Assembly (NCBI GenBank): GCA_040901865.1
Contig: JBBDYD010000142.1
Location: 22,942-86,941 of the forward strand
Direction of reading: 5' to 3'
DNA: 64,000 bases
From: Bacteroidota bacterium
GTDB taxonomy: Bacteria > Bacteroidota > Ignavibacteria > UBA10030
The notes under the pieces were generated by a model that saw only the letters and a program-made list of their open reading frames with translations, was not told the origin of the DNA and did not search any database. The stretch's first letter is position 1, and every line of letters begins with the position of its first letter. The position numbers and the translations under genes are program-made. Below, piece after piece: positions 1 through 64,000 of this stretch.

Positions 1-599
1 TTAGAGCCCAGATCCGTCGTCTACGTCAAGGCCGCCGGCTGGTGGATGTAGGACTGGTAACGTATGAGGCATCTGACGGAACAACCCTGGAGCGTTTGTT
101 TCTCAATGACTGCCAGCCTGGAATCGCGGCGCGTGTTGTACAGCGGGTCACCCCTGCGCTTAAGAGGCTTGCCGGTTTCCTCGCTTATGGAATTGCCTCC
201 ACGTTGACTGCCCTTACCTATCGCGGTCATCACATGAAGATAACATGCGATCGTGACAAGCCCATTGAGGGAATGTTCCTTGGCGTTGTTGCCGCGAATG
301 GCAGATTTGCCGGCGGCGGAATGGATTTCGCCCCCTATTCACGGATTGACGATGGAAAACTTGATGTGATCATGATCCGTGACCAGCGGAGGATTGATCG
401 GCTGATGAACCTTCCGAAAATCTACTCAGGCCGGCACATCGGCCTGCCCTGGGTCATCTGGAGAAAAGCGCAAAAAGTCCGAATAACCTCAAACGAACCC
501 GTTGCTTTGGAGGCAGATGGGGAGCTTCTAGGATACCTCCCATGCGAAATTCGGGTCCTTCCCCGTGCCTTGACCATCGCATCTTCCCCGGACCCGTGA
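1..599 (+). CDS. Diacylglycerol/lipid kinase catalytic-domain protein (YegS/BmrU family); C-terminal part only, the 5' end lies outside the window
   Basis: The reading frame is open to the window edge. The translation carries the GGGMDFAP..DDGKLDV..ADGELLG motifs of the DAGK catalytic family. Stop codon at 597-599. Confidence 0.6.
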   Translation, partial: RAQIRRLRQGRRLVDVGLVTYEASDGTTLERLFLNDCQPGIAARVVQRVTPALKRLAGFLAYGIASTLTALTYRGHHMKITCDRDKPIEGMFLGVVAANGRFAGGGMDFAPYSRIDDGKLDVIMIRDQRRIDRLMNLPKIYSGRHIGLPWVIWRKAQKVRITSNEPVALEADGELLGYLPCEIRVLPRALTIASSPDP

Positions 600-633
600 A
601 TTCATAGGGAATTGGCTAATAAGTTTAATAGTG

Positions 634-700
634 AACAGTAAACGGAGGCGTACATTGGCGCTATTCACTGTTTGCTGTTCACCGTTCACCCTGAGATTCT
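634..700 (+). promoter_or_regulatory. Palindromic GTGAACAG element pair upstream of the first ECF sigma gene (candidate autoregulated ECF promoter/operator)
   Basis: GTGAACAGTAAAC ...22 nt... GTTTGCTGTTCAC, then a direct repeat GTTCACC x2. The GAAC and CGTA submotifs resemble ECF -35/-10 elements, but the spacing is atypical. Confidence 0.35.
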
Positions 701-781
701 ATAAAGCCCCCCACTCTTCACCTGATTTTTCATAACCTTTTCCAACTTTCGAAGTCTTATCTACATGCCGGACCGCAAACT

Positions 782-1336
782 GTGACAAGACCATCAGACA
801 ACGAGTTGATGCTCCAGGTGAAAGACGGAGATGTGGGGAAGCTGGGGATACTGTTTGAGCGTCACCATGGAAAGCTGTATGGGTTCCTGGTGCGCCTGAC
901 GAATCGGAGGGAGACAAGCGAGGATCTCGTCCAGGAAGTGTTTTTTCGAATTCTCCGATACCGGAGTACATTCCGGGGTGATGCTCCGTTTACTGCATGG
1001 ATGTATCAGCTTGGCAGAAATGTCATTTCGGATTATTTCAGGAAACTGAAGGAAGTGGCTCCGTTAAGCGAGGCAGAAGCCTCCGCGGATCCTGAGTCAT
1101 CGCCAGCTCACCTCCTGGAACAAATCGAACAACACGACTTGTTGCATCTTGCTCTTTCCAGATTGTCGTTGGAGAAGCGTGAGGTCCTTGTGTTGAGCAG
1201 GTTTCAAGGGATGAAGTATGAAGAAATCGGGCGGGTCCTTCAGTGCCCGGTCGGAACCGTGAAAGCGAAAGTTCATTTTGCATTGAAAGAGCTGCGAGAA
1301 ATCTATTTGGGCCTTTCGGAGGAAGCAATCCTATGA
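782..1336 (+). CDS. ECF-type RNA polymerase sigma-70 factor
   Basis: 184 aa with region-2 and region-4 signatures (LVQEVFFRI; EIGRVLQCPVGTVKAKVHFALKEL). Its stop overlaps the next gene in an ATGA junction. Confidence 0.85.
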   Translation: MTRPSDNELMLQVKDGDVGKLGILFERHHGKLYGFLVRLTNRRETSEDLVQEVFFRILRYRSTFRGDAPFTAWMYQLGRNVISDYFRKLKEVAPLSEAEASADPESSPAHLLEQIEQHDLLHLALSRLSLEKREVLVLSRFQGMKYEEIGRVLQCPVGTVKAKVHFALKELREIYLGLSEEAIL

Positions 1337-2145
1337 CACACGTTCAAAATCGGCTGTCCGAGTATCTCATGGATGATTTGGGGCGAAAAGAGCGCGCGGA
1401 AATTGATGCACATCTGCAGGGGTGCACGATTTGCCGTGAAGAATTTGACACTCTCTTGAGGCTGTGGTCAAAACTTGGAGCGCTTCCCGAGGAACAACCA
1501 TCGGAAAAAGTCCGTGCCAGGTTCTATTCGATGCTGGAAGCCTACGAGGAAGGACTTCGCCACGCACCTGCGTCAAGTGGAATGCTGGCCGTCCTGAACC
1601 GGGTTGTCGAAAAATTCTGGCCTGTTCAACCCGCCGCTCAGGTCGGACTTGCCGCCCTGCTCCTCCTGGTTGGTGTGTTCGCGGGGATACGCCTCTCCGC
1701 GGGCGCCGGCGATCAAAACGAGATTTCACAATTGAGAGGAGAAGTACGTCACGTGGGTCAGTTGCTCACAATCTCCCTCCTGAGCCAGCAATCCGCCAGC
1801 GAGCGCCTTCGGGGTGTGGCGTCCACCTACCAAATGGATCAACCCGACGAACAGGTGGTAAGTGCACTTCTCCGCGCTCTGAAGTACGATTCGAATGTGA
1901 ACGTGCGGCTTGCTGCAATCGACGCTTTGGGTAAATTCGTTTCGAACCCCGAAGTCGGACGTGAAGTGATTGAGTCCCTGCCGCGGGAATCATCCCCTCT
2001 CGTTCAAATAGCTCTGATCGACATTTTGATCCAGGAGCGGGTCCGCCAATCGACAGATGTTCTCAAAACCATGGCGGCAGATCCGTCGGTGGATAATGCC
2101 GTAAAGCAAAGAATCGCTGCGGGTCTCAGCGAACTTTCATTGTAG
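1333..2145 (+). CDS. Anti-sigma factor: zf-HC2 (HLQGCTICREEF), one transmembrane segment, periplasmic HEAT-repeat domain
   Basis: I placed the start at ATG 1333, overlapping the sigma stop. The 1243 start in the ORF track is a spurious 5' extension. HC2 zinc-finger motif near the N-terminus and a hydrophobic segment (LAALLLLVGVFAGI). HEAT-like repeats (VRLAAIDALGKF; LVQIALIDILIQ). Confidence 0.7.
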   Translation: MTHVQNRLSEYLMDDLGRKERAEIDAHLQGCTICREEFDTLLRLWSKLGALPEEQPSEKVRARFYSMLEAYEEGLRHAPASSGMLAVLNRVVEKFWPVQPAAQVGLAALLLLVGVFAGIRLSAGAGDQNEISQLRGEVRHVGQLLTISLLSQQSASERLRGVASTYQMDQPDEQVVSALLRALKYDSNVNVRLAAIDALGKFVSNPEVGREVIESLPRESSPLVQIALIDILIQERVRQSTDVLKTMAADPSVDNAVKQRIAAGLSELSL

Positions 2146-2154
2146 GCGACGATA

Positions 2155-2991
2155 ATGAAAATCCTCTTTTGCCTTCTTGTGCTCATACCGGCTGCCCATT
2201 GTCAGGATGCCAGGGAACAGACGATCACCAGGGTTCTCCGGTTTGCAGACGCTTCCTCACAGCGAAGCCTTCTGGTCGATAATGTTCAGGGGTCCATTCT
2301 TGTCTCTGTGCATGACGGCGAAACAGTGGAGATGAAGGCCGTCCGCAGAACACAGGCGGAATCCGAAGCCAAGTTTCAAGAGTCAAATGAAGATGTTCTG
2401 CTCGACGTTCGGGAAGAACGCAATCGCATCGAAATCATTGTTGACACGCCATGGCGTAATCGGTGGAACGGCCATAACTCCCGCGGGTACCGGTACTATG
2501 GCTATGATGTGAAATTCGATTTTGAACTTAAAGTCCCCAGAGCTCTTAATCTCTATTTTCATACGGTCAATGACGGAGATATTGAAGTCCGTGATGTGAG
2601 CGGTTCTTTTGAAATCAAGAACGTCAACGGGGGCGTCACAATGACCGGGATCGCCGGGGCAGGCCACGTGTCTTCGGTCAACGGATCACTGCAGATCGGC
2701 TTCAGGGAGAATCCGGTTGAGGAATGTCTCTTTCAAACAGTGAACGGATCGGTGGAGGTTTCCTTTCAGGATCCCCTCTCGGCAGAATTGCTCTTGAAAA
2801 CATTTAATGGAAAAGCCTACACGGATTTCGATGTGACCGCGGCGCCAAGGACAATTCCCACTATCAAAGAAAAGCATGGAAAGAAGACCTACCGGGGCGG
2901 CGATGCATATGTTGTCCTCGCGGGCGGAGGCGGACCGCAACTCGCGTTTGACACCCTGAATGGTTCCATCCACATTCTGAGAAACCAATAA
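2155..2991 (+). CDS. Secreted DUF4097-like (putative adhesin/beta-helix) protein
   Basis: Signal peptide (MKILFCLLVLIPAAHC). Repeated VNG[GS]V/ VNDGDIEV strands typical of DUF4097. Sits directly after the sigma/anti-sigma pair. Confidence 0.7.
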   Translation: MKILFCLLVLIPAAHCQDAREQTITRVLRFADASSQRSLLVDNVQGSILVSVHDGETVEMKAVRRTQAESEAKFQESNEDVLLDVREERNRIEIIVDTPWRNRWNGHNSRGYRYYGYDVKFDFELKVPRALNLYFHTVNDGDIEVRDVSGSFEIKNVNGGVTMTGIAGAGHVSSVNGSLQIGFRENPVEECLFQTVNGSVEVSFQDPLSAELLLKTFNGKAYTDFDVTAAPRTIPTIKEKHGKKTYRGGDAYVVLAGGGGPQLAFDTLNGSIHILRNQ

Positions 2992-3070
2992 TACACGCAT
3001 GTCCGCGCCTTGCTCGCGGAATTCAACACGGGCAGGCGGATTTGAAAACTTATCCTTGAGGAACAGTCCG

Positions 3071-3895
3071 ATGAAAAAAGCATTAAACACATTGAATCTC
3101 CTATTGCTCACTTCTGTTGCCGCTCTGGCTGGGGTACAGGATCCGAATGTTGACCGCGTCACGATACCTCTTGCCGACCCAAACCGCCCCGCGGTTCTCA
3201 GCGTGGGATTGATCGCAGGAAGCATCTCCGTCAAGGCACACAGCGGAAAGGATGTTATCGTGGAGATCAGGCAGCAGCTGGAATCAAGCAATCCAAAGGA
3301 AAAAACACAGGGAGGATTGAGGCTCATTCCGAATACGAGTTCCGGATTGACGGTAGAGCAGGAAGGCAACACGGTCGAGGTCGGCGTAGGAATGGCGGCG
3401 ATGCACAGGGAAAAACAACTCATCATTCAGGTTCCCGTCAATACATCCGTAAAGCTCAGTACGGTGAATGACGGCGACATTGAGGTGGAGGGAATCAACG
3501 GTGAGATCGAGGTCAATAATATAAACGGGGCAGTGTATCTCAGGAACATCTCCGGCTCGGCGGTTGCTCATGCCCTCAATGGGGATCTGGTGGCCACCTT
3601 TCAATCGGTGACGCCCAACAAATCGATGTCGTTCAGCTCTCTAAACGGAAAGATCGATGTCACGTTTCCCCCATCTGTCAAAGCGACCATAAATCTGAAA
3701 TCCGAACAGGGGGAGATCTACACGGATTTTGATGTCGTCATGGAGAAAACGGCAACCAAGATTGAGGAAGAGGGGACGGGAAAACGCAAACGTATTGTGA
3801 TCGAAAAAGGCATGCGGGGAACCATCAATGGCGGTGGCGCCGAAATCCTCTTCAAGAATTTCAACGGAGATATCTATATTCGGAAGGGAAAATAG
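3071..3895 (+). CDS. Secreted DUF4097-like protein, paralogue of the previous gene
   Basis: I chose the internal ATG at 3071 because it gives a signal peptide (MKKALNTLNLLLLTSVAALAG). Same VNDGDIEVEGINGEIEV repeat pattern. Followed by a strong terminator. Confidence 0.7.
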   Translation: MKKALNTLNLLLLTSVAALAGVQDPNVDRVTIPLADPNRPAVLSVGLIAGSISVKAHSGKDVIVEIRQQLESSNPKEKTQGGLRLIPNTSSGLTVEQEGNTVEVGVGMAAMHREKQLIIQVPVNTSVKLSTVNDGDIEVEGINGEIEVNNINGAVYLRNISGSAVAHALNGDLVATFQSVTPNKSMSFSSLNGKIDVTFPPSVKATINLKSEQGEIYTDFDVVMEKTATKIEEEGTGKRKRIVIEKGMRGTINGGGAEILFKNFNGDIYIRKGK

Positions 3896-3915
3896 TCTCT
3901 TCAGCGGTTTTCTTC

Positions 3916-3949
3916 GATCCCGGCCCAGGTCGGGATTTTTTTTTGCTCA
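3916..3949 (+). terminator. Rho-independent terminator (GC stem followed by a T9 run)
   Basis: The stem gatcccggcc/ggtcgggat is followed by ttttttttt. Confidence 0.7.
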
Positions 3950-4011
3950 TTGGTTTTTCCGGCAAGGATTGCTACATTCCAGAGCCCGCTGGACGGGCTT
4001 TTGGAGGCTGA

Positions 4012-5106
4012 ATGAAGACAATTCTCATAATCGAAGATGAAGCAGCCTTCCGGGAGGCAATCGCGTTTGCACTGGAAGGAGAGGGATACAAGGTGCTCCA
4101 GGCGGATAACGGCGCTGAAGGCATCGAACTGGCACGGACGCAAATCCCGGATTTGATTGTCTCTGATGTGATGATGGAGAGCGTCGATGGATATGAGGCT
4201 GTTCTGACCCTGCGCCAGGATCCCAGAACGACGGGAATTCCCATCATCCTGATGACCGGCAAGGCGAACAAAGAGGGACTGGTTCATGCGATCGAACTTG
4301 GGGCAGATGATTATCTTTCGAAACCCTTCACGGTGAGTGAGTTGATGGAAGCAATCAATATCCGCTTCAAAAAAAAGGACGAGGCACGAAAGAAGCATCA
4401 GGAAAGTTCGACCGACCCGAGATCATACGTCACCATCGGCATTCCCGGCGACCTCAGAACACCCATTGCGGGAATTCTCGGCTTTTCGAAGGCCATCAGC
4501 CGGGAGTACGTCGAAATGCGGCAAAGCGAAATTCTCGAACTGGGGAGGGCAATTCAGAGAGCGGCAAGAAATGTCCAACGTCTGACGGAGAATTTTTCAA
4601 TTTTGGCCCAGATCGAAATTATCGCCAACGATGCCGAAAAAGTGAAGGGGTTACGATCGTTCAAAACATCCGGAGTGAAGGATGTTCTCGAACCGATTGC
4701 ATTGGATCTTGCGCATCATTATGAACGAAACGACGATTTGGTCATGATGATCAGCGATTTTTCTGCGGGGTGCTCTGCCGAATATCTCTCGAAGATGGCA
4801 TTTGAACTCATTGACAATGCTCTGAAATTCTCGTCTAAAGGTCAGAAGATCCAGGTCTCCGCTCTTCCCTCGGATGGAAATTTTTCGCTGATCGTCACGG
4901 ATTTTGGCCGCGGAATGACGCCGCAGCAGATGAACGACGTCCAATCGTTTGCCACACTCCACTCACGATTGCATGAAGACCGGTTCTTTGGCTGGGGGCT
5001 TGTGGTCACAAAACGACTCGTTGAGCTTCATGGTGGCTCGCTTGTGCTCGCCAGCGCCGGGGCGGCCGGAATGATGGCAAAGATCCTTCTCCCCTCGGGT
5101 TCCTGA
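4012..5106 (+). CDS. Hybrid two-component protein: REC, HisKA-like and HATPase_c domains. The H-box histidine is replaced by glycine
   Basis: The REC domain has its Asp (DLIVSDVMM) and Lys (YLSKPF). The dimerisation box reads IPGDLRTPIAGILGFS where SHELRTP is expected. ATP-lid motifs DFGRGM and GWGLVV are present. Confidence 0.8.
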   Translation: MKTILIIEDEAAFREAIAFALEGEGYKVLQADNGAEGIELARTQIPDLIVSDVMMESVDGYEAVLTLRQDPRTTGIPIILMTGKANKEGLVHAIELGADDYLSKPFTVSELMEAINIRFKKKDEARKKHQESSTDPRSYVTIGIPGDLRTPIAGILGFSKAISREYVEMRQSEILELGRAIQRAARNVQRLTENFSILAQIEIIANDAEKVKGLRSFKTSGVKDVLEPIALDLAHHYERNDDLVMMISDFSAGCSAEYLSKMAFELIDNALKFSSKGQKIQVSALPSDGNFSLIVTDFGRGMTPQQMNDVQSFATLHSRLHEDRFFGWGLVVTKRLVELHGGSLVLASAGAAGMMAKILLPSGS

Positions 5107-5117
5107 TTCTCAAAACA

Positions 5118-5149
5118 AACCCGGTTCACCTGAACCGGGTTCAAAATTT
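5118..5149. terminator. Bidirectional hairpin terminator between convergent genes
   Basis: Perfect 11-bp inverted repeat aacccggttca-cc-tgaaccgggtt, flanked by A/T runs on both sides. Confidence 0.65.
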
Positions 5150-5169
5150 CCCCCTCCGAAAATACCAAG

Positions 5170-6504
5170 TTACTGATTGTTCTTCTGAATCCGATAATTG
5201 TCGTACTGGATTGACTTCTTTGCCCTGCGATGATCACCGGAGCTGTCTTTCAAGGCTTTCTTGAACGCGTCGAGTCTCCCTAACTGGTCCAGCAGGATGC
5301 CTCCGGACTCCGGAGACTCGGCCGCAGGGGAAGACCTGAGAAATGTTCCAGCGCTCTCAAGTTCTTGGAGCGCCTGTTCTTCATTGCCGCTGTCAAGAGC
5401 CTCCATGGCTTTCTCCACCGTGCGGGTTGATACGGCAATGTCCGCTTTTGCCTGCGCGTCCAGATTTCTTCTCTCTTCAACCGCCTCGAGATTCCGGGAG
5501 TATTCAACGGAAATATCAAAGGGCTTCGGAGATTGCAGTGAAGAGTTGTCGGTTTCATATCTCAATGAGCCGCGGGCGAGAGCAAGGGTTCCGGATCCTG
5601 CGGGAATCCGAAGCTCCACGGTGACCTCCTGGGTATGGCCTGCCGCCAGGTCTCCCAATGAAATACTGCATCGGTTTCCTTCAGTGGTCCACGGGTAACC
5701 AATGACATCGGCGATCTGAACTCCGGTTCCGAATGTGAGCTCCAGCGTGGAGTTCTGAGCAAGAATTGTTGTCATAGCGTCGAACTCACGACGGAGGATG
5801 TGCGCGATCGAGTGCGGACTTTCGATGAAGTAATAGTTTCCACCTCCGTACTCTGCTAATCCAACCATGAGGTTCTCATTGTAATCGAGTCCCACACCAA
5901 TAGTCGTGAGAGAAATCGATTGTGAACGATATCGCCGCGCAATCTTGTTCAGAGCATGAGGATCGGTTATCCCCTGGTTCGCAAGACCGTCAGACAGAAG
6001 GACAACGCGGTTCACAAATTCGCGGGAGGCCGTCGCAGCAACCTGTTCGAGCCCCTTCACCATCCCGCCCCCGAGGTTGGTCGATCCGCGCGGGAAGATC
6101 TGTTCGACCAACCGGTGGATTTCCCGCTTGTCTCGTACCCTCCCGGGCGGTCTGAGAACCTCAACGATGTCGTCATACATTACTATGGAAAGTAGGTCGT
6201 CAGGCGAAAGGCGGTCCACAAGTGACAACAATGCTGACTTTGCATAGTGAATCTTTCGTTCATCTGCCATTGATCCGCTGCGATCAAGTACGATCGACAG
6301 GTTCATGGGTTTCTTCCGGGGAACGTCGAATGTGGGAGGAGAGATCGAAATTTGAAGAAATACGGTCCCGCCCATGAACGGAACGAGCGGGCAATTGACC
6401 CTGCCTGAAAGCAGAATGGGTTCTCCGGGTTCATGGGCCTGCACCGGGGTCCTGTGTCCAAATAAAAGGGCCGCCGCGTATGCAAACATTGCAAGGGTTT
6501 TCAT
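5170..6504 (-). CDS. Secreted von Willebrand factor type A (VWA) domain protein with a long acidic/helical C-terminal region
   Basis: Signal peptide, then a DRSGSM MIDAS motif, then SDGLAN and other VWA strands. Monocistronic, lying between a terminator and a divergent promoter region. Confidence 0.8.
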   Translation of the reverse strand: MKTLAMFAYAAALLFGHRTPVQAHEPGEPILLSGRVNCPLVPFMGGTVFLQISISPPTFDVPRKKPMNLSIVLDRSGSMADERKIHYAKSALLSLVDRLSPDDLLSIVMYDDIVEVLRPPGRVRDKREIHRLVEQIFPRGSTNLGGGMVKGLEQVAATASREFVNRVVLLSDGLANQGITDPHALNKIARRYRSQSISLTTIGVGLDYNENLMVGLAEYGGGNYYFIESPHSIAHILRREFDAMTTILAQNSTLELTFGTGVQIADVIGYPWTTEGNRCSISLGDLAAGHTQEVTVELRIPAGSGTLALARGSLRYETDNSSLQSPKPFDISVEYSRNLEAVEERRNLDAQAKADIAVSTRTVEKAMEALDSGNEEQALQELESAGTFLRSSPAAESPESGGILLDQLGRLDAFKKALKDSSGDHRRAKKSIQYDNYRIQKNNQ

Positions 6505-6620
6505 GGAATCCTCCGAGTTGTTTGAATAAAGACGCCGTTCTTTCTACATTACCGGAGCGTCATTCCCGGTTATCTGCATTCACCTTCTGAGTGTCAATGT
6601 CATTCATGCTAGAAAGGTAA

Positions 6621-7193
6621 ATGGCACCTCCTACGTTTTTTCTCACTCGAGATGCCAGAATCCTTGACCTGATCCGAAGGGGGGACGAAGAGGCGCTTGT
6701 CATGCTCTTCCATGATACCAGGGCCACTGTGACTGATTTGGTTCTTCGAAACAACGGCTCATTGGATGATGCCGAGGATATCCTGCAGGAGGCGCTCGTG
6801 ATCCTCTGGAAACGGGTGAGGAGCAACAAATTCGAACATGCTGCGAAACTCAGCACATTCGTATTTGGCGTGGCAAGGAACCTCTGGCTTCGGGTGCTCG
6901 CGGGTCGTAAACGGGAGCCGTTGATGCCTGTCGATTACGATCCCGCCGACACGGGCGATTCTTTCGAGGAATCCCTGCTTCGCGATGAAGAGGCGGAGCT
7001 CGTTCGGCGGGCGCTCGATACGATCGACGTATCGTGCCGGAAGTTGCTCCTTCTGTTCTATTGGGAGGAACGGTCGATGGAAGAGATTGCCGGGATCATG
7101 GGATTTGCAAATTCCGCCACAGCGAAATCAAAAAAATACCAGTGCAAAAAGCATCTTGAGGTGATTTTGAAGTCTTTCGAGGCTGATCAATGA
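6621..7193 (+). CDS. ECF-type RNA polymerase sigma factor (second copy)
   Basis: Region 2 (LQEALVILWKRV) and region 4 (EEIAGIMGFANSATAKSKKYQCKKHL). ATGA overlap with the next gene. Confidence 0.85.
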   Translation: MAPPTFFLTRDARILDLIRRGDEEALVMLFHDTRATVTDLVLRNNGSLDDAEDILQEALVILWKRVRSNKFEHAAKLSTFVFGVARNLWLRVLAGRKREPLMPVDYDPADTGDSFEESLLRDEEAELVRRALDTIDVSCRKLLLLFYWEERSMEEIAGIMGFANSATAKSKKYQCKKHLEVILKSFEADQ

Positions 7194-8140
7194 GAAACGA
7201 ACATTGGACCGACGATTCCGAGCTTGTGGAATTGTTTGTCTCGGGGAACATGAGGTCGGAACGCACAAGAGATCTTGAAGCTCACTTGGCTCTCTGCGTG
7301 TCTTGCAGAAAGATTGTTGATCGGGAAGTTCTCGTGAGGGAGGGGATACGGCTGTACGCGCGTAACACTTTGAAACGCCGACTCCGGGAACGCTTGAGCC
7401 TTATTCCTGCATCCGGTGTTCCGTGGCCGCATATTCTCAGCGCTGCCGCTATGCTGATCATCATCGTTGGAATCGGAATTCAAACGCAGTGGTGGAAGTC
7501 CGCTGAACCAACGCTGCATGATTCGGATGTGAGCCGGGCCGATTCAATACGAAGCCGCGACTACCCCGCTGCTGAACGTAGTGCTCCGCCTGCTGAGGAA
7601 CTACGGGCAGCGGCCGAATTGTCAGTGGAAGACAGGATAGACGAAATGAGGGCTGTGGAGACTGATAGACAACTCAGGAGGGAGAGTGTCCCTCATGAAA
7701 CCCAACCCTCGGCAGGTTTTGCGCAATCACATGTGCAACAAACGGGAAGTATTGTCTGGGTTACAGGAATAATCCTGACTGAAGAGCCGACCGTCGCTTC
7801 CAGGGCGGATAAGGGAATCTTCATGGCTGAAAAAGAGGTTGCGAACGTTCCGAAACAGCTTTCAAAGGACATTGCTGGTCCGAGGATTGCTGCTTCACAA
7901 AAACCGCGCAGGATGCTTCCCCTCGCGCAGCAGGCGGGGGTACTGGGGATGCGGGAAGTCGTGACAGCGCTTGAGGAGAAGAATGACTCGCTCTATATGA
8001 CCATCTTCACCGATGATCGCGAACTCCAATCTCAGGAACTTCGCATCAATCCTGTGACAGACGATTCGATAATCGTAACATCGGGCAGGGCGAGAATAGC
8101 GTTCAAAATTCCCGGCGAGATGAAAGGAAAGATTCAATGA
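7190..8140 (+). CDS. Anti-sigma factor (zf-HC2, single transmembrane segment, periplasmic C-terminal domain)
   Basis: HLALCVSCRKIV motif and the hydrophobic segment ILSAAAMLIIIVGIGI. Translationally coupled to the sigma gene. Confidence 0.65.
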   Translation: MRNEHWTDDSELVELFVSGNMRSERTRDLEAHLALCVSCRKIVDREVLVREGIRLYARNTLKRRLRERLSLIPASGVPWPHILSAAAMLIIIVGIGIQTQWWKSAEPTLHDSDVSRADSIRSRDYPAAERSAPPAEELRAAAELSVEDRIDEMRAVETDRQLRRESVPHETQPSAGFAQSHVQQTGSIVWVTGIILTEEPTVASRADKGIFMAEKEVANVPKQLSKDIAGPRIAASQKPRRMLPLAQQAGVLGMREVVTALEEKNDSLYMTIFTDDRELQSQELRINPVTDDSIIVTSGRARIAFKIPGEMKGKIQ

Positions 8141-8479
8141 CGGTGTTGAAACCATTGCTTTCTTAGTGCCCGCCTGTTTCGCAGAGGATTTTCGGCTAAT
8201 ATCGCTCTAACCTCCTTTGTTTGAATCAGTTAGGTCTCCTTCACCTTGACTTTCTGCTCCGAACTCGTTAATTTCAGTTGGAAATAAATCAAGGTGGTCT
8301 TTTGGTTTGTATGCTTCTCCGGTTCCGATAAAGCATTACAATAAGATTGTGGACTTCCACACGACTGGAGAGCTCACGGTGGCTGGAAACCACGTTCTGC
8401 ACCTTCAACGTTCGCATCCTCCCGATTTCTCCCAACCGCGCTCAGGCACCGGATTTATCAAATCATTGAAGTCCAGAAC

Positions 8480-9964
8480 GTGAACTTAAAGGCGGCAAAT
8501 ACGGCAAAGCCGGTAACAATCCCTGTTTCTCAAAAGGACAAAGACGCCGCAAAAATGTGTCTCGTTCTTGCTGACAAGTTTCTCAAGGAATCAAGTTTTG
8601 TGCAAGCACGGGCGGAGGTGGCCAAGGCACAAAAGCTTGACCCGACAAATCCCTATGCCTACGCGTTCCTTGACAGAATAACATATTTCGAGGAGCAGAA
8701 GAAAAAGGAAGCGCCCTCACCCGAGGCAGCAGCTCCTCCCGTTCCACAGGAAATAGAACCACCCAGGGTCGAGCCCAAGGGAACTCAAGTTTCACCTCCT
8801 CCCAAACAACCAGAACCAAAAACGGAATCGGTACCTCCAAAGCCAGGTTCACCGCCGCAAATAAAGAAGGAATCAATTCCGCCTCCCGTGGAGAAAAGGC
8901 AGGATTCACCGCCCCCGGCTAGGCCGATAGTTCCTCTGCCAACGTCCAACCCGACTCAACGGACAGCCCCGGCGGATGTCCAGAAGGCGAAACCCGAAAA
9001 CATTGTCGAAGCGTCCCGCTCCGTTATTGCCGATGTCATCGCAACAAGGGGAAAGCCCCCGGCTCCGAACAATCCGCCTGGTATTGCGGATATGCTGAAT
9101 GAGCTCTCACAGGCTTCACAACAGCATGCGCCCAATGCTCCGCGGGGAGATGTTGACTCGAAGCTGGATGAGATGAAGAGGCAGATCGAGATGCTTACCA
9201 AATCTCTCGAGCAGGAACGGGTCGTCCGGGAGGAAATGAACCAGCAACAGCTCAAGGGGGCAATCAAGCAAGTGCGAACAACGCTGGAGAAGGCATGGGC
9301 GAACGGAGCGCCAAAGGATGCGGAACTCGAGAAGCTTCATGACCTTGCGGTCAGTCTTGGAATTCCGGAAGATGTCATTCACACGTTAAATCGCGAAGTG
9401 AAGCTGGACATGTACAGCCGGGCAGTGAAGGAAGTGGTCGCAAAACAGAATCTCCTGAGAAATTCTTCAAGGACCCTCGAATGGTTACGCAAGGTGTACT
9501 CGGTATCCCTTGATGAGTATCTTGAGTACGAATCAAAATTCCTCATGGATCTTGTTGCCGATCAATATAAAGGAACCATCCTTCTGGTGTCAGGGGAGGA
9601 AAAATCGCCGAAAGACATCGGGCAAAAACTGAAGTCAATGGGATACGCTGTGGTCAACGCATCGTCGCCCGAAAATGCACTTGAAAAAATCGAAAAAATC
9701 AATCCTCATTTCATTCTTTGCGACATGGAGTTTTCGCAAGGGTATCTGAGCGGAATCAAATTCCTCCATGTGCTCAGGGCAAATTCGAAGTTCAGTTACA
9801 TCCCGTTCATCCTGTTGTGTCAACCCAATGAGGTGAGTCAGTTCAATTCTTCGGATTTGCGGCCGACCGAAGGGTTTATTGAAAAACCCTTTGAAATGGA
9901 AACACTCAATGCGGTCATGAATGAAAAATTAATGGCTTTCAGGCAATATCTTTCATCGCTGTAG
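8480..9964 (+). CDS. Pro/Lys/Glu-rich low-complexity protein with a TPR-like N-terminus and a C-terminal degenerate receiver (REC-like) domain
   Basis: GTG start with no obvious SD. Residues 60-200 are a PPxP/KPE-rich linker. The C-terminus aligns to CheY-like receivers (ILLVSGEEK...FILCDMEF...IEKPF) with Glu-Glu replacing the acidic Asp-Asp pair. Confidence 0.55.
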   Translation: MNLKAANTAKPVTIPVSQKDKDAAKMCLVLADKFLKESSFVQARAEVAKAQKLDPTNPYAYAFLDRITYFEEQKKKEAPSPEAAAPPVPQEIEPPRVEPKGTQVSPPPKQPEPKTESVPPKPGSPPQIKKESIPPPVEKRQDSPPPARPIVPLPTSNPTQRTAPADVQKAKPENIVEASRSVIADVIATRGKPPAPNNPPGIADMLNELSQASQQHAPNAPRGDVDSKLDEMKRQIEMLTKSLEQERVVREEMNQQQLKGAIKQVRTTLEKAWANGAPKDAELEKLHDLAVSLGIPEDVIHTLNREVKLDMYSRAVKEVVAKQNLLRNSSRTLEWLRKVYSVSLDEYLEYESKFLMDLVADQYKGTILLVSGEEKSPKDIGQKLKSMGYAVVNASSPENALEKIEKINPHFILCDMEFSQGYLSGIKFLHVLRANSKFSYIPFILLCQPNEVSQFNSSDLRPTEGFIEKPFEMETLNAVMNEKLMAFRQYLSSL

Positions 9965-9993
9965 GATTTATCTCCTAACGAAAGGGTGCATGT

Positions 9994-10368
9994 ATGAGCA
10001 AAGTCGTTTTGCTTGCGGAAGATGATGAAGATAACAGGGATTTGGTGCAATTTGTCCTGATGAGAAGCAAAATGGACATCGAACTGATCCTCGCGGAGAA
10101 CGGGAAGCAGGCTGTGGAGATGGCAAAAGCGAAAATGCCCAATCTTATCCTTATGGACATGCAAATGCCTGTCATGGATGGATGGACCGCCGTCCCGCTG
10201 CTTAAGGCGGATTCCAAGACCCAGGGAATTCCGGTTATTGCCTTTACCGCCCAGGCAAAACCCGAAGACAGGGCCCGCACTCACGAAATCGGATGCGTTG
10301 AGCACTATACAAAACCCATGGATCCAGAGGAATTGCTCGCTCTGATCCAGAAGTATCTAAAGGTGTAG
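9994..10368 (+). CDS. Single-domain CheY-like response regulator
   Basis: 124 aa. Motifs VLLAEDDEDN, LILMDMQMP and HYTKPM. SD present upstream. Confidence 0.85.
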   Translation: MSKVVLLAEDDEDNRDLVQFVLMRSKMDIELILAENGKQAVEMAKAKMPNLILMDMQMPVMDGWTAVPLLKADSKTQGIPVIAFTAQAKPEDRARTHEIGCVEHYTKPMDPEELLALIQKYLKV

Positions 10369-10413
10369 GAAAAGATCCTCAGCAATCGGATCACCGGTAT
10401 CAAGGAGAAGAGT

Positions 10414-13284
10414 ATGTTCAGGTCCAAGCTTTATTGGAGGGTTTTTGCAAACTTCGCGTTGCTGTTGATCCTTCTGACAGCAATGACTTTCTTGACTCTC
10501 AATATCTTGTCTCAAATCGAGCGAAGCTATGGCCTGGCGGCGGGCGATGTCAAGGTTCTGAATAACCTCCATCGCCTCACCGCGATCCTCACGGATACCC
10601 CGGTTGCCGCCGATGATTATGCGATGACACTTACCGAAGAATCCAAAACGCGGTATGAAAGCCTATGGAAAGAAATTGACGGGCAAATTGCGATGATTCA
10701 ACGCGACCTGAGCGACTCGCTGATGATTGCGTCTTTGCGCAATATCCGCGGGTACTACTTCCAGTGGATGGAAAACGTCGGAGACAAGAAGATGTTGCTC
10801 GCGGAGCAACGGGAACAAAACAAGAATTTCAATGCTGAGTTCGTTGCCCTGAGCGAGGTCGAATCACGAAACAGGTATCTCGAAAACGCCCTTTCCCAAC
10901 TTCGGGAACTTCGACGGCGCCTTGCCGGCGGTCAGACGAGAAGTATTGAACTCGCCAGCAACCTGAGCAGGACGATCGGCGATTTCATCGGTCTCGTGAA
11001 CATTCTTATAGCGGTTTTTGCCATAGCGCTCGGCTTTGTTCTCACGCGCTCCATCACAAACCCCGTCAGGCTTCTGAAGGTTGGCACCCAGAAGATGATG
11101 GCCGGGAAATTTGAGCCCATTGAGCTGAATCGTACCGATGAGCTGGGAGAACTCGCTGCTGATTTCAACCAAATGGCGGCGATGCTCGGAAACACGTATA
11201 CCCGCCTCAACGCGTATTCAGAACTGGTAACCGCCCTGAATAGTCATGTGGATATTCAAGACGTTGAGATCTACAGTCTGAATCTGATTTGTCATCATGC
11301 CAATGCAAATGTCGGAGCGCTCTACCTCTTGAACCGGCAAACCGATATGCTCGAGCTTTCTGCAGGGTATGCCCTCCGGGCGGGCGGACCGCAGAAAAGC
11401 TTCGCCATCGGAGAAGGCATCCCCGGACAATGCGCCAAAGAGCTTCGCACGGTTGAAATTTCAGACATACCCCCGGATTTGGGATTCTCCATCGATACGG
11501 GACTTGTGGAAGTGGCCCCACGGTATCTGATAGCCGCTCCGGTGATGTTCCAGGATCGACTGCTCGGCGTACTCGTGCTGGGGTCCATGGCACCCTTCGA
11601 TGAACTGAAAAAAGATATTATTCATAACTCCGTTCCGCAGGTCGGTGTCGCTCTTACGAATGCGAAGAACAATGATGCGGCCCTGAAACTCTCGCGGGAA
11701 ATTGCGGTAAAAAACGAAGAGCTGAACAAGAAGAATTCGGAGCTCGAAAAGGCCTACAGGGTAAAATCCGAGTTTCTCGCCAGCATGTCTCATGAACTTC
11801 GCACACCGTTGAACTCCATCATTGGATTCAGCGCGGTACTCCTCGGCCCGACGGGGGATCCGCTGACGGCGGATCAACACATGGCTCTCGAAAAGGTCCT
11901 GAAGAACGGCAAACATCTTCTACAATTAATTAACGACATCCTCGACTTCTCAAAACTCGAGGCAGGACGCATGACGGTCAACGTCGAGTCAGACAATGTG
12001 GCGAATATCATCTCCAACACGGTAATGACCGTTGAAATGCTTGTGAAACAAAAGGGCCTGGTGATGCGCCAGGAAATTGAACCGGGACTCCCGATCCTGA
12101 ATACAGACATTCTCAAGGTCAAGCAGGTTATTGTCAATCTTCTGTCCAACGCCGTCAAGTTCACGGAACATGGAGAGATCGTTCTTACGGTGAAAAGCGA
12201 GCCACAGGCAAGGATTTCCTTCGCTGTCAGGGACTCGGGGATCGGTATAGAGGAAAAGAACCTTCCCCTGATGTTTCAGGAATTCCAGCAGATCGACAGC
12301 AGTCATTCGAGAAAGTACAAAGGAACTGGGCTTGGCCTCCCGATCTCACGCCGGCTGGCACGGATGTTGGGCGGCGACCTCCTGGTCGAAAGTACCTTCG
12401 GCAAGGGGTCGTTGTTCACGTTGACGATTCCCGTCGTGTTTACCGTTGATGCTGTCAAAGAGATCAAGCCGGTTTCTTTGCCCCAGGCGTCCGTGACAAA
12501 GGATTTCAAAACCACGCCCATCGCACTTGCGGTCGCACGAACGATTGGGCCGGATACAGGGACAAGGATACTCTGTATTGACGACGACCCGGATGCAACG
12601 GAAATTCTGCGATCCTACCTGGTGCCCGACGGATACAATGTGACTGTTGCGTTTTCCGGTGATGAGGGAATCAAACTCGCCCGCACGATGAAACCCGCCC
12701 TTATTACTCTGGACATTATGATGCCACAGAAAGACGGATGGCAGGTGCTCCGTGAACTCAAACGGGATCCGGCAACCAAGGATATTCCGGTGATTATCCA
12801 CTCCATGATTGACAATAAGCCGCTTGCAATGTCCCTCGGGGCCATCGACGTGATGCCCAAGCCGGTCGATTCACGTCAGCTGCTCCAACGAGTCCAAAAA
12901 GTGGTCAAATCCGATGATCAATTTGTTCTCGTCGTTGACGACAATAAAGATTATACACAGGCGATGAAAGAAATGCTTGAAGTTGAGGGCTTCAGCGTTC
13001 GTGTGGCAAACAGCGGTGAGGAAGCGCTCGAGGAACTGAAGAAAGCCGTCCCAGCCGTCATCTTTCTGGATGTCGTAATGCCGGGAATGGACGGGTTCCA
13101 GGTTGTTCGCCGGCTTCAATCAAATGACGCGTGGAGGAAAATTCCGGTCGTGATCCTGTCCGGGAAAGAATTGACAGACCGGGAACGCGATATGCTTCAA
13201 TCGTCCATTACGGAAGTCATAAACAAAGATGATTCCAAGGAAGCGATAGCAAGTACAGTCAAAAGAATCCTGACATCAGTGTAA
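10414..13284 (+). CDS. Large hybrid sensor histidine kinase (TM-HAMP-GAF-HisKA-HATPase_c plus two REC domains)
   Basis: Intact H-box (SMSHELRTPLNSIIGF), N and G boxes (GTGLGLPISRRL), and two C-terminal receiver domains (ILCIDDDPD...TLDIMMP; VLVVDDNKD...FLDVVMP). Confidence 0.9.
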   Translation: MFRSKLYWRVFANFALLLILLTAMTFLTLNILSQIERSYGLAAGDVKVLNNLHRLTAILTDTPVAADDYAMTLTEESKTRYESLWKEIDGQIAMIQRDLSDSLMIASLRNIRGYYFQWMENVGDKKMLLAEQREQNKNFNAEFVALSEVESRNRYLENALSQLRELRRRLAGGQTRSIELASNLSRTIGDFIGLVNILIAVFAIALGFVLTRSITNPVRLLKVGTQKMMAGKFEPIELNRTDELGELAADFNQMAAMLGNTYTRLNAYSELVTALNSHVDIQDVEIYSLNLICHHANANVGALYLLNRQTDMLELSAGYALRAGGPQKSFAIGEGIPGQCAKELRTVEISDIPPDLGFSIDTGLVEVAPRYLIAAPVMFQDRLLGVLVLGSMAPFDELKKDIIHNSVPQVGVALTNAKNNDAALKLSREIAVKNEELNKKNSELEKAYRVKSEFLASMSHELRTPLNSIIGFSAVLLGPTGDPLTADQHMALEKVLKNGKHLLQLINDILDFSKLEAGRMTVNVESDNVANIISNTVMTVEMLVKQKGLVMRQEIEPGLPILNTDILKVKQVIVNLLSNAVKFTEHGEIVLTVKSEPQARISFAVRDSGIGIEEKNLPLMFQEFQQIDSSHSRKYKGTGLGLPISRRLARMLGGDLLVESTFGKGSLFTLTIPVVFTVDAVKEIKPVSLPQASVTKDFKTTPIALAVARTIGPDTGTRILCIDDDPDATEILRSYLVPDGYNVTVAFSGDEGIKLARTMKPALITLDIMMPQKDGWQVLRELKRDPATKDIPVIIHSMIDNKPLAMSLGAIDVMPKPVDSRQLLQRVQKVVKSDDQFVLVVDDNKDYTQAMKEMLEVEGFSVRVANSGEEALEELKKAVPAVIFLDVVMPGMDGFQVVRRLQSNDAWRKIPVVILSGKELTDRERDMLQSSITEVINKDDSKEAIASTVKRILTSV

Positions 13285-13303
13285 TTCACGGGGACATTCT
13301 GCT

Positions 13304-14425
13304 ATGAGTAACGACACAAAAATAGATCCTGTTATCCTGGTGGTCGATGATACGGAAGATAACCTCGACCTCCTGGAATTTGCGCTCAAACGAAAACCGG
13401 TACAAATGCTCAGGGCCAACAGCGGGAAAGAATGCCTGACGATGGCAAAGGACCTTCAGCCGGACGTGATCCTGCTGGATATTCAAATGCCGGAAATGGA
13501 CGGCTTTGAAACATTGAAACGCCTCCGTGAAAATCCGGCTACGGCAAAGATTCCCGTGATTTTCCTTACCGCCCAGCGAAAAGACCCCGAGAGCATCGAG
13601 GCTGGTCTCATGATGGGTGCAGATGAGTACCTGACGAAGCCGATTGATACCGACGAGCTGCTCGTTCGCACAAAAACCCTCGTTCGGTTGAAACGGATGG
13701 AGACAGAGCTGGAGCGGACGAAGGCCGATTTCATGGCAATGCTCGTTCACGACCTCCGCAGTCCGCTTGCAGGCATCAAGGATGTGATCGAATTCTTCCG
13801 GGAATTGGAAAAAGCCGGCGGCGGGTTGACTCAGGATCACTTTACGCTCCTTGCCGCCTCACAGGAATCCGCAGAGCGCATGCTTCAACTTATCAACAAT
13901 CTCCTCGATATTTCAAAATTCGAAGCCGGAAATATTACTCTTCATAAGGAATTGGTCCAGTTGCGCCAGATCGCGGAGAGAACAGCCAAACAAATGGATT
14001 TCCAATTTCGCCAGCGAAACGTCACGCTTCGCCTTGAGATTGGTGAAGGCCCGGCGGTGTCAGTCGATGCAGCAAAGGTGGGTCAAGTGTTCATGAACCT
14101 CCTCAGTAACGCTCTGAAATTCACCGGAAGCGGTGGTCACGTGGAGGTGACGATTGAGAATTCAGAAATGAAGATCGACGGACAGTTTAGGAAGGGAGTT
14201 TCGGTTTCGGTAACCGACAGTGGAATGGGAATACCGGCGGAGGAACTCCCCCGGATTTTTCAGCGGTACAAACAGGCATCGACGGCAAAAAAAGTCCGGC
14301 AAAAAGGAACCGGACTTGGTCTCGCGATTTGCAAGCTTATCGTTGAGGCGCATGGCGGAACAATCGGAGCAGAAAGTGAAGTCGGAAAATCCACGACATT
14401 CCGGTTTACGCTTCCCCTTTCATAA
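13304..14425 (+). CDS. Hybrid REC-HisKA-HATPase_c protein (response regulator fused to a histidine kinase)
   Basis: REC domain (ILVVDDTEDN...LLDIQMP). H-box (MLVHDLRSPLAG). G2 box (GTGLGLAICKLIV). Separated from the previous gene by 20 nt. Confidence 0.85.
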   Translation: MSNDTKIDPVILVVDDTEDNLDLLEFALKRKPVQMLRANSGKECLTMAKDLQPDVILLDIQMPEMDGFETLKRLRENPATAKIPVIFLTAQRKDPESIEAGLMMGADEYLTKPIDTDELLVRTKTLVRLKRMETELERTKADFMAMLVHDLRSPLAGIKDVIEFFRELEKAGGGLTQDHFTLLAASQESAERMLQLINNLLDISKFEAGNITLHKELVQLRQIAERTAKQMDFQFRQRNVTLRLEIGEGPAVSVDAAKVGQVFMNLLSNALKFTGSGGHVEVTIENSEMKIDGQFRKGVSVSVTDSGMGIPAEELPRIFQRYKQASTAKKVRQKGTGLGLAICKLIVEAHGGTIGAESEVGKSTTFRFTLPLS

Positions 14426-14443
14426 TTATTAATCGAGGACTTT

Positions 14444-15520
14444 ATGGTTGGAAGAGTACTTATTGTTGACGACGAAGACACCCTGCGCCTCACGATCAAA
14501 ACGCGCCTTGCCGCCGCCGGCTTTGAAACCAACGGTGCGGTCGATGGCGAGGATGCTCTTGAAAAGCTGAAACAATCCGCATTCGACGTTGTCCTGCTGG
14601 ACATCAATATGCCAAGAATGGACGGCATCACGGCCTTGGGACTCATCTCCGAAATGTACCCCAAAACGGATGTGATTATGCTGACAGGGTTTGCGGATTT
14701 CACCACGGCCATCGAATGCCTGAAAAAGGGAGCAAAGGACTACCTGGTGAAACCGATCGACACAACAGAGCTCATCACCCGGATGAAATCTCTGTTGCGT
14801 GCCCGGAATTCCGAAACGGCGCTGGGTGATTTGAAACGCGTCCTGAGCTCCTTCTTGCTCGACGAGGTCCTTGGGAGCATTCTCCTGGCAAATGGACTCG
14901 TCCATGCATTGAAAGGGGATAAGAGCGGGAAACTTTCAAAGGACCAAAGCCAGCTTCTTGGTTCACTTGAAGAGGGCATTCAGGGGCTTGTAGCGAGGTC
15001 GAAGGAGATGATTGATCCGACTCAACTCAGCGGAAAGTCGGCGCCTCTGCCTGCGAAAGCTGTCCTGCTCTCGAATGTTCTGGGAAATGCGATTAAGCCT
15101 TTGGAGGTTGCTGCAAAGCTCGGAGGTGTGCCTTTGAACTTCGATGGCAATGCGAAAGGTCAGAAAATTGAAGGCGACGCAGCCAGTCTTGAACGGGCAT
15201 TCCGTCATATCGTGGGGGCGGCCCTCCAATTATCCGGAAAGGGCACGACGATCGACATCAAAGAGTCAAAGTCCGGTACGCACGCTGGTGTGACGATCAC
15301 CCTGAGCAAACCCCCGGAAGGCGCTCAAAAGGCGATCGACCGAAGCCTGAAACAAGTCGACGGGGCGGGCCAAAAGGGAGCGCCGTTGGAAGACCCCGCC
15401 GTACTTCTCCTGGCAGCGCGGCAGATTATCGAAGGACATCACGGAGTGATGAAGATTCAACGAGCAAAAAATGCTGTCACAATACACTGCGAACTTCCGG
15501 TTCGGCAGAACGCGCGCTAA
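14444..15520 (+). CDS. Response-regulator receiver fused to a divergent, probably catalytically dead kinase-like C-terminal domain
   Basis: Canonical REC domain (VLIVDDEDT...LLDINMP...YLVKPI). The C-terminal 230 aa has no recognisable H, N or G boxes. Confidence 0.7.
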   Translation: MVGRVLIVDDEDTLRLTIKTRLAAAGFETNGAVDGEDALEKLKQSAFDVVLLDINMPRMDGITALGLISEMYPKTDVIMLTGFADFTTAIECLKKGAKDYLVKPIDTTELITRMKSLLRARNSETALGDLKRVLSSFLLDEVLGSILLANGLVHALKGDKSGKLSKDQSQLLGSLEEGIQGLVARSKEMIDPTQLSGKSAPLPAKAVLLSNVLGNAIKPLEVAAKLGGVPLNFDGNAKGQKIEGDAASLERAFRHIVGAALQLSGKGTTIDIKESKSGTHAGVTITLSKPPEGAQKAIDRSLKQVDGAGQKGAPLEDPAVLLLAARQIIEGHHGVMKIQRAKNAVTIHCELPVRQNAR

Positions 15521-15561
15521 TCACAGACGGTCGCCGGAAGCTGCTACCACGGCAAATTTTT

Positions 15562-16302
15562 ATGGATGAGAAGAAAACAGACATCGTGAAACTTGTGTAC
15601 CGTTTTGATTTTGAAGACGGTCCGGAGAAGGACTTTGCTATTGAGCTCGAAGCCGAATCCCTGAGCTTGATTCTCGAGGGCAACCAGCCCAAGCCCGAGT
15701 GGACACGATTGAAGTACCACCAGTGCGAGAATTGTCCATTGCCGGATTCGGTCGAATATTGTCCGGTGGCGCTGAACCTCGCGAGCCTGGTTGAGTCGTT
15801 TCAGGATTCCATTTCCTTTGAAAAAACAAAAGTGACCGTCGAAACGAAGGAACGTGTATTTGTCAAGGATACAACTCTTCAAAAGGGGCTCAGCGCTCTG
15901 ATTGGAATATACATGGTGACCAGTAACTGTCCCGTCATGGATTGGCTGCGTCCCATGGTGCGCTTTCACCTTCCGTTTGCCACATCGCGGGAAACGGTCT
16001 ACCGGGCGGTCTCCATGTACCTGACGGCACAATTCTTTATTATGCGAAAAGGGGGGGCCCCCGACTGGGATATGAGGAATCTTTCTGAGATCTACAAGGC
16101 AATCTCTGTTGTCAACCGCGGCATTTCAAAGCGGATCTCGAATGCCTCAACCAATGACGCCAATGTGAACGCTGTCGTGATTCTCCATTCCGTCGGCGAA
16201 TCCCTGCCGTACATGATCGAGAACGGACTGAATGAGATAGAACCGCTCTTTTCCCATTACGTTCGTCTATTGGAGGAATTTCAAGCTCTGTCACGGCCAT
16301 GA
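15562..16302 (+). CDS. Hypothetical cytoplasmic protein with a CxxC-x8-C motif
   Basis: 246 aa containing HQCENCPLPDSVEYCP and a further Cys. I do not recognise a family. It lies in a co-directional string with the kinases upstream and pilC downstream. Confidence 0.5.
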   Translation: MDEKKTDIVKLVYRFDFEDGPEKDFAIELEAESLSLILEGNQPKPEWTRLKYHQCENCPLPDSVEYCPVALNLASLVESFQDSISFEKTKVTVETKERVFVKDTTLQKGLSALIGIYMVTSNCPVMDWLRPMVRFHLPFATSRETVYRAVSMYLTAQFFIMRKGGAPDWDMRNLSEIYKAISVVNRGISKRISNASTNDANVNAVVILHSVGESLPYMIENGLNEIEPLFSHYVRLLEEFQALSRP

Positions 16303-16466
16303 ACCATTCTTCCCCGGATCATCCGCTTGTAACCCCTCCTGTGAGTCGCGTCACAAAACCCGGCCCCCAGATGCGGTATCCTGCTACGTTCGGATTTTCA
16401 CGCGAGCTGCCTCCTCCCACGGCTCGCGCCCCCTTCATGAATCTCTCCTTTGCGGAGTAACTACTA

Positions 16467-17810
16467 ATGCCCCAGACAGCCGGTTCAGAATACAGAATTC
16501 AGGCGCGCGATCAATCGGGGCGGGTTGTTCAGCGATTCATTTACGCAACTTCCTTTTTCCAGGCACGGAAGAAAGCCAAGACCATTTGCGAATTGAATCG
16601 CTCCATCCTCGTTTCTCTTAAGAAGAAAAGGACCTATAACTACAGCGTACGCCGCGGGAACAAGGAGATCACCGGCGTTCAGAGCGCCTACTCTCGTCAG
16701 GAAGTGATCTCGGCTCTTGAGAGGCTGGGATTCAAGGTTCGATTTGTCCGTATCGCCTTCGACTTCAAGATGGCGGCGTCCACCGGCGAGATCGTGTCGT
16801 TCATAGCCACCAGCGCCAAGCTTCTTGAACAAAAGATGCCGTACACCGAAGTGCTGCGGATTATGTCCAACAACGTGAGGGACGGGCACCTCAAGACAGC
16901 TCTTCGGGATATCATTCAGGATCTCAAGAACGGTGTCGATTCGAGAGAGGCCTTCGCCCGGCAGGGGAAGGTCATCGGGGAGCATACCGCTTTGATGCTG
17001 GGCATTGCATCCAAGAGCGGCAATATGATCTCGATTTTTCAAAGCGTCTCACAGCTTGTTGAGCGTCAGGCGGATTTCAAAAAAGGACTGACCAGCTCGT
17101 TGATTCTCCCTGCGGTGACGTCCCTGACCCTCCTTGGCGCAATCGCTTTCTATGTCGTGTATCTTCTTCCGCAAATGGCGGAAATGCTTTCCCCGATGAC
17201 ATCGACGATGCCGCCACTCACAAAGGCAACACTTGAAGTGAGTAAATTCATCCAGGAAAATATTGTCTGGCTCGTAACGTTGAGCCTTCTCATGATCGGC
17301 GGTTTCTATGCCTATCTGTTCTCTGTCCCCGGGCGAATGGCATTTCACCGGTTTGTCATTCGAGTTCCCTATATTGGCCGGATTCTCCGCAACACGAGCG
17401 TCGAGATCTTCTGCCGGGTTCTCGGTATTGTCTACACGAGTTCCGGTGAGAACATCGACGCAATTCGTCTCGCCGGCGAGGCATGCGGCAACAGGTATCT
17501 CGACAAACAGATTAAAACCATTGCGGTCCCCCTGATGTTGAAATACGGAACGGAACTTGCACACGCCCTTGAGCAAACAACGTTTTTCCCCGAAATGGTT
17601 GTTTCCCGGTTCCGCACAGCGGGAGAAACAGGAGATGTCAAGGCAACTTCGACGCAGTTGGCGGATTTTTACCAAATGGAGAACCAGTACTCCATGAAGA
17701 ACCTGGTGAGCTTCATCGAGGTTACAATTTCCATGATCATCATGGTGGCCCTCGTATTTCTTACGTATCTTTCATCGGAAACCGCCACCATCCGCGTGGA
17801 TAAGTACTGA
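16467..17810 (+). CDS. Type II secretion / type IV pilus platform protein (GspF/PilC family)
   Basis: Duplicated N-terminal cytoplasmic domain (Y.I.ARDQSGRVV; YNYSVRRGNKEITGV). The T2SSF membrane core is followed by a second T2SSF-like half. SD GGAG upstream. Confidence 0.8.
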   Translation: MPQTAGSEYRIQARDQSGRVVQRFIYATSFFQARKKAKTICELNRSILVSLKKKRTYNYSVRRGNKEITGVQSAYSRQEVISALERLGFKVRFVRIAFDFKMAASTGEIVSFIATSAKLLEQKMPYTEVLRIMSNNVRDGHLKTALRDIIQDLKNGVDSREAFARQGKVIGEHTALMLGIASKSGNMISIFQSVSQLVERQADFKKGLTSSLILPAVTSLTLLGAIAFYVVYLLPQMAEMLSPMTSTMPPLTKATLEVSKFIQENIVWLVTLSLLMIGGFYAYLFSVPGRMAFHRFVIRVPYIGRILRNTSVEIFCRVLGIVYTSSGENIDAIRLAGEACGNRYLDKQIKTIAVPLMLKYGTELAHALEQTTFFPEMVVSRFRTAGETGDVKATSTQLADFYQMENQYSMKNLVSFIEVTISMIIMVALVFLTYLSSETATIRVDKY

Positions 17811-17812
17811 CC

Positions 17813-19597
17813 GTGAAGAAACCCAAGAAAGAATTCGGCGAAGTCCTTATTGAGAAGGGTATCATTACACCTGATATCCTCCTGAACGCCCTTGATACGC
17901 TCAGTAAGGAGACCCAGAAGAACAGGCGCAAGCTTCCGCAGGTTCTTGTCGAGGATTACAATGCCGACCGGAACAAAGTCTATCAGCAGGTTGCAGATTT
18001 TTACGCATTCAAAACGCTTGATATGGCCAAGTATACGATTGACGATACAGTGCTGGCGTTCGTGCGAAAGGAACTCACCGGGCTGCCGGTTTCAATCCGC
18101 GAACTTGCCGTTGAACACCAGGTGCTTCCGTTCATGGTCGATCCGGAAAACCCGGAACGCTTGTTTGTCATTACACCCGATCCGACAAAATCACCTGTTC
18201 ACCTGATCGCGCGCACATTTCCGTATCGGAAGTTTGAAATCTTCTATGCGAACTTTGATCAGTACGATGATCTCTGGAAGCGCGTTAATATCGGGCGGTC
18301 AACGTATAAGGATAAGGAGTCATCACTCCGCAATGAATCGTCGTTGTCCGGAATTGAAGAGGACGCAGAGCTGTACGAACAGGTCCTTGAAGAAGAGATC
18401 AATCGGAGCGGACTTGTAGATTTGGTGGAGAATATTTTCATGGATGCCGTGAGGACCGGTGCCAGCGACATCCACGTCATTCCGCGTGGCGAACGCACGA
18501 CGGAATTCCACTTCCGGGTCGATGGGAAGCTTTCTCTCTGGTACACCCACTCGGAGTCGAGAGCTGAAGCCGTTGCGGCGGTGGTGAAGGACCGGGCGAT
18601 GAACATAGACCGGTTCGAACGCAATACGGCGCAGGATGGGTTTGCGCAATTTATCATCGACAAGCGAACTGTGCGATTCAGGGTTTCGGTGATCCCGGTT
18701 GTCGGAAAAGAACTCAGAAGCAAGCTTGAATCGATCGTCATTCGTGTCCTTCAGGAACCGACCGTTGGAAACTCAATTGAAGAACTGGGATTTGAGTCCT
18801 ATTCGCAGGAGAGTTTTGTCAAGGCGATCAAAAAGCCGTACGGTATCGTTATCGTCACCGGACCGACGGGAAGCGGAAAGAGCACGACGTTGGTGGCGGC
18901 TCTGCGAGCGGTGATGGATTCAACCGTGAATGTGATTACGGTTGAGGACCCCGTTGAATACTTTATCGATGGAGCAAGACAGGTCAAGCTGAATCCCAAA
19001 CTTGATTTCGAGGGAGCATTGAGGGCGATTCTTCGCCACGACCCCGATATCGTCATGGTGGGTGAAATCCGCGATCAGATTACCGCAAACATCGCGGTCA
19101 AGCTTGCGAACACAGGCCATCTCACGTTCTCGACGCTGCATACAAATGATGCTCCCAGCGCTATTTCGCGGCTGTACAAAATGGGTGTTGAACCATTCCT
19201 GCTCGCCTATTCGATCAACATAGTTCTGGCCCAGCGTCTTTTGCGCAAGCTCTGTACAAAATGCAAGAGCCCGATCAACGAGCCGGATGTTGAAGCTCTC
19301 AAGCGGATAGGATTGACTGAAACGGAAATCAAGGAGTCGACATTTTATCGGGCGATCGGTTGTAACGATTGTCATGGCGGATACAAAGGGCGCAAGGCAA
19401 TTCACGAAGCCCTGTATTTCACAAAAAATATTCGAAAGATCATCCTTGCGGCAGAAGGATTGGTCGATGATGAAAAACTGCGCGCGCAGGCGATTGAAAA
19501 CGGAATGAAAACTCTGCGGCACGCCGCGCTCGGACTGCTGAAGAACGGCATTACATCGCTGGAAGAAGTCGCCAGCGCCACGGTGGAGGATGAATAG
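17813..19597 (+). CDS. Type II/IV secretion ATPase (GspE/PilB family) with an N-terminal T2SSE_N/MshEN-like domain
   Basis: GTG start 3 nt after the pilC stop. Walker A (GPTGSGKST), Asp/His boxes and a tetracysteine motif (CTKCK...CNDCHGGY). The N-terminal FGEVLIEKGIITPDILLNALDTL matches the T2SSE_N fold. Confidence 0.85.
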   Translation: MKKPKKEFGEVLIEKGIITPDILLNALDTLSKETQKNRRKLPQVLVEDYNADRNKVYQQVADFYAFKTLDMAKYTIDDTVLAFVRKELTGLPVSIRELAVEHQVLPFMVDPENPERLFVITPDPTKSPVHLIARTFPYRKFEIFYANFDQYDDLWKRVNIGRSTYKDKESSLRNESSLSGIEEDAELYEQVLEEEINRSGLVDLVENIFMDAVRTGASDIHVIPRGERTTEFHFRVDGKLSLWYTHSESRAEAVAAVVKDRAMNIDRFERNTAQDGFAQFIIDKRTVRFRVSVIPVVGKELRSKLESIVIRVLQEPTVGNSIEELGFESYSQESFVKAIKKPYGIVIVTGPTGSGKSTTLVAALRAVMDSTVNVITVEDPVEYFIDGARQVKLNPKLDFEGALRAILRHDPDIVMVGEIRDQITANIAVKLANTGHLTFSTLHTNDAPSAISRLYKMGVEPFLLAYSINIVLAQRLLRKLCTKCKSPINEPDVEALKRIGLTETEIKESTFYRAIGCNDCHGGYKGRKAIHEALYFTKNIRKIILAAEGLVDDEKLRAQAIENGMKTLRHAALGLLKNGITSLEEVASATVEDE

Positions 19598-19603
19598 AAC
19601 CCC

Positions 19604-20128
19604 ATGAACCTCGGTCAAACAATGCTCAGTGCCGCGACGCTCGTCGTCCTGGCGGTGCTCGTGCTCAATGCCAATCGCATGATTGTCCAGGGTGAACAGG
19701 ACATTGTCAAAGGCGAGACCTTCGATATCGCGGTGAATTATGCCCAGGCATTGCTGACAGAGATCAGCAGAAGGAAATTTGACACATATTCTGTTGATTC
19801 GGGATACCAGGCGACTTCGGACTTTACATCACCATATTCCCTTGGTCCGAATTCAGAGGAGTTGTCACTGGTCAGTCCCTGGCCCGACGTGGCGCCCTTT
19901 CGGTCCAAATACGCCTACGACGACGTCGATGACTATCACGGCTATCAACGCACTATCAATGTCGACGTGGTCCAGGGATTGAAGCTGTGGGGTGAGGTGT
20001 ATTATGTAACCAATACGAATCCGAATAGCAAAACCACTACGAAAACCTACTTCAAACGCGTTATTGTCTACGCCCAACACCCCTCGTATCTCAACACCAT
20101 TTCTTTCAGCACGCTGGTTACAAACTAG
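19604..20128 (+). CDS. Small exported protein with an N-terminal hydrophobic helix (pseudopilin/minor-pilin-like candidate)
   Basis: 174 aa. MNLGQTMLSAATLVVLAVLVL resembles a class III (prepilin) leader plus hydrophobic helix but has no canonical G-FTLIE. Starts 7 nt after pilB. Confidence 0.4.
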   Translation: MNLGQTMLSAATLVVLAVLVLNANRMIVQGEQDIVKGETFDIAVNYAQALLTEISRRKFDTYSVDSGYQATSDFTSPYSLGPNSEELSLVSPWPDVAPFRSKYAYDDVDDYHGYQRTINVDVVQGLKLWGEVYYVTNTNPNSKTTTKTYFKRVIVYAQHPSYLNTISFSTLVTN

Positions 20129-20680
20129 ATGGGCGTCATGCTTGATCTTGTTGCGTCAATGGTTGTGCGTGGAGCGATTGTGTACATCGTTCTGACAATG
20201 AACATTTCGCTGAACGAATTGCTCTATGAGAAGGCTCAGTACGCCATCGTCAAACAAAACACGGCGACGATGTCGGATGTTCTCCGGAATGATTTTCGAT
20301 ATATCGGATACGCTGTCTCGTCAGGAAACGCGATCCTGATAGCAGACTCCAATCAAATAAAATTCCAGGGGGATATCGACAACAACGGTGTTCTCGACAC
20401 CATGCACTTCTATATCGGACTTGTCACCGAGATGGCCGGCACGCCCAATCCTTCAGACCGGATTATCTATCGTCGCCGCAACTCCGGTACGCCGTTTGTT
20501 TTCGGGCATGGGGTGACGCAGTTCCTTCTCACTTACTATAAAGCAAACGGCAATGTCACGACCAGCCTCGGCGAGATCAAATCGCTCAAAGTGAGGATCG
20601 TTGTTCAAGGGGAACAGGAAATCAACCGTTATTATCCCACGAGCATCTGGGAAGCCTACCTCCAGCCATCGAATATATAA
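20129..20680 (+). CDS. Second small protein with an N-terminal hydrophobic helix (pilin-like candidate)
   Basis: 183 aa. MGVMLDLVASMVVRGAIVYIVL. Starts on the nucleotide after the previous stop. Confidence 0.4.
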   Translation: MGVMLDLVASMVVRGAIVYIVLTMNISLNELLYEKAQYAIVKQNTATMSDVLRNDFRYIGYAVSSGNAILIADSNQIKFQGDIDNNGVLDTMHFYIGLVTEMAGTPNPSDRIIYRRRNSGTPFVFGHGVTQFLLTYYKANGNVTTSLGEIKSLKVRIVVQGEQEINRYYPTSIWEAYLQPSNI

Positions 20681-21097
20681 TCCCCCATCCTCATGGGTAA
20701 CGCGCGGTCCAACGGGTTGCTGAAGTCATTCGTTCCAAATATAGGCAGGGCAGATGGCCAATGGGGCGGTTGCCCTGGCGGTCTTCCAGATGGGAAATTC
20801 AAAGCCTGCGGCGCTCCCCACTCCCGCGGGGCGGCCCATGTTTGGAGGCGTTGCAAGTTACGCGGTTGATGATCAGGGACTCCTCCAAATGAAGCCAGGA
20901 TCAACGGACGCGGGGTGTTTAACGGCCACACCGTTGTCCGCGAAGCAGTCATTTGCCTGACCTCAACTCAATCTGTCAGCAAGAAAAAGAAGTGGAGTAA
21001 TTGGGAGACTGTGAAGGCGACTACCGGATTCGAAGGATCAGAGTACACGAATCAATATCTGACCGGAAGTTAGCAGTATAAATGTTGGCAGGAACAA

Positions 21098-21132
21098 GGC
21101 CGGCGCCCAAGCGGAGCGCCGGCTTTTTTTTT
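21098..21132 (+). terminator. Strong rho-independent terminator (ggccggcgc..gcgccggc followed by T9)
   Basis: 9-bp GC stem followed by ttttttttt. Lies about 420 nt after the last pil-cluster CDS and abuts the stop of the minus-strand gene 21131-21850. Confidence 0.75.
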
Positions 21133-21850
21133 AACGAATGGGGACTGCCCAGAAGATCTTGTTTGTCACGTTGTTCACAAGGGCAAGTTCCTTGGGTACG
21201 AGCTCGAGGATCGCTTGCTTTCTCAGGTCGGATTTTTCAATATCCACCATGAACTTGACACGGAAGTAAATGTTCTCCTCTTCAGCTTTTGCCGTCCGAG
21301 CCAGGTCGCGTCCAACCTGCCACCGGTGACCCTTGGGCAGGTTGATATAGAGGCTGGACGTCCTGTAGCCGCTCCGAATGGAATCAGCAAGGTGCACATA
21401 GGAATTCTTTCGAATCTGACATTGAACTGACGGAATGTTGTACGGGGCATCAATAATAGTCGTAGAGGAAATACCAAAGACGCTCTTGTCAGCATCGTAC
21501 GAGCCGAGGCTGGCTTTGAAAAGAACCGCGATGACACGCTGGTCCAATTTCTGATCACGGCTGAATTTAATGACCCGGGAAAGCGCCTGTTGACGTGAGT
21601 CGGTTACCCGCCGTTCAAACTCACGCGCGGTTTCAAACTCTCCTTTTGATGCACTCGAGGCCAGGTAACCTTCCGTTTCAGTCTTCAGAAAAGACCAGAT
21701 CTCCTTGAGGAGGTTCGTGAAGTCCTGCGGCATCATTGTCTCTTCCTGCGGGGCAGGGGGAGACGGCGTTTGCTGAGTACGTGAGGCAACCGGTACAAGA
21801 AAAACTAGAAAGAATAACGGCACCATCATGCGCCGAAGGGTGCTGTTCAT
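21131..21850 (-). CDS. Secreted hypothetical protein, last gene of the haem operon
   Basis: Signal peptide (MMVPLFFLVFLVPVASRTQQ). No family recognised. Lies 24 nt downstream of hemY on the same strand. Confidence 0.5.
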   Translation of the reverse strand: MNSTLRRMMVPLFFLVFLVPVASRTQQTPSPPAPQEETMMPQDFTNLLKEIWSFLKTETEGYLASSASKGEFETAREFERRVTDSRQQALSRVIKFSRDQKLDQRVIAVLFKASLGSYDADKSVFGISSTTIIDAPYNIPSVQCQIRKNSYVHLADSIRSGYRTSSLYINLPKGHRWQVGRDLARTAKAEEENIYFRVKFMVDIEKSDLRKQAILELVPKELALVNNVTNKIFWAVPIR

Positions 21851-21874
21851 ACGATCTCCTTGAATAGTGTCAGA

Positions 21875-23296
21875 TCAGCTGGCGACATCTTTCAGATATG
21901 CTCTCGCTTGGTGGGCAATCAACTCGGAGTTCTGAATGCAGTCACCCACCGAGATCCCACCACGAAAATTGCTGCAAAAAAACAACCCCCGATGCGTCTG
22001 CTCGAAATTGCTGAGGGCGTTCATGACGCGATCATACCCCAGAACATATTGCGGAATAGCATGCTTCCACCTCGTCATGCTCCAATATACTGGTTTTCCC
22101 CGAATTTGCATAATGGTTTCTAGGTCCCGCAAAACCATGGCAAGGACATCATCGTCGCCGGCTGTTGTAAGTTCGGGCTGTCGTCCTCCGCCGACGAAAA
22201 CTGTCAATCCGGCGAAGCCCTCGGGGGCCCGGTAGGGAAACAGGCTGGATGACCATAAGCAGCCAAGGATGTTCTTTCTCTCAAGCGATGGGACCAGAAA
22301 ACCAAATCCATTCAGTGGATGGCCGATCTCGTGCTCGCGATATCCGAGAAACACAGAAACAACAGGTGGATATTCAATCGACGCCAGTTCCTTTGCAACG
22401 GTTTGTGAGAGCGGCAGAACAAGTCGGCCGGCAGTCCCTGCCGGAGTGGCGATGACCACCGCGCTTCCGCCAAGGTGTTTTGCCTGATCACCGTGAAGGT
22501 AGTCGATCACGTATTGTCGGGCGTTCGGAGCGATAGTAGCTCTGTTGACCGAAGGGCGTACCCGAATTCCCGTTGCCGTTGCGTTGTAGCTGACCCTCTC
22601 TCCCAGCATGGATCCAAGGCGAAGTGGCAGGGATTGCATGCCTCGGCTGAATGAAAAGCTCTTTGCCCTGTCTTTTGACTGCTCCTGTCTCGCTTTCCGT
22701 TTTTTGCGGCCGAGGATCATTCCCTTGATGAGACCCCCATAGGTTGCTTCGAGGGCATAGAGTTTTGGAAACGCTGCCCGGACGCTGAGAGCCTCAGGCC
22801 GCGCGGCAAAAATTCCGGCGACAAACGGATCGATGGCATAATCAAGAAACTCTCTCCCCAACCGGCGGGTGACGAACTCGGCGATACTTTCTTCCTTCAA
22901 CGCTCGGCCCACAAAAGGCTCTTTCAAGAGTCTGAATTTTGCGCCGACAGAGAACAAATCCGTTGTGAGAAAGGAGAGGGGAGATGAGGGGAGAGCACAG
23001 AGCCTGCCGTTCTTGAGGATGAATCGATTCTTGCTGGAAGGACGGGCGTACAGAAAATCATTTGCAAGTCCAAGATCTGAAACGAGCGAGGCAATAAGCG
23101 GAGTTGTTTCAAGTGCACTGTTCGGACCGAGTTCAGAAAGAAAACCCTCTTCGTGCCTCGTTTTCATCGTTCCGCCGGGTCCGGACTCTTGTTCGAGGAC
23201 CCTTACACTCAGCCCTGCCTTCGCAAGCCAATGAGCTGCGGCGAGTCCTGAAATCCCTCCGCCAATGATGACGACGTCTGCGCTTTCTGATTCCAT
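21875..23296 (-). CDS. hemY: Protoporphyrinogen oxidase (HemY/PgoX family, FAD-dependent)
   Basis: N-terminal dinucleotide fold (VVIIGGGISGLAAAHWL). Length 473 aa. Context after hemH. Confidence 0.85.
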   Translation of the reverse strand: MESESADVVIIGGGISGLAAAHWLAKAGLSVRVLEQESGPGGTMKTRHEEGFLSELGPNSALETTPLIASLVSDLGLANDFLYARPSSKNRFILKNGRLCALPSSPLSFLTTDLFSVGAKFRLLKEPFVGRALKEESIAEFVTRRLGREFLDYAIDPFVAGIFAARPEALSVRAAFPKLYALEATYGGLIKGMILGRKKRKARQEQSKDRAKSFSFSRGMQSLPLRLGSMLGERVSYNATATGIRVRPSVNRATIAPNARQYVIDYLHGDQAKHLGGSAVVIATPAGTAGRLVLPLSQTVAKELASIEYPPVVSVFLGYREHEIGHPLNGFGFLVPSLERKNILGCLWSSSLFPYRAPEGFAGLTVFVGGGRQPELTTAGDDDVLAMVLRDLETIMQIRGKPVYWSMTRWKHAIPQYVLGYDRVMNALSNFEQTHRGLFFCSNFRGGISVGDCIQNSELIAHQARAYLKDVAS

Positions 23297-23303
23297 GATG
23301 AAA

Positions 23304-24374
23304 TTATGAGGATAGAAACGAAGGGCAAAGCGCCGGCTTCGGCTCGTTGGGTTTCGAATTCCACAGAAGCCGGCAGGTCTGGTTCAGTTCCGACGAGCTC
23401 ATCGCTTTGACAACCAGGTCGGTAAGGCACGCAATGTATTCGGGGTGATCATTCAGGGCCGGCATCATCTCGAACCGTGCGATACCGAGATGTTGTGCCT
23501 CTTCACGAGCTTCAATATTGATTTCATGGAGCGTTTCGATATGTTCTGTGACAAACGCAACAGGAATAACCAGAAGATGTTTTCGTCCGGCAGAACCGAG
23601 GGACCGGATGACTCCTGTCAGCGATGGTTCAAGCCAGCGGGCGGGCCCGACTTTGCTTTGGTAGCAGGTGATGTGGGGTGATGACCAGCCGCCGTGTCGA
23701 AGCACCTGCTTAACCGTCTCTTCAATATGGAGTTTGTACGGGTCCCCCTTTTTGATGAAATCGACGGGAACTCCATGGGCGCTGAACACAAGATCAATAT
23801 CACCCGGATCAATCCCAGCAAAGCGCTTCAGAGTCTGGTTGATGTTTCCGACAAGGGCGCTTATATACTTTGGATGATCCGGATAGCAGCAGAGAAGCCT
23901 GGTTGGGACGTTCGAGAATCCCAGACGCTCGCACTGCCGTCGCCATTCGTTCATGCTCGAAAAAGTCGTGGCTTTCGAATACTGAGGATACAGGGGAAGA
24001 AGAACAATTTCGTCAAACGACCCGCGCTGCAACTCCCGAATCACTTCCTCGGTGAGCGGGTGCCAGTATCGCATGGCAACAAGAACGCGTGCATCGATGC
24101 CGTTCGCCCGAAGAGCCTGCTCGAGCCCTTTCGCCTGAAGGTCGGTAAGTTCATTAATGGGAGATTTTCCCCCGATCTCGGCATAGTGCTTGCCGACGGG
24201 TTTCGACCTGCTGGCGGCAATTCTGCGAGCAAGAAGCCTTCGGGCAAGGAACGCTCCCGGAAAATCGATAATGTCAGGGTCAACAAAAAGGTTGTACAGG
24301 AATGGCTCGATGGCGTCCAGAGAATCGGGGCCGCCAAGCTGAAACAAAACAACGGCAGTTCTTTTTTGTGCCAT
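23304..24374 (-). CDS. hemH: Ferrochelatase
   Basis: AVVLFQLGGPDS, LLPLYPQYS and FSAHGVP motifs. Confidence 0.9.
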   Translation of the reverse strand: MAQKRTAVVLFQLGGPDSLDAIEPFLYNLFVDPDIIDFPGAFLARRLLARRIAASRSKPVGKHYAEIGGKSPINELTDLQAKGLEQALRANGIDARVLVAMRYWHPLTEEVIRELQRGSFDEIVLLPLYPQYSKATTFSSMNEWRRQCERLGFSNVPTRLLCCYPDHPKYISALVGNINQTLKRFAGIDPGDIDLVFSAHGVPVDFIKKGDPYKLHIEETVKQVLRHGGWSSPHITCYQSKVGPARWLEPSLTGVIRSLGSAGRKHLLVIPVAFVTEHIETLHEINIEAREEAQHLGIARFEMMPALNDHPEYIACLTDLVVKAMSSSELNQTCRLLWNSKPNEPKPALCPSFLSS

Positions 24375-24402
24375 GGTCTCTTTTTTTTAAAAGGAGAGGG
24401 AC

Positions 24403-25293
24403 CTACTGTCTCACCCAGTCCCTGGGCGAGCGCAACACCTCCACGAGCTCAAATTCACGAGATCCTGGTTCCGGGCGCACGTCATACGCCCATCGAACCA
24501 ATGGAGGCAATGAGATCAAGATCGATTCGGCTCTCCCCTGAGTCTCCAGCCCGAACAGTGTCCCACGGTCGTAGACAAGATTGAATTCCACATAACGACC
24601 GCGTCGGATCAATTGCCATTCCCGCTCCTGATCCCCCCAACGATCCCTTTTCCTTCTTTCGACTATGGGCACGTAAGATTCTAGGATCGAATGTCCCAGA
24701 GTCTCGATCAGCGGAAACTGCCGGTCGAATTCTCCCCGGACATAGTCGAAAAAAATTCCTCCAATGCCTCTCGCCTCTTGCCGATGGGGGAGTGAGAAAT
24801 ATCGATCGCAGGCCGATTTGAATTTTGGATATAGTGAAGGATCATGACGATCACAGGAGTCTTTCCAGGTACGGTGGAAGTGAACAGCGTCCTCCTCATA
24901 AAGATAGTACGGGGTGAGATCGGCTCCTCCTCCAAACCAGCTATCACCGTCTTCGAGTTCCAAATACCGAAAATTGGCATGAAAGGTCGGAATCATGGGA
25001 CTTTTCGGATGAAGCACAAGCGATAGGCCGGCGGCAAAGAAGCTTTGTGACCGGGTTTTCAGACGCTCTGCAAGTACGCCGGTCAACACTCCTTGAACTG
25101 CCGATGTATTCACGCCGCCTTTTTCGAATACACCACCGTTCTGGATGATGCGGGTGCGCCCGCCTCCACCCGACACATGGGTCCACGAATCTTCATGAAA
25201 TCGCGCCTCCCCGTCAAGTTCCTCGAGACGAGAACAGATGGATTCCTGAAGCGACTCAAAAAGCGATACCGCGCGGGTCTGATAAGGATTCAT
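24403..25293 (-). CDS. hemF: Oxygen-dependent coproporphyrinogen III oxidase
   Basis: RGIGGIFFDY and YVEFNLVYDRGTLFGL signature motifs. Confidence 0.9.
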   Translation of the reverse strand: MNPYQTRAVSLFESLQESICSRLEELDGEARFHEDSWTHVSGGGGRTRIIQNGGVFEKGGVNTSAVQGVLTGVLAERLKTRSQSFFAAGLSLVLHPKSPMIPTFHANFRYLELEDGDSWFGGGADLTPYYLYEEDAVHFHRTWKDSCDRHDPSLYPKFKSACDRYFSLPHRQEARGIGGIFFDYVRGEFDRQFPLIETLGHSILESYVPIVERRKRDRWGDQEREWQLIRRGRYVEFNLVYDRGTLFGLETQGRAESILISLPPLVRWAYDVRPEPGSREFELVEVLRSPRDWVRQ

Positions 25294-26336
25294 GAACGAT
25301 GGAACCGGGGGCTTTCTTCCTGTACGGCCCGAACAAATGCTTTCGCATGTTCCACGGGCACATCCGGAAGAATCCCATGACCGAGGTTGAAGATGTGACC
25401 GGAGCCGTTCCCGAACTTTTCGAGAGCCCTGACCACGCTTTTGCGAATAATATCGGGTGGAGCGTAAAGCACGGATGGGTCAAGATTCCCTTGCAGGGCA
25501 ACGCGTGATCCTATTTGCTTGCGGGCTTTCCCGAGGTCCGATGTCCAATCTAGACCGATGACATCTGGTCCGAGATCTGCTATCTCGTTGAGAGAATGGT
25601 TGCAATCCTTGCAGAACAGAATCACGGGGACGTCCTTCCGGTTGAGGAGCGAGAGGACCTTTTTGATTGGACCCAGAGAGAACTCTTTGAATTCATCCGG
25701 AGGAAGAATGCCGCCCCAGGAATCAAAGATCTGTACCGCCTGTGCTCCGGCAGCAATTTTTGCATTCAAATACAAGGCCGTGGCTTCGGACAGCTTGTCG
25801 AGAAGCATATGTGCAAGGTTTGGATCAGAATATATGAGCTCTTTGATGAAGCGGAAGTTGCGGGAGCCCCTGCCCTCGACCATGTACGCAGCGAGGGTCC
25901 ACGGAGAGCCGGCAAATCCGATAAGCGGCACCCGGCCATTGAGCCGTTGCCGGGTGAGGGCCACCGCGTCCAGGACATACTTCAGTTCTTCCTGCGGGTC
26001 CGGGATCTGAAGTTTCTCGACGGCTGATCGGGATCGGATAGGGTCAGGAAATCGCGGACCCCCTTTTCCTTCTTCTATAATAAGAGTCATCCCCATCGCT
26101 TCCGGCACCACGAGAATGTCAGAGAAGATGATGCAGGCATCGACGCCGAGAATTTCAACGGGTTGAAGAGATACCTCGGAGGCAAGTTCCGGTGTCCGAC
26201 ACAGTGTCAAAAAATCCGTGGTAGCACGAATGGCGCGGTACTCGGGCAGATAGCGCCCTGCCTGGCGCATCATCCAAACGGGGGTTCGCTCAACCGGTTC
26301 GCGGCGGCATGCTTTGAGAAACAATGTATTGTTCAT
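25290..26336 (-). CDS. hemE: Uroporphyrinogen decarboxylase
   Basis: PVWMMRQAGRYLPEY N-terminal motif. 4-nt overlap with hemF. Confidence 0.9.
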   Translation of the reverse strand: MNNTLFLKACRREPVERTPVWMMRQAGRYLPEYRAIRATTDFLTLCRTPELASEVSLQPVEILGVDACIIFSDILVVPEAMGMTLIIEEGKGGPRFPDPIRSRSAVEKLQIPDPQEELKYVLDAVALTRQRLNGRVPLIGFAGSPWTLAAYMVEGRGSRNFRFIKELIYSDPNLAHMLLDKLSEATALYLNAKIAAGAQAVQIFDSWGGILPPDEFKEFSLGPIKKVLSLLNRKDVPVILFCKDCNHSLNEIADLGPDVIGLDWTSDLGKARKQIGSRVALQGNLDPSVLYAPPDIIRKSVVRALEKFGNGSGHIFNLGHGILPDVPVEHAKAFVRAVQEESPRFHRS

Positions 26337-26340
26337 GGGT

Positions 26341-27114
26341 TCATTGAGGGAAATGTGTCAGGAACATTTCGATGGAATCGATCAGTGCTTTCGTTGTCGG
26401 TTTTTCTGCGACCACTGAGACAGCGAACCCTGCGCTTCGCGCTGCCTCAGCGGTCGTCGGTCCGATCGCAGCAACGAAGAGGGATTTTGTAAATCCTGTG
26501 CCGATCATTTGAGTGAAATTGAAAACCGCTGATGGACTAAAAAAGAGCAGGATATCGACGGTTCCCAGTCGAAGGGCGTTCCGTACTGTATCTAAATCCT
26601 TCGGGGTTGGCGCTTCAGTTTTATACACGATTGCCTCATCGACGAATGCTCCCCGCGCCCTCAGGGCTTCCGGAAGGACCTCTCTGGCGATGTTACTTTT
26701 TGGGAAAAAAAAGTGCCAGCCTTTGACGTCTTCCCCAACGGAATCCGCGAAGTCTCCCGCGGTTCCCCCCTCGGTCATCGTTGCCGAAACACCGGCGGCT
26801 TCAAGCGAATCACGTGTTCGCTCCCCTACGGCATAAGTTCGAATCGAATGCAGCATCTTCAAACCCTCCGGATGAATAACCCCGATGCGCTTGAGCAATG
26901 CACGGACGGCGTTGCTGCTGGTAAAGAGCACTGCGTCGAAGTCTCGAAGATGCAGTATCGCCGAATCACACATATCCCAGGAATCAGGGTCTGTGAATCG
27001 GACTGTCGGGAGAGAGAGAGTGCGGGCGCCCTTGCTCTCGAGATGAGTTGCGATTTCGCTGTTCGCCTCATCCGACCGCGTGAGCAGAACGGTCTTGCCT
27101 TGAAGCGCGCTCAT
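26341..27114 (-). CDS. hemD: Uroporphyrinogen-III synthase
   Basis: 257 aa, HEM4-like (GKTVLLTR...). Position between hemC and hemE. Confidence 0.8.
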   Translation of the reverse strand: MSALQGKTVLLTRSDEANSEIATHLESKGARTLSLPTVRFTDPDSWDMCDSAILHLRDFDAVLFTSSNAVRALLKRIGVIHPEGLKMLHSIRTYAVGERTRDSLEAAGVSATMTEGGTAGDFADSVGEDVKGWHFFFPKSNIAREVLPEALRARGAFVDEAIVYKTEAPTPKDLDTVRNALRLGTVDILLFFSPSAVFNFTQMIGTGFTKSLFVAAIGPTTAEAARSAGFAVSVVAEKPTTKALIDSIEMFLTHFPQ

Positions 27115-28079
27115 GCCCCACCAGGATGGAACGTTGCATCGGAACTCGTCCGGATCTCATCGAGGATGGACTTGCCGCCTTGGCTGGACAGCAGGGTGGC
27201 AAGATTCACGCCCAGTGCTTCTGATTGGTCGGGTGTTCCGTGCAATGTTCCGCGTACGACGCGTTTCCCGTCCAGACTCCCAATAAATGCTTCCAGAAAA
27301 AAGATGCCACTCTCAATCCGGCCATGGGCCCCAATGGGGATCTGACACCCGCCCTCAAGAGTGCGGAGGAGTGCCCGCTCACCGCTGACCGAGCGAAACG
27401 TCCGCTCATGGTGCAACGGGGTCACGAGATCGCGAACCCATGAGTCATTCGAACGCGCCTCAACGGCAAGCGCCCCTTGACCCACCGCAGGGAGCATAAT
27501 GTCAAATGGCAGGACTTCGGAAATCCGGTCGCTCCAGCCAAGTCTCGTTAATCCCGCCTTTGCGAGAATCATTCCGTGCCAGTCAGATTCATCGAGTCTA
27601 TTCAGGCGCGTCGTAAGATTTCCCCGAATATCGACGATGGTCAGGTCGTCCCTGTAACGCAGGAGCTGACAGCGACGTCGAAGGCTTCCCGTCGCGATTT
27701 TCGCATTCGCAGGGAGGTTGTTCAATGATTGGATTTTGCTCCCTCTCCGCGCGACAAACACATCGTGCAGATCCTCTCGCTCTGTCACAGCGGCGATTTC
27801 GAGCCCTTCGATAAGCTCGGTGGGGAGATCTTTCAGGCTGTGAACCGCAAGGTCAGCCTTGTCTTCCAGGAGCGCCTGCTCGATCTCTTTGGTAAACAAC
27901 CCTTTGTCACCAATTTTCGAAAGGGGGGAGTCAAGGATCTTGTCCCCCAGTGTTTTGATGACATGGAGTTCAATTGGCAACCCGGGATGAAAATGTTCGA
28001 GGCGGGACTTGATGAATGTACTTTGCCAGAGGGCAAGCGTGCTGCCGCGGGTAGCAATCGTCAGTCGGTTACGCTTCAT
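27111..28079 (-). CDS. hemC: Hydroxymethylbilane synthase (porphobilinogen deaminase)
   Basis: LTIATRGSTLALWQS...LAVHSLKDLPTEL. I trimmed the start to the internal Met (MKRNRL), which overlaps the hemA stop by about 10 nt. The ORF track extends it to 28109. Confidence 0.9.
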   Translation of the reverse strand: MKRNRLTIATRGSTLALWQSTFIKSRLEHFHPGLPIELHVIKTLGDKILDSPLSKIGDKGLFTKEIEQALLEDKADLAVHSLKDLPTELIEGLEIAAVTEREDLHDVFVARRGSKIQSLNNLPANAKIATGSLRRRCQLLRYRDDLTIVDIRGNLTTRLNRLDESDWHGMILAKAGLTRLGWSDRISEVLPFDIMLPAVGQGALAVEARSNDSWVRDLVTPLHHERTFRSVSGERALLRTLEGGCQIPIGAHGRIESGIFFLEAFIGSLDGKRVVRGTLHGTPDQSEALGVNLATLLSSQGGKSILDEIRTSSDATFHPGGA

Positions 28080-29352
28080 GCTCCGCGTCCTTTTCTCCGT
28101 CGATGCCAAACAACTTCCGCAGGGCGCTGATGGTATGAAGCCGTTCCGAATGACTCTCGTCGCTTCCGTTTTTCAGGTTGACAATAGGCGTGTGGAGGAT
28201 CTTATTGATAATGCGTTTGGTCACCAGGTCCACCAGCTCGCGGTCTCGCGGATCAAAGCGATTGATATTTTTCTCGACCTCTTCCTTTCGGATGGATTCG
28301 ATCAGATCGGTAAGGGCCGCGATTGTGGGGGTTGCGTGAAGGCCGGAAACCCAGACGGTGAACTCACTCTGCTCTTCGGCAACAATGCGCGTCACCCTGG
28401 GGACTTCGTTCCTGCGCTTGGCCTCGTTCTCATGGACGAGTCCGTTGAGGCTGTCGAGATCGTACAGAAACACATTCTCAAGTTTTCTAACAGCCGGATC
28501 GATGTTGCGCGGGACACCGATGTCGATGAGAAACAATGCACCGGCAGTCCGGCGTTTGTTGATCTCTGCAAGCATGGGAGCGGTAAGTACATACTCTTCG
28601 GCCGCGACCGAGGCGATCACGATATCGATACCGCCAAGATGGTTCTTGAACTCTTCGTACGGAATCACCGTTGCGCCCACCATTGCTGCAAGGTGTTTCG
28701 ACCGTTCGGGAGTTCTATTGGTAATATGGAGAGTGCCAATCTGTTTTCCGCGCAGGTGTTTTGCGGTAAGCTGGGCCATTTCCCCGGCCCCGATGACAAG
28801 AGCGGTCTTTTCACGAAGTTCATCAAAGATCTTCTCCGCCAGTTCCACTGCCGCGTAACTGACCGAGACCGCACCTTCGCCAATTCGCGTCTCATGACGC
28901 GCTCGTTTCCCGGTTCGAAGCGCTGCATGAAACAGTTTCGTGAGAAGGAACCCGGAGGTGCCTGCTTCCTGCGCGAGGAGGAGCCCTTCCTTCACCTGGG
29001 CGAGGATCTGAACATCTCCAATCACCAACGAATCGATACCCGACGCAACACGAAACAAGTGATCGACGGCATCAACCCCGGTCAGGAATCGAAACGAATC
29101 AACCGGTATATCGCGCGCCGATTTCCCTTCAACCAGGAGATTTCTCAATCGATCGAATTCAAGGGGTCGTTCGTCGGAAGAAAATGCATAGAGTTCTGTG
29201 CGGTTGCAAGTTGAGAACATTGCTGCGTCAATGTGCAGATGTTCACGGAGGGTCGGGAGGAAGGAACGAATCTCGTCCGCCGAGAACCACAGCCGCTCAC
29301 GCACTTCCAGCGGGGCGGTGTGATGCGATATGGAGAGGCACAGGAGGTTCAT
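28069..29352 (-). CDS. hemA: Glutamyl-tRNA reductase
   Basis: I trimmed the start to MNLLCLSISHHTAPLEVRE. The ORF-track start at 29460 would overlap the upstream gene by about 110 nt. GAGEMA NADPH motif. Confidence 0.9.
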   Translation of the reverse strand: MNLLCLSISHHTAPLEVRERLWFSADEIRSFLPTLREHLHIDAAMFSTCNRTELYAFSSDERPLEFDRLRNLLVEGKSARDIPVDSFRFLTGVDAVDHLFRVASGIDSLVIGDVQILAQVKEGLLLAQEAGTSGFLLTKLFHAALRTGKRARHETRIGEGAVSVSYAAVELAEKIFDELREKTALVIGAGEMAQLTAKHLRGKQIGTLHITNRTPERSKHLAAMVGATVIPYEEFKNHLGGIDIVIASVAAEEYVLTAPMLAEINKRRTAGALFLIDIGVPRNIDPAVRKLENVFLYDLDSLNGLVHENEAKRRNEVPRVTRIVAEEQSEFTVWVSGLHATPTIAALTDLIESIRKEEVEKNINRFDPRDRELVDLVTKRIINKILHTPIVNLKNGSDESHSERLHTISALRKLFGIDGEKDAEHEA

Positions 29353-30176
29353 CAATAGAAGTTGTGGAACCCCGAAAAGAAAATGTTCACGACGGTCATC
29401 GAAAAGATTGTAATGCCGAATCCCCACACCGAGAGGATCATGACTTTCCGGCCCCTCCATTCACCCAACCGTTTTGCCGCAATGCCAATGCCGTAGAGAA
29501 GCCAAAGAAGGATGGTGCCGACAAGTTTCGGATCGCTGTACGAAACATCCAGAAACGTCTGAGGCAGCCAAAGAAATCCGACGAAGATGGCGACCCCTAG
29601 AAATACGAAGGCCATCTTGAATGCTGTATAGCTCATTCTTTCCAGTGTCTCAAGATTGGGTAATTTGGCATAAATCATGCCGAAATTGCTCGCCTTGATC
29701 TGGTGATACAGCATCAGATAGAGGAACCCGTACACGGCGGAAATCGTGATGGCGGCATAGCCGAGGAGGGCGGCGCCGACGTGAAGCCCGAAAAAGTTGC
29801 TTCGGAGGATTTCAGGGACTTCCAGGAGATCCCGAATGAACGCGGAAGAGACGAACTGGAAAAAAAAGGCAATATTCAGAATGAAATATCCCGTTTCGCC
29901 GGACTTTGAGCGAATCTCAATGATGAGATAGGCAATTGCAACGCAGAAGGCCAGCACCGAGAGTATTTCAAAGATGGTAGTGACGGGGGGATGGTTGAAC
30001 TCGATTGCCCGAGCCAGCAGATAAAGGAAATGGAGGGACACTGTTGAGATCAGCAGGTGCGACTTGGTCACCTTTGCCCAGACGATGTCACCGAAAAACG
30101 CCTTGCCGTACGTCCAAACGACGACGAAATAAAAGGCAGGGAGCAGAATGTTAACGCTGTCGACAAAAAACCCCAT
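29352..30176 (-). CDS. Polytopic membrane protein of the cytochrome-c-assembly (CcsA/ResC-like, HemX-type) family, first gene of the haem operon
   Basis: Eight predicted transmembrane helices and a Trp-rich segment. Sits immediately upstream of hemA, as hemX does in hemAXCDBL-type operons. Confidence 0.7.
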   Translation of the reverse strand: MGFFVDSVNILLPAFYFVVVWTYGKAFFGDIVWAKVTKSHLLISTVSLHFLYLLARAIEFNHPPVTTIFEILSVLAFCVAIAYLIIEIRSKSGETGYFILNIAFFFQFVSSAFIRDLLEVPEILRSNFFGLHVGAALLGYAAITISAVYGFLYLMLYHQIKASNFGMIYAKLPNLETLERMSYTAFKMAFVFLGVAIFVGFLWLPQTFLDVSYSDPKLVGTILLWLLYGIGIAAKRLGEWRGRKVMILSVWGFGITIFSMTVVNIFFSGFHNFY

Positions 30177-30362
30177 ACGAAATCGCTCTCTTTTAATAGG
30201 AAATTAATCAAATGTCGTGCCAGAAGCAAGAAACCGGGAATGAGTCGCGTTTCTCCTATATGTAAGAAAGCAAAGGATACTTCTCAACGTTCCTTTCTTG
30301 CCTTTGGGAATATCCGTGCCTATATTTTTTTTTGCAGTTCTCTATCGAAAGGAAATCAAACC

Positions 30363-31754
30363 ATGAAGGAAATCATTTCATTTGTTGAAGCCAATAAGGA
30401 CCGCTATCTGTCGGAGCTCAAAGAATTCCTGGCGATCCCCAGTGTCAGCTCGCAAAAGGATCACAACGCGGACACGCGACGTTGCGCAGAGTGGGTTGTG
30501 GCTCAGATGCGAACAGTTGGCATGCAGAACGTGCAAATATTTGAAACGCCCGGTCATCCAATTGTGTACAGCGAGTGGCTCGGTGCACCGGGAAAACCAA
30601 CGGTGTTGCTGTACGGGCATTACGATGTCCAGCCTGTGGACCCGGTGAACCTCTGGACCTCGCCCCCGTTTGAAGCGGCGATCCGGGGTGATAACCTCTA
30701 CGCCCGAGGATCGGCCGACGACAAAGGCCAGGTGTACATTCACTTCAAGGCCATTGAGGCCTTCATGAAAAAACAGGGCTCTCTCCCGGTGAACGTGAAA
30801 ATGATCATCGAGGGAGAAGAAGAGGTCGGAAGCGAAAACCTTGATCAGTTTGTGAAAGGCCACAAGGATCTCTTGAAGGCGGATCTTGTTTTGATTTCAG
30901 ATTCTTCAATGTTTGCCAAGGGAGTCCCGTCAGTTTGCTACGGTCTGCGCGGACTTGCCTACATGGAAGTCGAGGTCACGGGGCCAAACAAAGACCTGCA
31001 TTCCGGTTCCTTTGGTGGATCGGTCCATAATCCGATTCAGGCCCTTTCAGAGATGATTGCCTCGCTTCATGACAAGAACGGGAAAGTGACGGTAAAAGGG
31101 TTCTACAAGGATGTCCGGCCTCTCATAAAGAAAGAGCGCGGGGCATTCCGCAAACTTCCGTGGAATGATAAGCGATACGCGAAGGACCTCGGCGTTGCTG
31201 CCCTGTACGGCGAAAAGGGTTTTACGACCCTGGAACGTCTATGGGCGAGGCCGACGCTTGAGTGTAACGGAATCTGGGGCGGGTATACAGGTGAAGGAGC
31301 GAAAACAGTGCTTCCATCAAAAGCATTTGCCAAGATTTCCATGCGGTTGGTGCCGGATCAGGATTCCGGTACGACTGCCAAAATGTTCGAGCGCCACCTG
31401 AAATCGATTGTACCCAAAACCATTACCGTGGCCGTTCGAGCACTCCATGGCGGTGAGCCTGCAATCACACCGATAGACAGTCCGGGCGTCCAGGCGGCAG
31501 TCGCGGCGTTGGAAAAGGGGTTCGGGAAGAAACCACTGTATCAGCGGGAGGGTGGTTCGATTCCCATCGTCGTTCAGTTCAAGAAGATCCTGGGGTTGGA
31601 CACCGTGCTCCTCGGATTCGGTCTTCCCGACGAGAATGCACACGCGCCCGACGAGCATATCAATCTCGAAAACTTCTTCGGGGGCATCCGTACCTCTGTC
31701 CACTTCTATAACGAACTGCCCGGTTTTTGGAAGAACGGCGGCAAAGGGAAGTAG
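30363..31754 (+). CDS. Peptidase M20 family dipeptidase/carboxypeptidase (ArgE/DapE/CPG2-like)
   Basis: I chose the internal ATG (MKEIISFVEANKDRYL). The ORF-track start at 30057 overlaps hemX. Motifs HYDVQPV, GSADDKGQ and IEGEEEVGS. Confidence 0.8.
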   Translation: MKEIISFVEANKDRYLSELKEFLAIPSVSSQKDHNADTRRCAEWVVAQMRTVGMQNVQIFETPGHPIVYSEWLGAPGKPTVLLYGHYDVQPVDPVNLWTSPPFEAAIRGDNLYARGSADDKGQVYIHFKAIEAFMKKQGSLPVNVKMIIEGEEEVGSENLDQFVKGHKDLLKADLVLISDSSMFAKGVPSVCYGLRGLAYMEVEVTGPNKDLHSGSFGGSVHNPIQALSEMIASLHDKNGKVTVKGFYKDVRPLIKKERGAFRKLPWNDKRYAKDLGVAALYGEKGFTTLERLWARPTLECNGIWGGYTGEGAKTVLPSKAFAKISMRLVPDQDSGTTAKMFERHLKSIVPKTITVAVRALHGGEPAITPIDSPGVQAAVAALEKGFGKKPLYQREGGSIPIVVQFKKILGLDTVLLGFGLPDENAHAPDEHINLENFFGGIRTSVHFYNELPGFWKNGGKGK

Positions 31755-31778
31755 AAAAAGCCTGCAATCGGCCAAGAG

Positions 31779-31817
31779 AAAGCCCTTCTTCGGGACATCG
31801 AAGCAGGGCTTTTTTCT
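31779..31817 (+). terminator. Rho-independent terminator
   Basis: aaagcccttcttcg...cgaagcagggcttttttc. Confidence 0.6.
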
Positions 31818-31862
31818 TTAGTGGGTCTTTCGTACATTGGGCGCAACTTCCTTGCCGAGACA

Positions 31863-32747
31863 ATGATTTCAAAAGAATTTCTCCAGCAATTACCGATCTT
31901 CGAAAAACTCTCCCCGGTGGATTTTGATGTACTCCAACATCTGTGGAAGCCGCGCAAATTACGCAAATCTGAAGTGCTCTTCCGGTTCGGAGAAATTGGC
32001 ACGTCGATGGTCGTTATAGAAGAGGGGACGATCGAAATCACCATTCCCGTCGAGAACAAGGAAATGCAAATATCGGTTCTCCACGAGGGTGAATTTGTAG
32101 GGGAGCTTGCGCTGATCGACGGGCTTCCGCGTACGGCGACGGCCCGCGCATTGGAATCCTGCCGAGTTCAGGAAATGCGCAGGGACGCTTTTGTCAGCTT
32201 TTTGCTCGATCGGCCCACGGTTGCCATTTCCATGATGAGTGAAATGGGGAAGCGGCTCCGTGCCACGAACGAGCTTGTGCAATCGCTGGCCTCCAAGAAT
32301 GTCAACGAGGAAATCGAAGAGAGATTGACCGTTGGAGAACGTCTCGCGGACAAGATTGCAGAATTCGGGGGTAGTTGGGTGTTTATTTCGTCATTCATGT
32401 TCCTCCTTTTCCTGTGGATGGCGGCAAACACCGTTCAATTGTGGTATAAGCCGTTCGATGAGTTCCCTTTTATCTTTTTGAACCTCATGCTTTCGTGCCT
32501 TGCCGCCCTTCAAGCTCCCGTTATCATGATGAGTCAAAACCGTGCGCAAAAAAAGGACCGGTTGAAGGCCGAATTGGACTACCAGGTTAATCTGAAATCA
32601 GAATTGATGATTCAGCAGTTGCATGTGAAGTTTGACGAACTGCGCGCAACCGAAATCCATGATATCCATTCTGTTCTCGCCGCTCGGATCGAAACGCTCA
32701 AAAAGCAGATGGAAGAAGTGGAACGGCATGCTGGTTCAAAGGTCTAA
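31863..32747 (+). CDS. Cyclic-nucleotide-binding domain protein with a C-terminal DUF1003-like membrane domain
   Basis: cNMP-binding fold (FGEIGTSMVVIEEGTIEI...GELALIDGLPRTATARA), then two transmembrane segments and a coiled coil. Confidence 0.7.
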   Translation: MISKEFLQQLPIFEKLSPVDFDVLQHLWKPRKLRKSEVLFRFGEIGTSMVVIEEGTIEITIPVENKEMQISVLHEGEFVGELALIDGLPRTATARALESCRVQEMRRDAFVSFLLDRPTVAISMMSEMGKRLRATNELVQSLASKNVNEEIEERLTVGERLADKIAEFGGSWVFISSFMFLLFLWMAANTVQLWYKPFDEFPFIFLNLMLSCLAALQAPVIMMSQNRAQKKDRLKAELDYQVNLKSELMIQQLHVKFDELRATEIHDIHSVLAARIETLKKQMEEVERHAGSKV

Positions 32748-33297
32748 TCCCACCGGCAGCTTGAAAATCTATACCAAAAAAGGTGACGGAGGGGAAACGT
32801 CGTTGTTTGGCGGCAAGCGCGTTCCAAAGAATTCAATCCGCATCGATGCGTACGGAACGGTTGACGAGCTGAACTCCCACCTTGGATTTGCACGGACTCT
32901 GAACCCTTCCCCCTCAGAGGATGCCGATCTCCAACGGCTACAGGAAACCCTTTTTGTTCTTGGCGCAGATCTTGCCACACCGGCGGGAGGAAAAACGAAA
33001 CGCATTGCGGAAGAAGATGTGTCAGTGCTGGAGCGCAGCATTGATCGTCTGGAGAATGATCTGCCGTCCCTCAAGAATTTCATTCTGCCCGGCGGCAGTC
33101 CGCTTGCTGCGCACCTCCATATTGCGAGGACTGTTTGCCGTCGCGCCGAACGACTGGTGAGTGCGTTGAGTCGATCAGAGGAACTCAGTCCGTACCCGCT
33201 CAAGTTTCTCAATCGCCTCTCCGATCTGTTGTTTGTCATGGCACGCCACGCCAACCATGTCGCGGGTGCAACGGAAGCGCCGTGGAATCCGGTCTGA
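32728..33297 (+). CDS. ATP:cob(I)alamin adenosyltransferase, PduO/MMAB type
   Basis: KIYTKKGDGGETSL...IRIDAYGTVDELNSHLG. The start is uncertain: ATG 32728 overlaps the previous gene by 20 nt, while TTG 32761 would give the canonical M-KIYTK N-terminus. Confidence 0.8.
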   Translation: MLVQRSNPTGSLKIYTKKGDGGETSLFGGKRVPKNSIRIDAYGTVDELNSHLGFARTLNPSPSEDADLQRLQETLFVLGADLATPAGGKTKRIAEEDVSVLERSIDRLENDLPSLKNFILPGGSPLAAHLHIARTVCRRAERLVSALSRSEELSPYPLKFLNRLSDLLFVMARHANHVAGATEAPWNPV

Positions 33298-33400
33298 CAT
33301 GGCGGAATCGCCGGGAAAAAATGCTTGATATTCAACCGAAGGTTCTCTATACTCAAATCGTTGTAAGGACATCGCTGCGCCTCAGAGAAGGGGAAGTCCC

Positions 33401-33928
33401 ATGAACGACGAGTATGTGGATGAGGAATTCAGCCAGATGTATGAGGAGGCGGAGAAGCGCAAAGTGCTTGACTCCTCAACGTTTCGCCAGCCGATCAAGC
33501 ATCTGAAGGTGTTGAAGCCGGTCGTACTTTCGCCCGGACAGTCCATCGCCGAAGCGTTGGACATCATGAAGCAGAAACGATTTGGTTGCGTGGTTATCAC
33601 GGAGAAGGAAAAGCTGGTCGGTATTCTTACAGAACGTGATATCTTGCTGAAAGTGGCCGGAATCAGCGGTGCCGAGAAGAAGAAGGTCCGGGAAATCATG
33701 ACTCCCGATCCTGAAGTGTTTGAACCCGAGGACAGCATTGCTTTTGTGCTCAATGCCATGCATGTCGGCGGTTATCGGCACATTCCGGTGGTGGATGAAG
33801 AGGGCAGACCCCTTGCCGTGATTTCTATAAAGGATATTGTCGGTTTTATCCTGGACCATTTTTCCGAGGATGTATTGAATCTTCCTCCCAAACCAATGCG
33901 AACAACTGATCAGCGCGAAGGCGCGTAA
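33401..33928 (+). CDS. CBS-domain pair protein
   Basis: Two CBS repeats (VVLSPGQSIAEALDIM...GCVVITE; IMTPDPEVFEPEDSIAFVLNAMHVGGYRHIPVVD). Confidence 0.8.
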   Translation: MNDEYVDEEFSQMYEEAEKRKVLDSSTFRQPIKHLKVLKPVVLSPGQSIAEALDIMKQKRFGCVVITEKEKLVGILTERDILLKVAGISGAEKKKVREIMTPDPEVFEPEDSIAFVLNAMHVGGYRHIPVVDEEGRPLAVISIKDIVGFILDHFSEDVLNLPPKPMRTTDQREGA

Positions 33929-33952
33929 CTCTAAAGGTAAGGAGATGACAGT

Positions 33953-34309
33953 ATGCCATGGGTAATTACCAGACTGTGTGCCGATTGTCAGGATACAGCC
34001 TGTGTCAAGGTTTGTCCTGTCGATTGCATTTATGGCCTCACCGTCGATGATGCAAATTACCGGAAGATGCTCTTTATTCACCCTGAAGAATGCATCAATT
34101 GTGCCGCTTGTGAGCCCGAGTGTCCGTGGGGCGCGATTTTTGAAGATGCCTCGACCCCGGAGATCTTCAAAGAGGACATAGAAATCAATGCAAAGGTTTT
34201 CGAGGCACACCCCAAAGAGGAATTTACAACGACTCCCGAGCCGATCAAATCGCATCCCTCACCCGAGGAGATCGACGCGAACTACAAGAAATGGGGCTAC
34301 CAGAAGTAG
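33953..34309 (+). CDS. 2x[4Fe-4S]/7Fe-type ferredoxin with a 40-aa acidic C-terminal tail
   Basis: CADCQDTACVKVCP and CINCAACEPECP cluster motifs. Confidence 0.85.
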   Translation: MPWVITRLCADCQDTACVKVCPVDCIYGLTVDDANYRKMLFIHPEECINCAACEPECPWGAIFEDASTPEIFKEDIEINAKVFEAHPKEEFTTTPEPIKSHPSPEEIDANYKKWGYQK

Positions 34310-34336
34310 CAGGCCTCAAGGCCATTCAACTTCCAC

Positions 34337-34371
34337 AAACGCTGCGCGAACAACGCAGCGTTTGTTTTTTT
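34337..34371 (+). terminator. Rho-independent terminator
   Basis: aaacgctgcg-cgaacaa-cgcagcgttt followed by gttttttt. Confidence 0.7.
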
Positions 34372-34483
34372 GTGGCCGAACTGAACCCAAGTTCTCCTTG
34401 ACAATCGGGCAATTTCCGTTTATATTTTTTTCATCGTTTTAGCGGATTTTTCAAATCTCATCCCACAGATTCTCCGCTTCCTG

Positions 34484-34915
34484 ATGCTCACTGAATTCGG
34501 CAAAGTCCTGATTTTCTTCATCCTCGGCGCTGTTTTTGTGGCCGGGGGATTGATCATGTCATGGCTGCTGCGCCCCCACAATCCGTATCCCGCCAAATTA
34601 TCCACCTACGAGTGCGGTGAGGAACCAATCGGACAAGCGTGGGTTCGGTTCAACGTCAGATTTTATGTCCTCGCCCTTGTGTTCCTCATTTTCGAAGTCG
34701 AAATTATCTTTTTGTTCCCCTGGGCCCTGGTCTATCGGGAACTTGGCTTGTTTGCGTTTCTTGAAATGGCTGTGTTTCTCTTTATATTGTGGGTCGGATA
34801 TGCTTACGTGTGGGTCAAGGGGGATCTGAACTGGGATAAACCTGAACCGAAAATTCCCACACTTGCCCGCCCATCGCTTCGTCAGACAAGCCGCCCTGAA
34901 CCCGCCAGAATTTAA
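34484..34915 (+). CDS. nuoA: NADH-quinone oxidoreductase subunit A (with a 30-aa C-terminal extension)
   Basis: YECGEEPIGQAWVRFNVRFY motif, three transmembrane segments. Confidence 0.9.
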   Translation: MLTEFGKVLIFFILGAVFVAGGLIMSWLLRPHNPYPAKLSTYECGEEPIGQAWVRFNVRFYVLALVFLIFEVEIIFLFPWALVYRELGLFAFLEMAVFLFILWVGYAYVWVKGDLNWDKPEPKIPTLARPSLRQTSRPEPARI

Positions 34916-34930
34916 ATGCCCACCTAATCC

Positions 34931-35422
34931 ATGGGAATTCTTAACTACAAATTCGAGAACAGTAACATCGTTATAGCGTCCCTTGACGGCCTGCTGAATT
35001 GGGCGCGACTTTCTTCCCTCTGGCAAATGCAGTTCGGATTGGCATGTTGCGCGATCGAGATGATGGCGGCGTCGGCTTCGAATTTCGATATGATGCGGTT
35101 CGGGGTTATTCCGAGGGCCACGCCGCGGCAATGCGATGTGATGATCGTCTCCGGTACTGTAACGCTCAAAATGGCAACGCGCATCAAGAGACTGTTTGAC
35201 CAGATGCCCGAACCGCGCTACGTGATCTCAATGGGCAGTTGCTCGAATTGCGGCGGACCGTACTGGGAACACGGATATCACGTTCTGAAAGGCGTGGATC
35301 GTGTGATTCCCGTGGACGTGTATGTGCCCGGATGTCCGCCCCGCCCTGAAGCGCTTCTCGAAGGATTGATCAAGCTGCAGGAAAAAGTACGCCAGGAAAG
35401 TCTCGTAAAAAGAACCGCCTGA
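34931..35422 (+). CDS. nuoB: NADH-quinone oxidoreductase subunit B
   Basis: GLACCAIEM...[10 protein letters not shown]...PGCPP. Confidence 0.95.
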
Positions 35423-35898
35423 TGACACCTCAAGAAATCCACGACAATCTCAAGGCAAAGTTTGGAACCGCCGTTGCGGATGCCAAACTTGACGCAATTC
35501 AACCTTGGATCGGCATTGCACCCGGAAGGACCCTCGAAGTCTGCCAATTCCTGTATACTGAAATCGGTTTCGAGTTTGATTTTTTAAGCTGTTTGAGCGG
35601 AGTCGATTACAATGACGGCAAGCTCGGCGTCGTGTATCATCTGTTTTCGATGACACAAAAGCACAAGATCGTGCTCAAAGCCATTTGCACCAAAGAACAG
35701 CCGCATGTTCAGTCCGTTTCCCAGGTCTGGGGGACCGCAAACTGGCACGAACGTGAGGCCTTTGATATGTTTGGGATCGTGTTTGATGGACATCCGGATC
35801 TTCGCCGAATCCTATGCGGCGATGATTATCCGGGTTATCCCCTCCGGAAAGACTTCAAAGTGCCGGAATTCTATAATGGAATGAAAGTACCCTACTAG
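35422..35898 (+). CDS. nuoC: NADH-quinone oxidoreductase subunit C
   Basis: [29 protein letters not shown] overlap with nuoB. Confidence 0.9.
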
Positions 35899-35909
35899 TC
35901 AGTCTCCGA

Positions 35910-37091
35910 ATGAAGGAAACACGAACTCTCCCCACCGATTACGTCAACACACCCGGCCGAACTTCCAGCGGCCGGACTCTCCGCACCGACGAAATGATCA
36001 TTAACATGGGCCCCCAGCACCCCTCCACCCACGGAGTGCTGCGGCTTGAGATCGTCGTGGACGGCGAAATCGTCATCGACGTCATTCCGCATATCGGCTA
36101 TCTTCACCGTTGCTTCGAGAAACACGCCGAACACATGACCAACTATCAGCAAGTCATTCCTTACGCGGACCGCATGGATTACCTTTCCTCGATGAACAAT
36201 GATTGGGCCTATGCCCTGGCAGTTGAAAAACTGCTCAAGCTCGAGGTCCCCGACCGCGTCCAGCATATTCGCGTCATCATGGCCGAGCTTCAACGGATCG
36301 CCAGTCACCTGATCGCCGTGGGCACGTACGCCATTGACATGGGCGCGTTCACGCCGTTCCTCTGGTGTTTCCGTGACCGGGAACGAATCCTGGACCTTTT
36401 CGAAATGACGTGCGGCGCGCGCTTGCTCTATAATTATATCTGGGTCGGCGGAGTTTCGCACGACCTGCCTCCCGGTTTCGCCGAAAAGGCAAAGGACTTC
36501 TGCAAGGATTTTCGAAAGACCATGCAGGAAGTCACTGATGTGCTGACGTACAACGAGATCTTCATCAAGCGCACGGCGAATGTCGGCGTGCTGCCGAAGG
36601 ATGTCGCGATCAATTGGGCCTGCAGCGGCCCCATGCTTCGGGGTTCGGGAGTGGATTGGGACCTTCGCCGCGACGATCCGTACGGGGTTTATCACAAATT
36701 TGATTGGAAGGTTCAGGTCGGGAGAGGAGAGGTTGGAACGGTGGGGGATTGCTGGGACCGCTACATCGTGAGGATGAACGAGATGGAGGAAAGTGCGCGG
36801 CTGGTCGAGCAGGCACTGGCATCGTTGCCGGAAGGAAACGTGCAGGCGGCGATCCCCAAACGTATCCGGCCCGAAGCGGGCGATGTGTATGTCCGATCCG
36901 AATCTCCGCGTGGTGAGCTTGGGTTTTATGTCATCAGTGACGGGACAGGAAGCCCCTACCGGGTGAAAGGCCGTGCTCCGGCATTTGTGAATCTCAGCGT
37001 TCTGCCCGAAATCTCGCGGGGGGCCATGATTGCGGACCTTGTTGCGATCGTGGGGAGCGTCGATATCGTTCTGGGTGAAGTCGACCGTTAA
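35910..37091 (+). CDS. nuoD: NADH-quinone oxidoreductase subunit D
   Basis: [18 protein letters not shown]...RAPAF. Confidence 0.95.
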
Positions 37092-37105
37092 CGATCAATC
37101 TCTCA

Positions 37106-38158
37106 ATGGAAGAACTTCTTCAACCGTTTTTTAGTGACGACTACAGCTGGCTGCTCTATATTATACTCGCAGCCCCGCCCATGGTCTTTATTCTGGTCTA
37201 TGCCCTCGTCACGGTCTGGACGGAAATGAAGATCTCGGCGCATATGCAGGACCGGCTCGCCTACATGTACACCGGGCCCCACGGCGTGCTGCAGCCGCTG
37301 GCCGATATTCTGAAGCTCATTCAGAAGGAAAACATCGTCCCGACTGCAGCGAATAAGCCCCTGTTCTTCCTCTCTCCATTTCTCGTTTTCATTGGGACCT
37401 ACGCCGGATTTGCAACGCTTCCCTTCAGCAGCGCCTACATCGGCAGCAATATCAATCTTGGCGTGTTCTACATTATCGCCGTGACCTCGATCGTCGTGGT
37501 CGGATTGCTGATGGCAGGGTGGGCCTCGAACAACAAATGGTCGATGTTCGGTGCGATGAGGTCGGCTGGACAGATCATAAGCTACGAGATCCCGACCGCC
37601 CTGGCACTGCTTGTTGCCGTGATGATCACGGGCTCGCTGAATCTACAGGATATTATCCGGTTTCAGGATGGCGGAATTCAGAACTGGGTCGTGTTTGGGG
37701 GCTCGGTGCCCCTTGTGCAGAAATTGTTCCTGATTCCGTTTACATTCATTGCCTTCCTGATCATGTTCATCGCGGGCATAGCCGAAGTCAATCGAACGCC
37801 GTTTGACCTTCCCGAGGCGGAGTCTGAACTCGTCCAGGGATACAATACCGAGTATTCAGGGATGAAGTTTGCCATCTTCTATCTGGCCGAATATGCGAAT
37901 ATGTATCTGGTTTCCGGGGTCGCTGCCTGTCTGTTCCTGGGCGGCTGGTCGAGTCCCTTCGGCGATTTCATGTCCGGTCCGATCTGGGGCGTCTTCTGGA
38001 TCGTGCTGAAGGGCTATTCGTTCGTTATCCTTCAGATCTGGATCCGCTGGACATTACCGCGCCTGCGTGTCGATCAGCTGATGTATACGTCATGGAAAGT
38101 GTTGATACCATTCCTGTTTGTTTGCGTGTTTGCCACAGGGCTTATTCTCGTTCTTTAA
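37106..38158 (+). CDS. nuoH: NADH-quinone oxidoreductase subunit H
   Basis: Polytopic, with [18 protein letters not shown]. It follows nuoD directly; no nuoE, nuoF or nuoG lies between them. Confidence 0.95.
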
Positions 38159-38179
38159 TCAAGTAAAGCGCCGGGTCGC

Positions 38180-38755
38180 ATGGAAGCAGTTCGAACATAT
38201 TTCAGGGATATCTGGAAGGCACTCTCGTCCATTGCCATCGGAATGAACGTGACGATCCGACACGTGTTCCATCCGGCGGTGACGATCCAGTATCCGGACG
38301 TCAAATTGAAAATGCCCGAAAGGGCGCGGAACCGCCTCTACGTAAACATCGATGATTGCATCGGATGCGACCAGTGCGCACTCGCATGCCCGGTGGACTG
38401 CATATCGATTGACACAATCAAGGCAACGGCAGACCAGGATCTTGGGGCAACGTCGACCGGGCACAAGAAACGCCTGCACGTCCCCAAGTTTGACATCGAT
38501 ATTGCCAAATGCTGCTATTGCGGTCTTTGCGTCTACCCGTGTCCCACCGAATGTATTGTCATGACGGACGTTTATGAGTTTGCAGAATACGACCGGCATA
38601 ACCTGATTTATCACTACAGCAGTATGGCGCCGGAGGAGATCGAGGGCGCAACGGCGAAGTTGAAGAAAGCCGACGAGGAAATGGCGGCGAAGAAAGCAGC
38701 AGCAGCCGCAGCAGCGGAAGCAAAGAAAGCTGAACAGCCAAAGCAGGGTTCCTGA
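38180..38755 (+). CDS. nuoI: NADH-quinone oxidoreductase subunit I (with a Lys/Ala-rich C-terminal tail)
   Basis: CIGCDQCALACP and CCYCGLCVYPCP. The tail reads AKKAAAAAAAEAKKAEQPKQGS. Confidence 0.9.
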   Translation: MEAVRTYFRDIWKALSSIAIGMNVTIRHVFHPAVTIQYPDVKLKMPERARNRLYVNIDDCIGCDQCALACPVDCISIDTIKATADQDLGATSTGHKKRLHVPKFDIDIAKCCYCGLCVYPCPTECIVMTDVYEFAEYDRHNLIYHYSSMAPEEIEGATAKLKKADEEMAAKKAAAAAAAEAKKAEQPKQGS

Positions 38756-38757
38756 TT

Positions 38758-39261
38758 ATGGACTGGTATTCAATCGTTTTTTATACGTTTGCGTCAATTA
38801 CCGTCGTTGGCGCTGGGATTGTCGTGTTTTCGCGGAATATCGTGTACTCGGCTTTTTCATTACTCCTCACTTTTTTCGGTGTTGCAGGATTGTACGTTCT
38901 CCTGATGGCCGATTTTCTTGCTGTCACACAGTTGCTCATCTATGTCGGTGCGATTTTAGTATTGGTTATTTTTGGCGTCATGCTGACAACGAATGTCATC
39001 GACGTGCAGCTCCGTTCAAGAACGGTGAACGTTCTCCCGGCGCTGGTTCTGGTCGCCGCGCTCGGTGCGGCTCTCCTGCATGTCTTTTGGTACACTGACT
39101 GGACCATCCTCCCCGAACTGCAGTCAGTCGATCAGACGGCTCCGGAGATCGGAAAACTGTTCCTGAGTTCCTATGTGTTGCCCTTTGAAGTCGCTTCTGT
39201 CATTCTTCTTGTGGCGCTCATCGGCGCGGCGATGATTGCCCGTAGAGGACGAAAGGTCTGA
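38758..39261 (+). CDS. nuoJ: NADH-quinone oxidoreductase subunit J
   Basis: Five transmembrane helices, between nuoI and nuoK. Confidence 0.85.
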   Translation: MDWYSIVFYTFASITVVGAGIVVFSRNIVYSAFSLLLTFFGVAGLYVLLMADFLAVTQLLIYVGAILVLVIFGVMLTTNVIDVQLRSRTVNVLPALVLVAALGAALLHVFWYTDWTILPELQSVDQTAPEIGKLFLSSYVLPFEVASVILLVALIGAAMIARRGRKV

Positions 39262-39262
39262 T

Positions 39263-39592
39263 ATGCAACTCGGCGAGTGGTTCCAGCATCCGGGATTGAC
39301 GCACTTTCTGATCATCAGCGCTGTCCTGTTCTCCTTCGGCGTTTTTGCCATTATCACAAGACGCAACGCCATCATGGTGCTGATGGGAATCGAGCTGATC
39401 CTGAATGCGGCCAACATCAATTTTGTCGCCTTCTCCCGGTACTCAACGGGGACGCTCGACGGACAGATGATCGCAGTGTTCGTTATTATCCTCGCGGCAG
39501 CTGAGGCCGCGATCGCCCTCGCGATCATTCTCAATATCTTCCGGAACTTCAACACGGTCGAAGTGGATGAACTCACTCAATTGAGGGATTAA
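39263..39592 (+). CDS. nuoK: NADH-quinone oxidoreductase subunit K
   Basis: I placed the start at ATG 39263 (MQLGEWFQ...GIELILNAANINFVAFS). The 39236 start in the ORF track overlaps nuoJ. Confidence 0.9.
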   Translation: MQLGEWFQHPGLTHFLIISAVLFSFGVFAIITRRNAIMVLMGIELILNAANINFVAFSRYSTGTLDGQMIAVFVIILAAAEAAIALAIILNIFRNFNTVEVDELTQLRD

Positions 39593-39606
39593 TTGTCTTT
39601 ACGGTC

Positions 39607-41868
39607 ATGGCACCCGATACTCTTCTGATCATAGCGACAGCGGTTCTGGTTCTTCCACTGCTCAGTTTTGTTCTGCTGATCTTCTTCAGCAAACGCCTGC
39701 CCAGGCAGGGTGACTGGCTCGGTACCGGCATCCTCGGCGTCACGCTTGTCCTTTCGTTGCTTCTTCTCTTATCGAAACTGACCTCCTATCATGATGAAGT
39801 CATCCAGACGGTCTTTACCTGGGTGAATTTCGGGTCGGTCGCGGGTATCGGGGTCCTAAAGATCGATCTGGGGATCATGATCGACAACCTTTCCGCGATC
39901 ATGATGGTGGCGGTCCTGATTGTCAGTTTCCTCGTTCATCTGTTTTCCATCGGCTATATGCAGGGCGATGTCCGCTACGGCCGGTATTTCTCCTACCTCG
40001 GCCTGTTTACGTTCTCCATGCTTGGGATCGTCCTGACGAATAATTTTTGGATGATGTATGTGTTCTGGGAATTGGTCGGACTCAGCTCCTATCTGCTCAT
40101 TGGGCACTGGTTCGAGAAGAAATCCGCTTCTGATGCGGCAAATAAAGCATTCATCGTCAACCGGATCGGCGATATCGGAATGTTCACCGGAATCATGATC
40201 CTCTTTGCTACGTTCCATTCTTTCAATTTTGACGTGATCTTCGGTTCGATGCAGAGCGGAAACATTCCCTTTGGCAGCGAAGCATGGCTGACCGCTGCCG
40301 GTATCCTGATCTTCTGCGGGGCGATCGGGAAATCGGCTCAATTCCCGCTGCATGTGTGGCTTCCGGATGCCATGGAAGGACCGACCCCCGTCAGTGCGTT
40401 GATCCATGCGGCGACGATGGTCGCTGCCGGCGTCTACCTTGTCGCCCGCACCTTCTCCATGATGACGGCAGATGCGCTGATGTTCATCGCCTACATCGGA
40501 GCGATCACCGCGTTTATCCCCGCAACGATCGCACTCGCGCAAACCGACATAAAAAAAGTGCTCGCCTATTCGACCGTCAGCCAGCTTGGCTACATGGTGA
40601 TGGCGCTTGGCATAGGAGCCTACACCGCCGGATTTTTCCATCTCATCACGCATGCGATGTTCAAGGCCGGATTGTTCCTTGGTTCCGGTTCCGTCATTCA
40701 CGCCATGCATCATGCGCTGCATCATAACAATGATCATCACACGGATGCGCAGGATATCCGGAACATGGGCGGTCTTCGGCGGAAGATGCCGATCACGTTT
40801 TGGACGTTTCTCATGTATACACTTGCGATCTCCGGGGTTCCGCTCACTTCGGGATTCCTTAGTAAGGACGAGATTCTTGCCGGCACGCTGGCATTCGACT
40901 ATCTCAATGGCCATACCATCATCCCGATCATCGGGTTTTTTGTCGCAGGACTGACCGCCTTCTATATGTTCCGCCTGGTCATCATGGTGTTCCTCGGCGA
41001 ACACAAAGACGCCGGCCGTTTTGAGGCTCTCCATGAATCTCCGGGTACAATGACCATCCCGCTGATCGTCTTTGCCGTGCTGTCATTTTTCGCCTTCTAC
41101 AGCATGAACCCCTTTGGTGCGGCGGGCGGCTGGTTCTTTGATGCGATTGTGCGTCCCATCTCCGTTGTTCCCGCATCAGTCGCAGCCGTTGCGGCGGAGT
41201 CATTCGATGAGGTCGTTCACCATGCCCACGGTACAGCGATGATGCTATCGCTTGGCGTGGCCGGACTGGGGATTCTCGTGGCCTTTACGACGTATTATTG
41301 GAAGAAGATCAGCGCCGAGGCAGTGGCCAACGCACTCAAGCCCGTCCATACCTTTCTCGTGAACAAATGGTACTTCGATGAGCTCTACGATGCGGTCGTG
41401 GTGGCAGGAATCCTGCTTCTCACGCGGGTCTTGCGTTGGTTCGACAATACCGTCATCGATGGGATCGTGAACGGCACGGCAAGCTGGACAAAAGCCGTTA
41501 CCCTGGGGACAAAGCGGAATTGGGAAGAGGGGAACATCAGCGCCCTCATTTACCTTGCAGTTGCAGGGGTGGTCTCATTGTATACTGCATGGTTGACAGG
41601 TTCCGCGTTGTGGGCAGACCAGCCGACTACGGCTCAGGGCATTTGGTATGTGTTCCTGAGCGTTGGCGTCTGCGGATTGACGTTCTTTCTCTTTTATGTC
41701 GGGGTGGGTGGATTTGACAACAAGATTGTCGATGGAATGGTCAACTTGACGGCATATTTCGCGGGATTCGCCGGTTTGCTCACGCGGAGAATTCAAACGG
41801 GCAAGATTCAGACGTATCTTGCGTTTGTGCTTCTGGGGATCATGGTATTCTTTCTGTGGTTTCAATGA
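39607..41868 (+). CDS. nuoL: NADH-quinone oxidoreductase subunit L (753 aa, long form)
   Basis: FWELVGLSSYLLIGHWF...HAATMVAAGVYL. Confidence 0.95.
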   Translation: MAPDTLLIIATAVLVLPLLSFVLLIFFSKRLPRQGDWLGTGILGVTLVLSLLLLLSKLTSYHDEVIQTVFTWVNFGSVAGIGVLKIDLGIMIDNLSAIMMVAVLIVSFLVHLFSIGYMQGDVRYGRYFSYLGLFTFSMLGIVLTNNFWMMYVFWELVGLSSYLLIGHWFEKKSASDAANKAFIVNRIGDIGMFTGIMILFATFHSFNFDVIFGSMQSGNIPFGSEAWLTAAGILIFCGAIGKSAQFPLHVWLPDAMEGPTPVSALIHAATMVAAGVYLVARTFSMMTADALMFIAYIGAITAFIPATIALAQTDIKKVLAYSTVSQLGYMVMALGIGAYTAGFFHLITHAMFKAGLFLGSGSVIHAMHHALHHNNDHHTDAQDIRNMGGLRRKMPITFWTFLMYTLAISGVPLTSGFLSKDEILAGTLAFDYLNGHTIIPIIGFFVAGLTAFYMFRLVIMVFLGEHKDAGRFEALHESPGTMTIPLIVFAVLSFFAFYSMNPFGAAGGWFFDAIVRPISVVPASVAAVAAESFDEVVHHAHGTAMMLSLGVAGLGILVAFTTYYWKKISAEAVANALKPVHTFLVNKWYFDELYDAVVVAGILLLTRVLRWFDNTVIDGIVNGTASWTKAVTLGTKRNWEEGNISALIYLAVAGVVSLYTAWLTGSALWADQPTTAQGIWYVFLSVGVCGLTFFLFYVGVGGFDNKIVDGMVNLTAYFAGFAGLLTRRIQTGKIQTYLAFVLLGIMVFFLWFQ

Positions 41869-41897
41869 TTGATGTTTTTTTCGGAGGATAGGGCCTC

Positions 41898-43493
41898 ATG
41901 GAATTCTTAGGTATTGGTGTTCTCACTTGGATAACGTTCCTGCCAATCATCGGCATGGTGGCCGTTCTCACGGTCCCCAAGGGAAATGAAGGTCCGGTCA
42001 AGTGGATTCCGGCGGCCGTCACATTCCTGCAGCTGGTACTGGCGGTGATGATCTATTTTGGCTTTGACAAGAGCATGACGGGGATCAACTCTGTGGAGGG
42101 GATGCAGTTCGTTGAGAAAGCCTCGTGGATCGATGTCGCCGGCGTGTCATGGTTTGGTCGCATTCACATTGAGTATTTCCTGGGCGTTGACGGTCTGAGC
42201 ATCACGATGGTACTGCTCACTGCGCTGATCAGCTTTGTCGCCGTGTTCGCATCCTGGAACATACCGAAGGCCCTGAAGGGCTACATGGCCATGCTGCTTT
42301 TGCTTGATACCGGCATGATGGGTGTGTTTGTGGCTCTGGACTTTTTCCTCTTCTACGTCTTTTGGGAAGTGATGCTCCTTCCAATGTACTTCCTTATAGG
42401 CGTCTGGGGCGGGCCCCGGCGGGAGTATGCTGCCATCAAGTTTTTCCTCTATACTCTGCTCGGCAGCGTCCTGATGCTTCTCGCCATTATTGCGCTCTAT
42501 TTCAGTGTCGCGGTCATTGACCCTGCGACCGGACAGAGCATGCATACCTTCAACATGCTGGACATGATGAATCCCGCCAACTATCCGGAGGGAGGGCTCT
42601 TGGCCGGCGTGGGGACGTATTGGCGCTCCCTGGCCTATATCGCTTTGTTCATCGGATTTGCGATCAAAGTGCCGATCTTCCCGTTCCATACATGGCTGCC
42701 CGATGCGCACGTCGAAGCTCCGACAGCGATCAGCGTCATTCTGGCAGGCGTCCTTCTGAAAATGGGTACCTATGGTCTGCTGCGAGTCAGTTATCCAATG
42801 TTTCCTGATATGGCAATGGAGTATGCGGTGCCGCTGGCAATTTTAGCGTTCATCAATATTGTCTACGGTGCGCTGTGCGCGATGGCTCAGCAGGATTTCA
42901 AAAAACTGATCGCGTATTCCAGCATCAGCCACATGGGTGTGGTGTTGCTGGGAATGGCGGCGATGAACACGCAGGGAATGGTCGGGGCGGTGTTCCAGAT
43001 GTTCAACCACGGCACCATCACCGCAATGCTCTTCTTGATTGTCGGCGTTTTGTATGACCGGGCACATACGCGCGATATCGATGCGTTTGGCGGGCTTGCT
43101 CTCACCATGCCAAAATACACAGGCGTGATGATGGTCGCGTTCTTCGCGGCGCTCGGGCTCCCCGGACTGAGCGGGTTTATTTCTGAGGCCTTCTCGTTTC
43201 TCGGCGCATTTCAGACCCATCGGTACATCACGATTGCTTCGACGCTTGGCATTGTCCTAACCGCTGCCTACATGCTGTGGACGCTTCAGCGCGTGTTCCT
43301 CGGAAAACCGAACGAAAAATGGGCCGGTCTTCCCGATATTAACGGGAGGGAGCTCTTCACACTCGTACCACTGGCGGTGATTGTTCTCGTGCTCGGAATT
43401 TACCCGTCGTTGGCGCTCGATCTGATGACAACATCGCTTAACCACCTTGTGAATGTGGTCACGGGAGCAGCTCCGGTTGCCATGGTACCCTAA
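41898..43493 (+). CDS. nuoM: NADH-quinone oxidoreductase subunit M
   Basis: WLPDAHVEAPTAISVILAGVLLKMGTYGLLR. Confidence 0.95.
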   Translation: MEFLGIGVLTWITFLPIIGMVAVLTVPKGNEGPVKWIPAAVTFLQLVLAVMIYFGFDKSMTGINSVEGMQFVEKASWIDVAGVSWFGRIHIEYFLGVDGLSITMVLLTALISFVAVFASWNIPKALKGYMAMLLLLDTGMMGVFVALDFFLFYVFWEVMLLPMYFLIGVWGGPRREYAAIKFFLYTLLGSVLMLLAIIALYFSVAVIDPATGQSMHTFNMLDMMNPANYPEGGLLAGVGTYWRSLAYIALFIGFAIKVPIFPFHTWLPDAHVEAPTAISVILAGVLLKMGTYGLLRVSYPMFPDMAMEYAVPLAILAFINIVYGALCAMAQQDFKKLIAYSSISHMGVVLLGMAAMNTQGMVGAVFQMFNHGTITAMLFLIVGVLYDRAHTRDIDAFGGLALTMPKYTGVMMVAFFAALGLPGLSGFISEAFSFLGAFQTHRYITIASTLGIVLTAAYMLWTLQRVFLGKPNEKWAGLPDINGRELFTLVPLAVIVLVLGIYPSLALDLMTTSLNHLVNVVTGAAPVAMVP

Positions 43494-43502
43494 GAGGAAT
43501 TC

Positions 43503-44999
43503 ATGACCGAGCAGATTCTCCAAAGTCTTTCCAGGTTCCTTCCGGAGGTGACACTCACCGCCGCCTTCTGTATTGCCATTGTTGCTGACCTGATATTCCG
43601 AAAGAACAAAGCAGTCGTGATAATCGTTGCGCTGGTGGGTGTTTTGGTTTCGCTTGTTTTTGTGTTTGAGCAGATCGGGGTTTCTCAATCGCTATTTTCG
43701 GGAATGTTGGTGGTGGACCCCTTCTCGGTGTTTTTCAAAATGGTAATCGGGTGCACCGCGATCTTCATTATCTTGTTTTCGCTTTATTCTTCCGAAGTGG
43801 AGTCAGTCCAGAAGCATCGAGGGGAGTATTTTTCGCTCTTGCTGGCCCTGACCCTGGGCATGTATCTCATGGCAGGGTCCACGAATCTTCTTATGATGAT
43901 TCTCTCCCTGGAACTTGCCAGCCTGACCTCCTACGTGCTTGTGGGATATATGAAGGAGGCGGGAGATTCGAGTGAAGCATCTCTGAAGTACATCATCTAT
44001 GGTGCATTGTCGAGCGGGCTCATGTTGTACGGAGTCTCGATTTTGTACGGGCTCACAGGTGCAACGGATGTTTTCGGAGTGAACAAGGCGCTCAGTACCG
44101 GGGAGGTCAATGAAATCGCCCTCCTTCTCGCGAGTATTCTTATCATCGCAGGCTTCGGGTACAAGATCTCTGCAGTCCCGTTTCATTTCTGGACTCCCGA
44201 TGTCTATGAAGGTGCTCCGGTCACGATTACCGCTTTCCTGTCCGTTGCTTCGAAAGCAGCCGGCTTCGCGATGATGATACGATTTTTCAAGATTTCGTTT
44301 CTCGATTCCAGTGTCGTGGACCTGCCGGAGGGCATGTGGGCTTCGCTTCAAGGGTTCGAATGGAATAATCTCTTTGCGATCCTGGCTGTCCTTACAATGA
44401 CCCTGGGGAATCTTGTTGCTGTTTGGCAAAATAATCTGAAACGTCTGCTCGCCTACTCCAGCATTGCCCATGCCGGGTACATGCTCATGGGCGTTGTGAT
44501 TCTGAGTGACAAGGGGATCGCCGCTATTTTGATCTATTTTGTCGTTTACCTCTTCATGAATCTGGGGGCCTTTTTTGTGGTGATGCTGGTTGCGAACAAA
44601 ACTGGCAGCGAGGATATCGATTCCTACAAGGGATTGGGGCATCGATCACCCCTGCTTGCCGTTGCAATGGTCATTTTCTTGATCTCCCTGACGGGCCTCC
44701 CGCCCACAGCGGGATTCATTGGAAAGTTGTATTTGTTCATCGCTCTTCTCGATGCGCAGTGGATCTGGCTCGCTGTCGTGGGGGCACTCAACAGTGTCAT
44801 TTCGCTGTATTACTACGTGCGTATCCTGCGTAACATGTTTCTCCGTGAACCGGAGAAGGATTCAACGCCTATTCAGTTCAGTTTCCCGCAAATCGCGCTT
44901 CTTTTTGTCCTCCTCGTTCCAACAGTCTTGCTTGGCCTCTATTTTGCCCCATTGGTGGATTGGGCAAATGCTTCAGTATTGATGTTTGGTGTGCGATAA
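43503..44999 (+). CDS. nuoN: NADH-quinone oxidoreductase subunit N
   Basis: FHFWTPDVYEGAPVTITAFLSVASKAAGF. Confidence 0.95.
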   Translation: MTEQILQSLSRFLPEVTLTAAFCIAIVADLIFRKNKAVVIIVALVGVLVSLVFVFEQIGVSQSLFSGMLVVDPFSVFFKMVIGCTAIFIILFSLYSSEVESVQKHRGEYFSLLLALTLGMYLMAGSTNLLMMILSLELASLTSYVLVGYMKEAGDSSEASLKYIIYGALSSGLMLYGVSILYGLTGATDVFGVNKALSTGEVNEIALLLASILIIAGFGYKISAVPFHFWTPDVYEGAPVTITAFLSVASKAAGFAMMIRFFKISFLDSSVVDLPEGMWASLQGFEWNNLFAILAVLTMTLGNLVAVWQNNLKRLLAYSSIAHAGYMLMGVVILSDKGIAAILIYFVVYLFMNLGAFFVVMLVANKTGSEDIDSYKGLGHRSPLLAVAMVIFLISLTGLPPTAGFIGKLYLFIALLDAQWIWLAVVGALNSVISLYYYVRILRNMFLREPEKDSTPIQFSFPQIALLFVLLVPTVLLGLYFAPLVDWANASVLMFGVR

Positions 45000-45073
45000 C
45001 GCACAGCGTACCTGAGCAGCGCCTTCTATTTTTGGTCTAGTTGAATACCGTCCTCCTCGGGAAGCGTCTTACC

Positions 45074-45844
45074 ATGCACGGAATATCCACACAGGCAAAC
45101 ATCCTTATAGTCGACGACGACGATTATTTCCGCACGTTATTGTCCGCGTTGATGCAGGACGAATTTGACCACAGAATAGTCGCTGTTTCTTCGGGGCAGG
45201 AAGCGATGGAGATTCTACGGAACGGAAAAGCCTACTTTGATATGATGTTCCTGGATTATTTTATGCCGGACATGACGGGTTTGGAGGTGATGAAAAGCTT
45301 GAAGGAGGAACGGATCGGCATCCCCGTTGTCATGCTGACTGGAGCCGGAAATGAGAGTATTGCGGTGGAGGCGATGAAGCTGGGGGCGTACGATTACCTG
45401 AGGAAAGAAGAAATCGACATTCCGCACCTCGGCACTGTCGTTGACGCGACTCGTGAAAGACACATGTTCCGCGTGGCGCAGGAGCTGGAAGTAGAACAGG
45501 CCAAAGAAATCCTCCTGAATAAGGAAGCGACGGAGAAAGTCCGGAGCGTCATCAACGCCATCACCCCGGCCATGAACTCCGCCCTGGCCGATATTGCCGT
45601 CGAACTTGAAATGCATGCCCGCACTGTTCTCGATGGAATCCCCGAAGGGGTGCAACGTACGCGGATTCAATCAGTGTTCAATGAACTCACGCGTCAGGTC
45701 AGCGTCTTGGAGTCCGGGATTCGGGCGTTGCTGAACCTGTATCAGCTGGTCTATGCAAGGCATGAAATGTCCTCGGCCATCGACGAAATAGAGAAAGAAC
45801 TTGAGGAGAGAATTCGGATTTTGCGCGACCGGCGAGGTACTTAG
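45074..45844 (+). CDS. Stand-alone response-regulator receiver with a C-terminal coiled-coil domain
   Basis: REC domain (ILIVDDDDYF...FLDYFMPDMTG...YLRKEEI), then an acidic coiled coil. I preferred the ATG (MHGIST) to the TTG at 45041. Lies 42-75 nt after nuoN on the same strand. Confidence 0.7.
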   Translation: MHGISTQANILIVDDDDYFRTLLSALMQDEFDHRIVAVSSGQEAMEILRNGKAYFDMMFLDYFMPDMTGLEVMKSLKEERIGIPVVMLTGAGNESIAVEAMKLGAYDYLRKEEIDIPHLGTVVDATRERHMFRVAQELEVEQAKEILLNKEATEKVRSVINAITPAMNSALADIAVELEMHARTVLDGIPEGVQRTRIQSVFNELTRQVSVLESGIRALLNLYQLVYARHEMSSAIDEIEKELEERIRILRDRRGT

Positions 45845-46626
45845 CCGGCCCGCGGTAGGCGGTCAACAATGAGCCGGACACCGTCGAGTACAAGGGTCGG
45901 CTCGGTGGCAGACAGAACGTGTGTGTGACTGCTGATGAATGTAGAAAACCCCCCCGTAGCAATAACCCTGGCCTCTTTTCCTTCCTGCGTGTGAATCTCC
46001 TTCTGTAATCTCCGGATCATCCCTTCGAGCGAATCGATTGCTCCGTAGAGGATTCCGGCCTGCATGCTGGCGACGGTATCGGTGGCGATGAGCTGCTTTG
46101 GAAGATGGAGCTCAATCTTTGGAAGTCTGGCCGCGCGCCGGTGAAGGTCTGCGGCGGATGTTTCGACGCCGGCGGCAATGACCCCGCCGAGATAGTCTCC
46201 GTTGGCCGCGATGACATCGTAGGTTGTGGCCGTTCCGAAATCGACGATAATCAACGGGCCCCCGTACTTTGCAAAACCGGCTACAGCATTACACAGCCGA
46301 TCGGCTCCCACCGCAGACGGATCTTTGTAGCGGATTGTAAATCCCAAATCGAGGTGGGAACCGATGATGACGGGTGAGTGTCCGAAATATTTTTCCGCCA
46401 TGCGGTTGAAGATGTCCGTCAGATTTGGGACTACGGATGATATTCCAATCGATTGGATTGAGGATTTGTCGATTCCGCCGCCTCGAAGGAATTGAAGGAG
46501 CAAAGCCCCTACTTCGTCTTCCGTTTTCTGCGCAGTACTCGAAACCCTCCAGTCCGCTTTTAGATCCTTGCCCTGAAAAACTCCAAAAACCGTATGGGTG
46601 TTGCCAATATCGATTGCGAGAAGCAT
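45841..46626 (-). CDS. coaX: Type III pantothenate kinase
   Basis: MLLAIDIGNTHTVFGVF...IVDFGTATTYD. Confidence 0.9.
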   Translation of the reverse strand: MLLAIDIGNTHTVFGVFQGKDLKADWRVSSTAQKTEDEVGALLLQFLRGGGIDKSSIQSIGISSVVPNLTDIFNRMAEKYFGHSPVIIGSHLDLGFTIRYKDPSAVGADRLCNAVAGFAKYGGPLIIVDFGTATTYDVIAANGDYLGGVIAAGVETSAADLHRRAARLPKIELHLPKQLIATDTVASMQAGILYGAIDSLEGMIRRLQKEIHTQEGKEARVIATGGFSTFISSHTHVLSATEPTLVLDGVRLIVDRLPRAG

Positions 46627-46633
46627 GGTGTAT

Positions 46634-47419
46634 TCAGGCGGGAATCAGGGATATGTCGCCGGCATAGATTGTTCGGAGCCCGGTGGATGTTTCGAGGATC
46701 AATCCGCCGTCGGTATTGAGGCCGATTGCTTTGCCCGTAATCCGTCCGCCATTCTGGGCAACGGTGACCTGGTGTCCAAACATTGTGCAACGCTCATTCC
46801 ATTCATCGAGTAAAGATGAGAATTCTCCGTTTCTGACATCGCGGTAGGCTAGTTCCATAGAGCTCATAATGGAGGAGAAGAGTTGGGTTCTGTCCACCGG
46901 CCGGCCGAGTTCCAGCGCCAGGGAGGTTGCCCGGCGGCCCAAATCGCCATCGAATTCACGTTGATTCACATTAATCCCCACTCCCACAACGGCATAGCCA
47001 ATGTTCCCGTTGTCGAGCGAGTTTTCGAGCAAAATTCCGGATGTTTTTCGCCCGTTGAAAAGGAGGTCATTGGGCCACTTGAACTCCATAGGCTTTTCGC
47101 ATACGTGTTCGATTCCACGTGCGACTGAAACTGCGGCAAAAAACGTCAGGAGTCCTGCTGAAGTTCTCGAGAGTTCTGGTCTGAGAACAACGGAAAACAA
47201 AAGATTCTCACCTGAACGAGCAGCCCAGGGGCGGCCGTGTCGTCCTCTCCCCTGCGATTGAAACTCCGTGATTACCACGGTCCCTTCGGGTGTGCCGGCC
47301 TGAGCGAGAGTCTTGGCGCACGTATTGGTGGAGTCGATAGACTCAAAAAAGAACATCTTCCTTCCGAAAATGTCTGTGTCCAGGCTCTGCTGGAGACTTT
47401 CCTTGGACAACATCTTCAT
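46634..47419 (-). CDS. birA: Biotin-[acetyl-CoA-carboxylase] ligase (no N-terminal HTH domain)
   Basis: QSQGRGRHGRPWAARSGENLLFSVVL...KWPNDLLFNGRKTSGILLE. Confidence 0.85.
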   Translation of the reverse strand: MKMLSKESLQQSLDTDIFGRKMFFFESIDSTNTCAKTLAQAGTPEGTVVITEFQSQGRGRHGRPWAARSGENLLFSVVLRPELSRTSAGLLTFFAAVSVARGIEHVCEKPMEFKWPNDLLFNGRKTSGILLENSLDNGNIGYAVVGVGINVNQREFDGDLGRRATSLALELGRPVDRTQLFSSIMSSMELAYRDVRNGEFSSLLDEWNERCTMFGHQVTVAQNGGRITGKAIGLNTDGGLILETSTGLRTIYAGDISLIPA

Positions 47420-48987
47420 CGTTCGCTTGAATAGGCTGAAGGTTGGCCGTTTTTCACGAACGGGCGTTTGAAATTACCCGTTTTCCAGGCGGTTGCATAG
47501 ATCAGTTGCCCTATCCTCACCATGCGGTCGAATTCAATCTTCTCCACTGTGTCAGTCGGCTGGTGATAATCATCGTGGATGCCTGTAAAAAAGAAAACGA
47601 TCGGAATTCCGTTTCGGGCAAAGTTGTAGTGGTCGCTCCGGCGGTAGAACTGATTGGGATCATTGTCGTCGTTATACTCGTAGTCGAGCAAAAGCTGAAC
47701 GGTTTGTTTGTTGGCGGATTGAAGTACGCTGTCAAGTTCCGTGCTGATTTTGTCTGATCCGATTACATAAACGTAGCCGGGGCTTTTTGCTTCTTCATGT
47801 TTCTTGTCGATACGGCCGATCATATCAATATTCAGGTTTGCTACCGTCCGGTCGAGGGGGACAAGCGGATCCTGGGTGTAGTAAGAGGACCCGAGGAGTC
47901 CTTTTTCCTCGCCGGCCACAGTCATGAACACGAGGCTGCGCTTCGGTTTTGCCGGATTGGTCACAAATGCCTCGGCAAGTTCCAATATCATCGATGTTCC
48001 GGAACCATCATCATCGGCTCCATTGTAGATCTCTCCCGTTGCAGCACTGACGCCGACGTGATCATAATGAGCAGTGATGACAACGTATTCGTTTTTGAGG
48101 ACAGGATCTGATCCTTCGAGAATGGCGGCCACGTTCTCGGATGTTTTCACTTCATGGAGCGCCTTGAGGTCAAGGGTAACCGAGGCTTTTGAAAGTTGAA
48201 GTGGTCCCGATGTGGAGTCTTTGACAGCCTTCATGCGAAGGTCGGCGAGCGGCATTCCGAGTTCCGCCAGAAGAGAGGCACCGACGGCGGAACTGACTGT
48301 CACCGAAATCTGACCGCGTCCGCGTCGTGCCGAGCCTTTGAGACTCATCGATCCTTTTTCGAATGTGTTCGCAGCGGCTTTGAACTGTTTCTCGATCGAT
48401 CCTTGTGTTGCTTCATCGGAAATCATAATGACGGCCGCCGCGCTTCGAAAGACGCGGAATGCGCCCCTGCGAGGACGCGAGGGAGCGGGGTTGAGTACTT
48501 CAGCTCTCCGGCCCGCGAACACAACCACGATGCGGTCCATGAGGCCGGTCTCCTGCTCCGGAGTGAGCGGCGTATCCATGAATCCTCCAAACACCAGCGG
48601 GGCTGAAAACGTCGTGTCCTTGGTGGTTGTGGTGAAGAAATCCTGTCCGAAGGTGTATGTTGTTGATCCCGCCGATGAAGTGAGGCGCAGGCTGGAAGCC
48701 GTACTCGGTTTGACGACATCAAGTTCGAACTGTTGGAAGTACGAGTTGTCCTTCCCGGCTGGTTTAAGCCCCAGCTTTCTGAAAACGGAAGCAATATACT
48801 GTGCAGCGACCTTCTGCCCCCGAAACGTAGTCTCCCTTCCCTCCAATTCATCAGAGGAAAGGAACGTCAAATGAGACCTCAAATCGTTTGTCGTAATCGA
48901 TGACAAGCCTTTTGAGGCATTCTTGTCGAAATTCTTTTGACCAAACGCGACCGAGACTACGAGAAGCAAGAAGATGTATTTTTTCAT
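47416..48987 (-). CDS. Secreted M28-family aminopeptidase with a PA domain
   Basis: I trimmed the start to MKKYIFLLLVVSVAFG, which gives a signal peptide. Motifs HYDHVG, NGADDDGSG and AGEEKGLLGS. Confidence 0.8.
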   Translation of the reverse strand: MKKYIFLLLVVSVAFGQKNFDKNASKGLSSITTNDLRSHLTFLSSDELEGRETTFRGQKVAAQYIASVFRKLGLKPAGKDNSYFQQFELDVVKPSTASSLRLTSSAGSTTYTFGQDFFTTTTKDTTFSAPLVFGGFMDTPLTPEQETGLMDRIVVVFAGRRAEVLNPAPSRPRRGAFRVFRSAAAVIMISDEATQGSIEKQFKAAANTFEKGSMSLKGSARRGRGQISVTVSSAVGASLLAELGMPLADLRMKAVKDSTSGPLQLSKASVTLDLKALHEVKTSENVAAILEGSDPVLKNEYVVITAHYDHVGVSAATGEIYNGADDDGSGTSMILELAEAFVTNPAKPKRSLVFMTVAGEEKGLLGSSYYTQDPLVPLDRTVANLNIDMIGRIDKKHEEAKSPGYVYVIGSDKISTELDSVLQSANKQTVQLLLDYEYNDDNDPNQFYRRSDHYNFARNGIPIVFFFTGIHDDYHQPTDTVEKIEFDRMVRIGQLIYATAWKTGNFKRPFVKNGQPSAYSSER

Positions 48988-49324
48988 GGTTTTGGTAATT
49001 ATTTCGAGTGGAATTGTTTGAAATCGGCTTTCCACAGTAATCAAAATGCCCCTAAAAATCAAGGAACCCAGATTCCTCCTAGTCATGAAAAAATTGCAGA
49101 ACAAAGTGTCAAAATTGGCAGATTTACTGCCTATATCGCAAGACATAGTGACAAAATGGCATACATAGTTTGGAACTAACCTATGATGCAATAATGCTGT
49201 AAGTCATTGAACAATCTAGACTTATGGTAATTTGTGGAGTGCTTTGCTAGTCATGGCATGGAAGTTGGATGGAGGATAGTATAATTACTCGGTCTAAACA
49301 GGTTCCGTCAAAGGAGGTTTTAGT
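48988..49324. promoter_or_regulatory. AT-rich divergent promoter region between the M28 peptidase gene (-) and the hsp20-dnaK-clpB heat-shock cluster (+)
   Basis: 337 bp. Contains TATAAT at about 49289, the inverted repeats GTGGAA-N16-TTCCAC and GGCAG-N5-CTGCC, a direct repeat ACATAGT x2, and a strong SD (aaaggagg) before the ATG at 49325. Confidence 0.45.
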
Positions 49325-49744
49325 ATGATCGTCCATTTTCCCCAAATGAGCCCGGTGTTCGATCTTGATCGAACAGCCAATGAGTTTTTCTCAAATCTCT
49401 CGAGGCGCACACACCCGGTTTCCGATCTTCCGGCTGTCGACGTTGCTGAGAGGGAACATTCTTATGATCTCGTTGTCGAACTCCCCGGCATGAAGAAGGA
49501 GGACATCAGGATTTCCGTTGAGAAGGGAACCCTGGTCGTTCGCGCTGAGCGAAAACAGTACGGATTTCCTGAGGGCACCAAGGTCCTTTTGCATGAAACA
49601 AACACACGGCCGTTTGAGCGCGTGTTTCAACTTCCCGATGCAGTCGATGTGAACGGAATTTCGGCGGAAATGAAGGACGGCATTCTCAGGATTCAGCTTC
49701 CGAAGACGGAGCTGGCCCGTCCTCGTGAAATCAAGGTCCAGTAA
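49325..49744 (+). CDS. Hsp20/alpha-crystallin small heat-shock protein (copy 1)
   Basis: Alpha-crystallin domain (PAVDVAEREHSYDLVVELPGMKKEDIRISVEKGTLVVRAERK). Confidence 0.85.
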   Translation: MIVHFPQMSPVFDLDRTANEFFSNLSRRTHPVSDLPAVDVAEREHSYDLVVELPGMKKEDIRISVEKGTLVVRAERKQYGFPEGTKVLLHETNTRPFERVFQLPDAVDVNGISAEMKDGILRIQLPKTELARPREIKVQ

Positions 49745-49774
49745 CGATTCCACGATTGACAGGAGGTTGTGAAT

Positions 49775-50170
49775 ATGACGAAAAATAATGATGATGCACT
49801 CGTTCGGCATGGGTCCAACGCCCTTGCTGTGCGTGAGTCTCGGGAGGAATTCATTACGCCGGCAGCAGATATCTTTGAAACCCCCATTGCCTTTGTTCTG
49901 CGCCTGGACTTGCCGGGTGCCGCACGCGATGGTATTCAGGTGAATGTCGAGGCAGAAAGACTCTCGATCAAAGGCCGATTGGAAAAACTCCACGCCGAGA
50001 AGACAAATGTGCTTTACCACGAGATTGCAGGCAAGAGCTATTATCGAATGTTCAATCTGACTGCAGGAATCGCCTCCGACCGCATTGAAGCGGAGTTTCA
50101 GGATGGCGTTTTAAGCGTCACAATTCCAAAATCAGAGCGCATGACCACAAAAGAAATACGGATTCAATGA
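49775..50170 (+). CDS. Hsp20 family small heat-shock protein (copy 2)
   Basis: AGGAGG lies 8 nt before ATG 49775. The ORF track begins at GTG 49769. Contains IAFVLRLDLPGAARDGIQVNVEAERLSIKGR. Confidence 0.85.
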   Translation: MTKNNDDALVRHGSNALAVRESREEFITPAADIFETPIAFVLRLDLPGAARDGIQVNVEAERLSIKGRLEKLHAEKTNVLYHEIAGKSYYRMFNLTAGIASDRIEAEFQDGVLSVTIPKSERMTTKEIRIQ

Positions 50171-50187
50171 ACCAAGGAGGATACACC

Positions 50188-50655
50188 ATGAGACTCATTC
50201 GATGGAACCCAACACGTGAACTCTCCAGCGTTCCAACGGAACTCTGGAACATTCAACGCGACTTCAACAGTTTGTTCGGTGCTATGACAGGCGGCAATCA
50301 GGATGACGGATCCAGCGGACTATCCCTGTGGACCCCGGCAGTGGACATTAGCGAGCATGAGAACGAATATCATGTCAAGGTTGAACTTCCGGGAATCAAC
50401 AAGGATGATGTAAAGATCACCCTTGAATCCAACATTCTGACAATTCGCGGCGAGAAGAAACAGGAAGAAGACGTAAAGGAAGAGGGCATGCACAGAATGG
50501 AGCGGGTCTACGGATCCTTCCGGCGGTCCTTTACTCTTCCCACCGTCGTCAAGGAAAGTGAAATCGGCGCCATCTATAAAGATGGTATTTTGATGATCAC
50601 CTTACCGAAAGCCGAAGAGGTAAAACCGAAACAGATTGAAGTCAAGGTCAAATAA
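50188..50655 (+). CDS. Hsp20 family small heat-shock protein (copy 3)
   Basis: AAGGAGG lies before ATG 50188 (MRLIRWNPT). The ORF-track start at 50167 overlaps the previous stop. Contains PAVDISEHENEYHVKVELPGINKDDVKITLESNILTIRGEKK. Confidence 0.85.
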   Translation: MRLIRWNPTRELSSVPTELWNIQRDFNSLFGAMTGGNQDDGSSGLSLWTPAVDISEHENEYHVKVELPGINKDDVKITLESNILTIRGEKKQEEDVKEEGMHRMERVYGSFRRSFTLPTVVKESEIGAIYKDGILMITLPKAEEVKPKQIEVKVK

Positions 50656-50806
50656 TTGGCTTTAAGCCGATCATTCTTGATTGTCTCACAATTGCTGGTT
50701 GGGTCCGCGCAAGCGGACTCGGCCGCATTGTTGAGCCACAGAGTTCAACTGAACACCAAGCACCGGCTGTCATAAAAGCCGACATTGCCAAAAAAGGAGA
50801 GCGGTA

Positions 50807-52752
50807 TGTCAACCAAAGGGAACAAAATCATCGGAATCGATCTCGGGACAACCAATTCGGTCGTCGCGGTGATGGAAGGAAACGATCCCGTCGTCATTGC
50901 AAACGCTGAAGGGGCCCGTACGACCCCCTCCGTGGTCGGCTTCACAAAATCCGGTGAACGGCTTGTCGGAGCGGCTGCGAAACGTCAGGGTGTGACGAAT
51001 TCACAGAATACGGTCTATTCCATCAAACGTTTCATGGGCCGGTTCCATAATGAGGTGAACGAGGAAATGGAACTCGTTCCGTACAAGGTTGTCAAGGGCG
51101 ATAATAATACAGCCCGCGTACAGATCGTCGACCGTGTGTACTCACCTCCGGAAATCTCGGCTATGATTCTGCAAAAAATGAAGCAAACGGCCGAGGACTA
51201 TCTTGGAACAAAGGTAACGGACGCGGTTGTTACGGTTCCTGCCTACTTCAATGACGCCCAACGGCAGGCAACGAAAGAGGCGGGAGAGATCGCAGGATTG
51301 AATGTCCTCCGGATCATCAACGAACCGACGGCCGCAGCACTTGCCTACGGTCTCGACAAGAAATCCAAGGACATGAAAGTTGCTGTATTCGATCTTGGCG
51401 GTGGTACCTTTGATATTTCTGTCCTCGAACTCGGAGACGGTGTGTTCGAAGTTAAATCGACGAACGGCGACACCCACCTTGGCGGGGATAACTTTGACCA
51501 TCGCCTCATCGATTACCTTGCGGATGAGTTCAAAAAACAGGAAAACATCGATCTTCGCAAAGATCCCATGGCCCTGCAAAGACTCCGGGAAGCAGCGGAA
51601 AAGGCCAAAATGGAGCTTTCTCAGCTGATGCAGACAGAGGTCAATCTGCCTTTCATTACCGCTACAAGCGATGGCCCGAAACATCTGACCACGACGATCA
51701 CGAGGGCCAAATTCGAGCAACTTGTCGAAGATTTAATCCAGCGATGCATCGGGCCCGTCGAGCGGGCTCTGAAAGATGCCGGGCTGAATCCCCGCGTAAT
51801 CGATGAAGTGATTCTTGTTGGCGGCATGACACGTGTGCCCCGCGTTCAGCAACTTGTCAAGGATATCTTTGGAAGGGAAGGCCACAAGGGTGTCAACCCA
51901 GATGAAGTCGTTGCTATCGGTGCTGCGATTCAGGGCGGTGTTCTCTCGGGCGACGTGACAGACGTTCTGCTTCTGGATGTCACTCCGCTTACCCTCGGCA
52001 TCGAAACTCTGGGCGGCGTCACGACACAAATGATTCAAGCCAATACGACGATTCCAACGAAAAAAAGCGAAATCTTTTCAACGGCGTCCGACAGTCAACC
52101 GTCGGTCGAGATTCATATCCTCCAGGGTGAGCGGCCCATGGCTGCCGACAACCGGACCCTTGGGAGATTTCACCTCGACGGGATTCCGCCCTCGCCTCGC
52201 GGCATTCCGCAAATCGAAGTCACTTTCGATATCGACGCCAACGGCATGTTGCACGTTTCGGCGAAGGATAAAGCGACGAATAAGGAGCAATCCATTCGAA
52301 TCACATCGTCAAGCGGATTGAGCAAAGAGGACATCGAAAAAATGAAATCTGACGCTCAAGCCCACTCTTCCGAAGACAAGAAGCGGAAGGATGAGATCGA
52401 AACCAAGAATCAGGCTGATAATCTCGTCTTCCAGACCCGCAAGCAGTTGAAGGATCTGGGCGAGAAGATGAGCGCAGAGGTAAAAGCGAACGTGGAGTCG
52501 GCAGCGAACGCACTCGAGGAGGCGATCAAAAGCGGAAATAGTGCGGACATCAAGGCAAAAACGGAAGTTCTCAATTCAGCATGGAATGAGGCTTCGTCGA
52601 AAATGTACGAGTCCGCGCGCTCCCAAGGCCAGCAAGGTCCTCAAGCGACAGGAAGTACCGAGACGGGAGACGACAAAGGCGGCAAGCAGGTGGAGAATGC
52701 CGACTTCGAAGTCATGGATGAAAAAGATGAAAAGAAAGGCGAGACAAAATAA
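50807..52752 (+). CDS. dnaK: Chaperone DnaK (Hsp70)
   Basis: [19 protein letters not shown] and the full Hsp70 architecture. SD AAGGAG upstream. No grpE or dnaJ is adjacent. Confidence 0.95.
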
Positions 52753-52786
52753 CAACACGCCTTGAAATCCGTTGGCAACGCTGATA

Positions 52787-52816
52787 AAAGGCGAGGGAAA
52801 TCCTCGCCTTTTGTCT
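52787..52816 (+). terminator. Rho-independent terminator after dnaK
   Basis: aaaaggcgagg-gaaat-cctcgcctttt. Confidence 0.65.
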
Positions 52817-52830
52817 TCCATGAGGAGCGA

Positions 52831-53062
52831 ATGATCACATTTATTATCGTCGTTGTGGTGATAGCTGGCCTCATTGCGGGCATCGTTGCGCTGATACGCG
52901 GTCCACGACAATCATCCGGCATTGCCGCCCTGACGGCGTTCCACGATTTTCAGCCGAAGGACAAGCAGCGGACCATTGAAACAGTCATTGAATTGAAAGA
53001 ACAGAAGAAATTCAAAGAAGAGGAGTCGGGGTGGAGCATCGCGCGTCCCGGAAAAGAAAACG

Positions 53063-53073
<11 letters not shown>
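52831..53073 (+). CDS. Small (80 aa) single-pass membrane protein with a charged C-terminus, hypothetical
   Basis: [30 protein letters not shown] upstream. Located between dnaK and clpB. Confidence 0.4.
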
Positions 53074-55711
<2,638 letters not shown>

Positions 55712-55937
55712 CTGTCTGCTGAAAAAACAACGAACCAACAGCGAAAGGTGTTACTGGCTTTTGGTTTTGGGTGTAGCTCGTTGGTCTCTGGTTATTGTCA
55801 GGGGGCATAACCGATAACCAGGACCAACAACCAATCAACTATAACCACCGACCAAAAACTAATAACCATGGTTCGGTTGAGAAATTGTGTATTTCTTTTC
55901 TTGTCCCCGCCCGATTTTCTCCGTATCTTGCCGTGTT

Positions 55938-57278
55938 ATGCAACTTTCTTCACTGCTCGGACATACCCGGGAAATCCTTTCCCGCATTCAGCAATCTGAT
56001 AAGCCCGCCGATAGTCTGATCGATTCGTTCTTCCGGACAAGAAAATATCTCGGATCTCACGACCGCAAATTCATTGCCGAGACAACCTACGGAACACTCC
56101 GTCATCTGCGGAAGTGCCAAACCTTGATGGAAACCGCGTTGGGCACCGGGGCAAAGGACTTTTCTTCCACGGACAGAGTTCTTCTCTGTATCGTGACGTA
56201 CCTAAGCCGGATCGATCGATCACACGAGCCCACCGATGTAATTCTTGCGCCTCTCCTCGAGAATGATAAGGCGAGAAATTCCCTCGGCGATTTTCTTACG
56301 CTCCTGAAAGGAGTTGAGCTGAATTCGGTCGATGCTGTTCAAGACCTTGCCAATGAATACTCAATCCCTGATTGGCTTGCCCGTAAGTTTCATGAGCAAT
56401 ACGGGCCGGAAGAATCCCGGCGATTGTGTGAAAGCCTGAACGCACCGGCTCCCTTGAACCTCCGAGTCAACACGCTTAAGGCCGGCGTGGATGAATGCAC
56501 GGGACGTCTCCGGTCCGAAGGCATTGAGACTACCCGAACGAAACTGTCCGAGGTAGGATTGGTTGTGTCGAAACGAACGAATATGTTTCGGATTCCGGCA
56601 TTCAAAGAAGGTTATTTTGAGGTTCAGGACGAAGGAAGCCAATTATTGGGAGTTCTGGTGGATCCGAGGCCGGTGTGGAAAGTGCTGGATGCCTGTGCGG
56701 GGGCGGGCGGGAAAACTCTGCATATGGCCGCCATCATGAAGAACCGCGGGGAAATCGTCGCATCAGACATCAACGAATTCCGCCTCAATGAACTCCGCAA
56801 AAGGGCAAGGAGGGCAGGCGCCTTTAATATCAGGGTCATGACGACGGAGGAAGTGCAGAATCAGGATCGGTTTAAACAGGCGTTTGACGTCGTGTTTATT
56901 GATGCCCCGTGTAGCGGCCTCGGTACGCTTCGGCGAAACCCCGGGCTGAAGTGGACGGTCACCGAAGAGGGTGTGAAAGAACTGTGCGCAAAACAGCTTC
57001 ACATTATGGAAACGCATGCGTCGTTCGTCAAAGAGCAGGGAGTGATGTACTATGCTACGTGTTCACTCTTGCGGGAGGAAAACCAGGCGGTCATAATGTC
57101 ATTCCTCGAGAGGCACCCGGAATTCGCGGGAATGGATCTTACGGCGGCCGCAGGGAAGGCGGGTCTTGCTGGGCAGGTTACGGACGGCTTTTTCTTCCTG
57201 TATCCTCACAAAGAGGGAACCGATGGTTTCTTTTGCGGCGCGGTCCAACGAAAAGGACTGGAGTCTGGCAATGAATGA
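55938..57278 (+). CDS. rsmB: 16S rRNA (cytosine-C5) methyltransferase RsmB/Sun family with a NusB-like N-terminal domain
   Basis: DACAGAGGKTLHMAA, FDVVFIDAPCSGLGTLRRNPGLKW and YATCSL. I trimmed the start to ATG 55938. Confidence 0.85.
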   Translation: MQLSSLLGHTREILSRIQQSDKPADSLIDSFFRTRKYLGSHDRKFIAETTYGTLRHLRKCQTLMETALGTGAKDFSSTDRVLLCIVTYLSRIDRSHEPTDVILAPLLENDKARNSLGDFLTLLKGVELNSVDAVQDLANEYSIPDWLARKFHEQYGPEESRRLCESLNAPAPLNLRVNTLKAGVDECTGRLRSEGIETTRTKLSEVGLVVSKRTNMFRIPAFKEGYFEVQDEGSQLLGVLVDPRPVWKVLDACAGAGGKTLHMAAIMKNRGEIVASDINEFRLNELRKRARRAGAFNIRVMTTEEVQNQDRFKQAFDVVFIDAPCSGLGTLRRNPGLKWTVTEEGVKELCAKQLHIMETHASFVKEQGVMYYATCSLLREENQAVIMSFLERHPEFAGMDLTAAAGKAGLAGQVTDGFFFLYPHKEGTDGFFCGAVQRKGLESGNE

Positions 57279-58167
57279 ATCGACACAGTACCTGAGGCCG
57301 GAGGTTGTTGCCCAGCTTGCGAACATGGAATTGCGGGCACGGCTTGTGGTGGAGGGGTTTCTGACGGGGCTTCACAAAAGCCCGTATCACGGTTTCAGCG
57401 TGGAGTTCACCGAACACCGGCCGTACATGCCGGGGGACGAAATACGGCATATTGACTGGAAGGCGTACGGGAAGACGGACCGCTATTACATCAAGCAGTT
57501 CGAAGAGGAAACGAATCTCAAAACGCATCTGATCCTCGATTCCAGTGCGTCCATGGGTTTTGCATCCGAGGGAAGGCTCAGCAAACTCCAATACGCGTCC
57601 TACCTTGCCGCGGCGTTGGCATATCTCATGATGCAGCAACGGGATGCGGTGGGACTGACTGTATACGACGAAGAGATGAGATCCTCCCTTCCACCACGTG
57701 CAACGAATCTTTACTTGCAGAAGATTCTCTCAGAATTAGAAGGACTCCAGCCCGGAAAGAAGACAAGAACCGGATCATCCCTCAATGCAGTGGCTGAGCG
57801 GATCAAACGCCGCGGGCTCGTGATTGTGCTGAGCGACCTGTTCGACGATCCGACGAGTGTGATGCGGGCATTAAAGAACTTTCGCCATCGGGGTAATGAA
57901 GTAATCGTGATGCAGGTCCTCGATCCCCTCGAGCGATCGTTCGCGTTCGGCACCGACGCCGTGTTCAGAGACATGGAGACGCGCGAAGAACTTACCACGC
58001 AACCCTGGCACATTCAAACAGCATATCGTGAAACGTTAAAGCAATTCCTGGCGGGGTATCGGCGCGAATGTCGCGAAAACGGCATCGAGTACGTCCTTCT
58101 CGACACATCAACGCCGTTTGACAAAGCCCTGTTTGAATATCTCAATAAGCGAAAGCGAATTCACTGA
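57271..58167 (+). CDS. DUF58-domain protein (MoxR-associated VWA-like fold)
   Basis: HGFSVEFTEHRPYMPGDEIRHIDWKAYGKTDRYYIKQFEEE. The ATGAATGA junction overlaps the rsmB stop. The ORF-track 5' extension was trimmed. Confidence 0.8.
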   Translation: MNESTQYLRPEVVAQLANMELRARLVVEGFLTGLHKSPYHGFSVEFTEHRPYMPGDEIRHIDWKAYGKTDRYYIKQFEEETNLKTHLILDSSASMGFASEGRLSKLQYASYLAAALAYLMMQQRDAVGLTVYDEEMRSSLPPRATNLYLQKILSELEGLQPGKKTRTGSSLNAVAERIKRRGLVIVLSDLFDDPTSVMRALKNFRHRGNEVIVMQVLDPLERSFAFGTDAVFRDMETREELTTQPWHIQTAYRETLKQFLAGYRRECRENGIEYVLLDTSTPFDKALFEYLNKRKRIH

Positions 58168-58169
58168 AA

Positions 58170-61037
58170 GTGCAAGAAGAGAAGCTCATCGTCAAAGGCG
58201 CACGGGTTCATAACCTGAAAAACATCGATGTCGAGATGCCAAGGGATCGGCTGGTTGTTCTTACCGGCCTTTCCGGTTCAGGAAAGTCCAGCCTTGCGTT
58301 TGATACGATCTACGCTGAGGGACAGCGAAGGTACGTCGAAAGCCTCTCTGCGTACGCCCGTCAGTTTCTCGGATTGATGGAACGTCCCGATGTCGATTAC
58401 ATCGAAGGGTTGAGTCCTTGTATCTCCATTGAACAGAAGACCATCAGTCATAATCCGCGTTCAACCGTCGGCACAGTCACAGAGATTTACGATTACCTCC
58501 GCTTGCTCTTTGCGAGAGTTGGAACCCAATTCTGCTATCACTGCGGCCGAAAGGTCCAACGGCAGACGGTTGATCAAATCATCGATGCAATCCGTAAATA
58601 TCCGTCGGGGGCAAAACTCCAGATCCTGGCTCCGGTGGTTCGGGGCCGCAAAGGGCACTACCGGGAATTATTTGAACAAACCGCGAAAGACGGCTTTGTG
58701 CGGGTTCGGATCGATGGAGAAACGAAGGAACTAGCGCCTGGGTTGAAGGCCGACCGGTATAAGATCCATAATATTGAAATCGTTGTGGACCGCGTTGTCA
58801 TCAAACCGGAAATGCGGTCTCGCATAGCGGATTCGGTCGAAACGGCCTTACGGTTCGGCGGAGGAGTGCTGATTGTTCATGATGGGGTCAAGGACGAATT
58901 GTTCAGTCAGCAGTATGCCTGTCATTTCTGCGGTATCAGCTACGAAGAGCCCGCTCCGAACTCCTTTTCATTTAATTCCCCTGCCGGGTTTTGTCCGGAG
59001 TGTGAGGGATTGGGAGAAAAACGCGAATTCAGCATGGGCCTTATCATTCCCGATGGGACGAAGTCGATCAACGCGGAGGGAATCGCGCCCCTGGGGAAGC
59101 CCAGGTCGACCTGGATGTTTGCCCAGGTAAAGGCCGTCGCAAAGAAATTTGATTTCGATTTTGATACTGCTCTCAACAAGATCCCCTCGAAAGCTCTCGA
59201 GGCCCTCCTGAATGGGACGGGAGATGAGAAGCTCGAGGTCGACTACAACACCGATCGTGGGAGGACGATCACGTACAAGCATCGGTATTCCGGGGTCATG
59301 GATATGCTGAAGCGATACTATGACGAAACCAGCTCCAATCAGATCCGGGAATGGGTTGAATCCTACATGACCACAACGGTTTGCAAGGCATGCAATGGCG
59401 GAAGACTTCGGAAGGAGAGCCTTGCGTTAAAACTGGAGGATGCCGCCACGGGCAACCGATGGAGCATTCAGGACGTTGTACAACAGTCTGTGACAAGCGC
59501 CCGTGCATTTTTCGGAACAATCACGCTTACACCCCGACAGCAGGAAATTGCCAGACAGATTCTGAAAGAAATTACCGAGCGGCTGGATTTTTTGCTCAAC
59601 GTGGGGCTGGATTATCTGACCTTAGACAGACCCGCTCGTACGCTTTCAGGCGGCGAGGGCCAACGCATCCGGCTGGCAACCCAGATTGGCACGCAACTGG
59701 TCGGTGTCCTCTACATTCTCGATGAGCCGAGCATTGGTCTGCACACGCGCGATAATATCAAGCTCATCAATTCGCTGAAATCCTTAAGGGATCTTGGAAA
59801 CACCGTCATTGTGGTGGAACACGACAAAGAGATGATTGAGAGTGCGGATTTTGTCGTTGATCTTGGTCCAGGAGCAGGGGAGCACGGCGGATACGTGGTG
59901 ACGAAGGGAAAGCCTGGAGAACTCAAGGTGAAGAGTGAGGTGAAGGTTGGCGGGAACGGCACTTCGGCGGAGTCGTTGACCGCTTCGTATCTGAAGGGGA
60001 AGAAGCACATAGCGGTTCCGGCAGTTCGCAGGCCAGGGTCAGGGAAAAGTCTGAATCTTAAAGGAGCCCGCGGCAATAACCTGAAAAATGTTGACCTGAG
60101 AATTCCCCTCGGCAAGGTTGTCTGTGTCACCGGAGTGAGCGGATCGGGAAAATCGACGCTGATTAACGAGACCCTCTTTCCCATTCTGTCGAAATTGTTC
60201 TACAAGTCGAAAGTAGTCCCCCGGCCGTATGATTCAATTCATGGACTGGAACACGTCGACAAAGTCATCGATATCGATCAATCACCCATCGGGAGGACCC
60301 CGAGATCCAACCCCGCCACCTACACCGGACTGTTCACACTCATCCGGGACTTATTCACTCAGCTTCCGGAAGCAAAGATCCGCGGGTATAAGGCGGGGAG
60401 ATTCAGTTTTAACGTCAAAGGGGGACGATGTGAAGAATGTGAGGGGGATGGTGTGCGTCGGATCGAAATGAATTTTCTGCCGGATGTGTATGTGCTCTGT
60501 GACGTGTGCAAGGGAAAGCGTTACAACAGGGAAACACTCGAGGTTCACTACAAGGGTAAGTCGATTGCCGATGTCTTGGATATGACGGTTGAAGATGGTT
60601 TGGCGCTGTTCAGCGAACTTCCCCGTCTCAAGCGTCATCTCCAAACCCTCTCCGACGTCGGTCTCGGGTATATCAGACTCGGCCAACAAGCAACGACGCT
60701 TTCGGGTGGAGAAGCCCAGCGCGTGAAATTATCAACGGAACTTTCCAAGATCGGAACGGGAAAGACGCTTTACATTCTGGACGAGCCGACAACAGGATTG
60801 CATTTTGAAGATATCCGCATGCTGCTCTCTGTTTTGAACAAGCTGGTCGACAAGGGCAACACCGTGATTGTCATCGAACACAACCTCGATGTCATCAAGA
60901 CAGCCGATTGGGTGATTGACCTGGGTCCCGAAGGAGGAGACGGAGGAGGGGAACTTGTGGCAGAAGGGACGCCGGAGGAGATTGCGAAGGAAAAAAGATC
61001 GTATACAGGACAATATTTGGGAAAAGAACTGAGGTGA
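58170..61037 (+). CDS. uvrA: Excinuclease ABC subunit A
   Basis: GTG start. Two ABC modules (GLSGSGKSS; GVSGSGKST) and zinc-finger modules (CHFCG...CPECEG; CEECEGDG...CDVCKGKRY). Confidence 0.95.
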
Positions 61038-61049
61038 TTTTCGATTTCT

Positions 61050-61074
61050 AATTGTCAATTTCCGATTGACAATT
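61050..61074. promoter_or_regulatory. Perfect 10-bp inverted repeat (aattgtcaat-ttccg-attgacaatt) between convergent uvrA and the glycosylase gene
   Basis: Palindrome overlapping the stop codon of the minus-strand gene. The stem is AT-rich, so it is either a weak bidirectional terminator or a protein-binding site. Confidence 0.4.
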
Positions 61075-61555
61075 TGGCTTTGGCCTTTCTTGATACCCAA
61101 GGGTTATTCTTGATTGCGAATCTCCATTTGAATTCAGTTCCCACGCGTATTCCGATTCTTGTCGATGCGATGACTGATTCCCGCCGGGCTCCGCGTTTCC
61201 TCATAACAACAATACTCCCGCGGAGCAAATCTGCTCCATTCTCGGATCGACCCAATCCAAACGCCTGACAGAGTTTCGCCGGTCCGTTTGCAAGGTTGAA
61301 CGTGTTTTTGCCTTTACCAAGTCTCCGATTTCGACTCATTATCTCGATCCCTTCCTGCGGCTCAAGCGCCCGCAGTAACACTGCCTCGCCGATTCCCTCG
61401 GGTCTTGTAACGACGTTCGCACAAAAGTGCATTCCGTACGTGAAGTAAACGTAGAGATGTCCCCCCTCGTGAAACATCACCTCATTGCGTTTGGTTTTGC
61501 CGCGAAATGCATGACTTGCAGGGTCGCGTTTCCCCAAATACGCCTCCACTTCCAC
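61055..61555 (-). CDS. DNA-3-methyladenine glycosylase (Mpg/AAG family). The called GTG start truncates a conserved N-terminus that continues in frame to about 61696
   Basis: EVEAYLG...HAF.G.T.RN..MF..GG..YVY..YG...C.NVV motifs. The frame immediately upstream encodes FSRLPRSFYLRPTLAVARDLLGKYFVRK, a typical Mpg N-terminus, but contains no ATG, GTG or TTG. Confidence 0.8.
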   Translation of the reverse strand: MEVEAYLGKRDPASHAFRGKTKRNEVMFHEGGHLYVYFTYGMHFCANVVTRPEGIGEAVLLRALEPQEGIEIMSRNRRLGKGKNTFNLANGPAKLCQAFGLGRSENGADLLRGSIVVMRKRGARRESVIASTRIGIRVGTEFKWRFAIKNNPWVSRKAKAKLSIGN

Positions 61556-61816
61556 AATCTTGCCAATCAGAATCCGTTTTCCTGACTTTCGAACAAAATA
61601 TTTTCCGAGAAGATCCCTGGCGACTGCGAGTGTTGGACGAAGATAGAAAGATCGTGGGAGACGAGAAAATTGTTGGGAAATTAAAGGAATGGCGAATCAG
61701 CGAGCTTGAGTGGACGAATTGACGAATTAACAAGAAAATGAAAGAACGACCAACGAGAGGAACAAATCAACGGCCAATTACGGAAACCTGAAATCCTTAA
61801 CCTTGAACCTCAAACC

Positions 61817-63511
61817 TCATGACTTCCTGAAATCTCTAATAATCTTGTCGATCTCAGCTTCTGAGATCCCGCTCCCATATTTCGACCGATGTTCGACTGA
61901 TCCCGAATCCTTCTCTTTCCCTGCTCCATCACCCTCATTCGGAGTACCACTCTTTTCTTCCTTCCTCATACTACTTACTGCCTTCTCCTTACTCTCAAAG
62001 GCTTTTAATCCAGGGTTACCTGCCTTGGCCCTTATCCTTTCATCGATAATATCAATCCATGAACTGACAGGTTGACCCGCAGGATTTGCCTTTCCGGAGG
62101 CCAATGGCCGGGTTGGCTCAAGGGTGTGCGGGTTTACGTTCACATTGAGAGGTGGATTGATTGGTCGGGTTTCAAATGCCATCCGTTTGACGTTGATGAG
62201 ATGTCTCGCAGAAACGTTGTCGGATATGATCGATCCGCCAAATGTTCCCGGCCCAAGCGTCATGGAAGGTGTGAGTTCATTTGTATAACCGACGGCTCCC
62301 AGGGCCGCCTGGGTATTGACCAGCACCCGAAATGCCGGTTTTTCCAATCCGAATTTAAGGATAACCTCCGAATCCGACGAATGGATAACCATTGAATGTC
62401 CAATGCCGCCGAACTTCAACATTTCAATGCACCGCTCGCATCCTTCCTGCCAGCCTTTGACAGTGAAGAAGGAGAGGACAGGGGAGAGTTTTTCCCTTGA
62501 AAGAGGATATTCACGCCCGATGGCGGGGAGCTCGGCAATGATGCAGGATGTATCGTGTGGAATCTCGAATCCCGCTTTCTGAGCAATCACATGGGGCGGC
62601 TTGCCGACCACATCGGGATTGATTGCGCCACGGCTATCAAACATTGTCCTGCTCAGACGTTCCCGCTCCTCCGGAGAAACGAAGTAGGCACCGTGATTCT
62701 TGAATTCCTTCATGACGGCCGATTTGATCGGTTCATCAACAATGACCCCGGATTCGCTAGAGCAGAGGACCCCCCAGTCAAACATTTTGCCAGACACAAT
62801 GTCGGCCACGGCCTTTCGTACATTTGCAGTGCGTTCAATGAAGGCCGGTACGTTACCGGAGCCGACTCCGTAGGCCGGTTTTCCGGAGCTATAGGCGGCT
62901 TTGACCATCGGATTCGATCCGGTTGCAAGAATGACCGAAGTGAGCTTATGATGCATCAGCTCATTGGTGCCTTCTATACTACTCACCGACATGCAGGCGA
63001 TCAGTCCGGGAGGCGCCCCGGCTGCTTCCGCCGCTCTTGCAACGATCCTCGCCGCCTCACCAGTGCATTTCACGGCTCTGGGATGCGGACTGGCGACAAA
63101 TCCGTTTCTGCCTTTTACGGAGATGATTGCCTTAAACATCACAGTGGATGTTGGATTTGTTGAAGGGATCAAGGCGGCGACAATTCCCATCGGTTCAGCG
63201 ATTTCGATGATGCGCTTTTCCTGGTCCTCGTTGATGACTCCAACCGTCTTAAGGTCTTTGATGGATTCCCAAACGCGTTTTGTCGCGAACTCGTTCTTCT
63301 TGCGTTTATCCTGCGGTTTCCCAAATCCGGTCTCTTCGTGCGCCATTCTGCCAAGCTGTTCGGCCGCGGCATAACCGGCATCCGCCATTGCCTTGACGAC
63401 GGCGTCAACCTTTTCCTGCGTAAAGCTACGGAACGCCAGCTGGGCTTCCTTGGCTTTCGTGAGCAATTCACGGGCTTCTTGAACGGATTGGAGGTCTTTA
63501 TCGAGAGACAT
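61817..63511 (-). CDS. CoA-acylating aldehyde dehydrogenase (EutE/PduP-like) with a roughly 110-aa low-complexity C-terminal extension ending in amphipathic helices
   Basis: The core aligns to acylating ALDHs (catalytic Cys in GVLCSSES; NAD fold AALIPSTNPTS). I placed the start at the internal Met (MSLDKDLQSVQEAREL). The tail is Pro/Gly/Lys-rich and ends SGISEAEIDKIIRDFRKS. Confidence 0.8.
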   Translation of the reverse strand: MSLDKDLQSVQEARELLTKAKEAQLAFRSFTQEKVDAVVKAMADAGYAAAEQLGRMAHEETGFGKPQDKRKKNEFATKRVWESIKDLKTVGVINEDQEKRIIEIAEPMGIVAALIPSTNPTSTVMFKAIISVKGRNGFVASPHPRAVKCTGEAARIVARAAEAAGAPPGLIACMSVSSIEGTNELMHHKLTSVILATGSNPMVKAAYSSGKPAYGVGSGNVPAFIERTANVRKAVADIVSGKMFDWGVLCSSESGVIVDEPIKSAVMKEFKNHGAYFVSPEERERLSRTMFDSRGAINPDVVGKPPHVIAQKAGFEIPHDTSCIIAELPAIGREYPLSREKLSPVLSFFTVKGWQEGCERCIEMLKFGGIGHSMVIHSSDSEVILKFGLEKPAFRVLVNTQAALGAVGYTNELTPSMTLGPGTFGGSIISDNVSARHLINVKRMAFETRPINPPLNVNVNPHTLEPTRPLASGKANPAGQPVSSWIDIIDERIRAKAGNPGLKAFESKEKAVSSMRKEEKSGTPNEGDGAGKEKDSGSVEHRSKYGSGISEAEIDKIIRDFRKS

Positions 63512-63572
63512 GAAGGAATGAATTGAAATTGAGAAGAAGGTAAACGAAATTCGAAGAGAACGCAAGGGGTGA

Positions 63573-63621
63573 TCGGAGGTCGGAAGTCAGAGGTCAGAGA
63601 TCGGAAGTCAAAGGTCGGATG
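63573..63621 (+). repeat. Seven tandem purine-rich heptamers (TCRRARR)x7 running into the start codon of the next gene
   Basis: tcggagg tcggaag tcagagg tcagaga tcggaag tcaaagg tcggATG. Each unit contains a GGAGG/GGAAG SD-like core. Confidence 0.7.
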
Positions 63622-64000
63622 AAGCGGAAACTTGATTGGTTGTTGAAGTCCAAGGGTATTTCCATTATTTTTGAAGACGAAGCGGTCATCGTTCTCGACA
63701 AACCCTCGCCGTTTCTTGTTCTTCCGGACCGCTATGATGAGTTGATTCCGAATTTATACGGAATTCTGAACGGCGAGCTTGGTAAGATCTTTGTTGTCCA
63801 TCAGATCGACAAGGAAACAAGCGGTCTTATCGTGTTCGCGAAGACCCCGGAAGTTCACAAAGCGTTAAGTGAACAGTTTGAGGGCCATACGGTCAAGAAG
63901 ACCTACGAGGCAATTGTGAGGGGACATCCGGAACGGTCAAACGGTCGGATCGAATTGCCGATCAGAGAGAAGCAACCGGGATTCATGGCGCTGGACTGGA
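63619..64000 (+). CDS. RluA-family pseudouridine synthase, 5' part (continues past the window end)
   Basis: My translation from ATG 63619 gives MKRKLDWLLKSKGISIIFEDEAVIVLDKPSPFLVLPDRYDE...IFVVHQIDKETSGLIVFAKT (catalytic-Asp motif HQID/RLD-like). It is absent from the ORF track because no stop falls inside the window. Confidence 0.7.
   Translation, partial: MKRKLDWLLKSKGISIIFEDEAVIVLDKPSPFLVLPDRYDELIPNLYGILNGELGKIFVVHQIDKETSGLIVFAKTPEVHKALSEQFEGHTVKKTYEAIVRGHPERSNGRIELPIREKQPGFMALDW

Follow-up and report, generated by a model that had tools for sequence, protein, structure and literature searches.

A phosphorelay gene cassette beside a pilC-pilB-minor-pilin block of a divergent type IVa-like pilus

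We analysed a 64-kb stretch (the window) of a 91.5-kb contig from an uncultured Ignavibacteria-like bacterium, in which an earlier note had described nine genes running in one direction, a signalling cassette followed by a type IV filament-like module. All nine ORFs were present on the + strand, with gaps of 45, 19, 18, 41, 164, 2, 6, and 0 nt in order, and the domain assignments given for their products were borne out by Pfam and NCBIfam. Values of dN/dS against the closest relative ranged from 0.02 to 0.12 across the genes (0.02 for pilC), which are thus genuine and evolve under purifying selection. A promoter and terminator scan was uninformative for the host's phylum. Comparison with about 170 related loci divided the region into two separable modules, a cassette of six genes (g0-g5) and a pilC-pilB-I-J-(K) block, all encoded on the + strand. 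Although the cassette genes listed previously are real, the cassette begins one gene further upstream, with a tenth gene (8480..9964) that had been missed.

This first gene, g0, encodes a protein of 494 aa. It starts with a helical/TPR-like segment, continues through a Pro-rich linker and a coiled coil, and ends in a divergent receiver (Pfam Response_reg, residues 367-479, 34 bits), whose acidic pocket reads SGEE instead of DD. Orthologues of g0 sit 5' of the REC-HK genes in every cassette-bearing locus. The next gene, g1 (9994..10368), encodes a stand-alone CheY-like receiver (Pfam Response_reg, E 2e-23) that on sequence inspection retains the canonical DD, D54, T85, and K107. Two kinases follow: g2 (10414..13284), a membrane hybrid histidine kinase with the Pfam architecture HAMP-GAF-HisKA-HATPase-REC-REC and an intact H-box (SHELRTPL), N-box, and G-boxes, and g3 (13304..14425), a REC-HisKA-HATPase kinase by Pfam with the H-box VHDLRSPL and intact catalytic boxes. 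The top NCBIfam match of g2 was HrmK at 333 bits, under the 725-bit cut-off. For g4 (14444..15520), Pfam matched Response_reg alone. Because neither Pfam nor NCBIfam detected HisKA or HATPase in its C-terminal region, where LDEVLGSI stands in place of the H-box and the N-box, RHIVGAALQLS, has lost its Asn, g4 is a receiver joined to a degenerate kinase-like domain (a pseudokinase); the orthologous position is taken in other lineages by a genuine REC-HATPase or by a REC protein of shorter length. The last cassette gene, g5 (15562..16302), encodes a DUF6901 protein (PF21842, E 3e-86) with four Cys (C55, C58, C67, and C123) and His136 invariant in the family alignment. Homologues of DUF6901 form 1861 clusters (about 55-60% identity) across phyla; no relative was found in the PDB, and a literature search found no paper on the family. 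Domain scans and sequence inspection of g0-g5 found no output domain, DNA-binding domains included.

Between the cassette and pilC lies the 164-nt gap, which contains a perfect CRP/FNR-type palindrome, TGTGAGTCGCGTCACA (16340..16355), about 110 nt 5' of pilC. It is the sole perfect match to TGTGA-N6-TCACA within the window, and its position is kept in relatives with the same gene order (type A: cassette, then C-B-I-J-K), where all but one of the 12 perfect matches found across the 1.9 Mb of fetched loci occur. Since this conserved motif implies a separate pilC promoter, the palindrome is probably the operator of a pilus-operon promoter, and the earlier description of the nine genes as one unit is doubtful. 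The pilC leader also has a candidate hairpin (16401..16428, + strand; local fold -15.3 kcal/mol) with an anti-Shine-Dalgarno-like loop, CCUCCUCCCA. This CCUCCC loop was kept in 8/9 type-A loci, though the stems vary; for the hairpin, RNAalifold gave no consensus and Rfam gave no match.

The first two genes of the pilus block encode a PilC/GspF-type inner-membrane platform protein (16467..17810; two T2SSF domains, E 1e-27) and a PilB-type extension ATPase (17813..19597; T2SSE, E 1e-103), which upholds the proposal that type IV filament machinery is encoded here. The platform protein scored 145 bits with the NCBIfam GspF model and 131 bits with PilC, each under cut-off. The ATPase scored 440 bits with TIGR02538 PilB versus 385 bits with GspE, each under the equivalog cut-off, and aligned full-length to the Myxococcus and Geobacter PilB structures. 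It has a Zn motif of the tetra-Cys type, and its N-domain is MshEN-like but lacks the c-di-GMP-binding Arg. The earlier reading of EFGEVL in place of the RLG motif was correct: EFGEVL in the ATPase N-terminus aligned opposite RLGELL of Geobacter PilB, and the motif across the ATPase family is EFG, ELG, DLG, or KIG, with Arg missing throughout.

While the HMM searches suggested in that note matched T2SSF and T2SSE, the two small proteins encoded downstream had no family match in Pfam or NCBIfam, including the N_methyl and pilin families. Structure prediction, which the note had also proposed, gave pilin folds for both, with GspI and GspJ as the nearest solved folds. The first, I (19604..20128), is a GspI/PilV-like minor pilin with a presequence of no more than four residues (MNLG/QTML). 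The second, J (20129..20680), is a leaderless GspJ/PilW-like minor pilin (MGVMLD...) in which Asp would be residue 5 once Met is removed, and its start ATG abuts the stop codon of the preceding gene. The AF2 model of J (pLDDT 87) has a helix at residues 2-57 and a sheet, and its best Foldseek matches were XcpW/GspJ (5bw0_A, E 4e-4). The J family comprises 1042 clusters at 50% identity and has the N-terminal register M-x4-[DE]. The pilins of this family are too short at the N-terminus to accommodate a class III leader peptide, and this is the most interesting point of the locus.

The two small proteins are real, but a third, degraded pilin-like gene beside them had escaped notice. This GspK/PilX-like minor pilin pseudogene, K (about 20694..21073), was detected by tblastn as pieces across three frames with an internal stop. 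Compared with the intact gene of L012, it has a 73-nt deletion that takes out the TM helix and two 1-nt deletions, and the degraded sequence was identical in an independent Logan assembly. Relatives carry an intact copy of this third, K-like gene, but L002 lacks it. Because K is a pseudogene here and absent there, the pilus system may be changing or decaying. A GC-rich hairpin followed by a T9 run (21099..21132, + strand), which is kept in L012, is probably the intrinsic terminator at which the pilus operon ends. The same terminator is common to the pilus operon and a convergent gene.

As had been stated before, no secretin, A24 prepilin peptidase, PilM/N/O/P, or PilT retraction ATPase was found among all sizeable ORFs of the window, and tblastn and HMM searches with the matching proteins from complete relatives recovered no further pilus components there. 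These results support the view that the locus fits none of the standard T4aP, T2SS, MSHA, or Tad types. Complete loci do occur in distant relatives (L118, L131, L132, and L147). They hold a major pilin, PilC, PilB, I-J-K, a PilM/N fusion, a PilO-like protein, a PilT-family ATPase (323.7 bits versus a 319.1-bit cut-off), and a secretin (PF00263, E 2e-27) adjoined by a receiver; no prepilin peptidase was found in the four loci, and no GspC/L/M. The pilC-pilB-I-J-(K) block is part of a large type IVa-like lineage that is so far uncharacterised.

T4aP comprise PilB, PilC, PilT, PilMNOP, and PilQ, with the minor pilins FimU-PilVWX as priming complex. The locus resembles those of Myxococcus xanthus, Pseudomonas aeruginosa, and Geobacter in its platform, in the tetra-Cys motif and N-domain of its ATPase, and in its pilin-fold proteins, ordered I-J-K as in PilV-W-X; the PilT-family ATPase, PilM/N, PilO-like protein, and PilQ-like secretin of the complete relatives extend the resemblance. 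It differs in its pilins, which lack both a recognised family and room for a leader, in the absence of a prepilin peptidase from the window and the four complete loci, in an ATPase and platform that score under equivalog cut-offs, the ATPase without the c-di-GMP-binding Arg, and in genes split from the remaining machine and placed beside a phosphorelay cassette.

On balance, we favour as probable the explanation that two conserved modules turned neighbours in an Ignavibacteria-like lineage: a phosphorelay and the pilus sub-operon of a larger, scattered machine. The first module (8480-16302) would be a phosphorelay of six genes, rich in receivers but lacking a DNA-binding output, in which g0 may serve as a pseudo-receiver scaffold. 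The second (16467 to about 21130) would be the sub-operon in which a divergent type IVa-like pilus system keeps pilC, pilB, and the minor-pilin genes, supplying the platform and extension ATPase, with I and J forming a filament-priming tip complex whose GspK/PilX-like third member appears inactivated here. Most likely, the genes of the system are scattered and the window contains a single sub-operon of it, with the major pilin, PilT, PilM/N/O, and secretin presumably encoded elsewhere in the genome. We infer that the phosphorelay acts post-translationally on pilus assembly as an on/off switch, through a phosphorylated receiver or the pseudokinase, which would bind PilB, PilC, or a polar scaffold, and that transcription may be set by a cNMP- or redox-responsive CRP/FNR regulator. 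Contacts between cassette proteins and the pilus machinery are predicted, and co-transcription is putative. In known receiver-based T4P control (Pil-Chp with PilG/PilH in Pseudomonas; FrzS/FrzZ and PilSR in Myxococcus; the network of the hybrid kinase HrmK in Nostoc hormogonia), stand-alone receivers, a coiled-coil pseudo-receiver, and hybrid kinases are likewise encoded with, or act on, T4P motors. Unlike those systems, this locus has no CheA, CheW, MCP, PilR-type sigma-54 activator, or recognisable Hpt domain, and its cassette is also found without pilus genes. A six-gene cassette that combines a REC-pseudokinase with DUF6901 is previously undescribed.

That the modules are adjacent without a functional link, the cassette being general-purpose signalling (e.g., redox/metal sensing via DUF6901) and the pilus operon answering to a CRP/FNR-type factor, we consider unlikely. 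Pilus genes were absent from view beside the cassette in 19 of 34 species-representative genomes, in which the visible sequence upstream of g0 spans only about 2-3 kb; the cassette is therefore not specific to pili, and it appears to be an autonomous module. DUF6901 also occurs without the cassette, in Nitrospirota, Binatia, and delta-proteobacterial MAGs. Further points in favour of mere adjacency are the conserved operator inside the largest gap and the haem operon downstream of the pilus genes, which is also syntenic in close relatives, so that local gene order is generally conserved. However, the linkage survives at least four rearrangements with varied flanks (L010, L099, L107, and L163). 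Besides arrangement A, these include C-B-REC-I followed by the cassette (B), convergent cassette and pilus genes (E), and a partial, divergent cassette (F). In type-B loci, an additional receiver protein is encoded after pilB and before I, and the secretin-adjoining receiver of the complete loci also argues for a link. Recurrence in at least four arrangements supports functional coupling and is stronger evidence for it than mere adjacency. To call the phosphorelay control "dedicated", as proposed earlier, nevertheless goes too far.

Distinctly unlikely is a self-sufficient, "stripped-down" machine under dedicated phosphorelay control, made up only of the platform, the ATPase, and the two or three pilin-like proteins. 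Needing no secretin, retraction ATPase, or alignment complex, it would build a short pseudopilus that is periplasmic or anchored in the inner membrane. Its proteins are under purifying selection, and C-B-I-J-(K) are all the pilus genes visible beside the cassette in about 25 related loci. Because the 64 kb covered of the 91.5-kb contig yielded no further parts of the machine, a truly reduced system retains some probability. Yet many bacteria as a rule have their T4P genes scattered, and a major-pilin-like gene lies just upstream of the cassette in the close relatives L014 and L017 and near it in L043. In a related Melioribacter genome, pilT and pilQ are reported at other places (PMC3534657). 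Since the distant homologues of I/J/K, PilB, and PilC are embedded in T4aP-like systems complete at one locus, "stripped-down", the term used in the earlier note, is probably wrong and most likely means split, not minimal.

It is highly improbable that the I-J-K tip and a GspE/F pair drive a type II secretion-like pseudopilus piston that exports proteins, and not a surface pilus: the top structural matches of both small proteins are T2SS minor pseudopilins, the platform scores best with GspF, and the window lacks a retraction ATPase, but GspI/J/K are homologous to PilV/W/X and T2SS members are more often structurally solved, the ATPase favours PilB in both score and full-length alignment, and the complete relatives have the T4aP hallmarks of a PilT-family ATPase and PilM/N fusion with no GspC/L/M. 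The T2SS tip GspI-GspJ-GspK (XcpV-W-X; PDB 3ci0, 5bw0, and 6utu) shares the gene order and a larger third K-like partner without an acidic residue near its N-terminus; however, identity is only about 10-14%, and here the pilins lack a prepilin leader, none of GspG/H, GspC/L/M, and GspD is encoded nearby, and K is a pseudogene. The Cytophaga hutchinsonii "T2SS" (chu_3191-3201), which Denise and colleagues reportedly grouped with T4aP in 2019, is likewise a divergent T4aP-derived machine of the FCB group. Its cluster encodes a prepilin peptidase of the A24 family and a canonical GspG major pseudopilin that Pfam recognises, unlike the system here (PMC5553014). The two are alike in having poorly recognisable minor pilins and PilM/N/O-like proteins.

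The nine genes described in the earlier note were recovered as plus-strand open reading frames with identical boundaries, separated by gaps of 45, 19, 18, 41, 164, 2, 6, and 0 nt. Using Pfam and NCBIfam, we assigned the first five to a signalling cassette composed of a receiver (REC) protein (g1, 9994-10368, 124 aa), a HAMP-GAF-HisKA-HATPase-REC-REC protein (g2, 10414-13284, 956 aa), a REC-HisKA-HATPase protein (g3, 13304-14425, 373 aa), a REC protein with an unrecognised C-terminal half (g4, 14444-15520, 358 aa), and a DUF6901 protein (g5, 15562-16302, 246 aa; E 3e-86 in Pfam). These are followed by a two-repeat T2SSF platform protein (pilC, 16467-17810, 447 aa), a T2SSE ATPase (pilB, 17813-19597, 594 aa), and two small genes, I and J (19604-20680), whose products had no family match. 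A scan of all sizeable ORFs bore out the absence of a secretin, A24 peptidase, PilM/N/O/P, and PilT from the 64-kb window, and tblastn, a purpose-built HMM, and motif searches of the window likewise returned no major pilin, PilT, PilM/N/O, or secretin. Other ORFs in the window encode ECF sigma factors, a vWA protein, haem-biosynthesis and nuo operons, DnaK, ClpB, UvrA, and others. The source is an uncultured bacterium labelled "Bacteroidota bacterium" by NCBI, and its nearest relatives carry the label Ignavibacteriales.

The motor genes are of the type IVa pilus (T4aP) kind. The platform protein matched PF00482 in two stretches (E 1e-27), as expected of a polytopic PilC/GspF platform with two T2SSF repeats, while the ATPase matched T2SSE (PF00437, E 1e-103). 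Its best match was to PilB (TIGR02538, 440 bits), below the 675-bit equivalog cut-off, followed by GspE at 385 bits, also under the equivalog cut-off. The ATPase carries the CxxC...CxxC zinc-binding tetra-Cys motif of PilB-type hexameric extension ATPases and aligned over its full length to the PilB structures 3jc8 and 5zfr. Both genes are constrained, with dN/dS values of 0.02 for pilC and 0.035 for pilB against a relative at dS ~1.

Assignment to other known systems was not supported, in agreement with the earlier note's exclusion of T2SS, MSHA, and Tad. Tad/Flp hallmarks (a CpaF/TadA ATPase, TadB/C platform, and Flp pilin) were not found; the TadA model gave the ATPase only 45.6 bits versus 440 with PilB, and CpaF structures were distant matches (E 1e-8). 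Neither GspG (PF08334), GspC/L/M, nor GspD alongside GspE/F was present in the window or in complete related loci, which instead carry PilT and a PilM/N fusion. We also rejected a place in the Cytophaga/Bacteroidetes 'T2SS', whose cluster includes a canonical GspG together with an A24 peptidase. The MshEN motif is RLGxx(L/V/I)(L/V/I)xxG(L/V/I)(L/V/I)...Q, in which the Arg binds c-di-GMP, whereas the ATPase reads EFGEVLIEKGII, lacks the terminal Gln, and scored 20.5 bits against the 38-bit cut-off of NF053729. The EFGEVL read in the earlier note aligns opposite RLGELL of Geobacter PilB, with the Arg missing; among 24 members of the ATPase family compared, this Arg was absent except in one related locus, L138, which has RIG. 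We therefore rejected c-di-GMP gating through this domain.

AlphaFold models of I and J were confident (pLDDT 83 and 87), each with an N-terminal helix of ~55 residues followed by an antiparallel sheet, and for J the only significant Foldseek matches in the PDB were to XcpW/GspJ (E 4e-4 to 6e-3). On these models, I is predicted to have a pilin fold of the GspI/PilV type and J one of the GspJ/PilW type. Like pilC and pilB, the two genes evolve under purifying selection, with dN/dS of 0.06 and 0.10 in the comparison with a relative at dS ~1. Relatives have a third small gene downstream of J, encoding a GspK/PilX-like protein (K) of ~150 aa that starts MGNARVIFVGAVSVILGLY; counting this gene, the I-J-K order is that of the T2SS tip/priming complex and of the PilV-W-X set of T4aP.

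In the window, K is a pseudogene (20694-21073, plus strand), which tblastn recovered in fragments spread over three frames and broken by an internal stop. Relative to the intact gene in L012, the closest relative, a 73-nt deletion takes out the TM helix, and there are two further deletions of 1 nt each. An assembly artefact was rejected, since Logan, which assembled the same run independently, gave an identical sequence. Intact copies of K occur in the related loci L004, L012, and L013, and L002 has none. The pilus unit is closed by a GC-rich hairpin and then T9 (21099-21132). The I and J genes share a reading frame with a single TAG between them (…LVTN*MGVML…). Read-through or fusion was rejected because the junction is a 1-nt overlap in another frame in L002 and a 67-nt gap in L004; the shared frame is not kept in relatives and was thus taken as coincidence combined with translational coupling.

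Pilin detection rests on the N-terminal motif, which for class III signal peptides (Pfam N_methyl) comprises a basic leader, Gly at -1, Phe or Met at +1, and Glu at +5. Such a signal peptide, as used by T4aP, was not found in the pilins described here, and Pfam and NCBIfam models matched no I, J, or putative major pilin. In the window there is an in-frame stop 2 codons upstream of the I ATG (I, 19604-20128), and the J ATG directly follows the I stop, leaving 0 codons (J, 20129-20680). The space from the preceding in-frame stop to the conserved N-terminus is at most 5 codons in 57 of 96 I-like and 30 of 76 J-like genes among the fetched loci. A conventional leader can be excluded for these pilins.

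Searching 1.84 billion cluster representatives with a profile, we obtained 1042 J-like clusters. Among the best 149 of the 1042, nearly all align from residue 1, the first acidic residue lies exactly at position 6 (M-x4-D/E) in 84, and residue 2 is small in 86. Methionine aminopeptidase removes the initiator Met where residue 2 is small. Removal predicted on this basis would place the acidic residue of J at position 5, as in canonical pilins, and the window J carries an Asp that would become residue 5 upon Met loss. The N-termini of I-like proteins vary (MNLGQTML, MGQTMIT, MSFNQTML, MNTMQMLL), so the Gly is not invariant; putative major pilins start MGQQQLLLIILGV or (TTG)PSQSTILL. In the I and major types, a presequence of 2 to 4 residues may be cleaved. 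The only named member found among these pilins was a "hypothetical protein" from a Balneolaceae MAG.

The earlier note had described a stripped-down filament module, a view not borne out by related loci, where homologous genes sit in complete machines. A metagenome scan with an I-like alignment yielded 80 loci, drawn from at least 211 relatives. In four distantly related loci, L118, L131, L132, and L147, I-J-K genes (sometimes two sets) cluster with PilC, PilB, one to four major-pilin-like genes, a second ATPase (323.7 bits, above the PilT/PilU family cut-off of 319.1), a PilM/N-like fusion of 515-527 aa, a PilO-like protein, and a 410-aa secretin (PF00263, E 2e-27); the L131 and L147 clusters also hold a stand-alone receiver. 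No A24 peptidase (PilD) was found in the 64-kb window or inside any of these four clusters.

The putative major pilins form a family of 127-140 aa with an RPxx(L/M)GGGGxSF motif and no Pfam or NCBIfam model; they occur at L132:4164-6605 (up to four tandem copies), L131:8812-9195, L118:506-898, and in L165. A major-pilin-like gene of this family also lies divergently, just 5' of the first cassette gene, g0, in L014 (2059-2574, minus strand) and L017 (1807-2250, minus strand), both close relatives of the window, and another is found 8 kb downstream in L043 (18806-19219), a cassette-only locus. The Melioribacter roseus genome was reported to contain pilT, pilQ, pilB, and pilC, with pilA and pilD not reported (PMC3534657), as would be expected if the pilins escape standard detection. 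Given the complete machines in other organisms, the major-pilin-like genes near cassettes, and the Melioribacter report, the window locus is best read as one part of a split system, a putative sub-operon for its motor, platform, and priming pilins.

The signalling cassette begins one gene earlier than the nine genes of the earlier note. The gene g0 (8480-9964, plus strand), 29 nt upstream of g1, encodes a protein with a divergent C-terminal receiver and was the conserved first cassette gene in every lineage examined. Its product has a helical/TPR-like N-terminus, a long Pro-rich linker, a coiled coil, and a receiver with SGEE instead of DD, resembling pseudo-receiver scaffolds such as FrzS in layout only. 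Reading of the sequences showed intact H, N, and G boxes in g2 and g3, and g1, g3, g4, and both g2 receivers have the canonical residues (DD...D...T/S...K), the kinase and receiver features of a two-component phosphorelay. The earlier description of g4 as a REC-pseudokinase was fair, since its H-box position reads LDEVLGSI and the N-box Asn is lost. No Hpt, DNA-binding, GGDEF/EAL, or other output domain was detected in g0 to g5, so any control would most likely work through protein-protein contacts, in analogy to receivers such as PilG/PilH and FrzS.

The last cassette gene, g5, scored 288.8 bits against the DUF6901 family (PF21842; gathering cut-off 27 bits). We found 1861 homologue clusters, with ~55-60% identity between phyla, in MAGs labelled Ignavibacteria/Bacteroidota, Nitrospirota, Acidobacteria, Binatia, and delta-proteobacteria. 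An alignment of the family (A5) revealed four invariant Cys residues (CxxC...C...C) and an invariant His in RFHLPF. No relative was present in the PDB, and our literature search found no paper on DUF6901. The gene nearly always adjoins two-component proteins. DUF6901 genes outside the cassette are common in Nitrospirales and Binatia, with other kinases sometimes encoded after them.

The full g0-g5 cassette was present in 34 of 80 species-representative genome loci. Pilus genes adjoin it in 15 of these 34, while in the other 19 no pilus genes were in view, with only 2-3 kb 5' of g0 visible. Linkage was found in four arrangements. In type A (the window, L010, L012-L018, L020, and L093), the cassette is followed by pilC-pilB-I-J-K. 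In type B (L019, L031, L050, L052, L054, L059, L060, L097, L105, and L163), pilC-pilB, an extra REC-coiled-coil protein, and I precede the cassette. The pilus operon and cassette are convergent in type E (L099), and in type F (L107) the pilus operon runs divergently from a cassette that is only partial. The extra type-B protein, encoded between pilB and I, is ~265 aa long and has a canonical receiver with a coiled-coil or DHp-like tail (L019:858-1661, L052:1509-2309, L060:738-1526, and the other type-B loci). It is present wherever pilus genes lie upstream of the cassette and is a candidate direct adaptor from the phosphorelay to the motor.

Simple collinearity explains part of this conservation, since the haem operon 3' of the pilus genes is also syntenic in the closest relatives. 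In L010, L099, L107, and L163, the surroundings differ from those of the closest relatives. Gene order thus gives a good, though not conclusive, case for a functional link between cassette and pilus. The proposal in the earlier note of filament machinery with a plausible signalling link gains from the recurrent linkage, but the claim that this control is dedicated is weakened, because the cassette is an autonomous module, yet one repeatedly tied to pilus genes.

The nine genes are also unlikely to be a single running unit, as the earlier note had presented them. The 164-nt gap before pilC contains a CRP/FNR-type palindrome, TGTGA-N6-TCACA (TGTGAGTCGCGTCACA; 16340-16355), the only perfect match in the window. 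Across 1.9 Mb of fetched loci, 11 of 12 perfect matches lie at the same position in type-A relatives; all close relatives of this type keep the palindrome, and it was absent upstream of pilC in other arrangements. The pilC leader also contains a hairpin (16401-16428, plus strand), ~54 nt before the ATG, whose anti-Shine-Dalgarno-like loop, CCUCCUCCCA, is conserved while the stems differ. This hairpin could mask the GGAG ribosome-binding site. A conserved RNA structure was rejected, with no RNAalifold consensus and nothing relevant in Rfam, and the hairpin with its conserved loop is therefore a lead only. Together, the palindrome and leader hairpin argue for a control region specific to the pilus operon and against the nine genes forming just a single operon. 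A scan for sigma-70 promoters and terminators was uninformative, with counts near shuffle expectation; the phylum probably uses other promoter types. A cNMP-binding membrane protein, which is not a transcription factor, is encoded at 31821-32747 of the window.

Collectively, the earlier observation was confirmed and its interpretation partly supported. The value of the locus is in the leaderless pilin family, the recurrent cassette linkage, and the context of DUF6901, more than in a reduced gene set. From its genes alone, the set can be likened to the motor and priming complex of T4aP, although the pilins lack the T4aP signal. We tentatively propose, as a joint reading that we consider somewhat less probable than not, a large undescribed T4aP-like lineage in FCB-group bacteria (Ignavibacteriota, Balneolales, and relatives). 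Synthesis of its pilins would involve no class III leader, rendering prepilin peptidase dispensable; loss of the initiator Met would bring the conserved acidic residue of J to position 5; and a conserved phosphorelay, rich in receivers and ending in the Cys-rich DUF6901 protein, would gate assembly. Surveys of the type IV filament superfamily hold prepilin peptidase and the class III signal peptide to be universal (e.g. PMC6668835). The lineage goes unmentioned in Denise et al. (2019), and our literature search found nothing specific on leaderless pilins, or on Ignavibacteria pili beyond the Melioribacter genome paper. If this reading is true, a lineage with recognisable PilB, PilC, PilT, PilM, and PilQ but leader-incapable pilins would explain reports such as that for Melioribacter, "pilA and pilD not found". 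Pilin maturation would then be a step that can be skipped, and the pilins of an entire group of environmental bacteria would be escaping present models. The repeated association with an output-less six-gene phosphorelay offers a concrete, testable case of post-translational pilus-motor control, and provides a first genomic context for DUF6901, which is very highly conserved and has no known role.

Further variation was observed among the related loci. Two I-J-K triplets are present in L117, L119, L127, L132, L143, L149, L156, L162, and L170; most are in tandem, those of L119 lie on opposite strands, and some two-triplet loci are far from any pilB or pilC. This doubling suggests interchangeable tip complexes, perhaps with differing adhesive K-like heads of 340-420 aa. 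In the word-indexed search, the J-like relative found at the greatest distance (33% identity) lies in I-J-K order at L008:2984-7110; downstream come a weak DUF4402 protein and another two small proteins, and upstream a partial 626-aa ORF. This locus may be another variant of the system. Upstream of the cassette, window positions 782-5106 and 6621-8140 jointly encode an ECF sigma factor, a zf-HC2 anti-sigma protein with HEAT repeats, two DUF4097 'toastrack' proteins, a REC-histidine kinase (4012-5106), an opposite-strand vWA protein, a second sigma-70-family protein, and a 316-aa protein with no family assignment.
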